This document shows positions 1-42,673 of a DNA stretch of 42,673 bases, piece by piece. A model generated the notes under the pieces. That model did not search any database and was not told where the DNA came from. It saw only the letters and a list, made by a program, of their open reading frames with translations. This stretch comes from a virus. The stretch lies in IMG/VR virus record IMGVR_UViG_3300032157_000024, positions 1 to 42,673 of that record; one strand, given 5' to 3'. Within the stretch, counting starts at the first letter, position 1. Each line of letters begins with the position of its first letter. Position numbers and translations under genes: made by a program.

Positions 1-127
1 AAGAGTCCGGCAAGGCCAGTCACCATCGAGGACATCGTTACGCTGTCCATCTGGATATAGCGGTTGTCCTTCGGCGCTTGCGCTTGGTTCAGCTTCGCAC
101 GAGCAAGGCCAGGAACCGAGAGGTTCG
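1..127. repeat. Terminal direct repeat, copy A (identical to 42547..42673); circular-closure overlap
   Basis: The first 127 nt (aagagtccggcaaggccagtcacc...gagaggttcg) recur base for base as the last 127 nt of the window. Confidence 0.95.
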
Positions 128-545
128 TCATCGAAGTACCGGCAGTGCCAGCGACTTGCGGAACCAGTTTCGTTACACCGGAAAGAACGTCTGCCTCGAC
201 CGTGGAAATCAGCCTTGCAACGGCAGGCTCGATCTTGCGCTTCGAGAAGTCATCGATGTCGGTGTAGAGTTCCGCAGAGTTGAATCGCATCGCAACGTGC
301 TTCTGCGTAGCCAGCGTCATCGTGACGCTCGTTTCCACGGAATCCTGCACTTGGATTACGCGGCCATCGGTCACTTCGTATTCGTCAGGCAGCCGGATGC
401 GCAGTGCGCTTCCGATCTTCGCTCCCTGCCGTCCGTAGGATTCATCGAACTGCATGTTGATCGTGCCGAGGAACGAGGCTTTTTCATGCGCGATGCGCAG
501 AACCTCGTTCGTGATCATGTCGATCGTAAGGTTGGTATTGCTCAT
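1..545 (-). CDS. Major capsid (coat) protein, P22 gp5-like, N-terminal part. The ORF runs off the window start and continues at 42546..41874.
   Basis: ATG at 545 is preceded by AAAGGAG. Hand translation gives MSNTNLTIDMITNEVLRIAHEKASFLGTINMQFDESYG...DSVTMSSMVTGLAGLF, which joins in frame to the 41874..42596 ORF through the terminal repeat. The joined gene is 1218 nt (405 aa). It lies directly downstream of the scaffold gene. Confidence 0.85.
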   Translation of the reverse strand, partial: MSNTNLTIDMITNEVLRIAHEKASFLGTINMQFDESYGRQGAKIGSALRIRLPDEYEVTDGRVIQVQDSVETSVTMTLATQKHVAMRFNSAELYTDIDDFSKRKIEPAVARLISTVEADVLSGVTKLVPQVAGTAGTSMTNLSVPGLARAKLNQAQAPKDNRYIQMDSVTMSSMVTGLAGL

Positions 546-736
546 GCCAAACTCCTTTGCCGAGGCGCGGAGCATCCCATCGCGGGAGCCGCTGTTAAAT
601 CACGGAACTTCGCTCGACCCGTTTCCGCAGCGTTTTACGCTGCACCGGAGGTCGTCCGTGGCGCGGGGCCTAATCCGCGCTCAACTACTTTCTGTCAGGC
701 GTTGCGCCTGACTCGGCAAAGGTACTACTGGAAATG

Positions 737-765
737 CTTATACGCCCTTTTCAGGCGACTAGCAA
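737..765 (-). promoter_or_regulatory. Sigma70-like late promoter (TTGCTA-17 nt-TATAAG) containing the conserved 10-mer GCGTATAAGC
   Basis: The minus strand reads TTGCTA, a 17-nt spacer, then TATAAG. The same 10-mer occurs at 2194-2203 and 13178-13187. The site is intergenic between scaffold and coat. Confidence 0.5.
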
Positions 766-1617
766 TTACCGCCTGCCAAGCTGCTTGTTCCTGATCTTCA
801 CGAACTCCTTGTAGTTCATCCCGTCCTTGATCTCCCCGACATCGGCAACCTTGCCGCCAGAGAGCGGCACGATGGGCGCAGGGGCCTTGGATACCTCTTT
901 GGGCTTTGCTGGCGCGGAAGCCAGTTTTTCCTCCAGCCTGCCAATCTCCCTGATCTGAGCAGTTGGCGATAACTGCATGATTCTTTGGGCTTCTTTCGGA
1001 TTGCTGCCGAGGTAATGGGCGATGTCCGGGCCGTTTTCAGCCTCGAATACAGCCCACATTGCCGCTGAATTGGGCTTGATGTCGCCTACCTTCTCGTCCC
1101 AATCCGGGTACTTGTCCTCGGCCTTGGCTACCCTTTCCTCCCAACTAGCGATCAGCCTGTCTTGGTACGCCTTCTGCTGCTCAATGCGCTGCTTGGCGGC
1201 TGATTCCTTGGTCGTGCGCTCGACCTCGTACTTGGCTTTCGCCTCAGCGTATTTCTCCGGATCAAAGCCGTACTGCTCAAGGGTAGGAGCGCCAGGGTCT
1301 TGCTGCGCCTGCTGCTGAGGACGTATCTCGGATAGCTGCTTTTCAAGGAAGTCAGCGCGGGCCTTTTCCTCCGCCGCCTTTCGGTAGGCTTTATCCAGCC
1401 TGCGCTCGTAGCGGCGCTTGCCGTGCTTTTCCTCCTGATCCTCGGCAGGCTTCGCCTCCTCCTTCGGCTTTTCCTCTACCGGCGCTGCTGGCTTGGCATC
1501 CGTTGGCGTAGCGTCTTGCTGCTGTGCAACATCGGCGGGAGGGGGAGTTGACTTTACGTTTGCGACCGGGAACGGCTTGACTGGCTCGACAGCCTGAATC
1601 TCCAGTTGTTCGGGCAT
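766..1617 (-). CDS. Scaffolding protein
   Basis: 283 aa, highly charged and helical (K/E/A/Q-rich, with a Pro/Ala-rich N-terminus). It lies immediately upstream of the coat gene, as in the P22 order portal-scaffold-coat. Confidence 0.7.
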   Translation of the reverse strand: MPEQLEIQAVEPVKPFPVANVKSTPPPADVAQQQDATPTDAKPAAPVEEKPKEEAKPAEDQEEKHGKRRYERRLDKAYRKAAEEKARADFLEKQLSEIRPQQQAQQDPGAPTLEQYGFDPEKYAEAKAKYEVERTTKESAAKQRIEQQKAYQDRLIASWEERVAKAEDKYPDWDEKVGDIKPNSAAMWAVFEAENGPDIAHYLGSNPKEAQRIMQLSPTAQIREIGRLEEKLASAPAKPKEVSKAPAPIVPLSGGKVADVGEIKDGMNYKEFVKIRNKQLGRR

Positions 1618-2171
1618 TAGTTCCTCACAACGCGGAAAGCGATGTCGAATCCGATTGTGCCCACGCTCGCAACCGTGCCTTGGACTACGCTGATGCCTGA
1701 GTTTGCGTTGACCATGAGCGGGGGCGCATCCATCATTCCGCGCCGCACAAGGTCATGCCGGAAGTATGGGCCTGCGTTCAGTTCCTCAGTAAGCACGCTT
1801 TCCCACGCGATTAGCGCACCAGCAGTAGCGCCGCCAGAAGGGGTAAGCCTTGCAGTGACTCCAGCAGGCATTACGGATGATCCCTGTCCCAACGGGCTGA
1901 TCGTAGATGCGGTCGGGTCTGTTCCGTTGAAGGTGGCAGCAGTTCCGCCGGTTCCGATTGCGGTTGTGCGTTGCAGGAACAGGTCAACAGAAACAAGACC
2001 AGTGACCGCCACCGCGCAAGATACCACCGGGATTAACCACATGACGGCGAGTTTCACGCCGCTACCGCTTGCGTTGAAAAGGTCGAAGTAGATCAGGTTC
2101 GCTCCTGGTGTCTGCTTCACAACGAACAGCTTGTAGGTCTGCGATGAATCTAACTGCGCGGTCATGTCCAT
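1617..2171 (-). CDS. Hypothetical protein (beta-rich, Gly/Thr/Ala-rich), between the sugar operon and the scaffold gene
   Basis: 184-aa ORF with a GGAG RBS (ccaaggagtagtcATG). Its TAATG junction overlaps the scaffold start. No recognisable motif. Confidence 0.6.
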   Translation of the reverse strand: MDMTAQLDSSQTYKLFVVKQTPGANLIYFDLFNASGSGVKLAVMWLIPVVSCAVAVTGLVSVDLFLQRTTAIGTGGTAATFNGTDPTASTISPLGQGSSVMPAGVTARLTPSGGATAGALIAWESVLTEELNAGPYFRHDLVRRGMMDAPPLMVNANSGISVVQGTVASVGTIGFDIAFRVVRN

Positions 2172-2194
2172 GACTACTCCTTGGTGTTGGTAGG

Positions 2195-2223
2195 CTTATA
2201 CGCCTATGAATCGAACCTGACAA
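2195..2223 (-). promoter_or_regulatory. Sigma70-like late promoter (TTGTCA-17 nt-TATAAG) with the conserved GCGTATAAGC 10-mer
   Basis: The minus strand reads TTGTCA, a 17-nt spacer, then TATAAG. It lies in the 62-nt gap between the sugar operon and the 184-aa gene. Confidence 0.5.
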
Positions 2224-2233
2224 CTTACGTGCC

Positions 2234-3370
2234 TCATAGCCTGTTCAGCCCATCGGTCAGGGCTTCTATCTTCCATCTTTCCAGTCCTGGGTAGTTACCT
2301 ACGAAAAGCCCGTATTGGTGCAGGTACTCAGCCTGCGGGAATTCCTTGTGGAAGTCGTTCCCCCACAGAGCCTTGGCATAGGGCTGGCGTAGCTGGTTGC
2401 CGCCCCCTACCGTGCCGCGCCTGATTTCCACGCCGGAATGCTCAAGGTAAGCCACCACGCGCTGCATGAGGCGCTCATCCGGTTCCGCCAGCACCAAGGG
2501 AAGCGCAAAGCTGCAAGAGCCTTCGGTGCGGTATTCGGTGCGATAGCGCGTCGGATCAAGCCTGCACAGGAAATGCAGCAGGTTGAACGTCCTAGCCTTA
2601 TTGTTTGCATCTACGCGCTTGAGTTGCGACCTGCCGATGACCGCGTTCAACTCAGTTGAGCGCACGTTGTAGGCAGGGAAGGCGAACGTGAACTCTGGAT
2701 ACAGGTCTGGATACAGTTTGGCGATTTTTTCCTTCGCTACGCCATCGGTCATTTCCCGCGTCAGGCCATGCGACCTTAGCATCCTGAGAGTTTGGTAGAA
2801 ATTGGCATCATCGGTGCATACCATGCCGCCCTCAATGGTGGACATGTGATGCCCGTAGTAGAAGCTGAAATTGCTGGCGAGGCCGAAGGTTCCTAGTTTC
2901 CTGCTGCCTCTGGTCGCCCCCATCGCCTCGCAGCAGTCCTCGACAAGAGGGGTATGCACTCCAGCATCAAACCCTAGGGCGTGCGTAACAAACTTGCACT
3001 TGGCATCGCTTGCAGACATTCCGAGGGTGCGCGGATCAACGTCCACGAAGATAGGCGTATGCCCTGCGTGCAGCACTGAGGCAATGTCTGAAATCCACGT
3101 CAGGCACGGCACGGCAATTTCAAGTTCGCCATGCAAATCGTGCAGCGCAGCCATCGTAATCAGGTTGGCGCTCGCCCCTGAATTGACGAAAACCGCGTGC
3201 TTAACTCCAAGCCACGCAGCGAATTCTTCCTCGAAAGCCGCGACCTGCTTGGATTGCGTGAGCCGTGGCATAGGCTCCGTTCCGAGGAAGTCCACGATGG
3301 CAGCAGTATCCTTCCTCGTGACACCTTCACGCATCAGCGGCCAGTCAAGGTTCACAGTTTCGCGCTTCAC
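2234..3370 (-). CDS. DegT/DnrJ/EryC1-fold enzyme resembling the PMP-dependent NDP-4-keto-6-deoxyhexose 3-dehydratases (ColD / E1-DdhC type)
   Basis: 378 aa. Motifs read by eye: VNSGASANL and FSFYYGHHMSTIEGGMVCTDD...LRSHGLTRE. A His-His pair sits where aminotransferases of this fold carry the Schiff-base Lys. GTG start in a GTGA overlap with the upstream gene. Confidence 0.7.
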   Translation of the reverse strand: MKRETVNLDWPLMREGVTRKDTAAIVDFLGTEPMPRLTQSKQVAAFEEEFAAWLGVKHAVFVNSGASANLITMAALHDLHGELEIAVPCLTWISDIASVLHAGHTPIFVDVDPRTLGMSASDAKCKFVTHALGFDAGVHTPLVEDCCEAMGATRGSRKLGTFGLASNFSFYYGHHMSTIEGGMVCTDDANFYQTLRMLRSHGLTREMTDGVAKEKIAKLYPDLYPEFTFAFPAYNVRSTELNAVIGRSQLKRVDANNKARTFNLLHFLCRLDPTRYRTEYRTEGSCSFALPLVLAEPDERLMQRVVAYLEHSGVEIRRGTVGGGNQLRQPYAKALWGNDFHKEFPQAEYLHQYGLFVGNYPGLERWKIEALTDGLNRL

Positions 3371-4284
3371 GGCACGTTCCCGTAGCGATTATTCGACAGT
3401 CCGCGATAGCCCATGAGCAGTTCGCGGATTCCGTCCTCAAGCGTCACCTTTGGCGCGTACCCTGTCGCCCTGATCTTCGCATCGGACACGATGTAGTCGC
3501 GCTGGTCGAAGTCAGTCTTGAAATCCGCTTCTGTGAAGTAGAACGGCTGCTGCCTGGTGATCGCCTCGCACAACTCAATCTTAGTCACGCTGACCGCGCC
3601 CACGTTGTAGATGTTTCCTAGCATAGATGGCGTGTTGATGGCGTGCAGGAAGGCTCTCGCAACGTCCGTAACGTGGATGCTCGTGCGCTTGTATTTCCCC
3701 TCGAATATCACGAGCGCCCTATCCCGCAGAGCGCGGAACGTAAAGTCATTGATGAGCAGGTCAAGCCTCATACGCGGCGACATCCCAAAGACGGTCGCCA
3801 AGCGAAGGCTGATCGAATTGTCACGATCCATGAGGCAATGCTCGACCTGTACCTTGTGCTTGCCGTAGGTTGAGAGCGGCGCTACTGGCGTTTCCTCCGT
3901 GCAGACATCGGCGTTCTTCCCATATACGCTCTCCGTGGTCGGCATGACGACCAACTGGCTATGCGACAGGGAATCCAGCAGAAGCAACTGCGCGTTCAGG
4001 TTCAGTTGCTCCGCAGCTATCGGGTACGCATCGCAGATCGGCGCACCGACCAATGCGGCAAGAGGAATCACGCAATCCGCAGATTTAAGGTGCGGGATTA
4101 CCTTGTCGATGTCCCGCACGTCCATACGATGCAGGCTCAGGCGCGGATTCAGGAATGACGATGCAAGCGAGTTCTCGCCATACATAAAGTGATCGAGTAC
4201 GACTACTTCATGCCCTGCGTCCAGAAGCATCGGCACAAGGATGCTTCCGATGTAACCAGCACCGCCGGTGACGGTTATGCGCAT
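3367..4284 (-). CDS. NAD(P)-dependent extended SDR (sugar epimerase/reductase family)
   Basis: 305 aa. N-terminal Rossmann motif TGGAGYIGS, TTESVYG, and a catalytic YGKHK (YxxxK) motif. Confidence 0.8.
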   Translation of the reverse strand: MRITVTGGAGYIGSILVPMLLDAGHEVVVLDHFMYGENSLASSFLNPRLSLHRMDVRDIDKVIPHLKSADCVIPLAALVGAPICDAYPIAAEQLNLNAQLLLLDSLSHSQLVVMPTTESVYGKNADVCTEETPVAPLSTYGKHKVQVEHCLMDRDNSISLRLATVFGMSPRMRLDLLINDFTFRALRDRALVIFEGKYKRTSIHVTDVARAFLHAINTPSMLGNIYNVGAVSVTKIELCEAITRQQPFYFTEADFKTDFDQRDYIVSDAKIRATGYAPKVTLEDGIRELLMGYRGLSNNRYGNVP

Positions 4285-5483
4285 TTGACGCGCCTATCCA
4301 TGTATTCTTCTGCGGTCATTCCTTCTCCCATTCTCATGTTGGCTTCGTGTTCTTCTTCCGGTAGCGCAGGTTCCATGCACTCGATTCCTCTGTCCCATCG
4401 CGCCATCTTCGGTTCGTAGGCGCAGAAGTCGTCATGCACAACGTCAACCAGTACCGGTCCTGAGTAGTTCAATGCGCTCTCTACCACGTAGTCGAACCGT
4501 TCCCACTCTCCTAGCGACATCGACTTGATGCCGTAGGCTTTGGCAATGGCGCAGAAGTTAGGCGCGGAATATCCATCAGGCCCACAGGCAAGCTCCGCCT
4601 TCTTGTTCACGCGCTGGTAAGACTTCGTATTTCCGAGGCAGCGGTTATTGATGACGAAAATCTTCACTGGCACTTCGTACTGGACAATTGTTTGTAGCTC
4701 TTGGAGATTGAGTTGCATCCCGCCATCCCCGATCAGGCAGACGATGGGCCGCGACTTGTCAGCGAACCAAGCCCCTATTGCTCCGCACATGGCGAATCCC
4801 ATCGGAGTATTGCCGTTGGAAGTGAAGTACCGCTGCCCCCACTTAGTCTTGAAGGCGTGCGCGAACATGATGACGTTGCCGCCAGTGTCTGCGGTAATCA
4901 GAGCGTTCTCAGGCATGACCTGAGATAGCTTGCGCATGAACCCGTAGTGGTGGAAGTCGCCTACCAGATGCTCTGCCTTGACCGGATCGTAGCGTTCGCA
5001 CCAGTCCTTGCACTTGAGTAGCCAGTTGGTGAAGTCCTTGTGCGGCGTGACACGCTCGGCAAGCTCACGCATGAACACGCCAGCATCGGACAGCACGTTG
5101 ACTTGCGCTGGCTGCGGCTGGTTCAGTGGATCGAGCAGCGACTCATCAATATCGACGTAGTATCTTTTTGCTCGTCGTGCAAACGTTTCAGGCAATCCCC
5201 CGGTAATTCTCCCGGATATGCGTGAGCCGATAGCAAGCAGGAGATCGCTATTTTGCAATCCATAATTTCTGCCAGGACCGCCATAAGTGCCGATTCGTCC
5301 ACCGTATGTGAGGAGGTCGGACGTTGCGACATCGAGAGCATTCCACGTTGGGAACGCAGGAATTTGTAAGGCTTTGGAGAGTGCGATGAACTCCGCTTTG
5401 TAATTGGCACAGCCGCCTCCTATCAACAAGACTGGACGCTCTGCGCGTTCCAAGTCGGCAAGGTACTGGTCTATTGCCTTCAT
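4275..5483 (-). CDS. ThDP-dependent enzyme, central plus C-terminal (PP) domains (acetolactate synthase / YerE-like), large fragment of a split enzyme
   Basis: 402 aa. Carries the ThDP-binding motif IGDGGMQLNLQELQTIVQYEVPVKIFVINN. Its ATGA overlap joins it to the upstream N-domain ORF. Confidence 0.8.
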   Translation of the reverse strand: MKAIDQYLADLERAERPVLLIGGGCANYKAEFIALSKALQIPAFPTWNALDVATSDLLTYGGRIGTYGGPGRNYGLQNSDLLLAIGSRISGRITGGLPETFARRAKRYYVDIDESLLDPLNQPQPAQVNVLSDAGVFMRELAERVTPHKDFTNWLLKCKDWCERYDPVKAEHLVGDFHHYGFMRKLSQVMPENALITADTGGNVIMFAHAFKTKWGQRYFTSNGNTPMGFAMCGAIGAWFADKSRPIVCLIGDGGMQLNLQELQTIVQYEVPVKIFVINNRCLGNTKSYQRVNKKAELACGPDGYSAPNFCAIAKAYGIKSMSLGEWERFDYVVESALNYSGPVLVDVVHDDFCAYEPKMARWDRGIECMEPALPEEEHEANMRMGEGMTAEEYMDRRVKCA

Positions 5484-6028
5484 AGCGTAGCCCTCTGCAC
5501 GTCCACTGGCAAATCGAGCAGCACAGGGCCGGGTCGTCCGGTTCCGGCAGCAATGAGCGCACGGTTAAGGTGAAAATGAACCTGCGACGGGTCTTTCACG
5601 GTCACGGCGTACTTGGTGATCGGCTTGACTATCTCGACGATGGGAGTCTCTTGGAAGCCTAGCTGCCGCAGCGCAGAGCCTTCGGGCCGCATGAACTTCG
5701 TAGAAACTTGCCCAGTGATGAACACGCACGGCACGCTGTCGTACCAGCAGTTCTGGATCGGCGTGACAAGGTTCCCGCCACCCGGCCCTGACGTGACCAC
5801 GGCGATGCCGATGCGTCCTGTTGCCTTTGCATAGCCCTCAGCCATGAAGCCAGCAGCCTGTTCGTGCTGCGCGACCACGTAATTCATCCTTCCTGGCATC
5901 GCGTCCACAAGGTCTGCCATCGCTCCCCCGTAGAGGATGAAACACGTATCGCTGATCTCTGCCAGCCTGCCGATGACGTACTCAGCGACGTTCATTGAGG
6001 AACCAATCGTAGGTTGCCGCAAGACCAT
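5480..6028 (-). CDS. ThDP-dependent enzyme, N-terminal (PYR) domain fragment
   Basis: 182 aa. MNVAEYVIGRLAEI...GGAMADLVDA...HEQAAGFMAEGYAKATGRIGIAVVTSGPGGGNLVTPI is typical of the TPP_enzyme_N domain. An alternative start lies at 5995 (MNVAEY). Confidence 0.75.
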   Translation of the reverse strand: MVLRQPTIGSSMNVAEYVIGRLAEISDTCFILYGGAMADLVDAMPGRMNYVVAQHEQAAGFMAEGYAKATGRIGIAVVTSGPGGGNLVTPIQNCWYDSVPCVFITGQVSTKFMRPEGSALRQLGFQETPIVEIVKPITKYAVTVKDPSQVHFHLNRALIAAGTGRPGPVLLDLPVDVQRATL

Positions 6029-6845
6029 CGCGCATCATCACCTTCGGCTTCCAGCCAAGCACGGTGCGCGCCTTGGTCGTGTCCACGCGGCGCACTGGAA
6101 TGGCGAGCGGCTTTGAAGGGTCATACTCAAGCCTTGGCGTGAACGCTGCGTGCCTGCAAAGCGCGTAGACAATCTCAAGCACGGACATTTCATCGCCGCT
6201 GCCTACGTTGTACGCTCCAACCGGGCCTTGCGCGGCAAGCACCATCGCCTCAACCAGATCGTCGATGTAGATGCCATCGCGCACCTGTTTTCCGTCGCCC
6301 CATATCACGATAGGGTCTTGGCGCTCGGCAACCTTCCTGACGGTCGCCTCTATGACATGGGAATGATTGGGAGAAAAGTCGTTGCCTGGTCCGTAGACGT
6401 TTGAGGGACGGACGAACGAAATTTCCAGTCCCTTTGACTTGGTGAACATCTGCGCTAGGCGATAGATGAACCTGTGCGCGTTGCCGGGGATGACGTAGGC
6501 CGGATGAAGCTCGACTTGCAGGTAGTCGTCCTCGACCATTGGCGAAGCCGAGTCTGGATAGCCTGTGGTAGAGCCTACGCAGACCACGCGGCGCACGCCT
6601 GCCTTGGCGCACGCCTCGAACACGTTCATGTGCATACGGACATTGGGCAGCACGAACGAGAGCGGGTCATCGGTCATGCGCCCCACTCCGCCAGTCTCGC
6701 CAGCGCACATATACACCGTGTCAGCATAGGGTAGCGTGCAGCCTGCTTCCAAGTCCTGATCCTGGCGAGTAAGGCCAATCCCGCCTACCCTCTTATGCAC
6801 TGCGCCGCCGATGAAACCTTTGCTGCCGAGTACGATGGTAGTCAT
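5982..6845 (-). CDS. SDR of the GDP-L-fucose synthase (Fcl / ColC-like 3,5-epimerase-4-reductase) type
   Basis: 287 aa. Motifs GSKGFIGG and PSNVYGPGNDFSPNHSHVIEATVRKV...IVIWGDGKQVRDGIYIDDLV resemble Fcl/WcaG motifs. Confidence 0.65.
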   Translation of the reverse strand: MTTIVLGSKGFIGGAVHKRVGGIGLTRQDQDLEAGCTLPYADTVYMCAGETGGVGRMTDDPLSFVLPNVRMHMNVFEACAKAGVRRVVCVGSTTGYPDSASPMVEDDYLQVELHPAYVIPGNAHRFIYRLAQMFTKSKGLEISFVRPSNVYGPGNDFSPNHSHVIEATVRKVAERQDPIVIWGDGKQVRDGIYIDDLVEAMVLAAQGPVGAYNVGSGDEMSVLEIVYALCRHAAFTPRLEYDPSKPLAIPVRRVDTTKARTVLGWKPKVMMRDGLAATYDWFLNERR

Positions 6846-6853
6846 TTTCTCAC

Positions 6854-7264
6854 TTATAGGGTGCTGACCATGATGAGCAACCGGATGGCATTTTCTTCCT
6901 GCAATGCCATGATCCGCCTGCCAATCTCGGCGTCGATCATCCTCTGGCGCTGGTCGTTCAGCAGTTCAAGGTAATGGCTCTGGTACTCGATTCCTGCGAG
7001 TTTCAGTTCTCCGGCAAGTTCTTCCAGCCTTTGCTGCTCATCAAGTCGCAAGTCCTGCGTCTGCCGTTCCGCAACCGCGTCGATGATGCTTTGCGCCTGC
7101 GGAGGGATGACACCGAACTTCTCTCTTGAGCGCCGTATGTCATCAGGATCGCGCCTGCGGCCATAGTCGAAATAGCCGCCTGTCGTAGTGGTGGTGGTTG
7201 GCGTGTTAGCGCCAAAGAACCCTCCGCCAAAGAATTCCCCGCCGAAGAAATTTCCGCTTGCCAC
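6854..7264 (-). CDS. Hypothetical protein with an N-terminal FFGG repeat, a Thr6 tract and a coiled-coil C-terminus
   Basis: 136 aa with a GTG start. Sequence begins MASGNFFGGEFFGGGFFGANTPTTTTTTGGY, followed by heptad-like charged helices. Confidence 0.55.
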   Translation of the reverse strand: MASGNFFGGEFFGGGFFGANTPTTTTTTGGYFDYGRRRDPDDIRRSREKFGVIPPQAQSIIDAVAERQTQDLRLDEQQRLEELAGELKLAGIEYQSHYLELLNDQRQRMIDAEIGRRIMALQEENAIRLLIMVSTL

Positions 7265-7408
7265 TTAGTCAGCCGGAGTAGCTGCCTTCAGTTTATCGAG
7301 TTCAGCCTGCAAATTTCCAATCTGATACGTAAGAATTCGATTCTCTACGGTCAATTCACCGATGATGGATAGAAGCTCAGGCAAACTTACTGCCTTCTTA
7401 TCGCTCAT
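7265..7408 (-). CDS. Small coiled-coil protein (47 aa)
   Basis: The ATGA overlap with the upstream ORF gives the start at 7408. Sequence: MSDKKAVSLPELLSIIGELTVENRILTYQIGNLQAELDKLKAATPAD. Confidence 0.45.
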   Translation of the reverse strand: MSDKKAVSLPELLSIIGELTVENRILTYQIGNLQAELDKLKAATPAD

Positions 7409-7638
7409 GTGAAATCCGATTGCGGGGGAACGACCGCAGCGAGCGCGGCTTTGTTCGCTTCTGCTCCCATGATGTCGATGATGACTTGCTTGCACATCAC
7501 GCGAATGAAGGCGTTGCACTCTGCGGTAGTCGCATCACGCCGCACGCCGCTCGCGTCCCTGAGTTGCTTGATGACCCCTACGCAGTAGGCGAAGTTCTGG
7601 CCTACCTGCGCGGAGTAGTTGATGGTGGTAGATGGCAT
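7405..7638 (-). CDS. Hypothetical protein (77 aa)
   Basis: ORF in operon context between the fiber-like gene and the small coiled-coil gene. Confidence 0.5.
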   Translation of the reverse strand: MPSTTINYSAQVGQNFAYCVGVIKQLRDASGVRRDATTAECNAFIRVMCKQVIIDIMGAEANKAALAAVVPPQSDFT

Positions 7639-7650
7639 TCGCGTCCCTTT

Positions 7651-8694
7651 CTAATATCCGAGGCACATGATTTGCAGCACGTCGCTTGCTGTCCACGCAA
7701 GGGCTGCACCAGTGCTGATCGTCTGGTTCTGCACCGTGATGCTCGTGGTAGTTGTCGCCGTGATGACCGTGCGCTGGTCGCCACGGTTCGCGGCAACTGC
7801 GGTGATGTTCTCCACTTTCGCCGCCCAACCGTTTTTCGCGGCAGGCATGGTCAGGACTCCGCCAGTTGCCGTGCCGCCAGTCCCTACATTGACCGTGAAT
7901 GCTGCCGTTCCGTTGCTCGCAACAATGCTCGGATTCGTCCCGAAACCAGAGGCGATGGTAGGCGGTACGTTGTCCATGAACGTGCTTGCCCCAATCCCGA
8001 ACGGGTTGAGGTACACAGCCCCCGCATTTGAGACTCCAAGGCCGTACCCGCCGTTAGGGCGCAGGTTGATCGACCCCGACCCGTTACTGTCGATGAATAT
8101 GCTGGCTCCGCCCGTTATGGTGGAAAAGCCACCCGTAATGGTCAGGTTTCCGCCGAGCGTTCCGTTGCCGCTCTTGTCCACCTTGAAAAGAGTTGTCGCG
8201 CCAGCAGCACCACCAAGGACATTGATCGGCAGGAATCCAGCCGCGCTGGTTCCGTCCGTGAAAATGATCTCGACGCCCTTAGTGATGGACGAGTCGTTGT
8301 TCGTCCTCGTGATCGACAGCGCAGCAACGTCCGTGGTCGCCGTGCCTGCGGCCATGACAAGACCCTGGCCTGTGGCTGCGCCGAAGGTAAGGTTGGCAGA
8401 ATCGCTGAGAACTCCACTAGCCCCAACCAGCACCAAGCGGTACTGCGTGAGGCCGGAGAGCGTAAGGCCAGTGAAGGTTGGAGATAGACCGCTTACTGTG
8501 GAAGTAAGCGCCTTGGAACTATCGGTTGCAACAAGTCTGGATGCAGTCAGCCCTGAGAGCGTCAGCCCTGCAAAGGTAGGCGAATCCGCGTTCAGCAGCC
8601 CGGTGATCGTGTGGTTCTTGTCCCAATTCGTCGCGCCTGTGGCGCTGAACGTGCCGTCTGCTGCGTCTGCATGGACTACGGTAGGGTCAGCCAT
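7651..8694 (-). CDS. Fiber-like structural protein (Gly/Thr/Ala/Ser-rich, internal repeats)
   Basis: 347 aa. A repeated module is present (SPTFAGLTLSGLTASRLVATDSSKALTS / SPTFTGLTLSGLTQYRLVLVGASGVLSDS), followed by beta-helix-like G/T/N-rich sequence. The gene starts at the portal stop. Confidence 0.6.
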   Translation of the reverse strand: MADPTVVHADAADGTFSATGATNWDKNHTITGLLNADSPTFAGLTLSGLTASRLVATDSSKALTSTVSGLSPTFTGLTLSGLTQYRLVLVGASGVLSDSANLTFGAATGQGLVMAAGTATTDVAALSITRTNNDSSITKGVEIIFTDGTSAAGFLPINVLGGAAGATTLFKVDKSGNGTLGGNLTITGGFSTITGGASIFIDSNGSGSINLRPNGGYGLGVSNAGAVYLNPFGIGASTFMDNVPPTIASGFGTNPSIVASNGTAAFTVNVGTGGTATGGVLTMPAAKNGWAAKVENITAVAANRGDQRTVITATTTTSITVQNQTISTGAALAWTASDVLQIMCLGY

Positions 8695-11105
8695 TACTGC
8701 AATCTCGTAGCTACGTCAGCACCGACGATATTTCCTCCGCCGTCCTTCCTCACGTTGCCGATGAGGACGGAACGTGCGGGCGGGTTCTGTAGCACGGCGA
8801 GCGTCTGCTCCTGCAATGCAAGAGCCTGCTTTTGCAGGTTGGCAAGCTCGCCAATCGCGCCAGCTACCGCCTGCGTCATCGCCTGCATCCCCTCGACCAC
8901 CTGCGGGAGCATGGCTACGTCACGGTAGTTCGGGTCTGCGGCTAGTTTCTGATCCCTCTCGAAGGCTATTTTTTCCTTGGCAAGTCCGTGTTCGGCTTCA
9001 GCGATTTCGCGCTCCAACCTCGCCTTCTCAAGTGCGGCCGAACGCTCAAGCGCGATTTTCTTGTCCTGAACCTCTTTTTCAAGCTCCAGTGCTGCCAGTG
9101 CTTCCTCGCGCTGCACATTAATCTTCGCAAGCGCGGAGGCTTCGCCTGACTTCAATTTCATGTTCTCCTGCGCGAGTTCCTGTCCCTTCTCGTTCATCAT
9201 CTGCATCTGCTGCGTCATCTGCATGATCTTTGCCTGCGCTTTTGGCGGAACCGGAGGTTCGTCCTCATCGTCGCCTTGCAACTGCTGCGGCAGCGCACGC
9301 TTAAGACGCTCTGAGATTTCGTCAGCGATGGGCGAGTCAATCTGCTTGAAAAGCAGGTCACCTATCAGGGGAGTCAGTTGCGGGTTGCCCTTCATCGCCT
9401 CTTGCATGATGGCAACGGATTCCATGCGCTTCGTAGTGAAGCTCGGCCCCACAGTCACGGTGACATCGTAGGTGCCGACGCCAAGGTTGTAAATGCGCTT
9501 TACCTTGCCTTCCTGGGTCGGAATCTCGCGCATGGACTGCTTCTGGTTCGGGTCGATCTGGATGCGCTTGGCTTTGCCGTCAGGACCGAGGATGCGGATA
9601 ACCTGCTCCACGTCCTTGATCTTCGGGATCAGGTCAATCATGATCCTGCCGCCGTGTCGGATGGAGAGCGCAAGGTTGTCTGGAAAGTTGAAGGTCGCCG
9701 TGTCCGACTGCATTTGCAGGCTTCGGATTGCGATGCCGGACTGGTCGGATTGCGTATCGCCAACGGAAGCCTTGAACATCCCTAGGGATGTCTGGATGTC
9801 ATGCTCGATGGTGAGCAACTGGTGAATCATCGCCTGCTCCATCGGCGCTGGCATGACGCGCTCCGGCGGCGGGACGGCGTTGCCGCTCACGTCGATGGGC
9901 TTATATTGCACTACCGACAGCCGCGAACGGTTGATTTCCTTCCATTCCTGCTCGCGCCCTGCAATCTGTCCTTCGGCTGCGATGTAAGGTGTAGCCGGAG
10001 ACTGCATGATGCGCTCAGTGACAGTTGAGGCGAAGTAGTTATACATCCGAGCCGAGTCAATGGCTGGGCGAATGAGGCCCCATGTCAGTTTCTTGCCATC
10101 GACCATTTTCTGATGGCCGACCACCTTGACGATTGGGATGTATTTTCCTGCCCAATCGCGCTTATCGAGGATTTCCGTTGCGGTCAGCTTGCACCACTTG
10201 ACACTGCGCTTGAATGACTCCCTGCTATCCATGACGGTCGGGACAATCGGAACGCCAAAATCGTCCATGTTTGCCTTGGCGACCATTTCCGCGTACTCAT
10301 CCTCGAATACGTCAGTGCCATCGGATAGGTAGAGCAGTTTGGCAGGGGTGTCTTTGAAGTAGAAGTATTCGGCTTTCCTGACCGATTCCTCGCCCACCCA
10401 AAATGGACTAGAGGTGTCTCCGTCCAGCGTCCCGGTTGGGTCTTTCGCGCCTGGATGCTCGCGTCGGAAGGTGGCAAGCGGCACATCTTCCAGAACGAAC
10501 CCATACTCCGCGTCAGAGCCATCCGGCATCAGGTGCGGGCCGAGGTAGACGCTAAAACCATCGAAAATCGGCTTGACATAGATTTCCTGATTGCGGCTTT
10601 TCTGGTCTACGTAGTCGGTCGTGAACCGGAAGTAGCCTGCGCCTGCGTCAATGGCCCATTCAGCGGCGGCTTGGTAGGCGATGTCGGCGGAGGAAATGTC
10701 CTCTATATGGCGCGTGATGCCTTGGAAGATGTCTGCTGTCTCGACATCGGCTCCGCTATCGACGGGGCGCACCTTGACGGCGGGGCGGTTCTTTCGGATG
10801 TCGTTCAAAATCTGCATCCGGTACTGGCCTAGCTTGTCGATGGTGAGGCAGGGTCTAGCGCCGTTGACATCGCCCTCGCGCTGCGCCCTCACCTTCTGAT
10901 CCCACTGCTCAAGGGCGACGAACCGGATGTCTACCTTGGCTTTAGCGCGTTCCTCTGATTCGCGTGAGATTGCGTCTGCGAGGCGCGTATGGGCTTCATC
11001 GAGTATTGCCTTGTCCTCTGCTGAAACACTGGTATCTGCGGGTTGCGCTTGTCGGGACGGTTTTTTCTTGGCCATGATGTCTTTGTTGGTTCCTAGGACA
11101 TCCAC
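8694..11105 (-). CDS. Portal protein (large, P22-like, with a long C-terminal coiled-coil barrel)
   Basis: 803 aa, directly downstream of TerL. The C-terminal ~200 aa is strongly helical and charged (QMTQQMQMMNEKGQELAQENMKLK...EKEVQDKKIALERSAALEKARLEREIAEAE). Confidence 0.85.
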   Translation of the reverse strand: MDVLGTNKDIMAKKKPSRQAQPADTSVSAEDKAILDEAHTRLADAISRESEERAKAKVDIRFVALEQWDQKVRAQREGDVNGARPCLTIDKLGQYRMQILNDIRKNRPAVKVRPVDSGADVETADIFQGITRHIEDISSADIAYQAAAEWAIDAGAGYFRFTTDYVDQKSRNQEIYVKPIFDGFSVYLGPHLMPDGSDAEYGFVLEDVPLATFRREHPGAKDPTGTLDGDTSSPFWVGEESVRKAEYFYFKDTPAKLLYLSDGTDVFEDEYAEMVAKANMDDFGVPIVPTVMDSRESFKRSVKWCKLTATEILDKRDWAGKYIPIVKVVGHQKMVDGKKLTWGLIRPAIDSARMYNYFASTVTERIMQSPATPYIAAEGQIAGREQEWKEINRSRLSVVQYKPIDVSGNAVPPPERVMPAPMEQAMIHQLLTIEHDIQTSLGMFKASVGDTQSDQSGIAIRSLQMQSDTATFNFPDNLALSIRHGGRIMIDLIPKIKDVEQVIRILGPDGKAKRIQIDPNQKQSMREIPTQEGKVKRIYNLGVGTYDVTVTVGPSFTTKRMESVAIMQEAMKGNPQLTPLIGDLLFKQIDSPIADEISERLKRALPQQLQGDDEDEPPVPPKAQAKIMQMTQQMQMMNEKGQELAQENMKLKSGEASALAKINVQREEALAALELEKEVQDKKIALERSAALEKARLEREIAEAEHGLAKEKIAFERDQKLAADPNYRDVAMLPQVVEGMQAMTQAVAGAIGELANLQKQALALQEQTLAVLQNPPARSVLIGNVRKDGGGNIVGADVATRLQ

Positions 11106-12676
11106 GCAACGTTAGGGTTTTGCTCTTTGCGAGGTGGCGGGATGTATTGCGGTTTTTCCTGCTGCGGCCAGATCAGCTTCAAATCAGGCTCCGCTATACG
11201 TGCCAGAGCGTCCAAAAGGTCGTCATGCAAACCTACCGGGAATGCCAAATACTCCTCTTCTATGAACGCCTGCACTAGATCAACCGGAACCTTTTGCCAG
11301 TCCGTGACGAAGCATGTCTCCGGCAACCATATACGCCCTTGTTCGAACATTGGCAACAGGCGCTTGATCCGGTCTGCCTTGGACGTGACCCCTGCGACCT
11401 CGGTAATCGTAAACCTGTAGTTCTCGGTTTCCATCCTTGCCTGATAATGCTCTATGTCGCTCATGAGGCCATAGCGTTCGTACCTGACCTGCTTTGGCTT
11501 GTAGGTTCGGTGGGCCTCGAAAAGCCTGTCGCCGCGCTCCTTGAGGTTCAACCTGTCCCGGCATACCGGAACGCAGTAGTAGTTCCCGTCCACACCAAGA
11601 CCTACCGCCCACATCGCCGTGTAGTCCGAGCCGCGCTTTTTGCTCGATGCCGCATCGCAGCACAGATACCAGTTCAGGCGCTCGGGGATGATGCGCTTGT
11701 ATTTTCGCAGCCACTCACGCCGGAAGCCCTGCATGGCGTCGGCCTTAGGATTGAGGAGTATTTGCGCGGCGTAGGTATATGGCCCCATGTCGCGGCGCTT
11801 CTGCTCGTGCATGGATTCGGACCAGAACACGCTCTTTCCGTCCTCGGTAGCGCCCTTCCTGCCCGGATGCTCGCGCAGTTTGAGCGTGCCGCGATCAGAA
11901 ACAGTCTTGTAGGCATCGTTGAAGTGCCACCTTGTCCCTACGCCTCTTTTAACCCCAGGTGTGGTGCCGAGGTTATAGCTGCGCTCCATTTCGGTCATCA
12001 CCTTGGCGATCATTTCGGGAGTTGTAACACTCCCTGCAACCACCACGTCATCGTAGAGCAGCACGCGAAAGTGTTTCGAGGTCGGCTGTCCGTCAACCAA
12101 CCCCCACGCCTCAACCGTCGCCTCGTTCGGATTGCTTTTGCGGTTTACGATGATGCCATCGTCCTCGGACCATTTAGGTGCCTGCCTCACGTCCTCGCCC
12201 CACAAAATGTCAGGAAAAGCCGCGTGCAGGATTTTGTTCGACTCCAGTTCCCGCATGATCTGCCTGAGGAACGCCTTCGCTATCGGCCTCGTATGCGAGA
12301 AAATCCCTATCGTCACTTCCGGGTCGCACAGGATGTTCTGGATCGTCTTGCCGAACGTGATAACGCTGGACTTGAAGTGTTCCCGTCCCCACAGGTCCAA
12401 GTGCCCATCCGGGGATGCCTCGACCTCCCGACACCGCTCGAATGCGAACTGGTTCGCAACGAAATCCTTGCCTTCAGCCTTGGGCAGCATATCGACCCGC
12501 CCGCATACCCGCACCAGCAGGTAATACAAATCCGCCCGGCAGAGCATCCTAACCACCGAATTGACCGCGCCCTGCTTCCTGCCCAACTCCTCCGCCGCGT
12601 CCCAATACGCAACCGCCTTCTCAAAGGGCAGCGCACGCAGCCTCGCGGCTTCCTCTGGCGGCAGGTCAGCCATCAA
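11093..12676 (-). CDS. terL: Terminase large subunit
   Basis: 527 aa. It has an ATPase-then-nuclease architecture with a C-terminal ...FPVGLHDDLLDALARI motif typical of the TerL nuclease domain. It lies between a small DNA-binding-type ORF and the portal gene. Confidence 0.85.
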   Translation of the reverse strand: MMADLPPEEAARLRALPFEKAVAYWDAAEELGRKQGAVNSVVRMLCRADLYYLLVRVCGRVDMLPKAEGKDFVANQFAFERCREVEASPDGHLDLWGREHFKSSVITFGKTIQNILCDPEVTIGIFSHTRPIAKAFLRQIMRELESNKILHAAFPDILWGEDVRQAPKWSEDDGIIVNRKSNPNEATVEAWGLVDGQPTSKHFRVLLYDDVVVAGSVTTPEMIAKVMTEMERSYNLGTTPGVKRGVGTRWHFNDAYKTVSDRGTLKLREHPGRKGATEDGKSVFWSESMHEQKRRDMGPYTYAAQILLNPKADAMQGFRREWLRKYKRIIPERLNWYLCCDAASSKKRGSDYTAMWAVGLGVDGNYYCVPVCRDRLNLKERGDRLFEAHRTYKPKQVRYERYGLMSDIEHYQARMETENYRFTITEVAGVTSKADRIKRLLPMFEQGRIWLPETCFVTDWQKVPVDLVQAFIEEEYLAFPVGLHDDLLDALARIAEPDLKLIWPQQEKPQYIPPPRKEQNPNVAWMS

Positions 12677-13170
12677 ATCTCATCCACAGTCTCAATCTGC
12701 TCCGGCCCCTGCTCCGCCACCACCCGCTCCCTACTAGCACCAGCAGCACCGGCAGCCCCAGCCAACCTCAGCAGCTCAACCATCCCCGCCAGCAGCGCAC
12801 CCTCCTCCACCACCTTCACCTCCCTCTCCACCTTCATCCTCGGCCCATACACCTCCGGGTACGCCTTCTCCGCAAACCGAAAATTCGTGTCCACCTGCAA
12901 CTTAGCCTCCCCACTCCCAGCCGCAATCTCCAGCGCCTCCCCTACCAACATCTCGCTCTTGTACCGCTTCGCCTCCTCATACGCAGCCTTCCTATCCCCA
13001 TCACCCTTTAACCACCGCCACAACTCACTCTCAGCCCACCCCCTACTTATCGCCATTTCCTTTACCGCAACCGGACCCCTGCTCGACACCCCTGCAAGCA
13101 ACTCCCCAAGCAACCCCTCCACATCACTCCCGTCAATCTCTGCCCTCGTTGCCCTCGCCAGTGCGCCCAT
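12673..13170 (-). CDS. terS: Terminase small subunit (putative)
   Basis: 165 aa. It is the first gene of the late block and has an ATGA overlap with terL. Confidence 0.6.
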   Translation of the reverse strand: MGALARATRAEIDGSDVEGLLGELLAGVSSRGPVAVKEMAISRGWAESELWRWLKGDGDRKAAYEEAKRYKSEMLVGEALEIAAGSGEAKLQVDTNFRFAEKAYPEVYGPRMKVEREVKVVEEGALLAGMVELLRLAGAAGAAGASRERVVAEQGPEQIETVDEI

Positions 13171-13178
13171 GCAGCACG

Positions 13179-13207
13179 CTTATACGCTAAAAAATTTTCG
13201 CGCGCAA
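13179..13207 (-). promoter_or_regulatory. Sigma70-like late promoter (TTGCGC-17 nt-TATAAG) with the conserved GCGTATAAGC; predicted near-leaderless terS mRNA
   Basis: The -10 element ends 8 nt before the terS ATG at 13170. The 10-mer is identical to those at 736-745 and 2194-2203. Confidence 0.5.
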
Positions 13208-13525
13208 AACAGAACCCAACATAGGGGGGCAAAACATGCGAAAGGTATCGGTACGGGCACCCACTCGCAAAGGGGGGCGTGTCTCGGCGTTCCGAGGTCT
13301 ACCCCCCCTCCGGCCGCCTGCCTGCCACGGTCCTGGCGTGCGCGTGCTTAGGCCCACGCCTGCCCATGCCTAGCGCAGTGTTGCGGTCGGGAGACAGGCT
13401 AGCTGGATGCGTGAGTTTACATAATCACATACTGCGCAATGCTTGACCCGGCAGCGCAGGTATCGGCCTGCAATACGTTGCCAGCACGCAACACTAAGCC
13501 TACGTTAGCGAACACTCTCATGCAA

Positions 13526-13712
13526 ACCGTCCCAACCGTCCCATAATAACCATGTTGGGAGTGAGGACAGGGACGATGGGACGTTTAGGGACCTTTGAAA
13601 GTATCAAGCACTACGCGCGATGTGCGCGCACGGGATGTTACCGCAAATGGTCCCTAATGGTCCCAAGGTCCCTAATTTGTGCTGGATCGTCCCTAAAGGC
13701 TGATGGTCCCTT
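13526..13712. repeat. Iteron/operator array built on (C/G)GTCCC(T/A)A
   Basis: ACCGTCCCA occurs twice in tandem (13526-13543). Inverted GGGACG/GGGACC copies lie at 13570, 13578 and 13588. TGGTCCCTAA, TGGTCCCAA and GGTCCCTAA are in tandem (13648-13675). CGTCCCTAA lies at 13688 and TGGTCCCTT at 13704. Confidence 0.75.
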
Positions 13713-13836
13713 GGTTATAAGGCCGAGGCGAATGCTGCGATTTAGTTATAAGGCGGGCTGTAGGTGTTGCTGGCTCGCCACGGATTTGCTTATGTGCTGA
13801 TAGAAACATTTGATAGCGTTGCACGCGTAATGCCTC

Positions 13837-13865
13837 TTGACATATGCGTAGGCGGGGATTACATT
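13837..13865 (+). promoter_or_regulatory. Early promoter TTGACA-17 nt-TACATT
   Basis: A consensus -35 (13837-13842), a 17-nt spacer and TACATT (13860-13865), about 45 nt upstream of the first plus-strand ORF. Confidence 0.6.
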
Positions 13866-13911
13866 GCTATCACGCGCTCAGTGGAGCGCATAACAGCAAC
13901 GGGAGCAGACA

Positions 13912-14076
13912 ATGACATTTCAAGAGGCGCTGGAAGTTTTCAACAACGCGAAAGAAACGGCTTGGGACAAGGCCGCGTTCCCGACGATGAGCGACGAGCA
14001 ACTAGAAGCCGCTCGCAAGGGCTTCCACGCAGGCATCTACCAAGCCGCTCTGGCCTTCAGCAACCGCACCGCCTAA
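13912..14076 (+). CDS. Small early protein (54 aa)
   Basis: GGGAG RBS. Hand translation MTFQEALEVFNNAKETAWDKAAFPTMSDEQLEAARKGFHAGIYQAALAFSNRTA. It is more protein-like than the overlapping 13764..14117 track ORF. Confidence 0.5.
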   Translation: MTFQEALEVFNNAKETAWDKAAFPTMSDEQLEAARKGFHAGIYQAALAFSNRTA

Positions 14077-14154
14077 TCCTCCCTCATGCCTTCGGGCATG
14101 GGAGAGCGTTAGCCTAGCCTGCGGGTTGCAGGTGCATAACAGGGGATAGCAAAC

Positions 14155-14361
14155 ATGGCTAAAGAGTTTGTCGGATACACGAAAGCGCCAAGCGGCAAGC
14201 ATTACCTCATCGGCGTCGGGACGCTGGACTGGCTTTCCGCTCGCCTGCATTCCATCGAAGGCGGGGAACTGGTGTACCGCGACGTGACACCGGACGATCA
14301 AGAAGCGCCCTACTACCACGAGCGCGACCTTTCCGGCGCGGAAGAGCGGGGAGACAAATGA
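14155..14361 (+). CDS. Hypothetical early protein (68 aa)
   Basis: ORF with an AGGGGA RBS and an ATGA overlap with the next ORF. Confidence 0.55.
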   Translation: MAKEFVGYTKAPSGKHYLIGVGTLDWLSARLHSIEGGELVYRDVTPDDQEAPYYHERDLSGAEERGDK

Positions 14362-14684
14362 CCGCCACGCCGAAGCCTGCAACGCCGTTGCCTTGGATAC
14401 AAAACAAGCGCACAGAGGTTATAGCCGCCTCAGACTTTCGCACAGTGGCGAACTGTGTCCACGTACTGCACGCTGAGGATGACGCCGCCTACATCGTCGC
14501 CGCCTGCAACGCCTACCCGCGCCTGCTTGCCGAGCGCGCCGAGCTGGTCGCGGCGCTGTGGGAAAGTCCGCCGTCCTCGGAATGCGTGAGCGCGGCGGTC
14601 GCACCGTCGCCATGCCTGTCGAGGACGTTAATACGGCCAACCTGCACCGCGCGATCCACACGCACATCGAACCGGGCAGCATGA
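14358..14684 (+). CDS. Hypothetical early protein whose 3' end is displaced by an IS1595-transposase remnant
   Basis: The first ~65 aa (PLPWIQNKRTEVIAASDF...AAYIVAACNAYPRLLAERAELVAAL) look like a phage protein. From about 14560 the reading frame runs out of frame through transposase-derived DNA. Confidence 0.4.
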   Translation: MTATPKPATPLPWIQNKRTEVIAASDFRTVANCVHVLHAEDDAAYIVAACNAYPRLLAERAELVAALWESPPSSECVSAAVAPSPCLSRTLIRPTCTARSTRTSNRAA

Positions 14685-15001
14685 TCCACAGCGACGAACA
14701 CGCGGGCTACCGCGGCCTTGGCGGGCTGTTCTTCGGGCGCGAGACCGTGAACCACAGCGCTGGCGAGTACGTCCGGGATGGCGTACACACGAACAGCATC
14801 GAATCCGTGTGGGCGGTCCTCAAGCGCGGGCTGCACGGCGTCTACCACCACGCCAGCGACAAGCACCTTGCGCGCTACGTCAACGAGTTCACCTTCCGGC
14901 TGAACGAGGGCAACGTGAAGCGCCATACCTTCCAGCGCCTCAACAGCCTGATCGCTGCCACGGCCAAGCGCCGCATCACCTACAAGGAACTGACCGCATG
15001 A
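14558..15001 (+). pseudogene. IS1595-family (ISXO2-like) DDE transposase, C-terminal fragment only
   Basis: GKSAVLGMRERGGRTVAMPVED...IHSDEHAGYRGL...HTNSIESVWAVLKRGLHGVYHHASDKHLARYVNEFTFRLN aligns by eye with the C-terminal half of the full-length copy at 26387..27322. The zinc-ribbon N-terminus is absent. Confidence 0.75.
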
Positions 15002-15240
15002 ACAACTGCCCGCTTTGCGGAGGAACCGGCTGGTTGGCCGGTGCGCAGGAATGGACGCCCGAGAGGATGAGTAAGGGGACGCCGTATAAATCGGTGCGCT
15101 GCGATTGCCAAGAATGCGAACTCCCAGAATGCCAGCATCGTGTGTGCGTCTGCGGTCACGCCGAATGTGGTCACGCTGACGAAAACGTGCAGCCGAACTG
15201 CTCTGACTGTCAATGCGACGGCTTTCGGGAGCAATCATGA
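14998..15240 (+). CDS. Cys-rich zinc-binding protein (80 aa)
   Basis: ATGA overlap gives the start. It carries CPLCGGTGW (a DnaJ-type CxxCxGxG motif) plus many further Cys/His residues. Confidence 0.6.
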   Translation: MNNCPLCGGTGWLAGAQEWTPERMSKGTPYKSVRCDCQECELPECQHRVCVCGHAECGHADENVQPNCSDCQCDGFREQS

Positions 15241-15365
15241 AGCCGCCCAAGGAACTGGACCGGATCGTGGACAAGGTGCTGGCGTACAAGGTGCCCGCTC
15301 GTAGCCCGAAGGCGAAGAAGCGCCAGCGCAAACGCCGGAAGGTTCAGAGGGAGTCATGTATATAA
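15237..15365 (+). CDS. Small basic protein (42 aa)
   Basis: ATGA overlap gives the start. Sequence: MKPPKELDRIVDKVLAYKVPARSPKAKKRQRKRRKVQRESCI. Confidence 0.35.
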   Translation: MKPPKELDRIVDKVLAYKVPARSPKAKKRQRKRRKVQRESCI

Positions 15366-15395
15366 ATCCCTTTCCATTACTCTGGAGCTGACACC

Positions 15396-16025
15396 ATGAA
15401 AACCACTACAAAGCACTGGTCTACCAAACTGCCAGCTACCGCCTGCTCTGAGGCCGTGGGATGGGCGCGCGAGCAACCCTCAGCCGCCGCCGCATGGCGC
15501 ACCTGCAAGCGCGGCGACTGGATGCTCTGGCTTATCACGCAAAAGCTGGAAGATGATCCTGCCTGCGCATCAAGGCGCAAGCTCGCTCTCTGCGTTGCCG
15601 AGATTGGCCGCGAGTCGCTGCAATACGCGGGCGAGTACCGCGCTACGCTCTCCACCGCGTTTGATGCCGTGGAAGCGTGGGGGAATGACGGGGGGTCTCT
15701 GGAACAGTTGAACGCGGCGAGGAGCGCGGCGTGGAGCGCGGCGGAGAGCGCGGCGAGCGCGGCGTGGAGCGCGGCGGAGAGCGCGGAGAGCGCGGCGTGG
15801 AGCGCGGCGGAGAGCGCGGAGAGCGCGGCGAGCGCGGCGAGGAGCGCGGCGGCGAGCGCGGCGAGCGCGGCGAGCGCGGCGAGCGCGGCGAGGAGCGCGG
15901 CGGCGAGCGCGGCGGAGAGCGCGGCGAGCGCGGCGAGCGCGGAGAGCGCGGCGAGGAGCGCGTCCCTTGAAAAGCAAGCAGACATTATCCGTAAGCACTA
16001 TCCGAAACCGCCGAGGTTGAGATGA
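15396..16025 (+). CDS. Ala/Ser/Glu/Trp repeat protein with a globular N-terminal domain
   Basis: 209 aa, TGGAG RBS. The N-terminal domain contains CKRGDWMLWLI. It is followed by about 80 aa of SAA(W/E/A)SAAESA-type repeats, and the protein ends in ...EKQADIIRKHYPKPPRLR. Confidence 0.7.
   Translation: MKTTTKHWSTKLPATACSEAVGWAREQPSAAAAWRTCKRGDWMLWLITQKLEDDPACASRRKLALCVAEIGRESLQYAGEYRATLSTAFDAVEAWGNDGGSLEQLNAARSAAWSAAESAASAAWSAAESAESAAWSAAESAESAASAARSAAASAASAASAASAARSAAASAAESAASAASAESAARSASLEKQADIIRKHYPKPPRLR
15713..15962. repeat. GC-rich imperfect tandem repeat (units built from gcggcg/agcgcg/gagagc/gtggagc) encoding the Ala/Ser repeat
   Basis: The periodicity is directly visible. All six frames stay open across it, which produces several shadow ORFs. 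Confidence 0.9.
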
Positions 16026-16213
16026 ATAACGCACAAGACCCACTCACCGCAGCCCTAGCCCTCATCGGCACGCCACGCGAGCCTGCGCCGTATTCGGTGC
16101 AGGCCGCAGCCGATGCCACGCGCCCGGACGGAACATCGGTCGCCGCATGGCGCATCAAGGTATTTCGCGCCCATCGCAAGCGCACGCAGGCGACGAAGCC
16201 GGAGAGCATTTGA
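16022..16213 (+). CDS. Hypothetical protein (63 aa)
   Basis: ATGA-coupled to the upstream repeat-protein gene. Confidence 0.45.
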   Translation: MNNAQDPLTAALALIGTPREPAPYSVQAAADATRPDGTSVAAWRIKVFRAHRKRTQATKPESI

Positions 16214-16422
16214 CTACCAGGCGCATCTACGTCTACACGCTGGCTATCGAGCTATCCGGCGAGCGCACGGACGACGATGCGCCTGAGCGCATTGCACGCG
16301 AGTTGATGGCAGCGATCCCTGCGCAACTGGACGGGGCTACGCTGCTGGCAGCAGAGGCTACTTATCGGCGCCGTATCGTGGCACAACAGCGTCCGCGAGG
16401 CGTAGGCCGAGGATCACTTTAA
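16210..16422 (+). CDS. Hypothetical protein (about 70 aa, putative TTG start)
   Basis: GGAGAG lies 5 nt upstream of a TTG that overlaps the preceding TGA. The 3' end converges on and overlaps the primase stop. Weak call. Confidence 0.3.
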   Translation: MTTRRIYVYTLAIELSGERTDDDAPERIARELMAAIPAQLDGATLLAAEATYRRRIVAQQRPRGVGRGSL

Positions 16423-18373
16423 CGCCTGACTTCATCACTTGGTAGCCGCGCTCTTTCAGCTTGGTGGTAAAGTTCTTCTGCGATAGCACGTACTCCCCTG
16501 CACCCTCAGCCCATGAGCGGTAGTTAGCGTATAGGTCGCTGGACTTAGCGCGTGCGTTCTGGTCTACCACTGCGTTCGCTTCGATCCATTCGGCTATCAC
16601 GTCCTCGCCTTCGAGGTAGTTTTCCACCGCTTCCATTACCTGCTCTGGCTTGCCTAGCCCCGCATCGCGCCACGCGAGGAACCCATCCATGCACCATTGC
16701 AGGATTTGCGGGTACTCGGTGCGCAGCTTCGCATCGAGATCACGGTCCATATCTTCCTCTGCGACCGGATTGGCGAATTCCAAGATATGCAGGCGGCGGC
16801 GCATCGCTTCGTCTACGTTGCGCAGGCCTGGTATATGGTTCGCGGCCATGAGAATCTTGCCTAACTGGAATTCGAAGCTATTTTCCCGCAGCATCCTCGC
16901 CCGCACAATGTCGCGCCCTGTTAGCTGCTTGATGCGTGCTTCACTCCATCGCTTATTCGAGTCTGTCTCGCTTGCGACGATCATGCGGGCACCTGCAAGG
17001 CTCGCCAATTCCTCGCTATGTCGCTCCATGCGAGATTCCGTGAATACGTCCATGCTCGCCGTGACCGCATAGGTTCCCATCATTTCGCGTAGCGCCGATA
17101 TGAACTTGCTCTTACCGCGCCGCGCAGGGCCAAAGCAAAAAAGCAGTGCTTCCTCGCTATTGTCCCCGGACAGGAAATACCCGCACCAGCGTTGCATGTA
17201 GGCGATCAGGCTATCGTCGCCCTTGCAAATGTGCTGGATGAACTTGAGCCATTGCACTGGCTCGCCACGCTCAGGGGCGACCGCTGTCTGTCGCGTGATG
17301 TAATGCTCTCTTTCAGCCGCGATCACCTTGCCAAGCTTCAGGTCTACCACGCCACCTGGCACGCCAAGCAAGTAGGGGTCAGCGTTGAACTGTGATTCCT
17401 CTGCCGATATGCGCCTGTCGGATGACGTGTTATCGCGCATGTTCCACCAAAACCGCTTGGAACCGATCTTGCGCCTGCCCTCCGGGGTCAGGCTTGCGGC
17501 ATCCGGCCACGATAGCGCCGTGCGGCAGAACTCTATCGAGCGCCGGTCAACCTCTTTTTTGGCATCCGGCTTCCAGTAGCTCCCATCCCATACGAGCCAG
17601 AGATTGCGCGCTGCAACATAGCGCAGGTCATCACATTGCGATGCAGCAAATTCCATCGCCACGTGATCCTCGGACATTTCCGCTGGCAGCGGCTCATCGT
17701 CCGGGTCAGGCTTGCGGGCTGCATTGCCATCGGTTCCGACGATCCCGCCCATGATTGACCTCAGCCGTGGCTTCCTCTTGCCGCCAGGACGCGATTTGGC
17801 GGCCTCTGGCTCATTTTCGTAGGCCGATAATGGTATTTGATGGTCAGGCGGCTGCGACGTTTCTAGCGCATCCTGCGCAATGCTGACATTTCTGTCAGAT
17901 TCGTCAGGTTCGCCACCCTCCGGTGGTGGAGGAGGCACCGGCTCTGCGGCAACCGGCGGGGTCGCCGTAGCTGCTACCGGAGGGGGCGAATGTGGTGCGG
18001 CGGGGGCAGCAGAGTGGGATTCGAACCCACGACCCTCGTCAGCGGAAGTTATAGGCTTCCGGTCAGATGCTCTATCCAGCTGCGCTATCTGCTGTCCCGC
18101 CGCATAGTCTACGGCATGGGCTTTGACCCATGCCTTTATCTCTGTGTCCGTTGCGCCTTCTGGCCAAGGCTCTGGCAGGTAGCGCAGCTTGCCAGCATAC
18201 CCCACCGCATAGGCCGCTATCTCCCCGTCGAGCGCGAATACCTTGCGCCCTTCCAAGCCCTCCCACTCGCCATTGGCAAGCCTTGCTTCGAGCGCCGGAA
18301 ATATCCGCGCCATGAGCGAAAGCTGCTCCTGCGAGTGGCAGATGACTAGCTGCCGCGCCTCCCCGCTTGCCAC
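16358..18373 (-). CDS. Primase/helicase (P4/D5 family: degenerate Toprim-like N-domain, Pro-rich linker, D5_N plus SF3 NTPase)
   Basis: 671-aa open frame. The C-terminal part carries a Walker A motif (FGPARRGKSKF), ...MIVASETD..., and RRRLHILEF, typical of phage/plasmid P4-family primases. A possible internal start lies at 17752 (GAGG RBS). The frame contains a tRNA-like sequence at 18006-18094. Confidence 0.8.
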   Translation of the reverse strand: MASGEARQLVICHSQEQLSLMARIFPALEARLANGEWEGLEGRKVFALDGEIAAYAVGYAGKLRYLPEPWPEGATDTEIKAWVKAHAVDYAAGQQIAQLDRASDRKPITSADEGRGFESHSAAPAAPHSPPPVAATATPPVAAEPVPPPPPEGGEPDESDRNVSIAQDALETSQPPDHQIPLSAYENEPEAAKSRPGGKRKPRLRSIMGGIVGTDGNAARKPDPDDEPLPAEMSEDHVAMEFAASQCDDLRYVAARNLWLVWDGSYWKPDAKKEVDRRSIEFCRTALSWPDAASLTPEGRRKIGSKRFWWNMRDNTSSDRRISAEESQFNADPYLLGVPGGVVDLKLGKVIAAEREHYITRQTAVAPERGEPVQWLKFIQHICKGDDSLIAYMQRWCGYFLSGDNSEEALLFCFGPARRGKSKFISALREMMGTYAVTASMDVFTESRMERHSEELASLAGARMIVASETDSNKRWSEARIKQLTGRDIVRARMLRENSFEFQLGKILMAANHIPGLRNVDEAMRRRLHILEFANPVAEEDMDRDLDAKLRTEYPQILQWCMDGFLAWRDAGLGKPEQVMEAVENYLEGEDVIAEWIEANAVVDQNARAKSSDLYANYRSWAEGAGEYVLSQKNFTTKLKERGYQVMKSGVKVILGLRLADAVVPRYGADK
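18006..18094 (-). other. tRNA-derived element (89 nt) embedded in frame in the primase ORF
   Basis: The minus strand reads CAGCAGA-TA-GCGC-AGCTGGATA-GAGC-A-TCTGAC-CGGAAG-CCTATAA-CTTCCG-CTGACGAGGGTC-GTGGG-TTCGAAT-CCCAC-TCTGCTG-C. This gives a perfect 7-bp acceptor stem, a canonical T-arm and a near-canonical D-arm. The anticodon domain is aberrant: a 6-bp stem with loop CCUAUAA, flanked by CTGAC direct repeats. Confidence 0.6.
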
Positions 18374-18375
18374 AG

Positions 18376-18666
18376 TTAAATCTCCTCGTCTGCCGATCCG
18401 CGTGCGCTAAGGTATAAAAGGTTCACCGATTGCACGAACCTGCGCTCGCTGCCCCTTGGAAATGGGCAGGAGTGCATCATTTCGAACCGCTGCTGCTTCG
18501 TGGCAAGCGCATACCTGAGCCTTAGTTCAGCATCCTGCGCACGCTTGAGCCACGCATCGCCCCACGCTAACGCTTCCTCAATGGTGCGAATCTCCACTTC
18601 CTCACGCTGGCTATTGCCGTGGTTGACCGTATTACCGTTGCCAAGCTGCACGGTATTGCCGCTCAT
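18376..18666 (-). CDS. Hypothetical protein (96 aa from the internal ATG)
   Basis: MSGNTVQLGNGNTVNHGNSQREEVEIRTIEEALAWGDAWLKRAQ... No clear RBS, so the start is uncertain (the track ORF extends to 18714). Confidence 0.45.
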   Translation of the reverse strand: MSGNTVQLGNGNTVNHGNSQREEVEIRTIEEALAWGDAWLKRAQDAELRLRYALATKQQRFEMMHSCPFPRGSERRFVQSVNLLYLSARGSADEEI

Positions 18667-18797
18667 CGCGCCGATGTATGTCCGAACCGCAGGGCACCAG
18701 CGCAAGCAGACCACAGCCTTTTAGCCAGTTGCCACCTGGCACTAGGGAACGCAGCTTCCTGCCTCATCCGATTGGCGTCAAAACTTCCACCACTGCG

Positions 18798-18841
18798 CCC
18801 CACAACCGCCGCTGTAGAAATTATTTCTGCGACGGGTGGGG
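18798..18841 (-). other. Composite 18-bp hairpin (three stacked helices) in an intergenic region
   Basis: CCCCAC/GTGGGG, CGCCGC/GCGACG (C-A on the plus strand, G-U on the minus-strand RNA) and AGAAAT/ATTTCT. It lies just downstream of the 18845 stop on the minus strand. Confidence 0.6.
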
Positions 18842-18844
18842 CCG

Positions 18845-19057
18845 CTAAAAAGGGCGCAGAGCAATCTCCACGCGATCCAGCTTGTCAGTGTAGTCCTGCG
18901 GGATAGCCCTTGCCGCGAGCATCATCGCCTCTTTATCGTTGTTAGACAAGACTCTGGTTACATCCACGATAAGCACAGACTTAGGCGCTTCTCCGCGTTC
19001 CTTCTGGTCTTTCGTCGGAAGCGGGTTGTAGATCACAGCGTATTCGTACAGTTTCAT
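18845..19057 (-). CDS. Conserved-looking hypothetical protein (70 aa)
   Basis: Strong RBS (aaggagaacgaaATG). Sequence: MKLYEYAVIYNPLPTKDQKERGEAPKSVLIVDVTRVL...VEIALRPF. Confidence 0.65.
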   Translation of the reverse strand: MKLYEYAVIYNPLPTKDQKERGEAPKSVLIVDVTRVLSNNDKEAMMLAARAIPQDYTDKLDRVEIALRPF

Positions 19058-19071
19058 TTCGTTCTCCTTGG

Positions 19072-19590
19072 TTAACCCTCAATGATTGCTCGTGCATCGT
19101 CCACCGATACGGCAAAGCCTGCGCGATGCCCTTTCTTGGCTAGTAGCATCAGGTACGCCGCTTGCTCGCGCTCGCGGTCATCCTTTGGCTTTTTCCATAG
19201 CCGATTTTTTGCTTCAATCGCAAACAGCCTGCCGTCCAATAGCATCCCCATGATGTCAGGCAGTCGCATTTTCTCAGGTCGAACGATCCAATCATAGAAG
19301 TTGACTGGTGCCCACTTGCCTGATTTTGCTTCATAGCTCGCGCTGCCACTGTTCTGCCTCCATGCGATGAGGACATTCGGATGGCTACCCACAAACTCTG
19401 CAATCTCCGCCATTACTCCGTCAGGCCCAAGCTCCGCAATGTCAGGATTTTGCGCTGCCCTGTGCTTCACTGGCGCAATCACTGTCTGATTCTGAGGCTC
19501 TACCCCTGCAAGCGCAGCGTAGAACCTATCTGCTTTGTTGGCGTCAGCATACCGCTCGCGCAGGGTCTTGGGCCTACTTGGGCGGCGCAT
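19072..19590 (-). CDS. VRR-NUC domain nuclease
   Basis: 172 aa. ...PDIMGMLLDGRLFAIEAKNRLWKKPKDDREREQAAYLMLLAKKGHRAGFAVSVDDARAII matches the D...(E/D)xK plus Q..w...l...G core pattern of VRR-NUC. Confidence 0.65.
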   Translation of the reverse strand: MRRPSRPKTLRERYADANKADRFYAALAGVEPQNQTVIAPVKHRAAQNPDIAELGPDGVMAEIAEFVGSHPNVLIAWRQNSGSASYEAKSGKWAPVNFYDWIVRPEKMRLPDIMGMLLDGRLFAIEAKNRLWKKPKDDREREQAAYLMLLAKKGHRAGFAVSVDDARAIIEG

Positions 19591-19816
19591 TGTCGGTTTC
19601 TTCTAGTGCCTTAATCTCAGCAGCCAAGTTCGCCAAGTCTTTGTGATGCGTCATGGCGAGCCATCTATTTTTTTCCTCATATCTCTTTTTTAAGTCGCCT
19701 AACCGACGCTCTCTGTCGTGCTTTGCGCAAAAATACATTCCATCGTAATCGGCAAATGATTTCGCAACAGGCATTTCCTCTCCGCACACATCGCAGCTAA
19801 CTATAACAGCGCCCAT
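19574..19816 (-). CDS. Hypothetical Cys-containing (zinc-ribbon-like) protein (80 aa)
   Basis: CDVCGEEM...FCAKHD pattern, in operon context. Confidence 0.5.
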   Translation of the reverse strand: MGAVIVSCDVCGEEMPVAKSFADYDGMYFCAKHDRERRLGDLKKRYEEKNRWLAMTHHKDLANLAAEIKALEETDNAPPK

Positions 19817-19980
19817 TATGCGACCCTCCCGCGCTTTGGCTTTGGCCCACCGACCTTCGCAAACTTGTACGTGCCGCGCTCGATAGCAGCAAGGATGCGC
19901 TCACCTAGCGCGGTGATGAACAGCATCCGAGACTTGCCGCCGACTGGACGGCCTATCTTACGGCGCTTTGAACTTGCCAT
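19816..19980 (-). CDS. Small basic protein (54 aa)
   Basis: Hand translation MASSKRRKIGRPVGGKSRMLFITALGERILAAIERGTYKFAKVGGPKPKRGRVA. TAATG junction with the next gene. It overlaps 19958..20143 by 23 nt. Confidence 0.35.
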   Translation of the reverse strand: MASSKRRKIGRPVGGKSRMLFITALGERILAAIERGTYKFAKVGGPKPKRGRVA

Positions 19981-20143
19981 TTTTCATTTTCCATTGTTTC
20001 CAGTAATTTACTAGCCGCGCCTTTTCTTTGCGAGCCTCTACGCCCTTCATTGCGAAGGCTCGGCGCTGCGCCTTAGTGGACTTGGCCCAACGCTTGCGGC
20101 CAGCTTGTCGGAAGAACTCTTTTGCTGCTGCGGATAGCTTCAT
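19958..20143 (-). CDS. Small basic protein (61 aa), first gene of the minus-strand replication operon, probably leaderless
   Basis: MKLSAAAKEFFRQAGRKRWAKSTKAQRRAF... There is no RBS, and the promoter -10 element ends 8 nt upstream of the ATG. Confidence 0.5.
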   Translation of the reverse strand: MKLSAAAKEFFRQAGRKRWAKSTKAQRRAFAMKGVEARKEKARLVNYWKQWKMKNGKFKAP

Positions 20144-20151
20144 GTCGGCGT

Positions 20152-20179
20152 ATTATGCACATATCCAGAATCATTGCAA
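20152..20179 (-). promoter_or_regulatory. Promoter TTGCAA-16 nt-CATAAT for the minus-strand operon
   Basis: Read on the minus strand. The -10 element (20157..20152) lies 8 nt from the ATG at 20143. Confidence 0.45.
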
Positions 20180-20190
20180 GAACGGGCTTG

Positions 20191-20220
20191 TTGACAAGGG
20201 GCTTGAACCGTGCCTATACT
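20191..20220 (+). promoter_or_regulatory. Promoter TTGACA-18 nt-TATACT for plus-strand early operon 2
   Basis: A consensus -35 (20191-20196) and TATACT (20215-20220), about 28 nt upstream of the ATG at 20249. Confidence 0.6.
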
Positions 20221-20248
20221 CCGCCGTCAACTCAGCAAGGGGAATGAA

Positions 20249-20362
20249 ATGAACGACGACAACGACAGCTTCCAGATCGTGCCCGGCGACCTCGCGGTGC
20301 TGCTGCTCGCCGCGCTGGTGATCGTGTGCGGCATCTTCAGAGATTTGCTGAGGCTCGTATGA
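20249..20362 (+). CDS. Small membrane protein (37 aa)
   Basis: GGGGAA RBS. MNDDNDSFQIVPGDLAVLLLAALVIVCGIFRDLLRLV contains one predicted TM helix. ATGA-coupled to the next gene. Confidence 0.45.
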   Translation: MNDDNDSFQIVPGDLAVLLLAALVIVCGIFRDLLRLV

Positions 20363-20649
20363 GCGACAAGCCGATCAGCGTTGGCGACTTGGTGATGGTG
20401 GTTCGCCCAACTTCCTGTTGCGGCAATAGTAAAAATATCGGGGCAGTATTCATTGTTGATGATATTTTAATTAACGTTGGCGAATGTGCTTACTGCTCAA
20501 TAAAAGAGGCGGTCGCGTGCGCCTTTGAGCCTAACTGGAAGTACGGAATGGGCGCATACTCCTTGAATCGCCTCAAGCGCATCGACCCTGACTGCCTGCG
20601 CGACGATGTTCGCGAAGCCGAGAAGCTGCCGACGAAGGAGCCAGCATGA
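20359..20649 (+). CDS. Hypothetical protein (96 aa)
   Basis: ATGA coupling at both ends. It contains a visibly AT-rich patch (20420-20510). Confidence 0.55.
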   Translation: MSDKPISVGDLVMVVRPTSCCGNSKNIGAVFIVDDILINVGECAYCSIKEAVACAFEPNWKYGMGAYSLNRLKRIDPDCLRDDVREAEKLPTKEPA

Positions 20650-20840
20650 CCACGCGCTACTGCGTAGACTGCAAGCATTATTGCTCGCCTAGTTTGCTGC
20701 AATGGGCTTCGAGCATTGGCCCGTTCTGCTCGCATCCGGTAGCACTCAGTCCTGTGGATGGCAGCGCGAGCAGTGAATGCTTACACATGCGCCGCATGAG
20801 CGACTGCGGCCCCGATGCGAAACTGTGGGAGGCGAAATGA
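20646..20840 (+). CDS. Cys-rich hypothetical protein (64 aa)
   Basis: ATGA coupling. Contains CVDCKHYC...FCSH... Confidence 0.5.
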   Translation: MTTRYCVDCKHYCSPSLLQWASSIGPFCSHPVALSPVDGSASSECLHMRRMSDCGPDAKLWEAK

Positions 20841-21001
20841 ACGACTTTGGCGCTGGATTTCTATGCGTTTGTCTTTTAGCTCTTTGCTTTTTTGCTGGAT
20901 ACATTGTTGGCAGTTTTAGTGTATTCAATGATTGCAAAAACTACTCTGCTTCCGTTCAAGGAAACTACCGGATAGAGTGCAAATATGTGGGGCCGAAATG
21001 A
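20837..21001 (+). CDS. Small membrane protein (54 aa)
   Basis: ATGA coupling. MNDFGAGFLCVCLLALCFFAGYIVGSF... contains a TM helix. Confidence 0.5.
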   Translation: MNDFGAGFLCVCLLALCFFAGYIVGSFSVFNDCKNYSASVQGNYRIECKYVGPK

Positions 21002-21234
21002 AAGACGGCGGATCGGCGTTTCCTGCGCTTAACTTCATAGTGCCCTCTGACCTTGAGGAGCGCCATGTTCGGGCGCTTGGTAAGACGCAAGGAATGACCC
21101 TGCGCGACTACTTCGCGGCGGCTGCTATGCAAGCGCACATTGCAGGCGGCATTACGAACGGAATACTTGCTGCGGAATCCTCTTACCGATATGCAGACGC
21201 CATGCTTGCCGAGCGCGAGAAGGAGCGCACATGA
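20998..21234 (+). CDS. Hypothetical phage protein (78 aa)
   Basis: ATGA coupling. The GGSAFP...GMTLRDYFAAAAM motif is common in small phage proteins. Confidence 0.55.
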   Translation: MKDGGSAFPALNFIVPSDLEERHVRALGKTQGMTLRDYFAAAAMQAHIAGGITNGILAAESSYRYADAMLAEREKERT

Positions 21235-21464
21235 GCACGCCACGCCAGCCGCGCCTGCGCCTGGTCGTAGCAGAGCGCCCGCTTGCGAAACTCTCCTATG
21301 CCGAGAAACTTGCGCACGCCAAGGCGTACCTGCAACGTCGCGGGAAGTACGTCCTAGACCGTGGCACGCCGAAGCCGAACTGGGGAATCCCGTTCGATCA
21401 ACAGCCAAGAGAGTCGCGGCTCGCGCAAATCATCAAGGACGCAGACCGCAGGGGGACGAAATGA
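21231..21464 (+). CDS. Hypothetical protein (77 aa)
   Basis: ATGA coupling at both ends. Confidence 0.5.
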   Translation: MSTPRQPRLRLVVAERPLAKLSYAEKLAHAKAYLQRRGKYVLDRGTPKPNWGIPFDQQPRESRLAQIIKDADRRGTK

Positions 21465-21790
21465 CCGACCTTGAGCTAACGAGGCTGTGCGCGGCGGCGA
21501 TGGGCCTGTCCTATGAGGAATTTGGCGCAGGAGATAAAGCGGAGTTGATGATTCCGAGGTGGCCGACTGCAACCGCGCACGTCATGCGATATGACCCACT
21601 CCACGACGACGCGCAGGTGATGGCGCTGGTGAAGAAATTGGGGTTGCAGATTAGCTATTATCGAACAGCGAACAAACCTGATTGGCGGGCTGTCTCCAAT
21701 GATGGATTGCACAGCGTCCATCATAAAAACCTCAATCGCGCGATCTGCGTGTGCGCCGCAGAGACGCAGGCACGAAGGGGGGCGAAATGA
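21461..21790 (+). CDS. Hypothetical protein, DUF2591-like (109 aa)
   Basis: MTDLELTRLCAAAMGL...YDPLHDDAQVMALVKKLGL...NLNRAICVCAAE resembles the DUF2591 phage family pattern, from memory. Confidence 0.5.
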   Translation: MTDLELTRLCAAAMGLSYEEFGAGDKAELMIPRWPTATAHVMRYDPLHDDAQVMALVKKLGLQISYYRTANKPDWRAVSNDGLHSVHHKNLNRAICVCAAETQARRGAK

Positions 21791-22083
21791 TCGTCAGCAA
21801 CGAGCAGGGGCTTAACGAGCAGCGCAGGCAGCAGGAAGAATGCGCCTGCACGCCATCGACAGACCTGTTCTCCCTGTGCGCCGATTGCTATAACCGCGCA
21901 TGGGCGGCAGGCAACGCTCTCATCGAGCGCGACCGCGCAAAGCCGTGGCCTGACTACGATACCAGCACAGACCTTGCGCCAGATGGCCGCAACATCGCAT
22001 ACTGGAACCGCAGCGTCATCGCGCCGCAGATGCGCCAGAACGCAGAGATTACCGAACGCACCAGACCGAAAAAAGGAGGCTAG
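21787..22083 (+). CDS. Hypothetical protein (98 aa)
   Basis: ATGA coupling upstream. Confidence 0.5.
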   Translation: MIVSNEQGLNEQRRQQEECACTPSTDLFSLCADCYNRAWAAGNALIERDRAKPWPDYDTSTDLAPDGRNIAYWNRSVIAPQMRQNAEITERTRPKKGG

Positions 22084-22086
22084 ACC

Positions 22087-22884
22087 ATGACTACCGCAAT
22101 CGTGCCGTTAGGGGAAATGGACCGCATGGCAGACGCCATCGCCAAGTCAGGCTTGTTCGGCATGAAAACCAAGGACCAGGCACTTGCGCTGATGATCGTC
22201 GCGCAGGCCGAGAATCGGCACCCCGGTTCCGTCGCTGCCGAGTACCATATCATTCAAGGCCGACCCGCGCTCAAGGCCGATGCGATGCTCGCCCGCTTTC
22301 AGCAGGCAGGTGGCGTCGTCGAGTGGGCTGACTACACCGACAAGAAGGTTTCCGGCCACTTCTCGCACTCGGTCAACTCGCCAAAGCCGGTCCTGATCGA
22401 ATGGACAATCGATCAGGCGGCGAAGGCCGGGCTTACGAACAAGGACACATGGAAGAACTACCCGCGCCAGATGCTCCGCGCTCGGGTAATCTCCGAAGGC
22501 GTGCGTACCGTCTACCCTGCGGTAGCGGTAGGGGTCTACACGCCCGAAGAAGTGGCAGACTTCGAGCCTGCTGGCGCACAGCGCGGCAGACCGCGCAAGG
22601 AAAGAGACATGGGCGACGCGGAAATCGTCGCTGACGAACGGGCCTCCGGCAGCACTCCTCCCCCGCCTCCTGCGGATATTCCCCCCGCTAAGGCCGCTGC
22701 CGGAGCGCCCTCTGATGGCAAGTCTCGTGCCGACATCCTGCGCGAGCTTTGCGTGCCTGCTCGCATGACGGTATCGGCAATCCTGCTCAAAGCTGGCGTT
22801 GCGACCGCAGACGAACTGAGCGCCGAGGACTTCGATGACGCCTGCGCCATGCTGCGGCGCAAGGCTGCGAAGGTGGTCGCGTGA
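22087..22884 (+). CDS. recT: RecT-family single-strand annealing recombinase
   Basis: 265 aa. ...IAKSGLFGMKTKDQALALMIVAQAENRHPGSVAAEYHIIQGRPALKADAMLARF...TWKNYPRQMLRARVISEGVRTVYPAVAVGVYTPEE matches the RecT core pattern. Confidence 0.75.
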   Translation: MTTAIVPLGEMDRMADAIAKSGLFGMKTKDQALALMIVAQAENRHPGSVAAEYHIIQGRPALKADAMLARFQQAGGVVEWADYTDKKVSGHFSHSVNSPKPVLIEWTIDQAAKAGLTNKDTWKNYPRQMLRARVISEGVRTVYPAVAVGVYTPEEVADFEPAGAQRGRPRKERDMGDAEIVADERASGSTPPPPPADIPPAKAAAGAPSDGKSRADILRELCVPARMTVSAILLKAGVATADELSAEDFDDACAMLRRKAAKVVA

Positions 22885-23090
22885 GTGGCAGCATAGTCAA
22901 CATAGATGCCGTGCGTAAGCTTTTCCCTGAGACTTGGACGCACGTTCACAATCTTGACTGGCTGCGCATCGGCTTCGGGCTGAAACTGCATGGCGTAGAG
23001 TGGAGATCATTGCCAGAAGCGTTGACAAGATGCGAACTCGCAGGGATCGTTCAGCGCGACGGATACACGATCCGTAGGAAACCATGCTAG
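22881..23090 (+). CDS. Hypothetical protein (69 aa, GTG start)
   Basis: GTGA coupling to recT. Confidence 0.45.
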   Translation: MSGSIVNIDAVRKLFPETWTHVHNLDWLRIGFGLKLHGVEWRSLPEALTRCELAGIVQRDGYTIRRKPC

Positions 23091-23239
23091 GCGGCATTTT
23101 GTGCTGGCTTCTGCGCAGGAATCGGTGGGGGCGCAAGACTTACCTTCCGTGCCACGGTGGAACGGTCAAACCGCACAAAATATGCGCCCGCTGCGGCAAG
23201 GTGCGCGAGGTCAGGCCGAGGAAAAGGAGCGCGACGTGA
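23084..23239 (+). CDS. Small zinc-ribbon-like ORF (51 aa)
   Basis: Hand translation MLGGILCWLLRRNRWGRKTYLPCHGGTVKPHKICARCGKVREVRPRKRSAT. It fills the gap between neighbouring genes with overlapping stop and start codons. Weak call. Confidence 0.3.
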   Translation: MLGGILCWLLRRNRWGRKTYLPCHGGTVKPHKICARCGKVREVRPRKRSAT

Positions 23240-23592
23240 CGCTGACGGTTTCTCTGCCAGGTGTTGGCGACTCCAAGGTCATCACGCTCGAATCGCGTGG
23301 TCGTCCGTACTTCAAGAGCGACGGATGCCGCCACCTTTCCATCATCGTGCGCCGCGAATTGACGACCGTTGAATGCCGCGATTGCGGCGAGAAAAACCTA
23401 AACCCGGTGGACTGGATTCACACGATGATCGAGGAATGGTATCGGGTCAAAGACCTCCATTTGCGGTACGAACAAGCACAAAAGAGATTCGACGCCAAGC
23501 AACGCTGCCGATGCGAACACTGCAACAAGATTACTAGAGTGCGACCAGCAACAGCCGCAGAAGTCCGCCAAATGGAGGCATCTAAGCCATGA
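23236..23592 (+). CDS. Cys-rich hypothetical protein (118 aa, GTG start)
   Basis: A strong AAGGAG lies 6-7 nt upstream of the GTG at 23236. The track ORF (23101..) extends upstream without an RBS. Contains CRDCGEK...CRCEHCNK. Confidence 0.55.
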   Translation: MTLTVSLPGVGDSKVITLESRGRPYFKSDGCRHLSIIVRRELTTVECRDCGEKNLNPVDWIHTMIEEWYRVKDLHLRYEQAQKRFDAKQRCRCEHCNKITRVRPATAAEVRQMEASKP

Positions 23593-23852
23593 CCGCCCTA
23601 CTGGACGAAATCCGCAGAGTTCGGGAACTTGCGGAGAAGGCGACGCCGTACAGCGGCGCGGAGCGCGAATTGCTCTACGAACGCGCCTGGCTCATGGACA
23701 AGTACGGAGCCGAGATTGAGGCGGCGGTGAGGGATGCGGAGCGGTATGGGTGGCTGCGTGACGCGCACGATTGCGACTGGAACAACCTTCTACGAGATGG
23801 CGGTGCTCAGATGGATCACAACATCGACGCAGCCATGAAGGCCCGGACATGA
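23589..23852 (+). CDS. Hypothetical protein (87 aa)
   Basis: ATGA coupling at both ends. Confidence 0.5.
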   Translation: MTALLDEIRRVRELAEKATPYSGAERELLYERAWLMDKYGAEIEAAVRDAERYGWLRDAHDCDWNNLLRDGGAQMDHNIDAAMKART

Positions 23853-24040
23853 AGCCTCTCACGGAAGATGAATGGAACATGCTCGACTACTTCTGGCAGG
23901 AGAAGGGCGACTTGACGCGCTGGTGCGGATGGGAGAAGTTCGTTGCCGAAAATCCGACGCATCCGATTGTAGAGGCGTGGGCAAGGAGAGTTTCAGCGGA
24001 AGAAACAGTCACCCTGATCCTGCGCGGGAGCAGGCCATGA
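23849..24040 (+). CDS. Hypothetical protein (63 aa)
   Basis: ATGA coupling at both ends. Confidence 0.5.
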   Translation: MKPLTEDEWNMLDYFWQEKGDLTRWCGWEKFVAENPTHPIVEAWARRVSAEETVTLILRGSRP

Positions 24041-24219
24041 AGCTCACAAACAAGCAGAGGGTGCTGCGGAGGTGGCCGAAGTCCGCTTTTTGCGCCGGAT
24101 GCTATGGAATTCATAAAGTGTGGAATCCGCTGCGATCTTCTAAGCTTATTGGCTACGGAACGACAGCGCATAGTGCCTGGGCCTCCGCCGCCCGCAACCT
24201 TACGAGGGCGATATTGTAG
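24037..24219 (+). CDS. Hypothetical protein (60 aa), last gene of early operon 2
   Basis: ATGA coupling upstream. Confidence 0.45.
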   Translation: MKLTNKQRVLRRWPKSAFCAGCYGIHKVWNPLRSSKLIGYGTTAHSAWASAARNLTRAIL

Positions 24220-24236
24220 TTGCCGTACCAAATTAA

Positions 24237-24425
24237 CTAACGCGATGGTGTGCTGCATAGCGCAGGACCGCCAGCATTGCCGCTATGCAGACATTTGGCG
24301 ACTTCACCAGTCCGGGTATCAAGTCTCCATACCATCTCAGTGCTAGGCATGGCGGCAATCTGATACCTGCCGTTGTCGCATCCTGTTAGTAGAACAATCC
24401 CTAGCCCAGCAAGTATCAATTTCAT
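24237..24425 (-). CDS. Small lipoprotein (62 aa)
   Basis: MKLILAGLGIVLLTGCDNG... is a signal peptide with lipobox LLTGC. RBS agagggagaacgaATG. Confidence 0.65.
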   Translation of the reverse strand: MKLILAGLGIVLLTGCDNGRYQIAAMPSTEMVWRLDTRTGEVAKCLHSGNAGGPALCSTPSR

Positions 24426-24708
24426 TCGTTCTCCCTCTGGATGAGCCCCTGTTTTCTACAGAGGTTTCTGCGGATACTGTAAACTTGTACATGTCCCCGG
24501 AATGCCTACCCCAACCTGTAGGGAAAACAGAAAGAGGGCCTCTATTGGGACGAAGGGCGCCCCAGGTATTCCTAAGTCTTTGGAAGTTCTGGATAAGGGA
24601 ACAACTGAAGGCAGTGTCGTCGTCACCCCACAGTTAGTGGCTTTATCTGCCATAAAAACAGGTGTACAAACTGTTTTCGATCAATAGCATGTAGCGATGA
24701 GTTCAGTA

Positions 24709-24737
24709 CAAAAAAGAAGACCGCCTGGAAGGCGGTC
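24709..24737 (-). terminator. Rho-independent terminator (minus strand)
   Basis: A 7-bp stem GACCGCC/GGCGGTC with a 5-nt loop, followed on the minus strand by TTCTTTTTTG. Confidence 0.5.
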
Positions 24738-24752
24738 CGTAGTCCAGCTTTA

Positions 24753-24844
24753 CCGGTGGTAGCTCAGTTAGGAGGCCGTCAGAAGCCCTAGAGAGCACCG
24801 GATTCGTAATCCGGAGGTCGGGGGTTCAAATCCCTCCCGCCGGG
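24753..24844 (+). tRNA. tRNA-Thr(CGU) with a ~19-nt insertion in the D-loop
   Basis: Acceptor stem CCGGTGG/CCGCCGG. Anticodon arm CCGGA-TTCGTAA-TCCGG (anticodon CGT). Variable loop AGGTC. T-arm GGGGG-TTCAAAT-CCCTC. The D-arm is GCTC...GAGC but with a 27-nt loop (agttaggaggccgtcagaagccctaga). Confidence 0.7.
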
Positions 24845-24853
24845 CCGTACTTC

Positions 24854-24891
24854 AGGCCGGGCCTGTTAACGCAGGCTCGGCCTTCTTTTTT
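24854..24891 (+). terminator. Rho-independent terminator after the tRNA
   Basis: Stem AGGCCGGGCCTG/CAGGCTCGGCCT followed by TCTTTTTT. Confidence 0.7.
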
Positions 24892-24982
24892 CCTCTGGGA
24901 CCGAGGATTAGACCCCTCGCTCCAGAGACGATCAATACCCGCTACCTATAGCGTTATTCGGTAACGCAACCACTACATATGG

Positions 24983-25021
24983 AGCCTAGTCTAGGCTGTG
25001 GCTAATTGTATGTCAATTAGC
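24983..25021. promoter_or_regulatory. Two palindromic operators upstream of the RHH gene
   Basis: AGCCTAG-t-CTAGGCT (24983-24997) and GCTAATTG-tatgt-CAATTAGC (25001-25021). Confidence 0.55.
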
Positions 25022-25037
25022 TACACTCTGCCCCCCT

Positions 25038-25247
25038 ATGGCTCGCCACACTCCCAAGAGCTACCGACTCCCCGGGCACCAGGTTCAGTTCATTCAGGAG
25101 CTGAAGGGCTTGGAGGTATTTGGGACCAAAGAAGCGGACATCGTGCGAAGCCTGATTCAATACGCCATGAACGAAATGAACAGGACGCACTACATCGAGA
25201 CCCACTTTAAGGGTCTGGAGATGCTGAAGAAGGGTCGGTCTGCGTAG
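25038..25247 (+). CDS. Small ribbon-helix-helix-like DNA-binding protein (69 aa)
   Basis: The N-terminus, MARHTPKSYRLPGHQVQFIQELKGLEVFGTKEADIVRSLIQYAMNEM, fits a beta-strand plus two-helix (CopG/Arc-like) pattern. No obvious RBS. Confidence 0.45.
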   Translation: MARHTPKSYRLPGHQVQFIQELKGLEVFGTKEADIVRSLIQYAMNEMNRTHYIETHFKGLEMLKKGRSA

Positions 25248-25324
25248 GTTCTAACGTGGCGGGTAGTGCTGGCCCACTGGCCGGTGGATACAACCAGCAC
25301 TACCCTGTCCCACGACTTGCAAGT

Positions 25325-26287
25325 TCAACGGAACAAGTCTTTTTGCACCCCGAAGGCCCGTTCGATCTTGGCTTCGTAGTCTTCCTGCGTATCCGAGACT
25401 TGAGCAATTCCCAGCGTCTGACCAAGCTGCATTCGCAGTGCCTTTGTCCCGACCTCGGAAAGAAATTGATGGATCTTCTTCTTTCCACCCTCAATGCTCG
25501 CGGCCCTATTGGCTTGGGCGAGCTCGTAGACCTTTCCGCTGCTTCTGGCGAGCGGGTGGTAGATGTGGTCAACCGTCAGGTGCTTGGCCTTCCAGGGACG
25601 CCCCTTGGCAGGTTTCTGAAGGTTGTAGAGGCGATACCACTCGGCATAGAGCTGAGGCGGAAACTCTTTCTCGTATTCACGCGCTTCTTCTCGCACGTAA
25701 TACTTGAACGCCTCAATCACTTCCTCGCGCGTCGGATCGTAACCAGCCAGCGCGTACACAAGTCCCTTGATGCCCGCCTTGGCCGACGCGGATTGAATGA
25801 TGTGTGCCTGCTTCACCGCCGAGGGATTCACCGCTTTACCCGCCGCTTCTGCGGTGACAATCGCCTTACACACATCAATCAGGATCGTTACGTCGTATCC
25901 GTGAATGGGCGTCGGCGGCTGCGATTTCACGCCCAGCGCCGGGAGTTGAAAAATCAGCGGGTTATCCAACTTTTGGCGCAATTCCACGCCCACGTAGGGA
26001 GCAATTCGCTTGCCGCTTACGAACGTCGGGAGACGACTGCCGCCAGTGCCAAGCCCAAGTGCCTCACCCATCCCGCGCTGGCTAATCACCGCGGTTTTTT
26101 GCTGGTCGTTCAGCACGTAGCAATCCACATCAATGCCGAACTCGTCCTTGAAGTTCCCTTTGTGGATCGCCTTTGCTCCCCATCTGGCAAGGGCGGCTTT
26201 CTGGGCAATTTCCTTCTTCTGGACGTCGGAAAGGGCTGCGGCCCTCGCCTCTCCCCCTGCACTACCCGTCGGCTTTTCGTCACTCAT
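25325..26287 (-). CDS. P63C-domain protein
   Basis: 320 aa from the ATG at 26287 (the track ORF extends further, antisense into the transposase). ...IHGYDVTILIDVCKAIV...SASAKAGIKGLVYALAGYDPTREEVIEAFKYYVREEAREYEKEFPPQLYAEWYRLY...VDHIYHPLA fits the P63C family pattern, from memory. Confidence 0.65.
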   Translation of the reverse strand: MSDEKPTGSAGGEARAAALSDVQKKEIAQKAALARWGAKAIHKGNFKDEFGIDVDCYVLNDQQKTAVISQRGMGEALGLGTGGSRLPTFVSGKRIAPYVGVELRQKLDNPLIFQLPALGVKSQPPTPIHGYDVTILIDVCKAIVTAEAAGKAVNPSAVKQAHIIQSASAKAGIKGLVYALAGYDPTREEVIEAFKYYVREEAREYEKEFPPQLYAEWYRLYNLQKPAKGRPWKAKHLTVDHIYHPLARSSGKVYELAQANRAASIEGGKKKIHQFLSEVGTKALRMQLGQTLGIAQVSDTQEDYEAKIERAFGVQKDLFR

Positions 26288-26288
26288 G

Positions 26289-26377
26289 TGCAAGCATCCT
26301 TTCCTAAAATAATGCTTGCATCCTACCCCCGTCCGGCGCACAATGCAAGCATCGATTCTGAGCCACATGCTTGCAGG
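26289..26377. promoter_or_regulatory. Array of four ATGC(A/T)(A/T)GCAT palindromic sites in a divergent intergenic region
   Basis: TGCAAGCATCC (26289), ATGCTTGCATCC (26312), ATGCAAGCATCG (26343) and ATGCTTGCAGG (26367), lying between the P63C start and the transposase start. Confidence 0.65.
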
Positions 26378-26386
26378 GAGCCTCAA

Positions 26387-27322
26387 ATGTCCATCCTCTC
26401 CGCCCCGTACTTCCACTCCGAAGCCGCTGCCTACGAGTTCGTAGAAGCGCGGCTCTGGCCCCAAGGCCCGATCTGCCCAAAGTGCGGGGTGATCGGCAAC
26501 AGTGTGAAGCTGGCCGGGAAGTCCACCCGCGTAGGCGTCCACAAGTGCCGCGACTGCCGCAAGCCGTTCCGTGTGACTGTCGGGACGATCTTCGAGGCCA
26601 GCCATATCAAGCTGAACGTCTGGCTCCAAGCCATCTTCCTCGTTGCCAGCAGCAAAAAGGGCATGAGTTCCAATCAGCTTCACCGGAGCCTTGGCATCAG
26701 CCTCAAGTCGGCGTGGTTCATGTCGCACCGGATTCGGGAAGCGATGCGGGAAGGTGGTCTGGTTCCGTTCGGCGTCGATGGTGGGGTAGTTGAGGCCGAT
26801 GAGACTTATATTGGCCACGACCACACCATCAAGCCCAAGGGCGAGAAACGGGGCCGTGGCTACCACCACAAGAACAAGGTGCTATCTCTGGTTGACCGCG
26901 AGACCGGGAAGGCCAGGAGCTATGTTGTGGACGATCTGCGGGTCAAAACCCTCATTCCCATCCTGAAGGCGAACCTTGCCCGCGAAGCCAATTTGATGAC
27001 CGACGACCACCCGATCTACAAGGGGATGCGCAAGTTCGTCGCCGGGCATGGCATCGTCAAGCACCAGATCGGCGAGTACGTCTCCAAGCGCAACCCCAAC
27101 ATGCACACCAACACCATTGAAGGCTTCTTCAGCATCTTCAAGCGGGGCATGAAGGGCGTCTACCAGCACTGCGCCCACAATCACCTGCACCGCTACCTTG
27201 CGGAGTTCGACTTCCGGTACAACAATCGCGTAGCGAATGGCATCAACGACGCGCAGCGTGCCGATCTGCTGCTTAAGGGCGTCGTCGGCAAGCGGTTAAC
27301 CTATCAAACGACTGCTCAATGA
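26387..27322 (+). CDS. IS1595-family (ISXO2-like) transposase, full length
   Basis: 311 aa. N-terminal zinc ribbon (CPKCG...CRDCRKPF), then a DDE domain (VEADETYIG...MTDDHPIYKG...HTNTIEGFFSIFKRGMKGVYQHCAHNHLHRYLAEFDFRYNNR). GGGAG RBS. I could not see flanking terminal inverted repeats. Confidence 0.85.
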   Translation: MSILSAPYFHSEAAAYEFVEARLWPQGPICPKCGVIGNSVKLAGKSTRVGVHKCRDCRKPFRVTVGTIFEASHIKLNVWLQAIFLVASSKKGMSSNQLHRSLGISLKSAWFMSHRIREAMREGGLVPFGVDGGVVEADETYIGHDHTIKPKGEKRGRGYHHKNKVLSLVDRETGKARSYVVDDLRVKTLIPILKANLAREANLMTDDHPIYKGMRKFVAGHGIVKHQIGEYVSKRNPNMHTNTIEGFFSIFKRGMKGVYQHCAHNHLHRYLAEFDFRYNNRVANGINDAQRADLLLKGVVGKRLTYQTTAQ

Positions 27323-27495
27323 GTACCCGCACCGGAAAAGGAAAAAAGCGAAAGCCAAAGGGCGGCCCGGACAACCCGGCGCAGTCCCGAAGGTTTATCG
27401 AGTCCGCGAGAAAGCTTGGGGTGGACGAAAGCGGAGAGGATTTCCAGAAGGCCATCGACAAGCTACTTCCGAAGCCGAAGCGTGGGAGCAGCTAG
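27319..27495 (+). CDS. Small basic protein (58 aa), ATGA-coupled to the transposase
   Basis: Hand translation MSTRTGKGKKRKPKGGPDNPAQSRRFIESARKLGVDESGEDFQKAIDKLLPKPKRGSS. Confidence 0.45.
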   Translation: MSTRTGKGKKRKPKGGPDNPAQSRRFIESARKLGVDESGEDFQKAIDKLLPKPKRGSS

Positions 27496-27499
27496 ACCT

Positions 27500-27715
27500 A
27501 TGGCAATCCGACTGAACGGCTGGCAGCGATTGTGGGTATTTCTATCAGTCCCATTCGTAATAGCTGGTCTGGTGGTGTTCTACGATGCAATCGTCAAATT
27601 GAGTTCGTCAGACCTTGGGGCCGCGTTCGGAATTGGCTTGGCATGGCCAGCGACCATGTATGCAATTGGCTGGGGTGTTGCTTGGGTTCGTCGCGGTTTC
27701 AAGAGCGATAAATGA
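27500..27715 (+). CDS. Small membrane protein (71 aa, two TM helices)
   Basis: MAIRLNGWQRLWVFLSVPFVIAGLVVFYDAI...AAFGIGLAWPATMYAIGWGVAWV. Confidence 0.5.
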   Translation: MAIRLNGWQRLWVFLSVPFVIAGLVVFYDAIVKLSSSDLGAAFGIGLAWPATMYAIGWGVAWVRRGFKSDK

Positions 27716-27791
27716 CTTGGTACGGCAACTACAATATCGCCATTTGTAAGTCTACGAGAGATATTCTTCGCGGCAAGATTAGGAGAGCAGC

Positions 27792-28136
27792 ATGACAAAT
27801 CATAGGGAAGAACAACGGGCCGGGGCTGAGGCACGCTTGCCGAACGCTACCGCTGATACTAGCGTAGGCGGAAAGGACGCCACCCTTCGCGGTGGAACGC
27901 AGACTGCGCAGTCTCCGGCCCACCAGAACACGGCGCCTCCGGGCGCGCAACAGGAAGCGGCGAGGTTGGTTCCTGACGGCTCACGGATTACGCATAGATG
28001 GGCGGGTGCCTACAGCGAGCGTTTGGAATATCTACTGGACGGTCGCCTCCTAACAATGGAAGAAGTCAAGGGGATGCTGCACTACGCCATCACCGCCAAA
28101 GAACGCATCCGCGCCGCGCTGGAGGGCAGGAAATGA
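27792..28136 (+). CDS. Hypothetical protein (114 aa)
   Basis: GGAGAG RBS. No recognisable motif. Confidence 0.5.
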   Translation: MTNHREEQRAGAEARLPNATADTSVGGKDATLRGGTQTAQSPAHQNTAPPGAQQEAARLVPDGSRITHRWAGAYSERLEYLLDGRLLTMEEVKGMLHYAITAKERIRAALEGRK

Positions 28137-28176
28137 CCCGCCTCACCACTCGCCCTCCAGAGTCTCCGCGCAAGTC

Positions 28177-28452
28177 ATGACAGCAGATAAGGTGCGCGTC
28201 AAGCTGAAGGCTGCGGCTGAACTCCTTGGCGGTCAGCGTGCGCTCGCTCGGAAAATTGGCGTCTCCGCTGCATTCCTGAATGACATTATTCTCGGCAAGC
28301 GCGAACCTTCAGGACGAGTGGTTACCTACTTGCACCTGACGAGAGAAGTGTCCTACGAGCCATGCACTTGTCACGGCAGGCGCGAGAGAGAATTGTGTCT
28401 GCGCAAAGATCGCTGCGCCGACGTTTGGGCGTTCGTGAAAGGAATGCAATGA
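28177..28452 (+). CDS. XRE/Cro-type helix-turn-helix protein (91 aa)
   Basis: LGGQRALARKIGVSAAFLNDIILGKREPS is a typical XRE-family HTH. Confidence 0.65.
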   Translation: MTADKVRVKLKAAAELLGGQRALARKIGVSAAFLNDIILGKREPSGRVVTYLHLTREVSYEPCTCHGRRERELCLRKDRCADVWAFVKGMQ

Positions 28453-28613
28453 GACACACCAGCCTCGTTCCGCCTGAGTCTCCGCGCAAAGCCGACCGCG
28501 AGCGCGAACGTCGCGAGTACCGCTGGCGGCGCGATGCGCCATTTTCCAGCCGCTGCGAGCGGTGCGCAAGGCTGCATCCGGGCGAACGGTGCGCGGATAG
28601 GGCGGGGCGATGA
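28449..28613 (+). CDS. Small Arg/Cys-rich protein (54 aa)
   Basis: ATGA coupling at both ends. Sequence: MRHTSLVPPESPRKADRERERREYRWRRDAPFSSRCERCARLHPGERC... Confidence 0.4.
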   Translation: MRHTSLVPPESPRKADRERERREYRWRRDAPFSSRCERCARLHPGERCADRAGR

Positions 28614-28795
28614 CCGCCGCAGAACTATACCCGCTCGCGGAACTCGCCTGGGCGCGCTACGGGCTATCAGCCGAGGCACGCGCTCAAGCGTGGGAGTCGT
28701 GCCTCGTCTACACAGACGAGGGCGGCGAGTACGTCTGCGGGCAGGCTGCGCGGTGCTACGCCTCGATTGCCGCGAGCCTGCGGCCTATGGAGTAG
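28610..28795 (+). CDS. Hypothetical protein (61 aa)
   Basis: ATGA coupling. The 3' end overlaps the convergent lipoprotein gene by 11 nt. Confidence 0.45.
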   Translation: MTAAELYPLAELAWARYGLSAEARAQAWESCLVYTDEGGEYVCGQAARCYASIAASLRPME

Positions 28796-29075
28796 CTGGC
28801 TTCGCAGGAGCGGTAGCGCCGTTCTGGAAGGTGGCCTTGCACTCGCCATCTACCAGCACCGATCCGTTGGCTACGACTCCCTTGTCCACGCTCATCGTCA
28901 CGGCCCTTTGCTTGCCCCAAGGCGTGCCGATCTCAACGCAGGTCACGATGGCATCCCTGACCTTGGACGCTTCCTTGATCTGCTCGGCGGTCATCTTGGC
29001 GAGGTCTGGACCGAATGGTCCGCCAGCGCAGGCTGAGAACAGGGGGATTACGGCAATTGCGGCAATGCGTTTCAT
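28785..29075 (-). CDS. Lipoprotein (96 aa), last gene of the lysis region
   Basis: Start at the internal ATG at 29075 with an AAGGA RBS. MKRIAAIAVIPLFSACAGG carries lipobox LFSAC. Confidence 0.6.
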   Translation of the reverse strand: MKRIAAIAVIPLFSACAGGPFGPDLAKMTAEQIKEASKVRDAIVTCVEIGTPWGKQRAVTMSVDKGVVANGSVLVDGECKATFQNGATAPAKPATP

Positions 29076-29101
29076 GTGATTCCTTTCATGGTGGTGGTGG
29101 C

Positions 29102-29212
29102 TTAGAAAACTCCGAATGCTACGATTACAAGCAGCGCGAGGGCTAGAACGATGGCCCACGCATAGCTGTCTGTATGCGGTCTGCGCGGCGGGAGCGTATC
29201 TTCCTCGTTCAT
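29102..29212 (-). CDS. Small membrane protein (36 aa), ATGA-coupled to the endolysin
   Basis: MNEEDTLPPRRPHTDSYAWAIVLALALLVIVAFGVF has one C-terminal TM helix. Confidence 0.4.
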   Translation of the reverse strand: MNEEDTLPPRRPHTDSYAWAIVLALALLVIVAFGVF

Positions 29213-29679
29213 GCGAGCGTGCCTCCGTTGCTCAAATATACGCCCTTTACCGCCGCGTAGTCCTCCGTCCTTTGGCCCGCCGTGCTTCCAGGCAGGCTTG
29301 CCCAGATCGGAGCGCATTTGGCTACCGCATCGCTTAGTCTCCCGCATTTCACGTCCTCCAAGGCTCGCTTCTCGGCTATCAGTGCGACCGCCGCTTCGTC
29401 CTGAGAGTCGGGCGAGAAGTTTGGAAAGGAATACTGCTTACAAAGCCCCTGCCACGTAGGCCAGATGATCTGGTAAGCCCCTGCCGCCGTGGAATAGACG
29501 TTGTAGCGCGGGATATGGACTTTCACGCGAGGATGCACGCTGTCGTCGGTGAATGACCCGCCGCCGACGATGCGGTAGTAGCCCGCTTCGTCACTGGTTC
29601 CCTCGCCTAGCCTGATAGCCTTGAGGAAGGCGCGCACGTTAGGATGCTCAATCGCGGCTTTTAGGTCAGCACGATTCAC
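29209..29679 (-). CDS. Endolysin, lambda R-type lytic transglycosylase (GH104)
   Basis: 156 aa, GTG start. Close by eye to lambda R: FLKAIRLGEGTS..., IVGGGSFTDDSVHPR, AAGAYQII, FSPDSQDEAAVALI and CAPIWASLPGSTAGQ. Confidence 0.85.
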   Translation of the reverse strand: MNRADLKAAIEHPNVRAFLKAIRLGEGTSDEAGYYRIVGGGSFTDDSVHPRVKVHIPRYNVYSTAAGAYQIIWPTWQGLCKQYSFPNFSPDSQDEAAVALIAEKRALEDVKCGRLSDAVAKCAPIWASLPGSTAGQRTEDYAAVKGVYLSNGGTLA

Positions 29680-29692
29680 GCTATACTGACCT
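29663..29692 (+). promoter_or_regulatory. -10 element TATACT overlapped by the inverted repeat AGGTCAG(N16)CTGACCT, upstream of the opposite-strand moron
   Basis: TATACT lies at 29682-29687. The inverted-repeat arms lie at 29663-29669 and 29686-29692. The AAAGGAG RBS follows. Confidence 0.45.
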
Positions 29693-29728
29693 TGCCCAAT
29701 ATCGGGCTTGTCTCAAAAGGAGACTTAG

Positions 29729-29968
29729 ATGGAAACCATCCAAAGCACTTCCGCTGAACGGACCTCCGACGCAGTATCTGGAAACGTGATGCGGCATAAG
29801 TATCGAGTTCTGACGGACGCTGAGAAGGTGCATATGCAGACCGTAAAAGACAAAGGTCTGGATTTCTTTGCCTACGTTGATTCTGTCGGTTCAAGCCGCG
29901 AGCTTTCATTGGCAAAGACAAAGATAGAAGAAGCGGTAATGTGGGCAGTTAAGCACATCACCGGATAA
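29729..29968 (+). CDS. Small helical protein (79 aa) encoded opposite to the surrounding late block; moron and candidate anti-defence protein
   Basis: Strong RBS (aaaggagacttagATG). ...HKYRVLTDAEKVHMQTVKDKGLDFFAYVDSVGSSRELSLAKTKIEEAVMWAVKHITG. Confidence 0.7.
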   Translation: METIQSTSAERTSDAVSGNVMRHKYRVLTDAEKVHMQTVKDKGLDFFAYVDSVGSSRELSLAKTKIEEAVMWAVKHITG

Positions 29969-30157
29969 CTGGTCGGACGAGATGCAATCGTTAACTGCAT
30001 TGGCGGCTGGAGAAAATTAGAGCCAGCGTTTGCCGGTAACGAACAACCGGCATAGTTGTTCACTTTAACGCCTCCCTCACGCACGTTCTCGGATGGCTCC
30101 TAGCCCATGCCGCGCTGACGAATCGTCCAGTGATGGCGCTGCGGTAGCGGTAGCGTT

Positions 30158-30589
30158 TCATGTCGGCTTCTCCAGCTTGGTAGTGCGCTCGGCATCCGTC
30201 CACGCCTTGCGCTCGGACTTGTTCACCAGCGCGTCAATCGCAAAGCCGGTGGTAAAGCCCATGTTCAGCACCACGCCCCATCCTGCTCCGTCCAGCACAG
30301 GGGATAGCACCGTTGCCACGCAATAGCCGAAGTAGGTCGCAAGGGCGAGCAGCGTGCGCTTCGGATACTGTTTTGTCACGTACTCGATGAGCGAGCCCGT
30401 AATCTCATCGCGCAGCCACTTGTAGAGATAGTTCGCCGCAGCGCCGCACAGTCCAGCGCCAAGCAGCACGAGGAACTGCACCAGTTCCCGCGAGTGCAGG
30501 ATCGCCCGCACGTACTCCCCGAATGAGCCACGGTCGTTGATCGCCGTCTGCACGAGTTCCACGCCACCGGCTAGGGCTGATGCGATCAT
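30158..30589 (-). CDS. Membrane protein (143 aa, about 3 TM helices), holin-like
   Basis: The ATGA overlap defines the start at 30589. Hydrophobic segments: LVQFLVLLGAGLCGAAANYL, LLALATYFGYCVATVLSPVL and GWGVVLNMGFTTGFAI. Confidence 0.5.
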   Translation of the reverse strand: MIASALAGGVELVQTAINDRGSFGEYVRAILHSRELVQFLVLLGAGLCGAAANYLYKWLRDEITGSLIEYVTKQYPKRTLLALATYFGYCVATVLSPVLDGAGWGVVLNMGFTTGFAIDALVNKSERKAWTDAERTTKLEKPT

Positions 30590-30855
30590 AACCGCGCCTT
30601 GATCGACTCCGCGCAGGCGATGATGCGCGCCAAAGCTATCGCCCCTATCGCGCCAGTTCCGAAGATGTGCGGACGCACCAAATCGCCCACGTTCGCCATA
30701 TACCAGAATCGCGCCCCAAGCATCCAGAACCCGAACGCTGCCAGCCATGCGGCGATGCGAAATGGCCTTGATCCTCTATTGACTCGGATAAGCTCAAGAG
30801 CGCCAGCAATGAAAAGAACCGATCCGCACAGGTAAGCGATTTCGACGGAGATCAT
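30586..30855 (-). CDS. Membrane protein (89 aa, about 3 TM helices), holin-like
   Basis: The ATGA overlap defines the start at 30855. Sequence: MISVEIAYLCGSVLFIAGALELI...AAWLAAFGFWMLGARFWYM...GAIGAIALARIIA. Confidence 0.5.
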   Translation of the reverse strand: MISVEIAYLCGSVLFIAGALELIRVNRGSRPFRIAAWLAAFGFWMLGARFWYMANVGDLVRPHIFGTGAIGAIALARIIACAESIKARL

Positions 30856-31130
30856 TTCCTGAACCCCTGCGCGATGGCCTTGAATTCCGAGAGCGCACCA
30901 TTCCACGCCATGACAGCAAGCGCGACCACGGCAGCGATAATCAGCCCGGTAAGAGACTTCTCGATCACCGCATCGCGCAGCTTCTTACGCGCAATCTCGC
31001 GCTCTAGGAGCAGAGTGAGCAGAGGCTTGTAGGTTTCGTTGAATGCCACCAGCGCGTCCAGTTTCAGGTCAACGTCAGACTTCCAGCGTGCCTCTATTCG
31101 TCGTATTTCGTCTGGAGTGATGTCCTTCAT
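30852..31130 (-). CDS. Membrane-anchored protein (92 aa, C-terminal TM helix)
   Basis: ATGA-coupled to the upstream 705-aa gene. Contains the hydrophobic segment LTGLIIAAVVALAVMAW. Confidence 0.5.
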   Translation of the reverse strand: MKDITPDEIRRIEARWKSDVDLKLDALVAFNETYKPLLTLLLEREIARKKLRDAVIEKSLTGLIIAAVVALAVMAWNGALSEFKAIAQGFRK

Positions 31131-33244
31131 TCTGGAACCATCTTGTCTTTAGACCATTGATATCCAGAGGACACAGACCTAGACGCGGCAGAAGCAGCCC
31201 ATCCACCAGTAGCTTGCAGGAGTACGCGCTTGAGCATCCCAAGTTGCTCTGCCTCTGGAATCTTCATTTCGCGTATCTTGTTAAGTTTGTCGGCTATGAA
31301 GTCAAGCTCAGCCCTATTGGTGATGCTAAGGTTTTCCATCGCTGGCCTGATACTGCGCTCGAATAGGTCAATGGTTCCTTTGGACGTGGCTTGATCCGCA
31401 AGCACCTGCCTGACCGCGCTTACCGTCTGCTGCTTTGCTTGAGGCGATGCTGCTATGGCAGGAGCAGACTTGGCCCAAAGCTCTGCATTTCCTGACTTGA
31501 TAAGGTCTACGGCTCGTTGTGCAGGGAAGTGTTTTCCAACAAGCATTTCCGCGCTGTCTGCCGCCTGTTTTGCAAACTCTGCAGCGTTGCGCATGGAAAC
31601 TTCAGCCGCCTCTAGCTTACCAGCGTAGGAGTTGACCATCCTCTGCACGGTAGGAAGTTCTCGCATCATTTCCGAGTTCTTGCTCATCCATGCGCGAACC
31701 TGTGGGCCGCTGGCATCCTTCAGTTCGCGGTTGACGAACTCCATAGCGGAACGGTTAATCTGAGTCTCGTTTCCGACCAGTTCTCGCAGCGCCTTGATGC
31801 CAGCAGAGGTCTTGAAATACTTGCTAGGCAGCGTGGATGCGTCTGTTGCGAACTCGTCAGGATTGAACTTGTCCAGAGCAGTAGCCTGCCTGCCCGTCTT
31901 GGACATGAACGGCTGCAAGCCTTCGGTACGCATGGCATAGTCGTGGAGCAGTTTTTCTTGTGGCGCTCCGGCAAACTTCTTTTGAATTTCGCTGACCTTG
32001 CCGTACAAGTCTTTTGCCATAGCTTCGCCAATGGCTTCATACCCTTCCGCTGGCTTACCACGGAAGGCTTCGCCTAGCTTACGGCGAACGTCATCGAGAG
32101 CCTGAAACGTCATCGGCCCTCGTTGGCTTGGCTGTTGAACCAAGTCAAGGTTCAGCCCGCTCTGAACAAGCCTCTTTCCCCCAGGTATGTTGGAATACGA
32201 TTCTATGTCGGAAAGTATCTTCTTGATCCCTGTCTGCACAGACTCTGATCTCTTGCCGGGAGCCAGTTCAGCCTTGAGGCTATCAACCAGAGCGTTGTAT
32301 TCCGGCGTGTTATTCACGAACTGTCCAGCAGCCTCGCGCTTGCTTACCAAATCCTTTACCGCATTCTCGTTGGCGGCGTATTCGGCTTGGCGTGCATTGA
32401 TAGCAGCCTCATTGCGCTTGGTGATGACTCCGCGCAGTTCGCCGCCGATGTCGGATAACTCACGGTCAGCCATCGGCGTAGGGCTTCCAACAGCAACGCG
32501 CTGAGACTCTGCTCTGGCTGTGTTGGCCGCTGCGCTACGTCCCATCCTGTTAGCCTCATCGCCCATGCCAGCGCCAATCGCTTCAAGGTCGGCATTGGAC
32601 TTAGGCCCACCGCGCAACTGTCCAAGCTGTTCATCCAGATAAGCCTGCTGCTGCGCTGATAGCTTGACCTCCTTGCCAGTGGCCTCGCGCAAGTAGTTCA
32701 TCAACGCTGGCATACCCATCTTGTTCCGAATCGCGTATGAAGCAACGTGACCCATTTCTGGCCCCACGCCACCGCCGACGAACCTCGCTAGTTCAGCGCC
32801 CCACTGAGGGCCACCAGCAAGCTCCACGGCTTGCCCTGCTGTCTCCCCTACCGCGCCGCTGATAGCCCCTGCGCTAGCAGCAGTGCCGCGCTGCGTTTGC
32901 AGCAATCGTCCCGCGTTCTCAAGGTACGGGGCTAGGCGGTTGGTCTGCGGAAACATTGCCGCACTGCGACCAAGTTTCTCAAGAATGTCGCCGCTTAAAT
33001 AACCAAGAGCGCCACCTATGCCAGCAGCACCGCCAATCTCCCCTAACTGCGTGCCGAAGCTATTGCGCTGGCGACCAGCCAGTTCACCTTGGCGCTGGAC
33101 ATTAGGATTGCCCACAGCAGCACCGCCGCCAGTCGATCCGAACTGACGCTTTGCGTAGTCAAGAGCCTGTTCCTGCGTAGCGCCTTCAGGGGCTGTGACG
33201 ACGAACTCTTTACCACTAGGATCGGTGACGACGTATTCAGTCAT
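31127..33244 (-). CDS. Large internal virion / ejection-type protein (705 aa)
   Basis: It occupies the position of the P22 gp7/gp20/gp16-type genes at the end of the structural block. Mostly helical and Ala/Gly/Gln-rich, with no enzymatic motif seen. Confidence 0.5.
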   Translation of the reverse strand: MTEYVVTDPSGKEFVVTAPEGATQEQALDYAKRQFGSTGGGAAVGNPNVQRQGELAGRQRNSFGTQLGEIGGAAGIGGALGYLSGDILEKLGRSAAMFPQTNRLAPYLENAGRLLQTQRGTAASAGAISGAVGETAGQAVELAGGPQWGAELARFVGGGVGPEMGHVASYAIRNKMGMPALMNYLREATGKEVKLSAQQQAYLDEQLGQLRGGPKSNADLEAIGAGMGDEANRMGRSAAANTARAESQRVAVGSPTPMADRELSDIGGELRGVITKRNEAAINARQAEYAANENAVKDLVSKREAAGQFVNNTPEYNALVDSLKAELAPGKRSESVQTGIKKILSDIESYSNIPGGKRLVQSGLNLDLVQQPSQRGPMTFQALDDVRRKLGEAFRGKPAEGYEAIGEAMAKDLYGKVSEIQKKFAGAPQEKLLHDYAMRTEGLQPFMSKTGRQATALDKFNPDEFATDASTLPSKYFKTSAGIKALRELVGNETQINRSAMEFVNRELKDASGPQVRAWMSKNSEMMRELPTVQRMVNSYAGKLEAAEVSMRNAAEFAKQAADSAEMLVGKHFPAQRAVDLIKSGNAELWAKSAPAIAASPQAKQQTVSAVRQVLADQATSKGTIDLFERSIRPAMENLSITNRAELDFIADKLNKIREMKIPEAEQLGMLKRVLLQATGGWAASAASRSVSSGYQWSKDKMVPE

Positions 33245-34866
33245 TAGCGCGGTCTAATTGACCAACCTCCTGAAGCTCCGCCCCCAAGCATTTCTTGGCG
33301 CATATCCTCGCGCACAGTTCTTGGAGCGCGTTTGGCAATCTCAAGTTCTCTTCCTAGAATCTTAAGAACAGCGTCAACTTGAGCAGGAGAATCTATGCTC
33401 CTGACAAGTTCCCTGGCGTGTTCCTTGTCTGAAATGGTCGGAACGCCAGTCGGGTTGATGGCTCTGGCATAGACGTTTACGAATGAGTTGATGGCCGCGC
33501 CAAACTCCCTTACTTCTGGTGAGCCAGTATTCGTATCGTATGCTTTAAGCGCCCAGTTCCAAGGGACGAAATTGGTGCGCTTGAAATTGTCTGAAGTCTC
33601 TTTAACAATGTCCATCATTTCCTTTGCTTCAGACGCTGCCATTGCGATCTGAGCGCCCCTGGTTCCAACAGAACGCTGTCCAGCTTTCAAGCCTTGGAAT
33701 TCGGCAACCTTGTTGGCAACCATATCCCCGTCCATCTTCCTTTCGTTCGCCAAGTCCCAAACAGCGTTAGTAATGGCAACCTTATTCGCAGCACTACGGG
33801 CGAATCCTTGTGCTGCCGTGTTATCGCCCGCCAATACCTGTTCCGCAACACCGCGCAAGGCTTGTGGGGAAAGAACAGCCGCCCCTGCGTTGGAAGTGCG
33901 CGTTTGCTGCAATACCCATGCGTCCTGATATTTCTTAGGCATACGCGCAACTTCAGGTGGCATTTGCGGCACAGCCACCTGAGCAGGACTGGCAGCAGGA
34001 GACTGGTAGCTAGGCATCCCGCCACGGTCGAATTCGCCCATTGGCGCAGCGTCCATAGCCGTGCCCATGACTGGCCCCCTAGAGCGAGCGCCCAAGTCCC
34101 TGGCGTCTAGGTTATTGGGCGCGGCAGGCGTGTATTGGGTCGAAAGGTCGCTCAGGACGCCTCCAGACGGCCCTGCGGGCGCAGGTTGGGGCTGCGAAAG
34201 CACGCCGGAGCCTCCCTGAAGGCTCCTAGCCATTGCTAGAGCAGAGGCGTTATCCGGCGAGGATGTTTGTATCCCGCCGACATTAATACCTACTGGACCA
34301 TTGGCAGGGAACATTCCCGCAGGCTCTGGCGCTGCTTGCTGCGGTGCAGTAGCTCCGCTAGGGGTTAATCCTGTATCGTAGAGAAGCCTAGCGCCAGTGA
34401 TCTTCTGCGCCTCGCGTTGCAGGGCTTCCATTTGCCCATTGTGGCGGGCAATCTCACGCGCCCTGTCCTCCTGATTTGTCAGGCCACGAAGTTTAGCCTC
34501 ATGGCTTAGGACGAACTGCTGTGCAAGCTGCCCTAGCCTCGCCTTCGCCTGCTCCTGAGTAGCCTGAATAGCCAACCTCTTGTCCTGCGAGCCTGTAATT
34601 ACCTTGAGCAGATCGTCTGCCCCTGCATACGGCATCGCAGCCCTGAGAACCTGCTCATGGGTCGCATCCTGCCCTAACTGCCCAAGAGCATTGCGAAGGC
34701 CAGCGTCCCTCTGCAAAACCTGCTGCCGCTGCGCAAGCTGGCTCAGCACGCCAAGCTGCTGCAACTGTCCCATCTGCTGCTGCTGGTTGAACTGGTTCTG
34801 CGCGTTGTAGCCGCCGAGTCCTGGGATTGACGCAAGCACGCCTTCCAAGCTTCCGTAGTTAGCCAT
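33244..34866 (-). CDS. Internal virion / ejection-type protein (540 aa, Gln-rich N-terminus)
   Basis: Assigned on position and composition (QFNQQQQMGQLQQLGVLSQLAQRQQ...). Confidence 0.45.
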   Translation of the reverse strand: MANYGSLEGVLASIPGLGGYNAQNQFNQQQQMGQLQQLGVLSQLAQRQQVLQRDAGLRNALGQLGQDATHEQVLRAAMPYAGADDLLKVITGSQDKRLAIQATQEQAKARLGQLAQQFVLSHEAKLRGLTNQEDRAREIARHNGQMEALQREAQKITGARLLYDTGLTPSGATAPQQAAPEPAGMFPANGPVGINVGGIQTSSPDNASALAMARSLQGGSGVLSQPQPAPAGPSGGVLSDLSTQYTPAAPNNLDARDLGARSRGPVMGTAMDAAPMGEFDRGGMPSYQSPAASPAQVAVPQMPPEVARMPKKYQDAWVLQQTRTSNAGAAVLSPQALRGVAEQVLAGDNTAAQGFARSAANKVAITNAVWDLANERKMDGDMVANKVAEFQGLKAGQRSVGTRGAQIAMAASEAKEMMDIVKETSDNFKRTNFVPWNWALKAYDTNTGSPEVREFGAAINSFVNVYARAINPTGVPTISDKEHARELVRSIDSPAQVDAVLKILGRELEIAKRAPRTVREDMRQEMLGGGASGGWSIRPR

Positions 34867-36206
34867 TATGGGAGTCCCGGCGCACCAAGCGCCTTCATCA
34901 AGTCAGATAGCGATGGTGTTGGATTGGTCAGGTTCGCAAGCCCTGAGCCGAGCGCGTTGTAGATGTTGTTGTTCGAGCCGATAGCCGCAGTCTGCAATCC
35001 AGGCGCGGCTGCGTTGAACTGAGACAGCCCGCCGAAATTAGCCAACTGGTTCTCTCGGTTCGCAAGCTGGCTGTAGAGTCCGTTCGTCGCATATGACTGC
35101 AGTTCTTGGAGCGCACGCCCGCTGCCAGCAGGATTTCCCTGCACGCTCAAGGAACGTGCAAGCGCGTCCGTGCCCATCTGCACCGGAACCTGCGCACGGT
35201 CGGAACTGAGGAAGCTCGAAGGATTCTTAGTCAGGTTGAGCAGTTCCGCCCTGTACGGTGCGCCAAAGCCAGCGTACTGCTGCGCGAGCTTCTCAAGCGA
35301 GTTCGCCTGCTGGTTCGCGCCGTACACCCCTAGCGCGGTCGAGCCGAGCGTGCCGAGCGTCCTGAGCAGCGTTGCAGGACTCGTCCCAAGCTGGCTTGCG
35401 AGTGAGGAAAGCAGGCTTCCGCCTCCTGCGCTGATACCAGCACCGCCAACAAGCTCTGCAAACGCAGGATTGGTCGTCCAAGCGCCTGCGGCTTGCCCTA
35501 CGTCTGCCGCAGTGAGGCCAAGAGGCGTCCACCAGTCGCCAGCAGAGGCTAACTGTCCAGCGAGCGGCGGGAGGCTTCCGGCAGCAGCACCAGCGCCACC
35601 GCCTAACAGTTCTCCAAGGAAGCCCGCCTCATCTACGCCACCAGCAAGCGCATTAACGCCCCACGGAACGTCAGCCAGAGCACCAAGGCCACCTGCACCA
35701 GTGCCAGTAAGACCTTGCAATCCGCTCGATAGCGCGTTGCCGAAGAATTCAGGAAGCCCTGAAAACGCTCCACCCAATCCAGCCAAGCCGAATCCAGACA
35801 AGGACAATCCAGCACCTACAGCACTGTCAATCTTGTCGAAGAAATCAGGCTTAAGACGCTTGTTCTCGTAATACTGCACATACGGATTACCGTCCGGCCC
35901 ATTCACGATGGACGGAAACTCGTTCATCCTCGCAGTCACCCAATCCGGCTTTTTGTCACCGAACCAATTGTTGAACATGTTGTTGCGCTGCGTATCCTGC
36001 GCGGTGAAGTAGTTCTGGTATTGCTCCGGCGTGACGCCAGCGAACATCGCGCCGTAGTCTTTCGGCCCGATCATCAGGTTGTTCTTCTGGTACTCGGCAA
36101 CGCTAGGGAAATACTTGGCGAGTTCGTCGCCCTCCATGCGCCCGAACCACTGCTGCGGTGCCTCGTAGAACGGCCCGATGGAATACTTGGAAATGTTGTC
36201 AGCCAT
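34866..36206 (-). CDS. Internal virion / ejection-type protein (446 aa, Gly/Ala/Leu-rich central region)
   Basis: Assigned on position and composition (GLSLSGFGLAGLGGAFSGL...). Confidence 0.45.
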   Translation of the reverse strand: MADNISKYSIGPFYEAPQQWFGRMEGDELAKYFPSVAEYQKNNLMIGPKDYGAMFAGVTPEQYQNYFTAQDTQRNNMFNNWFGDKKPDWVTARMNEFPSIVNGPDGNPYVQYYENKRLKPDFFDKIDSAVGAGLSLSGFGLAGLGGAFSGLPEFFGNALSSGLQGLTGTGAGGLGALADVPWGVNALAGGVDEAGFLGELLGGGAGAAAGSLPPLAGQLASAGDWWTPLGLTAADVGQAAGAWTTNPAFAELVGGAGISAGGGSLLSSLASQLGTSPATLLRTLGTLGSTALGVYGANQQANSLEKLAQQYAGFGAPYRAELLNLTKNPSSFLSSDRAQVPVQMGTDALARSLSVQGNPAGSGRALQELQSYATNGLYSQLANRENQLANFGGLSQFNAAAPGLQTAAIGSNNNIYNALGSGLANLTNPTPSLSDLMKALGAPGLP

Positions 36207-36208
36207 TG

Positions 36209-36613
36209 TTAAACCTCATACCAGCCTGCGAGATTGAATACGTTTGCCGAAGCCACCTGCGCAGGCAGGTAGCAGCGCGATGTTGCTACGTCAATGTGGC
36301 ACACGCCTACGGCCACGTTAGTCGTATCGTTCGTCATCGTTGCGTTCCCTGAGAGCGAGCCTGCATTAGCCGTGGAAGGAAGCGTAAGGTAGTCCGTGCC
36401 TGCGACCGATGCGATGCTCGTGCCAGCCGAGAACTTGACCTGGAAGAAGCACTGCCTGCCGACGATGCGCAGCCTGCCGAAGTAGGCAGGCGTGCCGACG
36501 ATGGTGAGCGCACCGAAGGTAGGATCGAACGCGACCCACTTATCCATGCCCTGGAGGTCTCGCCACGCAAAACTCCTGCGGTCGATAATGAGGTTGTCAA
36601 GGTCATTCGCCAT
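36209..36613 (-). CDS. Hypothetical structural protein (134 aa)
   Basis: ORF tightly packed within the tail block. Confidence 0.5.
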   Translation of the reverse strand: MANDLDNLIIDRRSFAWRDLQGMDKWVAFDPTFGALTIVGTPAYFGRLRIVGRQCFFQVKFSAGTSIASVAGTDYLTLPSTANAGSLSGNATMTNDTTNVAVGVCHIDVATSRCYLPAQVASANVFNLAGWYEV

Positions 36614-36616
36614 GCC

Positions 36617-38401
36617 TCACGAAGTCCCCTTCTGCACTTCAATCTCAAGGGCTTCTGCTCGGAAAGCCGATGCTGCCGTATGAGATAGCCTGTAGGCGCG
36701 GCCTCCGCGATGGCTACCGCACCTTGTTATCGTCATCCCCTCGAAACTGGTCAGGTCGAATGTGCCGAGCGTGTACCAAGACTGGTAATCGTCGTCCGAC
36801 GCTTCCAGTGTCGCCGTACCAGTTGTCTGAATGTCGGCAACCAGCCTGATTTGCGGGATGAACTTCCGGTCGCTCGTGCCGTGGTCAATGCGAGAAGTCC
36901 TGATCTGGCAGGTGTAGCTAGTACCGTTGTCGGTGTAGACGTTGCCATCGGCAGATGGGTCAATGCGGTAGACGTTGCCGCTCGTATCGAAGCGACTGGT
37001 CATGTAGATTTTGTTGTTGCTGCCTGCGCCTTGGCCGATGACGAACGTGGCGAGTTCGCAATCCCACTCGCTCCATACCTTCAAGGTATCGTTGTAGACA
37101 AGCTGCCTGATGAACGATGCGACAGAGGCAGGGTCGCCTTCGAGCAGCAACTTGTCTCCGCTCTCAAGAAGCAGGTAATCCCCGCTCTCCAGCAGCAGTT
37201 TGTCTCCAGCGCCTTCCGTTGCGCTTGAGAATGTCGCCATGAAGTACGGATAGCCGCCTACGTGGAAGGCTGACGTGTAGGTAGTCCCGCCAGAGGAAAC
37301 GGCGGTGCCCATGATCTTGTCCACGGTCGGCGTGCTGATGTTCACCGGAGCGTAGTCCCTCATCTTCATCGCGTGTACGTCGCCAGCGTTGCTAGAGGAA
37401 ATGAAGTAAATATCGTCCTCAAGCTCGCTAACCGAGGACTGCCCCTGCACGCCGATCTTGTGAAATGTCTGCGGCAGGCGCTCAAGCACCGAGCCAGTGG
37501 CGTAGCCTGCGTTCTGAAAGCCTTGGGTAGAGCCAGTGCCAAAGGCAAGAACCACGTTCTTAGACCTTGACATCGCAGCGATAAGGTCAGGAGACATATC
37601 CGCAGCCTTGAATGCGGTAGCCGAGTACGAAGTGACGCTATTCAGGTCGCTATTCCAGATATTCCCGCCAGAGCCGTAGAACAGGTATCCGTCCATTTCC
37701 ACGAACCCTGTTACGTAGGTTCCTGTGGTCACGAAGTCAGCATCAATGATCTTCGCAATCGGTTCCTTGGTCGTGGCAAGGTCGTTGAACGCGCCGCCAG
37801 TGGTAGCTGTGTCCAGAACGGCTGAGAAAGCGCCAGAATTGATGCTCACGATGCGCGAGCCTGCGACGATGTTGGTAGCGGCAGTCAACTTCTGGCCGAC
37901 ATACAAGCCAGATACGCTATTCACCCCTGATACCTTGATGTCGGTGATGGTGGTCGAATTGTTCCCGTCGCAGGTGTATGCGGTGATGTCCTTCGCACCG
38001 TTCGGGTAGTACCAGCCTGTGCCATCGGATGACTTGATAAGCACCATGCTTACGCCGCTGATGATCGTTTCCCCGAAAGAAACTGCGCGGCCAGTGATAA
38101 CCCCTACAGACGTAGTGCCGAAGTAGATGGTGGAATTAGTGTTGCCGAACGCGCTGATCGTAGCGTTGAACGATTGCGGCCTGGATAGCCCTGTGGATGC
38201 GCTTCCGCTCGCAGGTTGTGAGTCAAGCACCACGCCGGGGCGCTTCTCTACATATGCCGTAGCCTTGCCAGTGATCGGATTGTTGACCACGGAGAACGCG
38301 CAGTTGAGGAACCGCTGATCCTCTGGCACATCTAGCGCAGCCGTGCCATCAACGCCGCGCTGGTTGAAACTGCCGACCAATGGGATGCGAACGGTGGGCA
38401 T
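36617..38401 (-). CDS. Tail protein (594 aa, probable beta-propeller / tail-tube B or stabilisation-type)
   Basis: Start at 38401 (TAATG junction): MPTVRIPLVGSFNQRG... The track ORF's upstream 65 aa overlap the previous gene. It contains the tandem repeat GDKLLLES-GDYLLLES-GDKLLLEG. Confidence 0.55.
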   Translation of the reverse strand: MPTVRIPLVGSFNQRGVDGTAALDVPEDQRFLNCAFSVVNNPITGKATAYVEKRPGVVLDSQPASGSASTGLSRPQSFNATISAFGNTNSTIYFGTTSVGVITGRAVSFGETIISGVSMVLIKSSDGTGWYYPNGAKDITAYTCDGNNSTTITDIKVSGVNSVSGLYVGQKLTAATNIVAGSRIVSINSGAFSAVLDTATTGGAFNDLATTKEPIAKIIDADFVTTGTYVTGFVEMDGYLFYGSGGNIWNSDLNSVTSYSATAFKAADMSPDLIAAMSRSKNVVLAFGTGSTQGFQNAGYATGSVLERLPQTFHKIGVQGQSSVSELEDDIYFISSSNAGDVHAMKMRDYAPVNISTPTVDKIMGTAVSSGGTTYTSAFHVGGYPYFMATFSSATEGAGDKLLLESGDYLLLESGDKLLLEGDPASVASFIRQLVYNDTLKVWSEWDCELATFVIGQGAGSNNKIYMTSRFDTSGNVYRIDPSADGNVYTDNGTSYTCQIRTSRIDHGTSDRKFIPQIRLVADIQTTGTATLEASDDDYQSWYTLGTFDLTSFEGMTITRCGSHRGGRAYRLSHTAASAFRAEALEIEVQKGTS

Positions 38402-39045
38402 TAGAATGTGGCGAAGCAGGCCGCTTCGCTTCCTGATCCTGATGCGTAGTCGCCGGACGGGGAAATAGACGTGCCTCCAGTGGACGCGCTCGCTCCTGAC
38501 GCGGTATTGGCAGATGGCTGTACATCGTAATCCTCGTTTACTCCACCGCTCCAGGTAACAGTAGTCCCTACAGTTGAGCAGCAGAGTCCAATGCAAAAGC
38601 CACCAGCCACGGAGGTAAGTGTCGCCGTGGCAGGGTCGGAAGCACTGGAATCGGTATCTACGGCGGTATTGGATGTCAGTCCTACTGAACGGTAGACGCC
38701 GATATTCGCGCTACCCTTTACAACAGAAAAACTCAAGACAATATCTGCTGTAGTTCCAGTAGGAACTGCTGCTGTGATTATTGCCGCAGTCACATCACCA
38801 GAAGATCGCTGCACGTTGATGGTAGCCGCGATTCCTCCTACTGTGGCGGAAGATAGAGTGCTAGGCGATATTCCTTCCCCCATGACAAGGACATGGATAC
38901 GGCGGTCACTGGCGGCAGTCCCGATGCTTTCTCCTGAGAATGTGTATACGTCAGTGTTTGTCGTGTCAGTAGTCTCGCCAATGTATGTCAATGCTTTACC
39001 ACTGGTTCCAAACGTAAACGGATTGATGATGAACGTACTACTCAC
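38401..39045 (-). CDS. Hypothetical structural protein (214 aa, Thr/Ser/Gly-rich)
   Basis: ORF in the tail block with an ATGA-type overlap upstream. Confidence 0.5.
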   Translation of the reverse strand: MSSTFIINPFTFGTSGKALTYIGETTDTTNTDVYTFSGESIGTAASDRRIHVLVMGEGISPSTLSSATVGGIAATINVQRSSGDVTAAIITAAVPTGTTADIVLSFSVVKGSANIGVYRSVGLTSNTAVDTDSSASDPATATLTSVAGGFCIGLCCSTVGTTVTWSGGVNEDYDVQPSANTASGASASTGGTSISPSGDYASGSGSEAACFATF

Positions 39046-39545
39046 GTGCGGTTCCCTATGATCGTCACCTTTAGTCCCTTGGCAGTCCCGTCGCCAATCT
39101 GGTCAATGTCAATGGTCATCAGAGCATCGTCGGCAAGGGACGTGTCGCTGACCACTGGCGGAGTCACCGCAGTGGTGCTGGTAGTCTCCCCGTTGTCAAT
39201 GGTGATCTTCGTAGAAATGATCGTTGTTCCTGCCTCGTTGATGTCCACGGTGAATATGTTGCCGCTCGATTGCGCGGTAGTCAGCGAAGCCCTGACCGAT
39301 GACACCGTAAACGCATACGGCATACGGAAAGTCACCTTTGCCGTGCCAGCAGTCAGCGCCGTAGTCTCATCCGAGCAGGCAATGACGAACGACTCCCCCG
39401 CTGTATTCATGGCAACGCGCAGGGAGTTTGGAAGCACCTTCTTCGACGTTGTTACCGATACATCGTCGATGTAGAGAAGGTCTGTTCCGACGACAATATC
39501 GGCTGCTGCCAGTTCCGTCAGTGCTGAGAGTTTTGAGTCGGCCAC
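39042..39545 (-). CDS. Hypothetical structural protein (167 aa) with a fiber-type N-terminal motif
   Basis: MADSKLSALTELAAADIVVGTDLLYIDD resembles the N-terminal anchor motif seen in many podovirus fiber/appendage proteins. Confidence 0.45.
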   Translation of the reverse strand: MADSKLSALTELAAADIVVGTDLLYIDDVSVTTSKKVLPNSLRVAMNTAGESFVIACSDETTALTAGTAKVTFRMPYAFTVSSVRASLTTAQSSGNIFTVDINEAGTTIISTKITIDNGETTSTTAVTPPVVSDTSLADDALMTIDIDQIGDGTAKGLKVTIIGNRT

Positions 39546-39555
39546 TGTCTATCCT

Positions 39556-40263
39556 TCATCCGGTGAATATGTTCTGCCCCGCGTCCCTGCGAACGCCATT
39601 GATGAATGGCAGAGTCATCGTCAGGTCTGGAATGTTCAGGCTCCTGATCGCTGCCTTGGCATCCCTCGCAACCTTGACCAGAAGAGGCGAAGGCTCCTTC
39701 GAGCCAAGGCAGGCATAGAGCGCGAAATTAGTCTCTATGGCATGCTGATAGCCAGGAGGCAACGCAAGAGTTGTGGAAATCGAGGCGAACGTCTGCAACT
39801 GCTTCCAGCTATTGATATACAGCGTCAAGGAGGCAGACGGAACCGGGTAGAGGAAGATGGTCGCAAGCTCGGATTCAAACGCAGAATCGTAGAAAAGGTA
39901 TCGCGGATAGGTGTTGCCATTCGACTTGAGAACGATGCTGCCGTAGGCTTCCGCGCTGATGAGTTGCAACTGAGTGTCTATGCTGCTCGAATCACGGACG
40001 AAGCACGGATCGACGATCTTTGTAGGTCTTGCAGTAGAGAACGTCGCCCCGCTGCCGATCGTGTAGCTCGCCGTGCCAGCGACAAGCGAGAACGATTCCT
40101 GCAAAATCTGGTAGCACATCAGCCTGTCAAGCGACCACGATTCCATGAACGCATTCAACTGCGCGAGCCAGTACGTCTGCTCGGCGCTGGTGAGCGTGTA
40201 GCCGATATGCTTCTCCCCTGTGAGGATCAGGGAGTTGAGGATCATGCTTCCAGGTGTAGCCAT
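39556..40263 (-). CDS. Head-to-tail adaptor / tail tubular protein A-like (235 aa)
   Basis: The pattern ...LNAFMESWSLD...FSLVAGTASYTIGSGATFSTARPTKIV...YPRYLFYD...LPPGYQHAIETNFALY resembles podovirus adaptor/gp11-type proteins, from memory. Confidence 0.45.
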   Translation of the reverse strand: MATPGSMILNSLILTGEKHIGYTLTSAEQTYWLAQLNAFMESWSLDRLMCYQILQESFSLVAGTASYTIGSGATFSTARPTKIVDPCFVRDSSSIDTQLQLISAEAYGSIVLKSNGNTYPRYLFYDSAFESELATIFLYPVPSASLTLYINSWKQLQTFASISTTLALPPGYQHAIETNFALYACLGSKEPSPLLVKVARDAKAAIRSLNIPDLTMTLPFINGVRRDAGQNIFTG

Positions 40264-40265
40264 TT

Positions 40266-41168
40266 CTACCCCGCGTTTACCGCAGCATCGTAGCGTTCAA
40301 TGATTCCTGCGAACCTTTTCAGAAGCTCCTTTTTATGCTCCGTGTTCTGCTCAAGAGGCAGCTTCATAATCATTTCCGCACGAGCCTTGGCCTGCTTGTA
40401 TTCAGGCGTAGGCAGCGTGGCGACTTCTCCCTGATTGGCTTCGATCTTCTCAGCGTTGTCGATGAAGTCCTTGCGAACCCTGCCGATGATCTCACCGAGA
40501 ATTTCAGAGGTTGTCGGCACAGGCCAGCCCAAGGCTGCGGCAATCTTCTTCGCCTCCGCTACCCGCATCGGGCGCGTGTGGTGATAGAAGTCATGCCAGA
40601 AACGAAGGTCGCGCATCCGATGCGTAGCCCTCGGGAAATCAGCCAGTTTCGCGTCGATGTATACCCAGGGATTCTCCGTTGCGAGAATCCAGACTTCCAG
40701 CAGCCACAGGTCATCGAACCAGAACGGGAAGTAGTCTGTATAGATGCGTCCAGCAGCAGCCCTCCACGCCTCTGACACCACGGCCACGGTCACAGGGTCT
40801 TTGTAGGCCGGAGTCCACCACCAGACGCCTTGCGGGTTCTTCTCGTAGGCCTCCGCTATCGCCTTGTCCCACCCCTTTGTAAGACAGATCGTGTCGTCGC
40901 AAAAGGACGTGTAGACATCGGCTGGTATATCCAGCGCAAGCTGGTTAATCAGGGAGCCAAGGGAGGCTTGGCGCTCGGCCACGCGGTAGCCGAGTTTGAG
41001 GCGAATCGACATCGTTTTTGCGATGCCGATGGTCGCCGGGTCGTCTACATCACATCCAATGCAATACTGGACATCATGCTCGCCGCTTGCATTGTTATGA
41101 AGGCTATAGAGAGCCCCCGCAAGCTGCTCTGGCCTTCCGCGAGACGCCAGCAGTACGGTTATTTTCAT
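40266..41168 (-). CDS. GT-A-fold (family-2-like) glycosyltransferase, putative
   Basis: 300 aa. The N-terminus, MKITVLLASRGRPEQLAGALYSLHNN...DVQYCIGCDVDDPAT, then ...TSFCDDTICLTKGWDKAI, matches the beta-alpha-beta plus DxD layout of GT2 enzymes. Confidence 0.55.
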   Translation of the reverse strand: MKITVLLASRGRPEQLAGALYSLHNNASGEHDVQYCIGCDVDDPATIGIAKTMSIRLKLGYRVAERQASLGSLINQLALDIPADVYTSFCDDTICLTKGWDKAIAEAYEKNPQGVWWWTPAYKDPVTVAVVSEAWRAAAGRIYTDYFPFWFDDLWLLEVWILATENPWVYIDAKLADFPRATHRMRDLRFWHDFYHHTRPMRVAEAKKIAAALGWPVPTTSEILGEIIGRVRKDFIDNAEKIEANQGEVATLPTPEYKQAKARAEMIMKLPLEQNTEHKKELLKRFAGIIERYDAAVNAG

Positions 41169-41171
41169 CGG

Positions 41172-41546
41172 TCATGTCGCAATCAGTCCAAGCGCAACAA
41201 GGGCCGCTCTCAGTTCGTTTACCAGAACCACAATCGAGGTCGCCTGAGCGGAGGTAAAGCCAAAGCAAGACGATGAAATCGACGAGTTGATGGCCGCTGT
41301 GGTCACAACCGCAGGCATGGCCGAGGATTGCCGCTGCGTTACAACTGCGGAGGTATAGAACCCAATGGAATCCGCAGAACCATTTCCGATGATGCAGTTG
41401 CCGGTAGCCGTAAGATTGGTGAACGTACCCGCAGCAGCAGTCGTGCCCCCAATCACGGCGTTATTGATGGTAGCGCCTGTGATGGTGCCACCCGTGATGG
41501 TCGGCTGGTCGGTCGCTACACCTGTGTATTTCATGCCTTCTGCCAT
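41172..41546 (-). CDS. Coat-proximal small protein, paralog B (124 aa)
   Basis: Its C-terminal ~55 aa (QRQSSAMPAVVTTAAINSSISSSCFGFTSAQATSIVVLVNELRAALVALGLIAT) are nearly identical in protein sequence to the C-terminus of 41595..41861. The N-terminus has GGT/GAT-type repeats. Confidence 0.65.
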   Translation of the reverse strand: MAEGMKYTGVATDQPTITGGTITGATINNAVIGGTTAAAGTFTNLTATGNCIIGNGSADSIGFYTSAVVTQRQSSAMPAVVTTAAINSSISSSCFGFTSAQATSIVVLVNELRAALVALGLIAT

Positions 41547-41556
41547 TTCAGTCTCC

Positions 41557-41588
41557 TAAAAAGGGCCGGGGCCGTTTCCAGCCCCGGC
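41557..41588 (-). terminator. Rho-independent terminator between the two paralogs
   Basis: The minus strand reads GCCGGGGC-tggaaacg-GCCCCGGC followed by CCTTTTT. The RBS AGGAGAC of the next gene follows directly. Confidence 0.7.
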
Positions 41589-41594
41589 TAAAGC

Positions 41595-41861
41595 TCAGGT
41601 GGCGATGATGCCGATAGCAACCAGCGCGGCCCGCAGTTCGTTAGCCAGGGCCACCAGCGCAGTCGCCTGCGCCGAAGTGAACCCGAAGCACGAAGAACTG
41701 ATGGACGAGTTGATCGCAGCCGTGGTGACGACCGCCGCAACAGCCGAGGACTGGCGCTGCGCGATGGGCGCAATGCCGTAGAACCCGACCTTTTCGGCTG
41801 AGGTAACGCCGATCAGCGCGCCATCCGGGGAGTTGTAGGTTACTGCTTCGTAGGTAGCCAT
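41595..41861 (-). CDS. Coat-proximal small protein, paralog A (88 aa); head decoration/fiber-type family
   Basis: It lies directly downstream of the coat gene. ...EKVGFYGIAPIAQRQSS...FGFTSAQATALVALANELRAALVAIGIIAT matches a small-protein family often found after phage capsid genes. Confidence 0.65.
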   Translation of the reverse strand: MATYEAVTYNSPDGALIGVTSAEKVGFYGIAPIAQRQSSAVAAVVTTAAINSSISSSCFGFTSAQATALVALANELRAALVAIGIIAT

Positions 41862-41873
41862 GTCTGCTTCTCC

Positions 41874-42673
41874 TTATGCGTTGGCCGCGCCAATCATGCG
41901 GCACGCCCACTGCGAGCGAATCGCCTGATAGCCGTACAAAATGTCGATACGAGTGATCTGCTCATCGTTGCGAATGTCCGAGTCCGTCCAGACACGCATC
42001 GACAAGCCCTCAGCGGTCTTGCGAACGCAGCGGTCAGCACCGGCCATCAGAGGCAGTTCGCCGGTAACGAAAGCGAACGCATCGCGGTGGTACATGAGCG
42101 GTTGCACGTAGGACGTTGAAGCCGAGCCAACGATGGTGCAGGTCTTGGTCGTGTAGCTAGACGGCGTGATGTCGGCACCTGTCGAAGTTCCGACATTCTT
42201 TCTCGCCCCGGTGATGTAGATAGTCGGGGAGATCAGGATGTTGGTAGCCGTCGAGCCTGCCAGCACCGTGAACTGCTTAAGGTGCGGGTAAGCCGCCTTC
42301 GTTTCCTGGTTCACGTCGTACAGATCGGCAATCGTGAACACCGTTCCAGCAGCCCACGCGGTCGTGGTCGTGGCAACCGTGATCGCGGTATCTGCGTCTG
42401 TGATGGTGTAGGTGTCCAGCGCGACCGCAGCGGTTCCAGCCGAGTTCGCCATCGTCCATACGCGCTCGTTCTCGTAGTAATCCGCCATCGCTGTGCGACC
42501 GATCAGACCCTCGCGGTACTGCTCCTTGATCTGCTGAGAGTCCTGAAAGAGTCCGGCAAGGCCAGTCACCATCGAGGACATCGTTACGCTGTCCATCTGG
42601 ATATAGCGGTTGTCCTTCGGCGCTTGCGCTTGGTTCAGCTTCGCACGAGCAAGGCCAGGAACCGAGAGGTTCG
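41874..42673 (-). CDS. Major capsid (coat) protein, C-terminal part. It continues upstream through the terminal repeat into 1..545.
   Basis: The frame stays open from 42673 to the stop at 41874. The track ORF at 41874..42596 begins at an internal Met. The sequence is contiguous with the 1..545 fragment. Confidence 0.85.
   Translation of the reverse strand, partial: NLSVPGLARAKLNQAQAPKDNRYIQMDSVTMSSMVTGLAGLFQDSQQIKEQYREGLIGRTAMADYYENERVWTMANSAGTAAVALDTYTITDADTAITVATTTTAWAAGTVFTIADLYDVNQETKAAYPHLKQFTVLAGSTATNILISPTIYITGARKNVGTSTGADITPSSYTTKTCTIVGSASTSYVQPLMYHRDAFAFVTGELPLMAGADRCVRKTAEGLSMRVWTDSDIRNDEQITRIDILYGYQAIRSQWACRMIGAANA
42547..42673. repeat. Terminal direct repeat, copy B (identical to 1..127)
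   Basis: Direct comparison with nt 1-127. Confidence 0.95.

Follow-up and report, generated by a model that had tools for sequence, protein, structure and literature searches.

In the yersiniose A pathway of Yersinia pseudotuberculosis (DdhA-D, YerE, and YerF), a PMP-dependent 3-dehydratase yields a 3-deoxy-4-keto nucleotide sugar, and an AHAS-like ThDP enzyme then transfers an acyl group from a 2-oxo acid onto the ketone as a branch. The colitose pathway relies on ColD/WbdK, with its His base, and on ColC. In the capsular heptose modification of Campylobacter jejuni (Cj1427 and the HS:5 C3-dehydratase), Cj1427 oxidizes C4 of GDP-heptose, and its combination in vitro with a C3-dehydratase resembling ColD produces GDP-3-deoxy-4-keto-heptose (PMC10680097). 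The C. jejuni pathway lacks ThDP-dependent branching and finishes with cupin epimerases and canonical C4-reductases. In phage glycosylation systems (mycobacteriophage capsid and tail-tube glycosyltransferases, prophage TarP, and cyanophage and giant-virus sugar genes), glycosyltransferase genes adjoin capsid genes (PMC11256854).

The phage cassette described here shares features with each of these. Like the yersiniose A pathway, it pairs a predicted PMP-dependent 3-dehydratase with a ThDP branching enzyme, but the carrier is probably GDP rather than CDP, the dehydratase is of the ColD type, without the Fe-S cluster and E3 partner of E1/E3, and a C4-dehydrogenase, not a 4,6-dehydratase, probably supplies the 4-keto group; C6 may retain its hydroxyl, the ThDP enzyme consists of two polypeptides, and the genes are viral. 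YerE itself has a CDP-sugar substrate, an observation that counts against a GDP scheme. With the colitose pathway it shares the His base of ORF1 and the Fcl/ColC branch of SDRs in which ORF5 falls, whereas ORF5 lacks the Tyr, Lys, and Cys required for ColC chemistry, the phage has no Gmd, and its module further contains an SDR resembling a C4-dehydrogenase and a ThDP enzyme for branching. As for the C. jejuni system, ORF2 is ~50% identical to PDB 6vo6, which we take to be Cj1427, and cellular relatives of the module carry HddA/HddC/GmhB-like genes; the phage differs in having no GDP-heptose synthesis genes and in an ORF5 that resembles the C. jejuni reductases less than it does Fcl. To our knowledge, glycosylating phages draw on the usual sugar nucleotides of the host or synthesize sugars already known, whereas this module appears to be a multistep route to a branched rare sugar, and its candidate transferase, GT300, shares the GT-A fold with TarP but lies outside the described GT families.

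Genomic setting and proposed pathway

The window, that is, the whole stretch of DNA analyzed (42,673 nt; IMG/VR record IMGVR_UViG_3300032157_000024), holds the 42.5-kb genome of an uncultured P22-like podophage; the contig is circular, since an exact 127-nt repeat is common to both ends. Five tightly overlapping minus-strand genes occupy positions 2234-6845, with the portal gene on one side and the scaffold and coat genes on the other. Pfam matches of ORF1 to ORF5 are all well over threshold.

Both window ends: coat, P22-type, spanning them
766-1617: scaffold (phrog_8865, 5.7e-41)
1617-2171, minus strand: p184, listed for context, between the cassette and the scaffold gene and ending 1 nt inside the scaffold start; no family match in Pfam or PHROG
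2234-3370, minus strand: ORF1, 378 aa (PF01041, 1.6e-48)
3367-4284, minus strand: ORF2, 305 aa (PF01370, 6.8e-33)
4275-5483, minus strand: ORF3, 402 aa (PF00205, 4e-21, and PF02775, 2e-34)
5480-6028, minus strand: ORF4, 182 aa (PF02776, 2.6e-31)
5982-6845, minus strand: ORF5, 287 aa (PF01370, 3.4e-36)
7651-8694, minus strand: p347, listed for context, encoded immediately after the portal; beta-rich, 52% Ser/Thr/Gly/Ala, no match in Pfam or PHROG
8694-11105: portal, P22-type (PF16510, 7.7e-151)
40266-41168, minus strand: GT300, a soluble GT-A-fold protein encoded between coat and adaptor

Neighboring genes overlap by 47 nt (ORF5/ORF4), 4 nt (ORF4/ORF3, ATGA), 10 nt (ORF3/ORF2), and 4 nt (ORF2/ORF1, GTGA). 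The original prediction had placed five coupled ORFs between these flanks, and the arrangement was recovered at the same positions together with the motifs FSFYYGHHMSTIEGG, GGAGYIGS, and YGKHK; the families it named (PF01041, PF01370, and PF02776/PF00205/PF02775) were all matched strongly. The other scanned window ORFs of at least 110 aa yielded no nucleotidyltransferase, 4,6-dehydratase, or E3-type reductase, as anticipated for the first two. The original assignments of ORF1 and of the split ThDP enzyme held, whereas those of ORF2 and ORF5 need revision.

With moderate confidence, we regard the module as a late-expressed, phage-borne nucleotide-sugar tailoring pathway that combines C4 oxidation, 3-deoxygenation, ThDP-dependent branching, and finishing by ORF5. 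In the first step, ORF2, a Cj1427-like SDR, would oxidize C4 to give a GDP-4-keto sugar, from which ORF1, using glutamate and with His as the catalytic base, would remove the 3-hydroxyl, leaving a GDP-3-deoxy-4-keto sugar. ORF4 and ORF3 would then decarboxylate pyruvate or another 2-oxo acid and attack the C4 ketone with the resulting acyl carbanion, which would leave a carbon-branched tertiary alcohol. ORF5 would finish the sugar, either by epimerization beside the keto group before branching or by reduction of the branch carbonyl. A GDP-linked, 3-deoxy-4-C-branched higher sugar would result and pass to the GT-A-fold protein at 40266-41168. From the observed folds, catalytic motifs, nearest characterized relatives, and gene co-occurrence, we infer the step order, the starting sugar (GDP-mannose or GDP-heptose, assumed to be available in the host), the donor acid, the role of ORF5, and the acceptor. 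Steps 1 and 2 are supported by the coupling of Cj1427 with a ColD-like dehydratase in vitro (PMC10680097).

Source of the 4-keto sugar

Among solved structures, ORF1 is closest to ColD (2gms, 1.3e-42), while E1 (3bcx) reaches only 3.4e-23. Its GHH motif aligns with S187-H188-H189 of ColD, and the position of a catalytic Lys holds His, as it does in 102 of 107 DegT-fold neighbors of this YerE-like ThDP family. By these alignments, ORF1 is a PLP/PMP-dependent 3-dehydratase of the ColD type whose substrate is predicted to be a GDP-4-keto sugar; as originally proposed, it is not an aminotransferase.

ORF2 (GGAGYIGS, YGKHK) matches PDB 6vo6/6vo8 over its full length (residues 2-303) at 1.6e-84, whereas its next solved match stands at 1e-19; the bit score against 6vo6 is about that of the 7th-best cluster among 1.84 billion representatives. 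We take 6vo6 to be Cj1427, a GDP-heptose C4-dehydrogenase. ORF2, described earlier as a generic finishing SDR, is instead predicted to act on a GDP-manno sugar as an NAD-dependent C4-dehydrogenase of the Cj1427 type. Because of this resemblance, the module can probably generate the 4-keto sugar by itself, starting from a GDP-manno sugar; a 4,6-dehydratase is probably dispensable for it, and its product is not necessarily 6-deoxy.

ORF5 carries the motifs GSTTGYP and HPAYVIPGNAHRF, and among solved structures it most resembles GDP-L-fucose synthases (7ll6, 9e-39; E. coli 1e6u, 2e-34), with a score of 153 bits against an NCBIfam Fcl cutoff of 500. Relative to Fcl, Pro and His replace Tyr136 and Lys140, Thr replaces Cys109, and the equivalent of His179 is retained. 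YxxxK occurs at the active site in none of the 120 closest homologues, and HPxYxxxGxxxRF is present in 104 of them. Invariant Tyr117 and Arg125 lie near the former active site, and ORF5 may still be a reductase. The Fcl descent of this protein was correctly foreseen, but ORF5 lacks the Ser-Tyr-Lys triad and the Cys base and is not a standard epimerase-reductase; it is probably an epimerase and/or a reductase of the branch carbonyl. ColD, Fcl, and 6vo6, the nearest characterized relatives of ORF1, ORF5, and ORF2, presumably all act on GDP-manno sugars, contrary to a yersiniose-style CDP sugar.

Among cellular organisms, Nitrospira, Pelagibacter, CPR bacteria, and DPANN archaea carry related gene sets within glycan clusters of the GDP-heptose type. 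Loci with both ThDP and ColD-like genes hold an ORF2-like gene only (64 loci), a 4,6-dehydratase-like gene only (12), or both (8), many of these counts coming from closely related Nitrospira genomes and thus not being independent; the two genes are alternatives in related loci. The Nitrospira defluvii cluster has no 4,6-dehydratase and reads DegT(His), ORF2-like, HddA-like kinase, HddC-like guanylyltransferase, aminotransferase, rSAM, ThDP, rSAM, GT9; that of Pelagibacter encodes an HddC-GmhB fusion and an HddA-like kinase. These cellular clusters point to GDP-heptose, with HddA/HddC-like matches that fall far short of the NCBIfam cutoffs. Like the phage, the Nitrospira, Pelagibacteraceae, CPR, and DPANN clusters have a ThDP enzyme of the same YerE-like clade (45 to 50% identity), a His-type DegT, and an ORF2-like SDR, but they add a kinase, a guanylyltransferase, B12-radical SAM enzymes, an aminotransferase, and GT9. 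The phage retains the tailoring core only, and the ORF5-type SDR is almost confined to the phage group.

It is possible, although rather unlikely, that the phage instead diverts the NDP-4-keto-6-deoxyhexose of a host 4,6-dehydratase: ORF1 would make a 3,6-dideoxy-4-keto sugar, the ThDP enzyme would add a two-carbon branch, a YerF-like ORF2 would reduce the acetyl group, ORF5 would be an epimerase-reductase of the ColC/Fcl type, and the product would be colitose- or yersiniose-like. ColD and Fcl both use GDP-4-keto-6-deoxymannose, an ORF2-like SDR lies beside the ThDP gene in most loci, as for an obligate partner, and the 8 loci with both genes fit this route as well. An identity of ~50% fixes neither substrate nor direction, so ORF2 could be a YerF-type branch reductase, the still uncharacterized enzyme with which YerE is coupled in the yersiniose pathway (PMC4753412). 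However, ORF2 matches any reductase only at 1e-19 or weaker, and the 64 loci with ColD-like and ORF2-like genes have nothing else to make the 4-keto substrate. The missing YxxxK and Cys base of ORF5 make ColC-type reduction unlikely, and such a reduction would remove the ketone that the ThDP enzyme requires. The originally proposed need for a host NDP-4-keto-6-deoxyhexose, and with it the "3,6-dideoxy" product, is doubtful because ORF2 resembles 6vo6 and the ORF2-like and 4,6-dehydratase-like genes are nearly exclusive.

Candidate transferase and acceptor

GT300 has no Pfam match and hits phrog_14945, "glycosyltransferase," at 2e-7. Its AF2 model (pLDDT 91, pTM 0.86) retrieves the GT-A proteins AvpGT, TarS, TarP, SpsA, and WrtF from the PDB by Foldseek (E of 2.5e-8 to 1e-6, TM of ~0.5), bearing out the glycosyltransferase predicted at this position. 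Acidic residues D40, D43, D91, and D101 are invariant in the family, and a family HMM places relatives next to the cassette in several loci (L014, L015, L016/L144, L039, and L056) and in group-B viral loci. GT300 is a member of a new GT-A-fold family that lacks a Pfam model and travels with the cassette, and the modeled fold makes it a candidate transferase for the module product. Freeman et al. reportedly described glycosyltransferase genes next to capsid genes in 2023.

GT300 would attach the sugar to a virion protein or to a host envelope glycan; the former is favored since all the genes sit in the structural operon. The product of p347 may be a virion fiber or decoration and, speculatively, the acceptor; its single-sequence AF2 model (pLDDT 36) is not usable. 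The original prediction had tied the pathway to the capsid module, but the core cassette lies at other genome positions in many phages, including next to early or replication genes. This placement would suit a sugar destined for phage DNA or a small molecule, or a drain on the GDP-sugar pool that blocks receptor or capsule synthesis, as would the solubility of GT300 and its best fold match, AvpGT, which was crystallized with the nucleoside Ara-A; the sequence points to no particular acceptor. We nevertheless consider such uses improbable: hydroxymethylase, thymidylate-synthase-like, and other DNA-hypermodification genes are absent among the scanned ORFs, a four- or five-step tailoring would be needlessly elaborate for a pool drain, and the genes of this phage belong to a late structural operon.

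Integrity of the cassette and its split ThDP enzyme

ORF4 corresponds to the N-terminal PYR domain, with the catalytic Glu in HEQAAG, and has PpYerE (5ahk, 2.3e-35) as its best match among solved structures; translation may in fact start at the internal Met12, the first residue of the Pfam match. ORF3 comprises the middle and C-terminal PP domains, carries the ThDP/Mg motif GDG...NN (GDG is present in 120/120 close homologues), and, among solved structures, best matches JanthE (8rph, 3.8e-50). One enzyme spread over two ORFs might signal a frameshift, and the phage is known from metagenomes only, so that misjoined host DNA or decaying genes could be imagined. Such inert cargo or artifact is very improbable. 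The same split occurs in 81 of the 120 closest homologues, and an independently assembled Logan contig shows the same gene arrangement. The GC content of the cassette is 56.8% versus 57.6% for the rest of the genome, and GC3 likewise matches; the arrangement is therefore not an assembly chimera. The cassette is also kept across many distinct phages. With catalytic motifs whole, junctions translationally coupled, and composition genome-like, ORF1 to ORF5 look intact and selected.

The family profile scores 416.7 bits for 5ahk and 415.8 for 8rph against 370.6 for the best AHAS, ~45 bits lower, which identifies ORF4 plus ORF3, at the level of sequence, as a genuinely split YerE-like ThDP carboligase, as predicted, and not an acetolactate synthase. 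An ordinary acetolactate synthase, auxiliary for branched-chain amino acids and unrelated to the sugar genes, has next to no likelihood: the highest-ranking NCBIfam models are named as large subunits of acetolactate synthase and JGI labels the homologues likewise, but ORF3 reaches 197 bits against an AHAS equivalog cutoff of 538 and stays below every such cutoff, there is no regulatory small-subunit gene, an SDR gene lies on either side, and in >100 loci the ThDP gene shows tight linkage with genes for His-type DegT and SDR proteins.

The core of the tailoring module, an ORF5-like, a YerE-like ThDP, and an ORF2-like gene, is found at differing genome positions in ~12 podophage contigs of 35 to 45 kb, and related sets occur in 49 IMG/VR contigs. 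The conservation of these three genes across podophages fits a self-sufficient logic of oxidizing, branching, and finishing. A literature search found no description of such a pathway in a phage, in line with the original prediction; the three-enzyme core, which is not known to have been described in any virus, recurs in dozens of uncultured viral contigs. If the proposed pathway is true, phage genes would start from a common sugar nucleotide of the host and yield a rare sugar that is deoxygenated and carries a carbon branch.

Genomic setting of the five-gene cassette

The window carries an exact direct repeat of 127 nt at positions 1-127 and 42547-42673, inside the P22-type coat gene, which is split across the window ends. 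This terminal repeat indicates a circular assembly with a true length of 42,546 bp, and the genome is that of a P22-like podophage. The genes that concern us here are all on the minus strand:

Head, cassette, and glycosyltransferase genes of the window
12673-13170, (-), small terminase
11093-12676, (-), large terminase
8694-11105, (-), portal (PF16510, 7.7e-151)
7651-8694, (-), p347, a Ser/Thr/Gly/Ala-rich protein
between p347 and p136, (-), small ORFs
6854-7264, (-), p136
6845 down to 2234, (-), ORF5-ORF1 cassette (ORF5 5982-6845, ORF4 5480-6028, ORF3 4275-5483, ORF2 3367-4284, ORF1 2234-3370)
1617-2171, (-), p184
766-1617, (-), scaffold (phrog_8865)
across the origin, (-), P22-type coat
40266-41168, (-), GT300, a GT-A-fold protein, followed by adaptor and tail genes

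The run of five coupled genes noticed in the original prediction is borne out by the sequence: the order holds, the ORFs overlap by 47, 4, 10, and 4 nt from ORF5 to ORF1, their GC and GC3 contents match the remainder of the genome, and an identical gene arrangement is found in an independent Logan assembly. Neither the cassette nor the portal/terminase region has a megablast match among 50,697 phage records, and identity between the portal and those of environmental podophages does not exceed 39%. Searches of the phage records by tblastn returned for ORF3 only matches of ≤30% identity, mostly host contamination in "phage" records, and nothing above 37% for a sequence derived from 6vo6, the closest solved relative of ORF2, indicating that a cultured phage relative is absent from that collection.

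Several other features of the window were recorded. A 688-aa ORF at 25256-27322 (+) encodes, in its C-terminal half, a zinc ribbon and a DDE transposase domain of the IS1595 type (2.2e-30), while its N-terminal ~380 aa match nothing; since no integrase was seen among the window ORFs scanned, the protein may be a transposase that has been domesticated. Another cassette-bearing phage (L145) has an IS1595-like gene of 306 aa at 2193-3113. The early region encodes a tRNA-Thr(CGU) at 24776-24846 (+). ARAGORN reports a further tRNA, with an anticodon of four bases, at 18004-18094 (-); this call falls within the D5-type primase gene (16358-18373) and is probably spurious. Two long frames, a 685-aa ORF at 11294-13351 (+) antisense to the large terminase and a 347-aa ORF at 7667-8710 antisense to p347, probably stay open by chance in this GC-rich sequence and are not genes.

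Predicted functions of the cassette enzymes

The DegT/DnrJ/EryC1 (fold type I) domain spans the whole of ORF1 (PF01041, 1.6e-48; phrog_3139, 1.4e-60). Its segment FSFYYGHHMSTIEGG aligns with FSSFYSHHIATMEGG of ColD, whose position is fixed by the H188N and S187N/H188K variant entries, and places a His at the Schiff-base Lys position (ColD His188). In ColD, His188 is the catalytic base in place of the aminotransferase Lys. Among solved relatives, ColD scores best (149.5 bits, 1.3e-42), followed by perosamine synthase (92.5 bits, 2.5e-25) and the Fe-S 3-dehydratase E1 (85.6 bits, 3.4e-23); no ferredoxin-reductase-like ORF that could be an E3 partner was found among the window ORFs scanned. ORF1 scores under every NCBIfam cutoff, so none of the named enzymes is its equivalog. 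The original prediction read the ORF1 motif correctly, and we predict ORF1 to be a ColD-type PLP/PMP-dependent 3-dehydratase that uses glutamate to deoxygenate a GDP-4-keto sugar at C3. Its nearest relative, 60% identical and also of the His type, is found in an unrelated 40-kb phage (IMGVR_UViG_3300049215_000243, 4609-9282). Its neighbors there are a B12-binding radical SAM enzyme of 644 aa and a Glyco_trans_1_2 protein; the locus has no ThDP gene and represents a different viral deoxysugar module.

ORF4 and ORF3 together make up one ThDP enzyme, with the PYR domain (PF02776) in ORF4 and the middle and PP domains (PF00205 and PF02775) in ORF3. The HEQAAG motif of ORF4, with the catalytic Glu, and the IGDGG...INN motif of ORF3 (GDG-X-NN) are readable in the sequence, and GDG is kept in 120/120 homologues. 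The best solved match of ORF3 is 8rph (3.8e-50), confirmed as the YerE-like lyase JanthE, and that of ORF4 is 5ahk, PpYerE. A family profile built from 32 fused members scores 5ahk at 416.7 bits and 8rph at 415.8 bits, compared to 370.6 bits for the best acetohydroxyacid synthase (AHAS). An AHAS is rejected: ORF3 and ORF4 reach only 197 and 151 bits against the NCBIfam equivalog cutoff of 538, the profile prefers YerE-like structures, and no regulatory small-subunit gene lies beside the ThDP genes, both flanking genes encoding SDRs. YerE-like enzymes are single polypeptides of ~580 aa, whereas here the protein is split after the PYR domain at an ATGA overlap. A frameshift artifact is rejected because the split is common among relatives: 81 of the 120 closest homologues consist of the middle and PP domains only, and 39 are fused. 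The YerE-like character and the split named in the original prediction are thus both retained, and ORF4/ORF3 is predicted to be a YerE-like carboligase that would act on a keto-sugar acceptor to give a tertiary alcohol.

ORF2 is an extended SDR with GGAGYIGS as GxxGxxG and YGKHK as YxxxK (PF01370, 6.8e-33). Although the original prediction was right about the fold, ORF2 is more than a generic SDR: it matches PDB entries 6vo6/6vo8 at 1.6e-84 over residues 2-303, compared to 1e-19 for the next solved match, and only ~6 of 1.84 billion cluster representatives score above 6vo6's ORF2 score. We take 6VO6/6VO8 to be Cj1427 of Campylobacter jejuni. Cj1427 is an NAD-dependent C4-dehydrogenase whose tightly bound NADH is recycled by alpha-ketoglutarate in a ping-pong mechanism, and together with a ColD-like C3-dehydratase it yields GDP-3-deoxy-4-keto-heptose in vitro (PMC10680097). 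ORF2 is accordingly a predicted Cj1427-type GDP-sugar C4-dehydrogenase.

ORF5 has the extended SDR fold and best matches GDP-L-fucose synthase, Fcl (7ll6, 9e-39; 1e6u, 2e-34), with 153 bits against an NCBIfam Fcl cutoff of 500. Its active site departs from that of Fcl: Pro120 and His124 stand at Fcl Tyr136 and Lys140, and an invariant Thr94 replaces the epimerization residue Cys109, while the Ser (Fcl S107) and the His179 equivalent (SHV) are kept. The departure is shared by the family: YxxxK is absent at this site from all 120 closest homologues, 104 of which show HPxYxxxGxxxRF, with invariant His114, Tyr117, Pro120, Gly121, and Arg125. GSSC and YAVAK are intact in the true Fcl-like genes of cellular loci. 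A plain Fcl/ColC is rejected on this alignment, and the Fcl/ColC-like epimerase-reductase originally proposed does not hold, as both the Ser-Tyr-Lys triad and the Cys109/His179 pair are incomplete. Loss of the Fcl C4-reduction machinery makes sense whether ORF5 acts as an epimerase before branching or as a reductase after it, because C4 reduction would destroy the acceptor ketone.

Proposed route and its distribution in viruses and cells

As a prediction from sequence, the biochemistry of the module is well grounded. The route would start from a host GDP-manno sugar, which ORF2 would oxidize at C4. ORF1 would then remove the 3-hydroxyl with PLP/PMP and glutamate, and ORF4/ORF3 would add an acyl branch at C4 to form the tertiary alcohol, with pyruvate as the default donor; longer 2-oxo acids are also used by YerE-like enzymes. 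ORF5 might either epimerize the keto sugar before branching or reduce the branch carbonyl afterwards. We incline slightly towards this route as a whole, from host GDP-manno sugar through ORF2 oxidation to branching. The original prediction had instead started from a host NDP-4-keto-6-deoxyhexose and led to a colitose- or yersiniose-like 3,6-dideoxy sugar. Its ORF1 motif and YerE-like ThDP enzyme are kept, and the roles it gave ORF2 and ORF5 are not. In that route ORF2 would be a YerF-like reductase, and since the yersiniose reductase has never been characterized, we leave some room for it while judging it unlikely. The yersiniose pathway uses a CDP sugar carrier, whereas for ORF1, ORF2, and ORF5 alike the nearest characterized relative has a GDP sugar as its substrate, favoring GDP for the phage cassette.

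A scan of IMG/VR with ORF3 as a single protein found nothing, and a family alignment was needed to find relatives. The ThDP clade comprises 2,635 proteins at E≤1e-20, and the alignment-based scan placed the family in 49 IMG/VR viral contigs and 80 cellular loci, in all of which ORFs were called and classified against the window proteins and cluster neighbors. Group A, the clade of the window (50-71% identity), consists of ~12 podophage contigs of 35-45 kb with an ORF5-like gene, a ThDP gene (split or fused), and an ORF2-like gene; a ColD-like gene is found in the window only. This minimal cassette would oxidize, branch, and finish, with a primary sugar nucleotide as its sole need from the host. 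Its position varies: the cassette precedes the terminase in L012 and L144, is flanked by an SU10-type capsid gene and the adaptor in L014, and comes last in the early operon, facing the tail genes, in L145-147. Some cassettes carry extra genes, namely, a split transketolase in L014 (8442-9813) and an E1_dh-like protein, a methyltransferase, and a short SDR in L145-147 (L145, 3961-6461; L146, 6454-9125). Transketolase and E1_dh-like ThDP classes are known or proposed sugar branchers in antibiotic pathways, and a second ThDP enzyme class beside the YerE-like one hints at still more elaborate viral sugars.

Group B comprises large viral contigs of 20-186 kb with ORF2-like, B12-radical SAM, ThDP, and ColD-like genes and often an HddA-like kinase. 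Cellular loci are mostly from Nitrospira, with others from Pelagibacteraceae single-cell genomes, CPR bacteria, DPANN archaea, and further lineages. In "Candidatus Nitrospira defluvii" (FP929003.1, 2267089-2288300), the genes run DegT(His), ORF2-like, GHMP kinase, nucleotidyltransferase, aminotransferase, radical SAM, ThDP, radical SAM, and, further on, GT9. This apparently uncharacterized cluster, whose two radical SAM enzymes are of the B12 type, is conserved in ~40 other Nitrospira loci. The kinase and nucleotidyltransferase of this cluster best match HddA and HddC (or mannose-1-P guanylyltransferase), below cutoff, and Pelagibacter has an HddC-GmhB fusion; the product of the Nitrospira cluster is probably a branched sugar that derives from heptose and is heavily modified. 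One viral record, IMG/VR 2716884398_000001 (130,604 bp), is the same sequence as QCKN01000003.1, filed under a Prochlorococcus single-cell genome, so that either the sorted cell was infected by this virus or the record was filed wrongly.

The neighborhoods also bear on where the 4-keto sugar comes from. DegT genes neighboring the ThDP family are of the His type in 102 of 107 cases. Loci with both ThDP and ColD-like genes have an ORF2-like gene only in 64 cases, a 4,6-dehydratase-like gene only in 12, both in 8, and neither in 9, counts that are inflated by related Nitrospira genomes; the Nitrospira cluster has no 4,6-dehydratase. A ColD-type enzyme needs a 4-keto substrate, so it seems that either an ORF2-like enzyme or a 4,6-dehydratase provides it. 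This suggests that, ahead of 3-deoxygenation and C4 branching, an ORF2-like C4-dehydrogenase can generally take the place of a 4,6-dehydratase.

A candidate glycosyltransferase and the meaning of the cassette

GT300 has no Pfam match and only a weak PHROG match (phrog_14945, 2e-7), so that by these searches it belongs to no described glycosyltransferase sequence family. Its AF2 model (pLDDT 91) has a GT-A fold, and Foldseek retrieves the GT-A enzymes AvpGT, TarS, TarP, SpsA, and WrtF (E down to 2.5e-8, TM ~0.5). The family has invariant acidic residues (D40, D43, D91, and D101) and counts ~100 metagenomic members. Its HMM detects divergent relatives beside the cassette in five Group A loci and several Group B loci, and closer members share contigs with cassette genes, as judged by matching sizes of 41,223 and 25,427 bp. 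These associations support GT300 as a candidate dedicated transferase for the cassette sugar. The possible acceptor p347, whose gene directly follows that of the portal, has Ser, Thr, Gly, or Ala at 52% of its positions and a predicted beta-rich structure, with no family match; its single-sequence AF2 model (pLDDT 36) was discarded. It may be a head fiber or decoration protein. Because all components lie in the late structural operon with the fiber-like, Ser/Thr-rich p347 next to it, we lean to virion glycosylation, with remodeling of the host envelope second and DNA or small-molecule targets less likely. No genes for DNA hypermodification were seen among the window ORFs scanned, and this reading was set aside.

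ColD-type 3-dehydration, Cj1427-type C4 oxidation, and YerE-type branching are known pieces; what is new is their combination, the split brancher, the retooled Fcl-like partner, the GT-A family, and the viral setting. YerE-type enzymes are valued in biocatalysis as a route to chiral tertiary alcohols, and to our knowledge such branching enzymes have come only from bacterial surface-glycan clusters. Our literature search found no paper on YerE-like or ColD-like enzymes in phages, and a 2025 review of YerE-type ThDP enzymes says nothing of phages and calls viruses unexplored. The phage clade offers many compact, naturally split YerE-type variants with a minimal partner set, so the pathway should be easy to reconstitute. 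The analysis also ties the phage genes to a large set of uncharacterized clusters of the GDP-heptose type in Nitrospira, Pelagibacter, CPR bacteria, and DPANN archaea.

We tentatively propose, while holding the proposal as a whole to be rather doubtful, that podophages of Gram-negative bacteria possess a widespread class of viral glycosylation that had so far escaped notice. A portable core of C4-dehydrogenase, split YerE-like brancher, and retooled Fcl-like SDR, with a 3-dehydratase added in this phage, would make a virus-specific carbon-branched higher sugar from GDP-mannose or GDP-heptose, and a new GT-A family would attach it to the capsid or head fibers. If so, the virion would display a sugar that the host does not make. 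A conserved and mobile rare-sugar cassette in late or structural regions with its own GT-A family points to an undescribed modification of the virion or of the infected-cell surface, which would bear on receptor masking, evasion of immunity or defense, and particle stability.

Follow-up and report, generated by a model that had tools for sequence, protein, structure and literature searches.

In the window, by which we mean the whole 42,673-nt stretch of viral DNA analyzed here (IMG/VR record IMGVR_UViG_3300032157_000024), the coding region for a 671-aa helicase includes an in-frame segment of 89 nt that derives from a tRNA-Arg(UCU)-type gene. We give a probability of roughly 60% to the reading in which this gene was inserted once and has since been tolerated as linker-coding sequence, without acting as a decoder. 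Feature coordinates are collected in Table 1.

A tRNA-derived element in a helicase gene

Read on the minus strand from 18094 to 18006, the element is CAGCAGA-TA-GCGC-AGCTGGATA-GAGC-A-TCTGAC-CGGAAG-CCTATAA-CTTCCG-CTGAC-GA-GGGTC-GTGGG-TTCGAAT-CCCAC-TCTGCTG-C. The preliminary description had noticed a tRNA-derived sequence in frame within a replication-protein ORF and proposed ARAGORN and Infernal/Rfam searches, and both call a tRNA at this site. Over model positions 1-71 of Rfam RF00005 (gathering score 29 bits) the element reaches 36.2 bits, with an E-value of 4e-4 that refers to the whole window, both strands and all families; ARAGORN places a tRNA at 18004-18094 (-) with an uninterpretable anticodon ('cgga'). 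ARAGORN -m returned no tmRNA on the element, and no Rfam family besides tRNA matched in the whole window at E <=5; an identity as tmRNA, as YrlA or as another tRNA mimic in Rfam was rejected on zero matches.

Fifteen of the 16 pairs in the canonical arms are intact. The acceptor stem (7/7) and the T-stem (5/5, closing a TTCGAAT loop) stand as first described, whereas the D-stem pairs at 3/4 positions, its G12-A23 mismatch having gone unmentioned. U8, A14, G18, G19, G15-C48 and G53-C61 are all kept, in agreement with the RF00005 arms; a 3' CCA is not encoded. The resemblance is well beyond chance, as had been claimed: when the acceptor and anticodon arms are left out, the D-arm (20 nt) and the variable loop with the T-arm (22 nt) share 41 of their 42 nucleotides with cellular tRNA-Arg(UCU), the comparison set being 19 genomic genes from Opitutales, Bacteroidales and Lactobacillus. 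The shared positions include A20 in the D-loop, an identity element for ArgRS. From this match, the parental tRNA was one of Arg(UCU) type and not an Ile tRNA. The acceptor-stem sequence occurs in no collection searched.

Table 1. Positions in the window of the helicase gene, the tRNA-derived element and its flanking repeats
Feature	Position	Strand	Basis
tRNA-Arg(UCU)-derived element, 89 nt	18006..18094	-	ARAGORN, Rfam 36.2 bits, 41/42 D/T-arm identity
Acceptor stem of element	18088-18094 / 18007-18013	-	within tRNA-derived element
D-arm of element	18069-18085	-	within tRNA-derived element
T-arm of element	18014-18030	-	within tRNA-derived element
Discriminator C of element	18006	-	within tRNA-derived element
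Remodelled anticodon arm, 32 nt (tRNA norm 17)	18036..18067	-	sequence, Infernal alignment
Hairpin CGGAAG-CCUAUAA-CUUCCG in remodelled arm	18043-18061	-	perfect 6-bp stem
CTGAC direct repeats bracketing the hairpin	18062-18066 and 18038-18042	-	sequence
671-aa ORF: N-terminal alpha/beta domain, linker, D5_N + SF3 helicase	16358..18373	-	ORF, Pfam, PHROG, Foldseek, homologues
GAGGAG ribosome-binding site, 8 nt upstream of GTG start 18373	18382..18387	-	sequence
TAA stop of upstream gene	18376-18378	-	sequence
N-domain coding sequence, aa 1-93	18095..18373	-	alignment with relatives, AlphaFold2
Low-confidence linker, aa 95-222, opening with tRNA-encoded peptide	17708..18091	-	AlphaFold2, alignment
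GTG start of JGI/IMG gene call (526-aa P0001), just 3' of tRNA	17936..17938	-	coordinates computed from length
Internal ATG after GAGG, inside basic motif conserved in relatives	17750..17752	-	sequence, alignment
5' arm (UGCGGCGGG) of 9-bp inverted repeat extending acceptor stem	18096..18104	-	repeat search, MFE fold
3' arm (CCCGCCGCA) of 9-bp inverted repeat extending acceptor stem	17996..18004	-	repeat search, MFE fold
N-domain segment complementary (14/15) to tRNA positions 3-17	18175..18189	-	repeat search
Second stem-closed module (module B), just downstream of tRNA: ~15-bp closing stem (UUCGCCCCCUCCGGU / ACCGGAGGGUGGCGAA) around two hairpins	17909..17990	-	repeat search, fold

The host protein had been labeled a primase/helicase, and the first half of that label has to be dropped. 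Pfam assigns D5_N (PF08706, 1.6e-17), DUF5906 (PF19263, 2e-7) and, weakly, Pox_D5; Foldseek relates the 671-aa protein to ASFV C962R and the poxvirus D5/E5 helicases, with E down to 2e-9; and D5_N is followed by an SF3 P-loop ATPase, the arrangement of a D5_N/SF3 helicase. PHROG families named 'primase' match through their C-terminal halves alone, from about position 330 onward, and neither Pfam nor PHROG detects zf-CHC2, Toprim or PrimPol in aa 1-193. As no primase domain is detected, we describe the protein as a D5_N plus SF3 helicase. Its N-domain is predicted by AlphaFold2 as a confident beta-alpha-beta-beta-alpha-beta-alpha fold (block-mean pLDDT 78-90 over aa 11-90), matches no Pfam or PHROG family and shows no conserved DxD motif when aligned with relatives. 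The Toprim-like label proposed earlier for aa 1-93, a fold with a conserved Glu and a DxD motif, is a tentative one. Linker residues 95-222 have pLDDT below 50 in the same model and are likely disordered.

Three relatives (P0002, P0003 and P0004; 625-632 aa) share 54-59% identity with the window protein and a fourth (P0011; 629 aa) shares 40%, with 98-99% of the ORF covered. In all four, N-domain, linker and D5_N/SF3 helicase form a single protein, the linker sequence varies, and the tRNA-encoded peptide of the window protein aligns as an insertion. Neither their loci nor 60 further IMG/VR loci with related helicases, taken with up to 3 kb of flank per side, contain a tRNA, which means that the helicase gene works without the element. 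No helicase homologues were found between 59% and 100% identity, and the 90% cluster has just one further member, which is this very sequence recovered in a different assembly. On these comparisons the insertion is a one-off, specific to this lineage.

Searches for a parental or second copy found none. The exact T-arm with acceptor and the exact 5' half are not in IMG/VR, nor is the D-arm/T-arm pattern; JGI metagenomes and 185,579 species-representative genomes contain no instance of the gapped acceptor/T-loop pattern; when 50,697 phage records were searched by blastn, generic tRNA-arm matches came up and nothing more; and the 19-mer of the anticodon hairpin is missing from JGI metagenomes and has a single match elsewhere, a chance one within coding DNA of no relation (PEAYNFR). 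A shallow literature search turned up no earlier description of a phage replication gene with a tRNA inside it. ARAGORN reports a second odd tRNA in the window; an inserted element common to both was considered and rejected, local alignment of the two being nonsignificant (258/5000 shuffles).

As conserved repeats, tRNAs are places where metagenome assemblers can mis-join, but a chimera or other assembly artefact is scarcely credible here: the sequences on either side of the element are parts of one gene, with the order and reading frame that relatives show, and an independent Logan assembly of run SRR9694912 includes a contig of 11,270 nt that matches window positions 15906-27175 with 100% identity. 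It is also quite unlikely that the element is an attachment-site relic, either the scar of a tRNA-targeting integrative element or the attP of the phage itself. Genes for tRNAs are classic integrase targets, and the CTGAC repeats and inverted-repeat flanks resemble traces of recombination; against this, the 37 window ORFs of at least 200 aa include a RecT-like annealing protein only and no integrase or similar recombinase, a whole cloverleaf is present where attP usually comprises the 3' part of a tRNA, the acceptor stem with this T-loop is missing from every one of the species-representative genomes, and the site would lie inside an essential-looking gene.

The anticodon arm and the open frame

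The 671-aa ORF reads straight through the element, as first reported, and the first nucleotide of the tRNA falls on a codon boundary. Frame 0 alone is open; frames 1 and 2 contain two and three stops, respectively. A canonical tRNA-Arg(UCU) carries stops in all three frames (in frame 0 a UAA at tRNA positions 36-38, in the two other frames TAG), and the same stops reappear when the arms of the window element are joined to a canonical anticodon arm. Remodelling of the anticodon arm has added 15 nt, exactly five codons, which keeps the phase and removes the UAA, the sole stop in frame 0. Since an intact Arg(UCU) tRNA is closed in every frame, the survivor is the version with the rewritten anticodon arm; the remaining cloverleaf, which by chance has no stop in frame 0, could therefore be left unchanged.

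The remodelled arm corresponds to what had been described, a 6-bp hairpin with the loop CCUAUAA, CTGAC repeats and 6 and 12 unpaired nt on its two sides, and it departs far from the standard 5-bp stem and 7-nt loop. The Rfam alignment has 28 nt here against 13 in the model, Infernal pairs just 2 bp and skips 28 nt, and the ARAGORN models contain mismatches or a 7-nt 'intron'. The loop agrees with the CUUCUAA of tRNA-Arg(UCU) at five of seven positions, with C35 changed to A, so that the UCU anticodon is gone. With an arm nearly twice the normal length (32 versus 17 nt) and its unpaired stretches, the cloverleaf geometry for decoding has been lost. Two structural classes that might have accommodated the surplus were rejected: a short intron of archaeal type with a bulge-helix-bulge, for UCUGA lacks a complementary stem and an endolysin marks the phage as bacterial, and a type II tRNA with a long variable arm, which would leave six surplus nt 5' of the hairpin.

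These features bear directly on the proposal, raised in the preliminary description, that a working tRNA is released from the helicase transcript, whether an AUA/Ile decoder with anticodon UAU or some other odd decoder. The score above the Rfam gathering cut-off, the resemblance of CCUAUAA to an anticodon loop and the frequency with which phages carry tRNAs, the window itself holding another, would be in keeping with such a molecule, yet we judge it highly improbable. Between D-stem and T-stem there is an excess of 15 nt, 6 and 7 unpaired nt connect the hairpin, position 33 is C, ARAGORN yields only forced, poor models, and Arg(UCU)-type arms are combined with the loss of C35, an Arg identity base. 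The would-be leader and trailer are base-paired to one another, no promoter-like site occurs in the flanking 1.8 kb, and an essential mRNA would be severed and thrown out of frame if the 89 nt were removed.

It had further been suggested that two genes, one for the N-domain and one for the helicase, were wrongly merged across a tRNA gene because the 671-aa frame is open by accident. The JGI/IMG gene call, which gives a 526-aa product from GTG 17938 on the 3' side of the tRNA, would suit this arrangement, as would internal start codons whose ribosome-binding sites are weak or moderate, among them the GAGG-N6-ATG at 17752 that had been pointed out and does exist, and homologues without the N-domain (P0005). 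We nevertheless consider two genes very unlikely. The protein is continuous and has an identical domain order in the four relatives, the N-domain lacks a stop codon of its own, the sole stop-free frame joins the two conserved domains while the total length keeps the phase, and the anticodon arm is altered precisely at the would-be stop. A strong GAGGAG site precedes GTG 18373, and the Logan gene caller gives the full 671-aa product. We infer that the full-length protein is produced; its read-through region would yield the tryptic peptides IAQLDR, KPITSADEGR and GFESHSAAPAAPHSPPPVAATATPPVAAEPVPPPPPEGGEPDESDR.

Among the options raised at the outset, then, the one that the evidence favors is a tRNA relic serving as linker-coding sequence. 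We posit that a duplicate of an Arg(UCU)-type tRNA gene, possibly together with short flanks (about 108-109 nt in total), entered the boundary between N-domain and linker a single time, in this phage lineage only, and came to be translated as some 30-36 linker residues (..AAGQQIAQLDRASDRKPITSADEGRGFESHSAAPAA..). Rewriting of the anticodon arm from 17 to 32 nt would have moved the loop UAA out of frame and restored the phase. The order of these events is a reconstruction. Two ATA codons and one AGA codon, rare ones whose relative synonymous codon usage lies below 0.4, occur in the element, and going by these it is not adapted as coding sequence. The preliminary description did not include the Arg(UCU) parentage, the stop-codon logic, the 9-bp repeat, the lack of a primase domain or the second odd tRNA.

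Flanking repeats and a possible role in cis

The acceptor stem is extended by a perfect 9-bp inverted repeat that forms part of the minimum-free-energy fold, and 9 bp was reached in none of 20,000 flank shuffles. Within the N-domain coding sequence, a segment complementary to the 5' half of the tRNA at 14 of 15 positions is matched by 2 of 300 codon-shuffled flanks (p ~0.007) and is absent from the homologous DNA of the relatives. The 9-bp flank and the 15-nt anti-5'-half segment are non-random, which suggests that something acts on nucleic-acid structure here. In folding calculations the 5' part of the ORF as a whole is more stable than its synonymous resamples; for the N-domain coding sequence, z is -3.25 against such resamples (controls -0.65 +/- 0.88), and a 301-nt region has z -5.3, compared with -0.5 to -1.2 for the equivalent region in three relatives. 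The segment 17900-17995, around module B, folds at -49.2 kcal/mol, with z -4.8 against dinucleotide shuffles and a marginal -1.9 against synonymous resamples; the tRNA with its flanks is likewise marginal on the latter comparison (z -2.0). A replication origin in the linker was considered and rejected: there are no iterons, GC skew is uninformative and the relatives are unstructured there.

In the insertion history that we favor, the 9-bp helix would tie up what in a tRNA gene is the 5' leader and the 3' trailer, making the element a poor substrate for RNase P and sparing the helicase mRNA. Bacterial RNase P contacts the single-stranded leader and the 3' RCCA, and cleavage by a plant protein-only RNase P is impaired by acceptor-stem extensions (PMC4797305). 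The helix could protect the transcript against RNase P.

Alternatively, the tRNA-like fold could be kept for a function in cis, in the helicase mRNA or the DNA, with the encoded peptide incidental. Such an element could act as (i) a regulated processing site for RNase P, RNase Z or, on a 17-layer stem, RNase III, (ii) an inter-domain translational pause, or (iii) a switch between the cloverleaf and the anti-5'-half pairing. Intact acceptor, D and T arms with conserved tertiary nucleotides, the perfect acceptor extension, the upstream complementarity peculiar to this window and the folding of the 301-nt region and of the N-domain coding sequence all point in this direction, and with arms so nearly flawless and a new hairpin that is perfect, a neutral relic must be very recent, or else the RNA structure is selected. 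Set against this are the absence of the element from all relatives and from the 60 further loci; the lack of a second copy to show conservation or covariation; the marginal z values of module B and of the tRNA with its flanks; a genome-wide frequency of inverted repeats about twice that expected; and template-switch mutation at quasi-palindromes, which could make the flank without selection. A function in cis is therefore a possibility that we hold tentatively, at well below even odds. A more specific version is more doubtful still: the cloverleaf would be a maintained tRNA mimic, its ends locked by the 9-bp leader-trailer helix and its 5' half able to pair instead with the upstream segment, through which the phage controls in cis either mRNA cleavage (by RNase P, RNase Z or RNase III) or ribosome transit from N-domain to helicase, or else a non-decoding decoy for host enzymes that target tRNAs, with the same nucleotides still coding for linker. 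If true, a DNA phage would have a dual-use element, at once coding and tRNA-like.

Significance and comparison with known systems

As a translated insertion, the element is a curiosity of genome evolution and not a working tRNA, and it offers a clean natural case of a tRNA gene captured into a phage protein-coding sequence. The logic is readable: a canonical tRNA-Arg(UCU) is closed in all three frames, and the sole remodelled part is the part needed to reopen one. The case also poses a potential conflict between tRNA-processing enzymes and the translation of an essential mRNA, with the leader-trailer helix as a candidate protective adaptation, and exposes an annotation pitfall, one gene call having cut the gene to 526 aa after the tRNA and another having given 671 aa. 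It is a single occurrence without relatives, which restricts how much it matters in general unless the RNA turns out to have a function.

The host protein shares its D5_N and SF3 modules with P4 alpha, poxvirus D5/E5 and ASFV C962R, but in place of the primase domain of the D5_N/SF3 primase-helicases it has a 93-aa alpha/beta domain without a family match. The lambda replication origin lies within the O initiator gene, in the part that encodes the linker, and the window likewise has a structured element where the linker of a phage replication protein is encoded; this one is tRNA-derived, has neither iterons nor an AT-rich tract, and occupies a region that is unstructured in relatives. tRNA-like structures are known within longer RNAs, at the 3' ends of plant viruses, in MALAT1 mascRNA and in bacterial operon mRNAs cleaved by RNase P. 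The element resembles them as an acceptor/T-arm mimic embedded in a longer transcript, which could recruit tRNA enzymes. Those structures, however, are noncoding, conserved and shown to be processed or aminoacylated, whereas the phage element is coding and unique and has its ends locked in a helix.

Cellular and phage-borne tRNA-Arg(UCU) genes have in common with the element the D-arm with A20, the variable loop, the T-arm and a 7-bp acceptor. The element differs from them in its 32-nt anticodon arm without UCU, in an acceptor-stem sequence absent from all collections searched, in the missing CCA and the paired leader and trailer, and in being translated within a protein gene. In eukaryotes, tRNA-derived SINEs have been exonized, so that tRNA-derived repeats are recruited into coding exons. 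The phage element differs from these in being a single copy instead of a repeat family, with a whole cloverleaf where those have a decayed fragment, and in having no evident retrotransposition machinery, and it shares with exonized tRNA pseudogenes and repeats the derivation of codons from tRNA sequence and their tolerance in a nonstructured region of the protein.

A tRNA cloverleaf within a single helicase gene

Read on the minus strand from 18094 to 18006, the tRNA-derived element is CAGCAGA UA GCGC AGCUGGAUA GAGC A UCUGAC CGGAAG CCUAUAA CUUCCG CUGAC GA GGGUC GUGGG UUCGAAU CCCAC UCUGCUG C; its first tRNA nucleotide coincides with a codon boundary of the 671-aa ORF, which reads through it. 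ARAGORN calls a tRNA with an undefined anticodon at 18004-18094 (-); its models fit the acceptor, D and T arms well but have to force the anticodon region, with an anticodon of 4 bases or an "intron" of 7 nt. The Rfam tRNA model matches the element end to end, skipping 28 nt where the model has 13, and its 36.2 bits (E = 4e-4 for the whole window) exceed the gathering score of 29. Both programs thus detect the tRNA, and the claim of the preliminary description that such a segment lies in frame inside a replication-protein ORF is borne out. Its account of the arms holds for the acceptor stem (7/7 pairs) and the T-stem (5/5, loop UUCGAAU), but only 3 of the 4 D-stem pairs form (G12-A23 being the exception). 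U8, A14, G18, G19, G15-C48 and G53-C61 are retained, and CTGAC direct repeats lie on both sides of the anticodon-region hairpin.

The host of the element is one gene. Pfam places D5_N at aa 248-382 and DUF5906, the SF3 P-loop, at aa 415-526, with a weak Pox_D5 match; the sole PDB sequence match is ASFV C962R, and Foldseek with the AlphaFold2 model retrieves C962R and the poxvirus D5/E5 helicases. PHROG "primase" families match through their C-terminal halves only, and no primase domain was detectable, so that the earlier primase/helicase label keeps only its helicase part. No family match was found for aa 1-93, and the AlphaFold2 block-mean pLDDT is 78-90 over aa 11-90 of this N-domain and below 50 for residues 95-222. 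Four homologues span 98-99% of the ORF (P0002, P0003 and P0004, 54-59% identity, 625-632 aa; P0011, 40%, 629 aa). They share the N-domain and the helicase with the window protein, and in their alignment ..GQQIAQLDRASDRKPITSADEGRGFESHSAAP.. is an insertion found only in the latter, where a variable Pro/Ala-rich linker begins. The GTG start at 18373 has GAGGAG 8 nt before it and is immediately preceded by the TAA of the upstream gene. The two public gene calls on this identical DNA disagree, JGI/IMG giving 526 aa from GTG 17938, just beyond the tRNA (P0001), and Logan the full 671 aa (P0117), as if tRNA calls truncated a real ORF.

Features in and around the tRNA-derived element and elsewhere in the window
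Feature	Position	Strand	Remark
Helicase ORF	16358-18373	-	671 aa
tRNA-derived element	18006-18094	-	89 nt
Perfect 9-bp inverted repeat	18096-18104 and 17996-18004		extends acceptor stem after one A-C mismatch
15-nt segment	18175-18189		in conserved N-domain coding sequence; 14/15 complementary to tRNA positions 3-17
Second stem-closed module (module B)	17909-17990	-	directly 3' of element, in Pro-rich linker coding sequence
Hairpin	18113-18134		in N-domain coding sequence
tRNA-Thr(CGU), better cloverleaf	24753-24844	+	
Sugar-modification block	2234-6845	-	
GC-rich tandem array	15713-15962		
Inverted-repeat cluster	13377-13920		
Coat-protein ORF	41874-42596	-	

Parentage and reading frame

A pattern in which just two parts were fixed, the D-arm and the segment comprising variable loop and T-arm, retrieved 19 genomic tRNAs, from Opitutales/Verrucomicrobia, Bacteroidales and Lactobacillus, every one a tRNA-Arg with the anticodon loop CUUCUAA. 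Outside the acceptor and anticodon arms the element is identical to these genes at 41 of 42 positions (the sole difference is U12 to G); it shares U27-C28 and G42-A43 with the Opitutales versions, and its hairpin loop, CCUAUAA, agrees with CUUCUAA at 5 of 7 positions. Judged by these arms, the parent is an Arg(UCU)-type tRNA. Exact and gapped patterns for this tRNA matched nothing in IMG/VR, 185,579 species (one genome each) or JGI metagenomes. In phage records blastn found generic arm similarity only, and the 19-mer of the anticodon-region hairpin had a single match, by chance, in coding DNA. Neither ARAGORN nor Rfam found a tRNA in five relatives' contigs (L001-L005, ~44 kb phages with SU10-type portals and Sf6-type small terminases), nor was one present at 60 IMG/VR loci with related helicases (flanks up to 3 kb each side): this is a one-off insertion. 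An independent Logan assembly reproduces the sequence, its contig from SRR9694912 being 100% identical to the window over 11,270 nt, and an assembly artefact is therefore scarcely credible.

Of the three frames across the element, only frame 0 is free of stops; frame 1 is interrupted by TAG and TAA, and frame 2 by TAG and two TGA. In the same register, a canonical Arg(UCU) tRNA has stops in every frame, a UAA formed by U36-A37-A38 of the anticodon loop in frame 0 and a TAG in the D-arm in frames 1 and 2; the element's own arms combined with a canonical anticodon arm are likewise closed in all frames. Its actual anticodon arm measures 32 nt against the canonical 17, and the additional 15 nt, exactly five codons, put the UAA of the loop out of frame while bringing the 3' half and the helicase back into phase. 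The ORF needed change exactly at the cloverleaf's only non-canonical part, which in our view argues for selection on the reading frame rather than on decoding. The hairpin may be (i) the old arm with ~7 and 8 nt added on its sides or (ii) newly inserted between what is left of the old stem, and the surrounding CTGAC repeats may be a trace of this rebuilding. Because it contains rare codons (ATA twice, AGA once), the element is not adapted as coding sequence.

We posit, with a probability of about 0.6, that a copy of a tRNA-Arg(UCU) gene was inserted once into the linker-coding region of the helicase gene and, its anticodon arm having been remodelled, survives as translated linker and not as a decoder. 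Among the earlier readings, this favors the relic exapted as linker code; the att-site scar offered as its possible origin is quite improbable, given the whole cloverleaf, no matching host tRNA and no integrase among the 37 ORFs scanned. Two genes wrongly merged across an intervening tRNA are very unlikely, since relatives encode the fused protein and the frame arithmetic opposes it, and a working AUA decoder is more doubtful still in view of the anticodon-arm geometry and the cost of excision from the helicase mRNA.

RNA structure around the element

Acceptor stem and inverted repeat together make a 17-layer helix; the span 17996-18103 measures 108 nt, or 36 codons. Nine base pairs at that position arose in 0 of 20,000 shuffled 30-nt flanks, and perfect 9-bp inverted repeats are ~2x as frequent genome-wide as expected (57 vs 29 ± 7). 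Bacterial RNase P requires that the leader be single-stranded and base-pairs with the 3' RCCA, and a plant protein-only RNase P cleaves less efficiently or at the wrong place when the acceptor stem is extended (PMC4797305); the leader-trailer helix would therefore be expected to protect the helicase mRNA against processing as a tRNA.

The complementarity of the 15-nt segment was matched in 2 of 300 codon-shuffled flanks and is improved by G12, the sole departure from the canonical D-stem; the segment is window-specific, with no counterpart in homologous DNA of relatives, and may be the footprint of a template switch or offer the RNA an alternative pairing. The fold of 17900-18200 (301 nt) has a z of -5.3, against -0.5 to -1.2 for the equivalent regions of three relatives. 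Module B has a ~15-bp closing stem and two internal hairpins, whereas the linkers of relatives are without structure, and 17900-17995 folds at -49.2 kcal/mol (z -4.8 vs dinucleotide shuffles). Against synonymous-codon resamples the excess is smaller: -2.0 for the tRNA plus flanks, -1.9 for module B and -3.25 for the N-domain coding sequence (18104-18373 (-)), with -0.65 ± 0.88 in 12 control segments. This extra structure could reflect selection on RNA structure; it could equally be the product of quasi-palindrome template-switch mutation, an established kind of mutational mechanism. Intact arms and non-random complementarities would suit a maintained cis-acting tRNA-like RNA, which we nonetheless consider unlikely, as no relative has the element. 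The hairpin in the N-domain coding sequence has 8-9 bp (GGCAUGGGU..GCCCAUGCC) and on the plus strand forms a terminator-like site followed by TTTATCT.

Genomic setting and precedent

The window is a P22/SU10-like podophage contig encoding a P22-type portal and coat, an SU10 adaptor, a small terminase, an endolysin, a RecT-like protein and a VRR-NUC-like nuclease. Its 37 scanned ORFs showed no integrase, reverse transcriptase, primase or polymerase. The coat-protein ORF aligns with no more of the Pfam P22 coat-protein profile (423 positions) than positions 176-423. The gene probably begins upstream of the first start codon in this ORF or runs past the contig end, and the contig may therefore represent a genome that is permuted or incomplete. 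The sugar-modification block encodes a DegT/DnrJ aminotransferase, two NAD-dependent epimerase/dehydratases and a TPP-dependent enzyme, and differs from the set in the relative L003 (E1_dh, transketolase-like, SIS, PfkB, cytidylyltransferase). The tandem array (repeat periods of 9-12 nt and also of 33/63 nt; ~21-25 copies; GC 0.66, GC skew locally positive) lies where long ORFs are open on both strands (15396-16025 + and 15377-15985 -), the plus-strand one encoding SAAxSAA-type repeats. Perfect 9-bp inverted repeats reach their highest density in the window, 8 seeds within 1 kb, in the cluster that separates the small-terminase gene from the next leftward genes; this stretch, without an ORF of at least 120 aa, may have a role in regulation or packaging or be an origin.

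The other tRNA, Thr(CGU), lies outside every ORF of at least 120 aa, between hairpins that by eye are terminator-like. ARAGORN and Rfam call it at 24776-24846, where the acceptor is mismatched (5/7) and the D-arm is poor; the better cloverleaf, which is the minimum-free-energy fold, has acceptor CCGGUGG/CCGCCGG (7/7), U8, A9 and D-stem GCUC/GAGC, and its 27-nt D-loop carries an extra ~16-18-nt hairpin (AGGAGGCCGUCAGAAGCCCU) sequestering G18 and G19. Both tRNA-like genes of the phage therefore have an extra 15-18-nt hairpin; the two inserts show no significant similarity to each other (258 of 5000 shuffles).

To our knowledge, translation of an entire tRNA cloverleaf as part of a phage replication gene has not been described, and shallow literature searches turned up no example. 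The element nevertheless represents one event of a familiar general type, in which a tRNA-derived insertion or pseudogene is co-opted as coding sequence.
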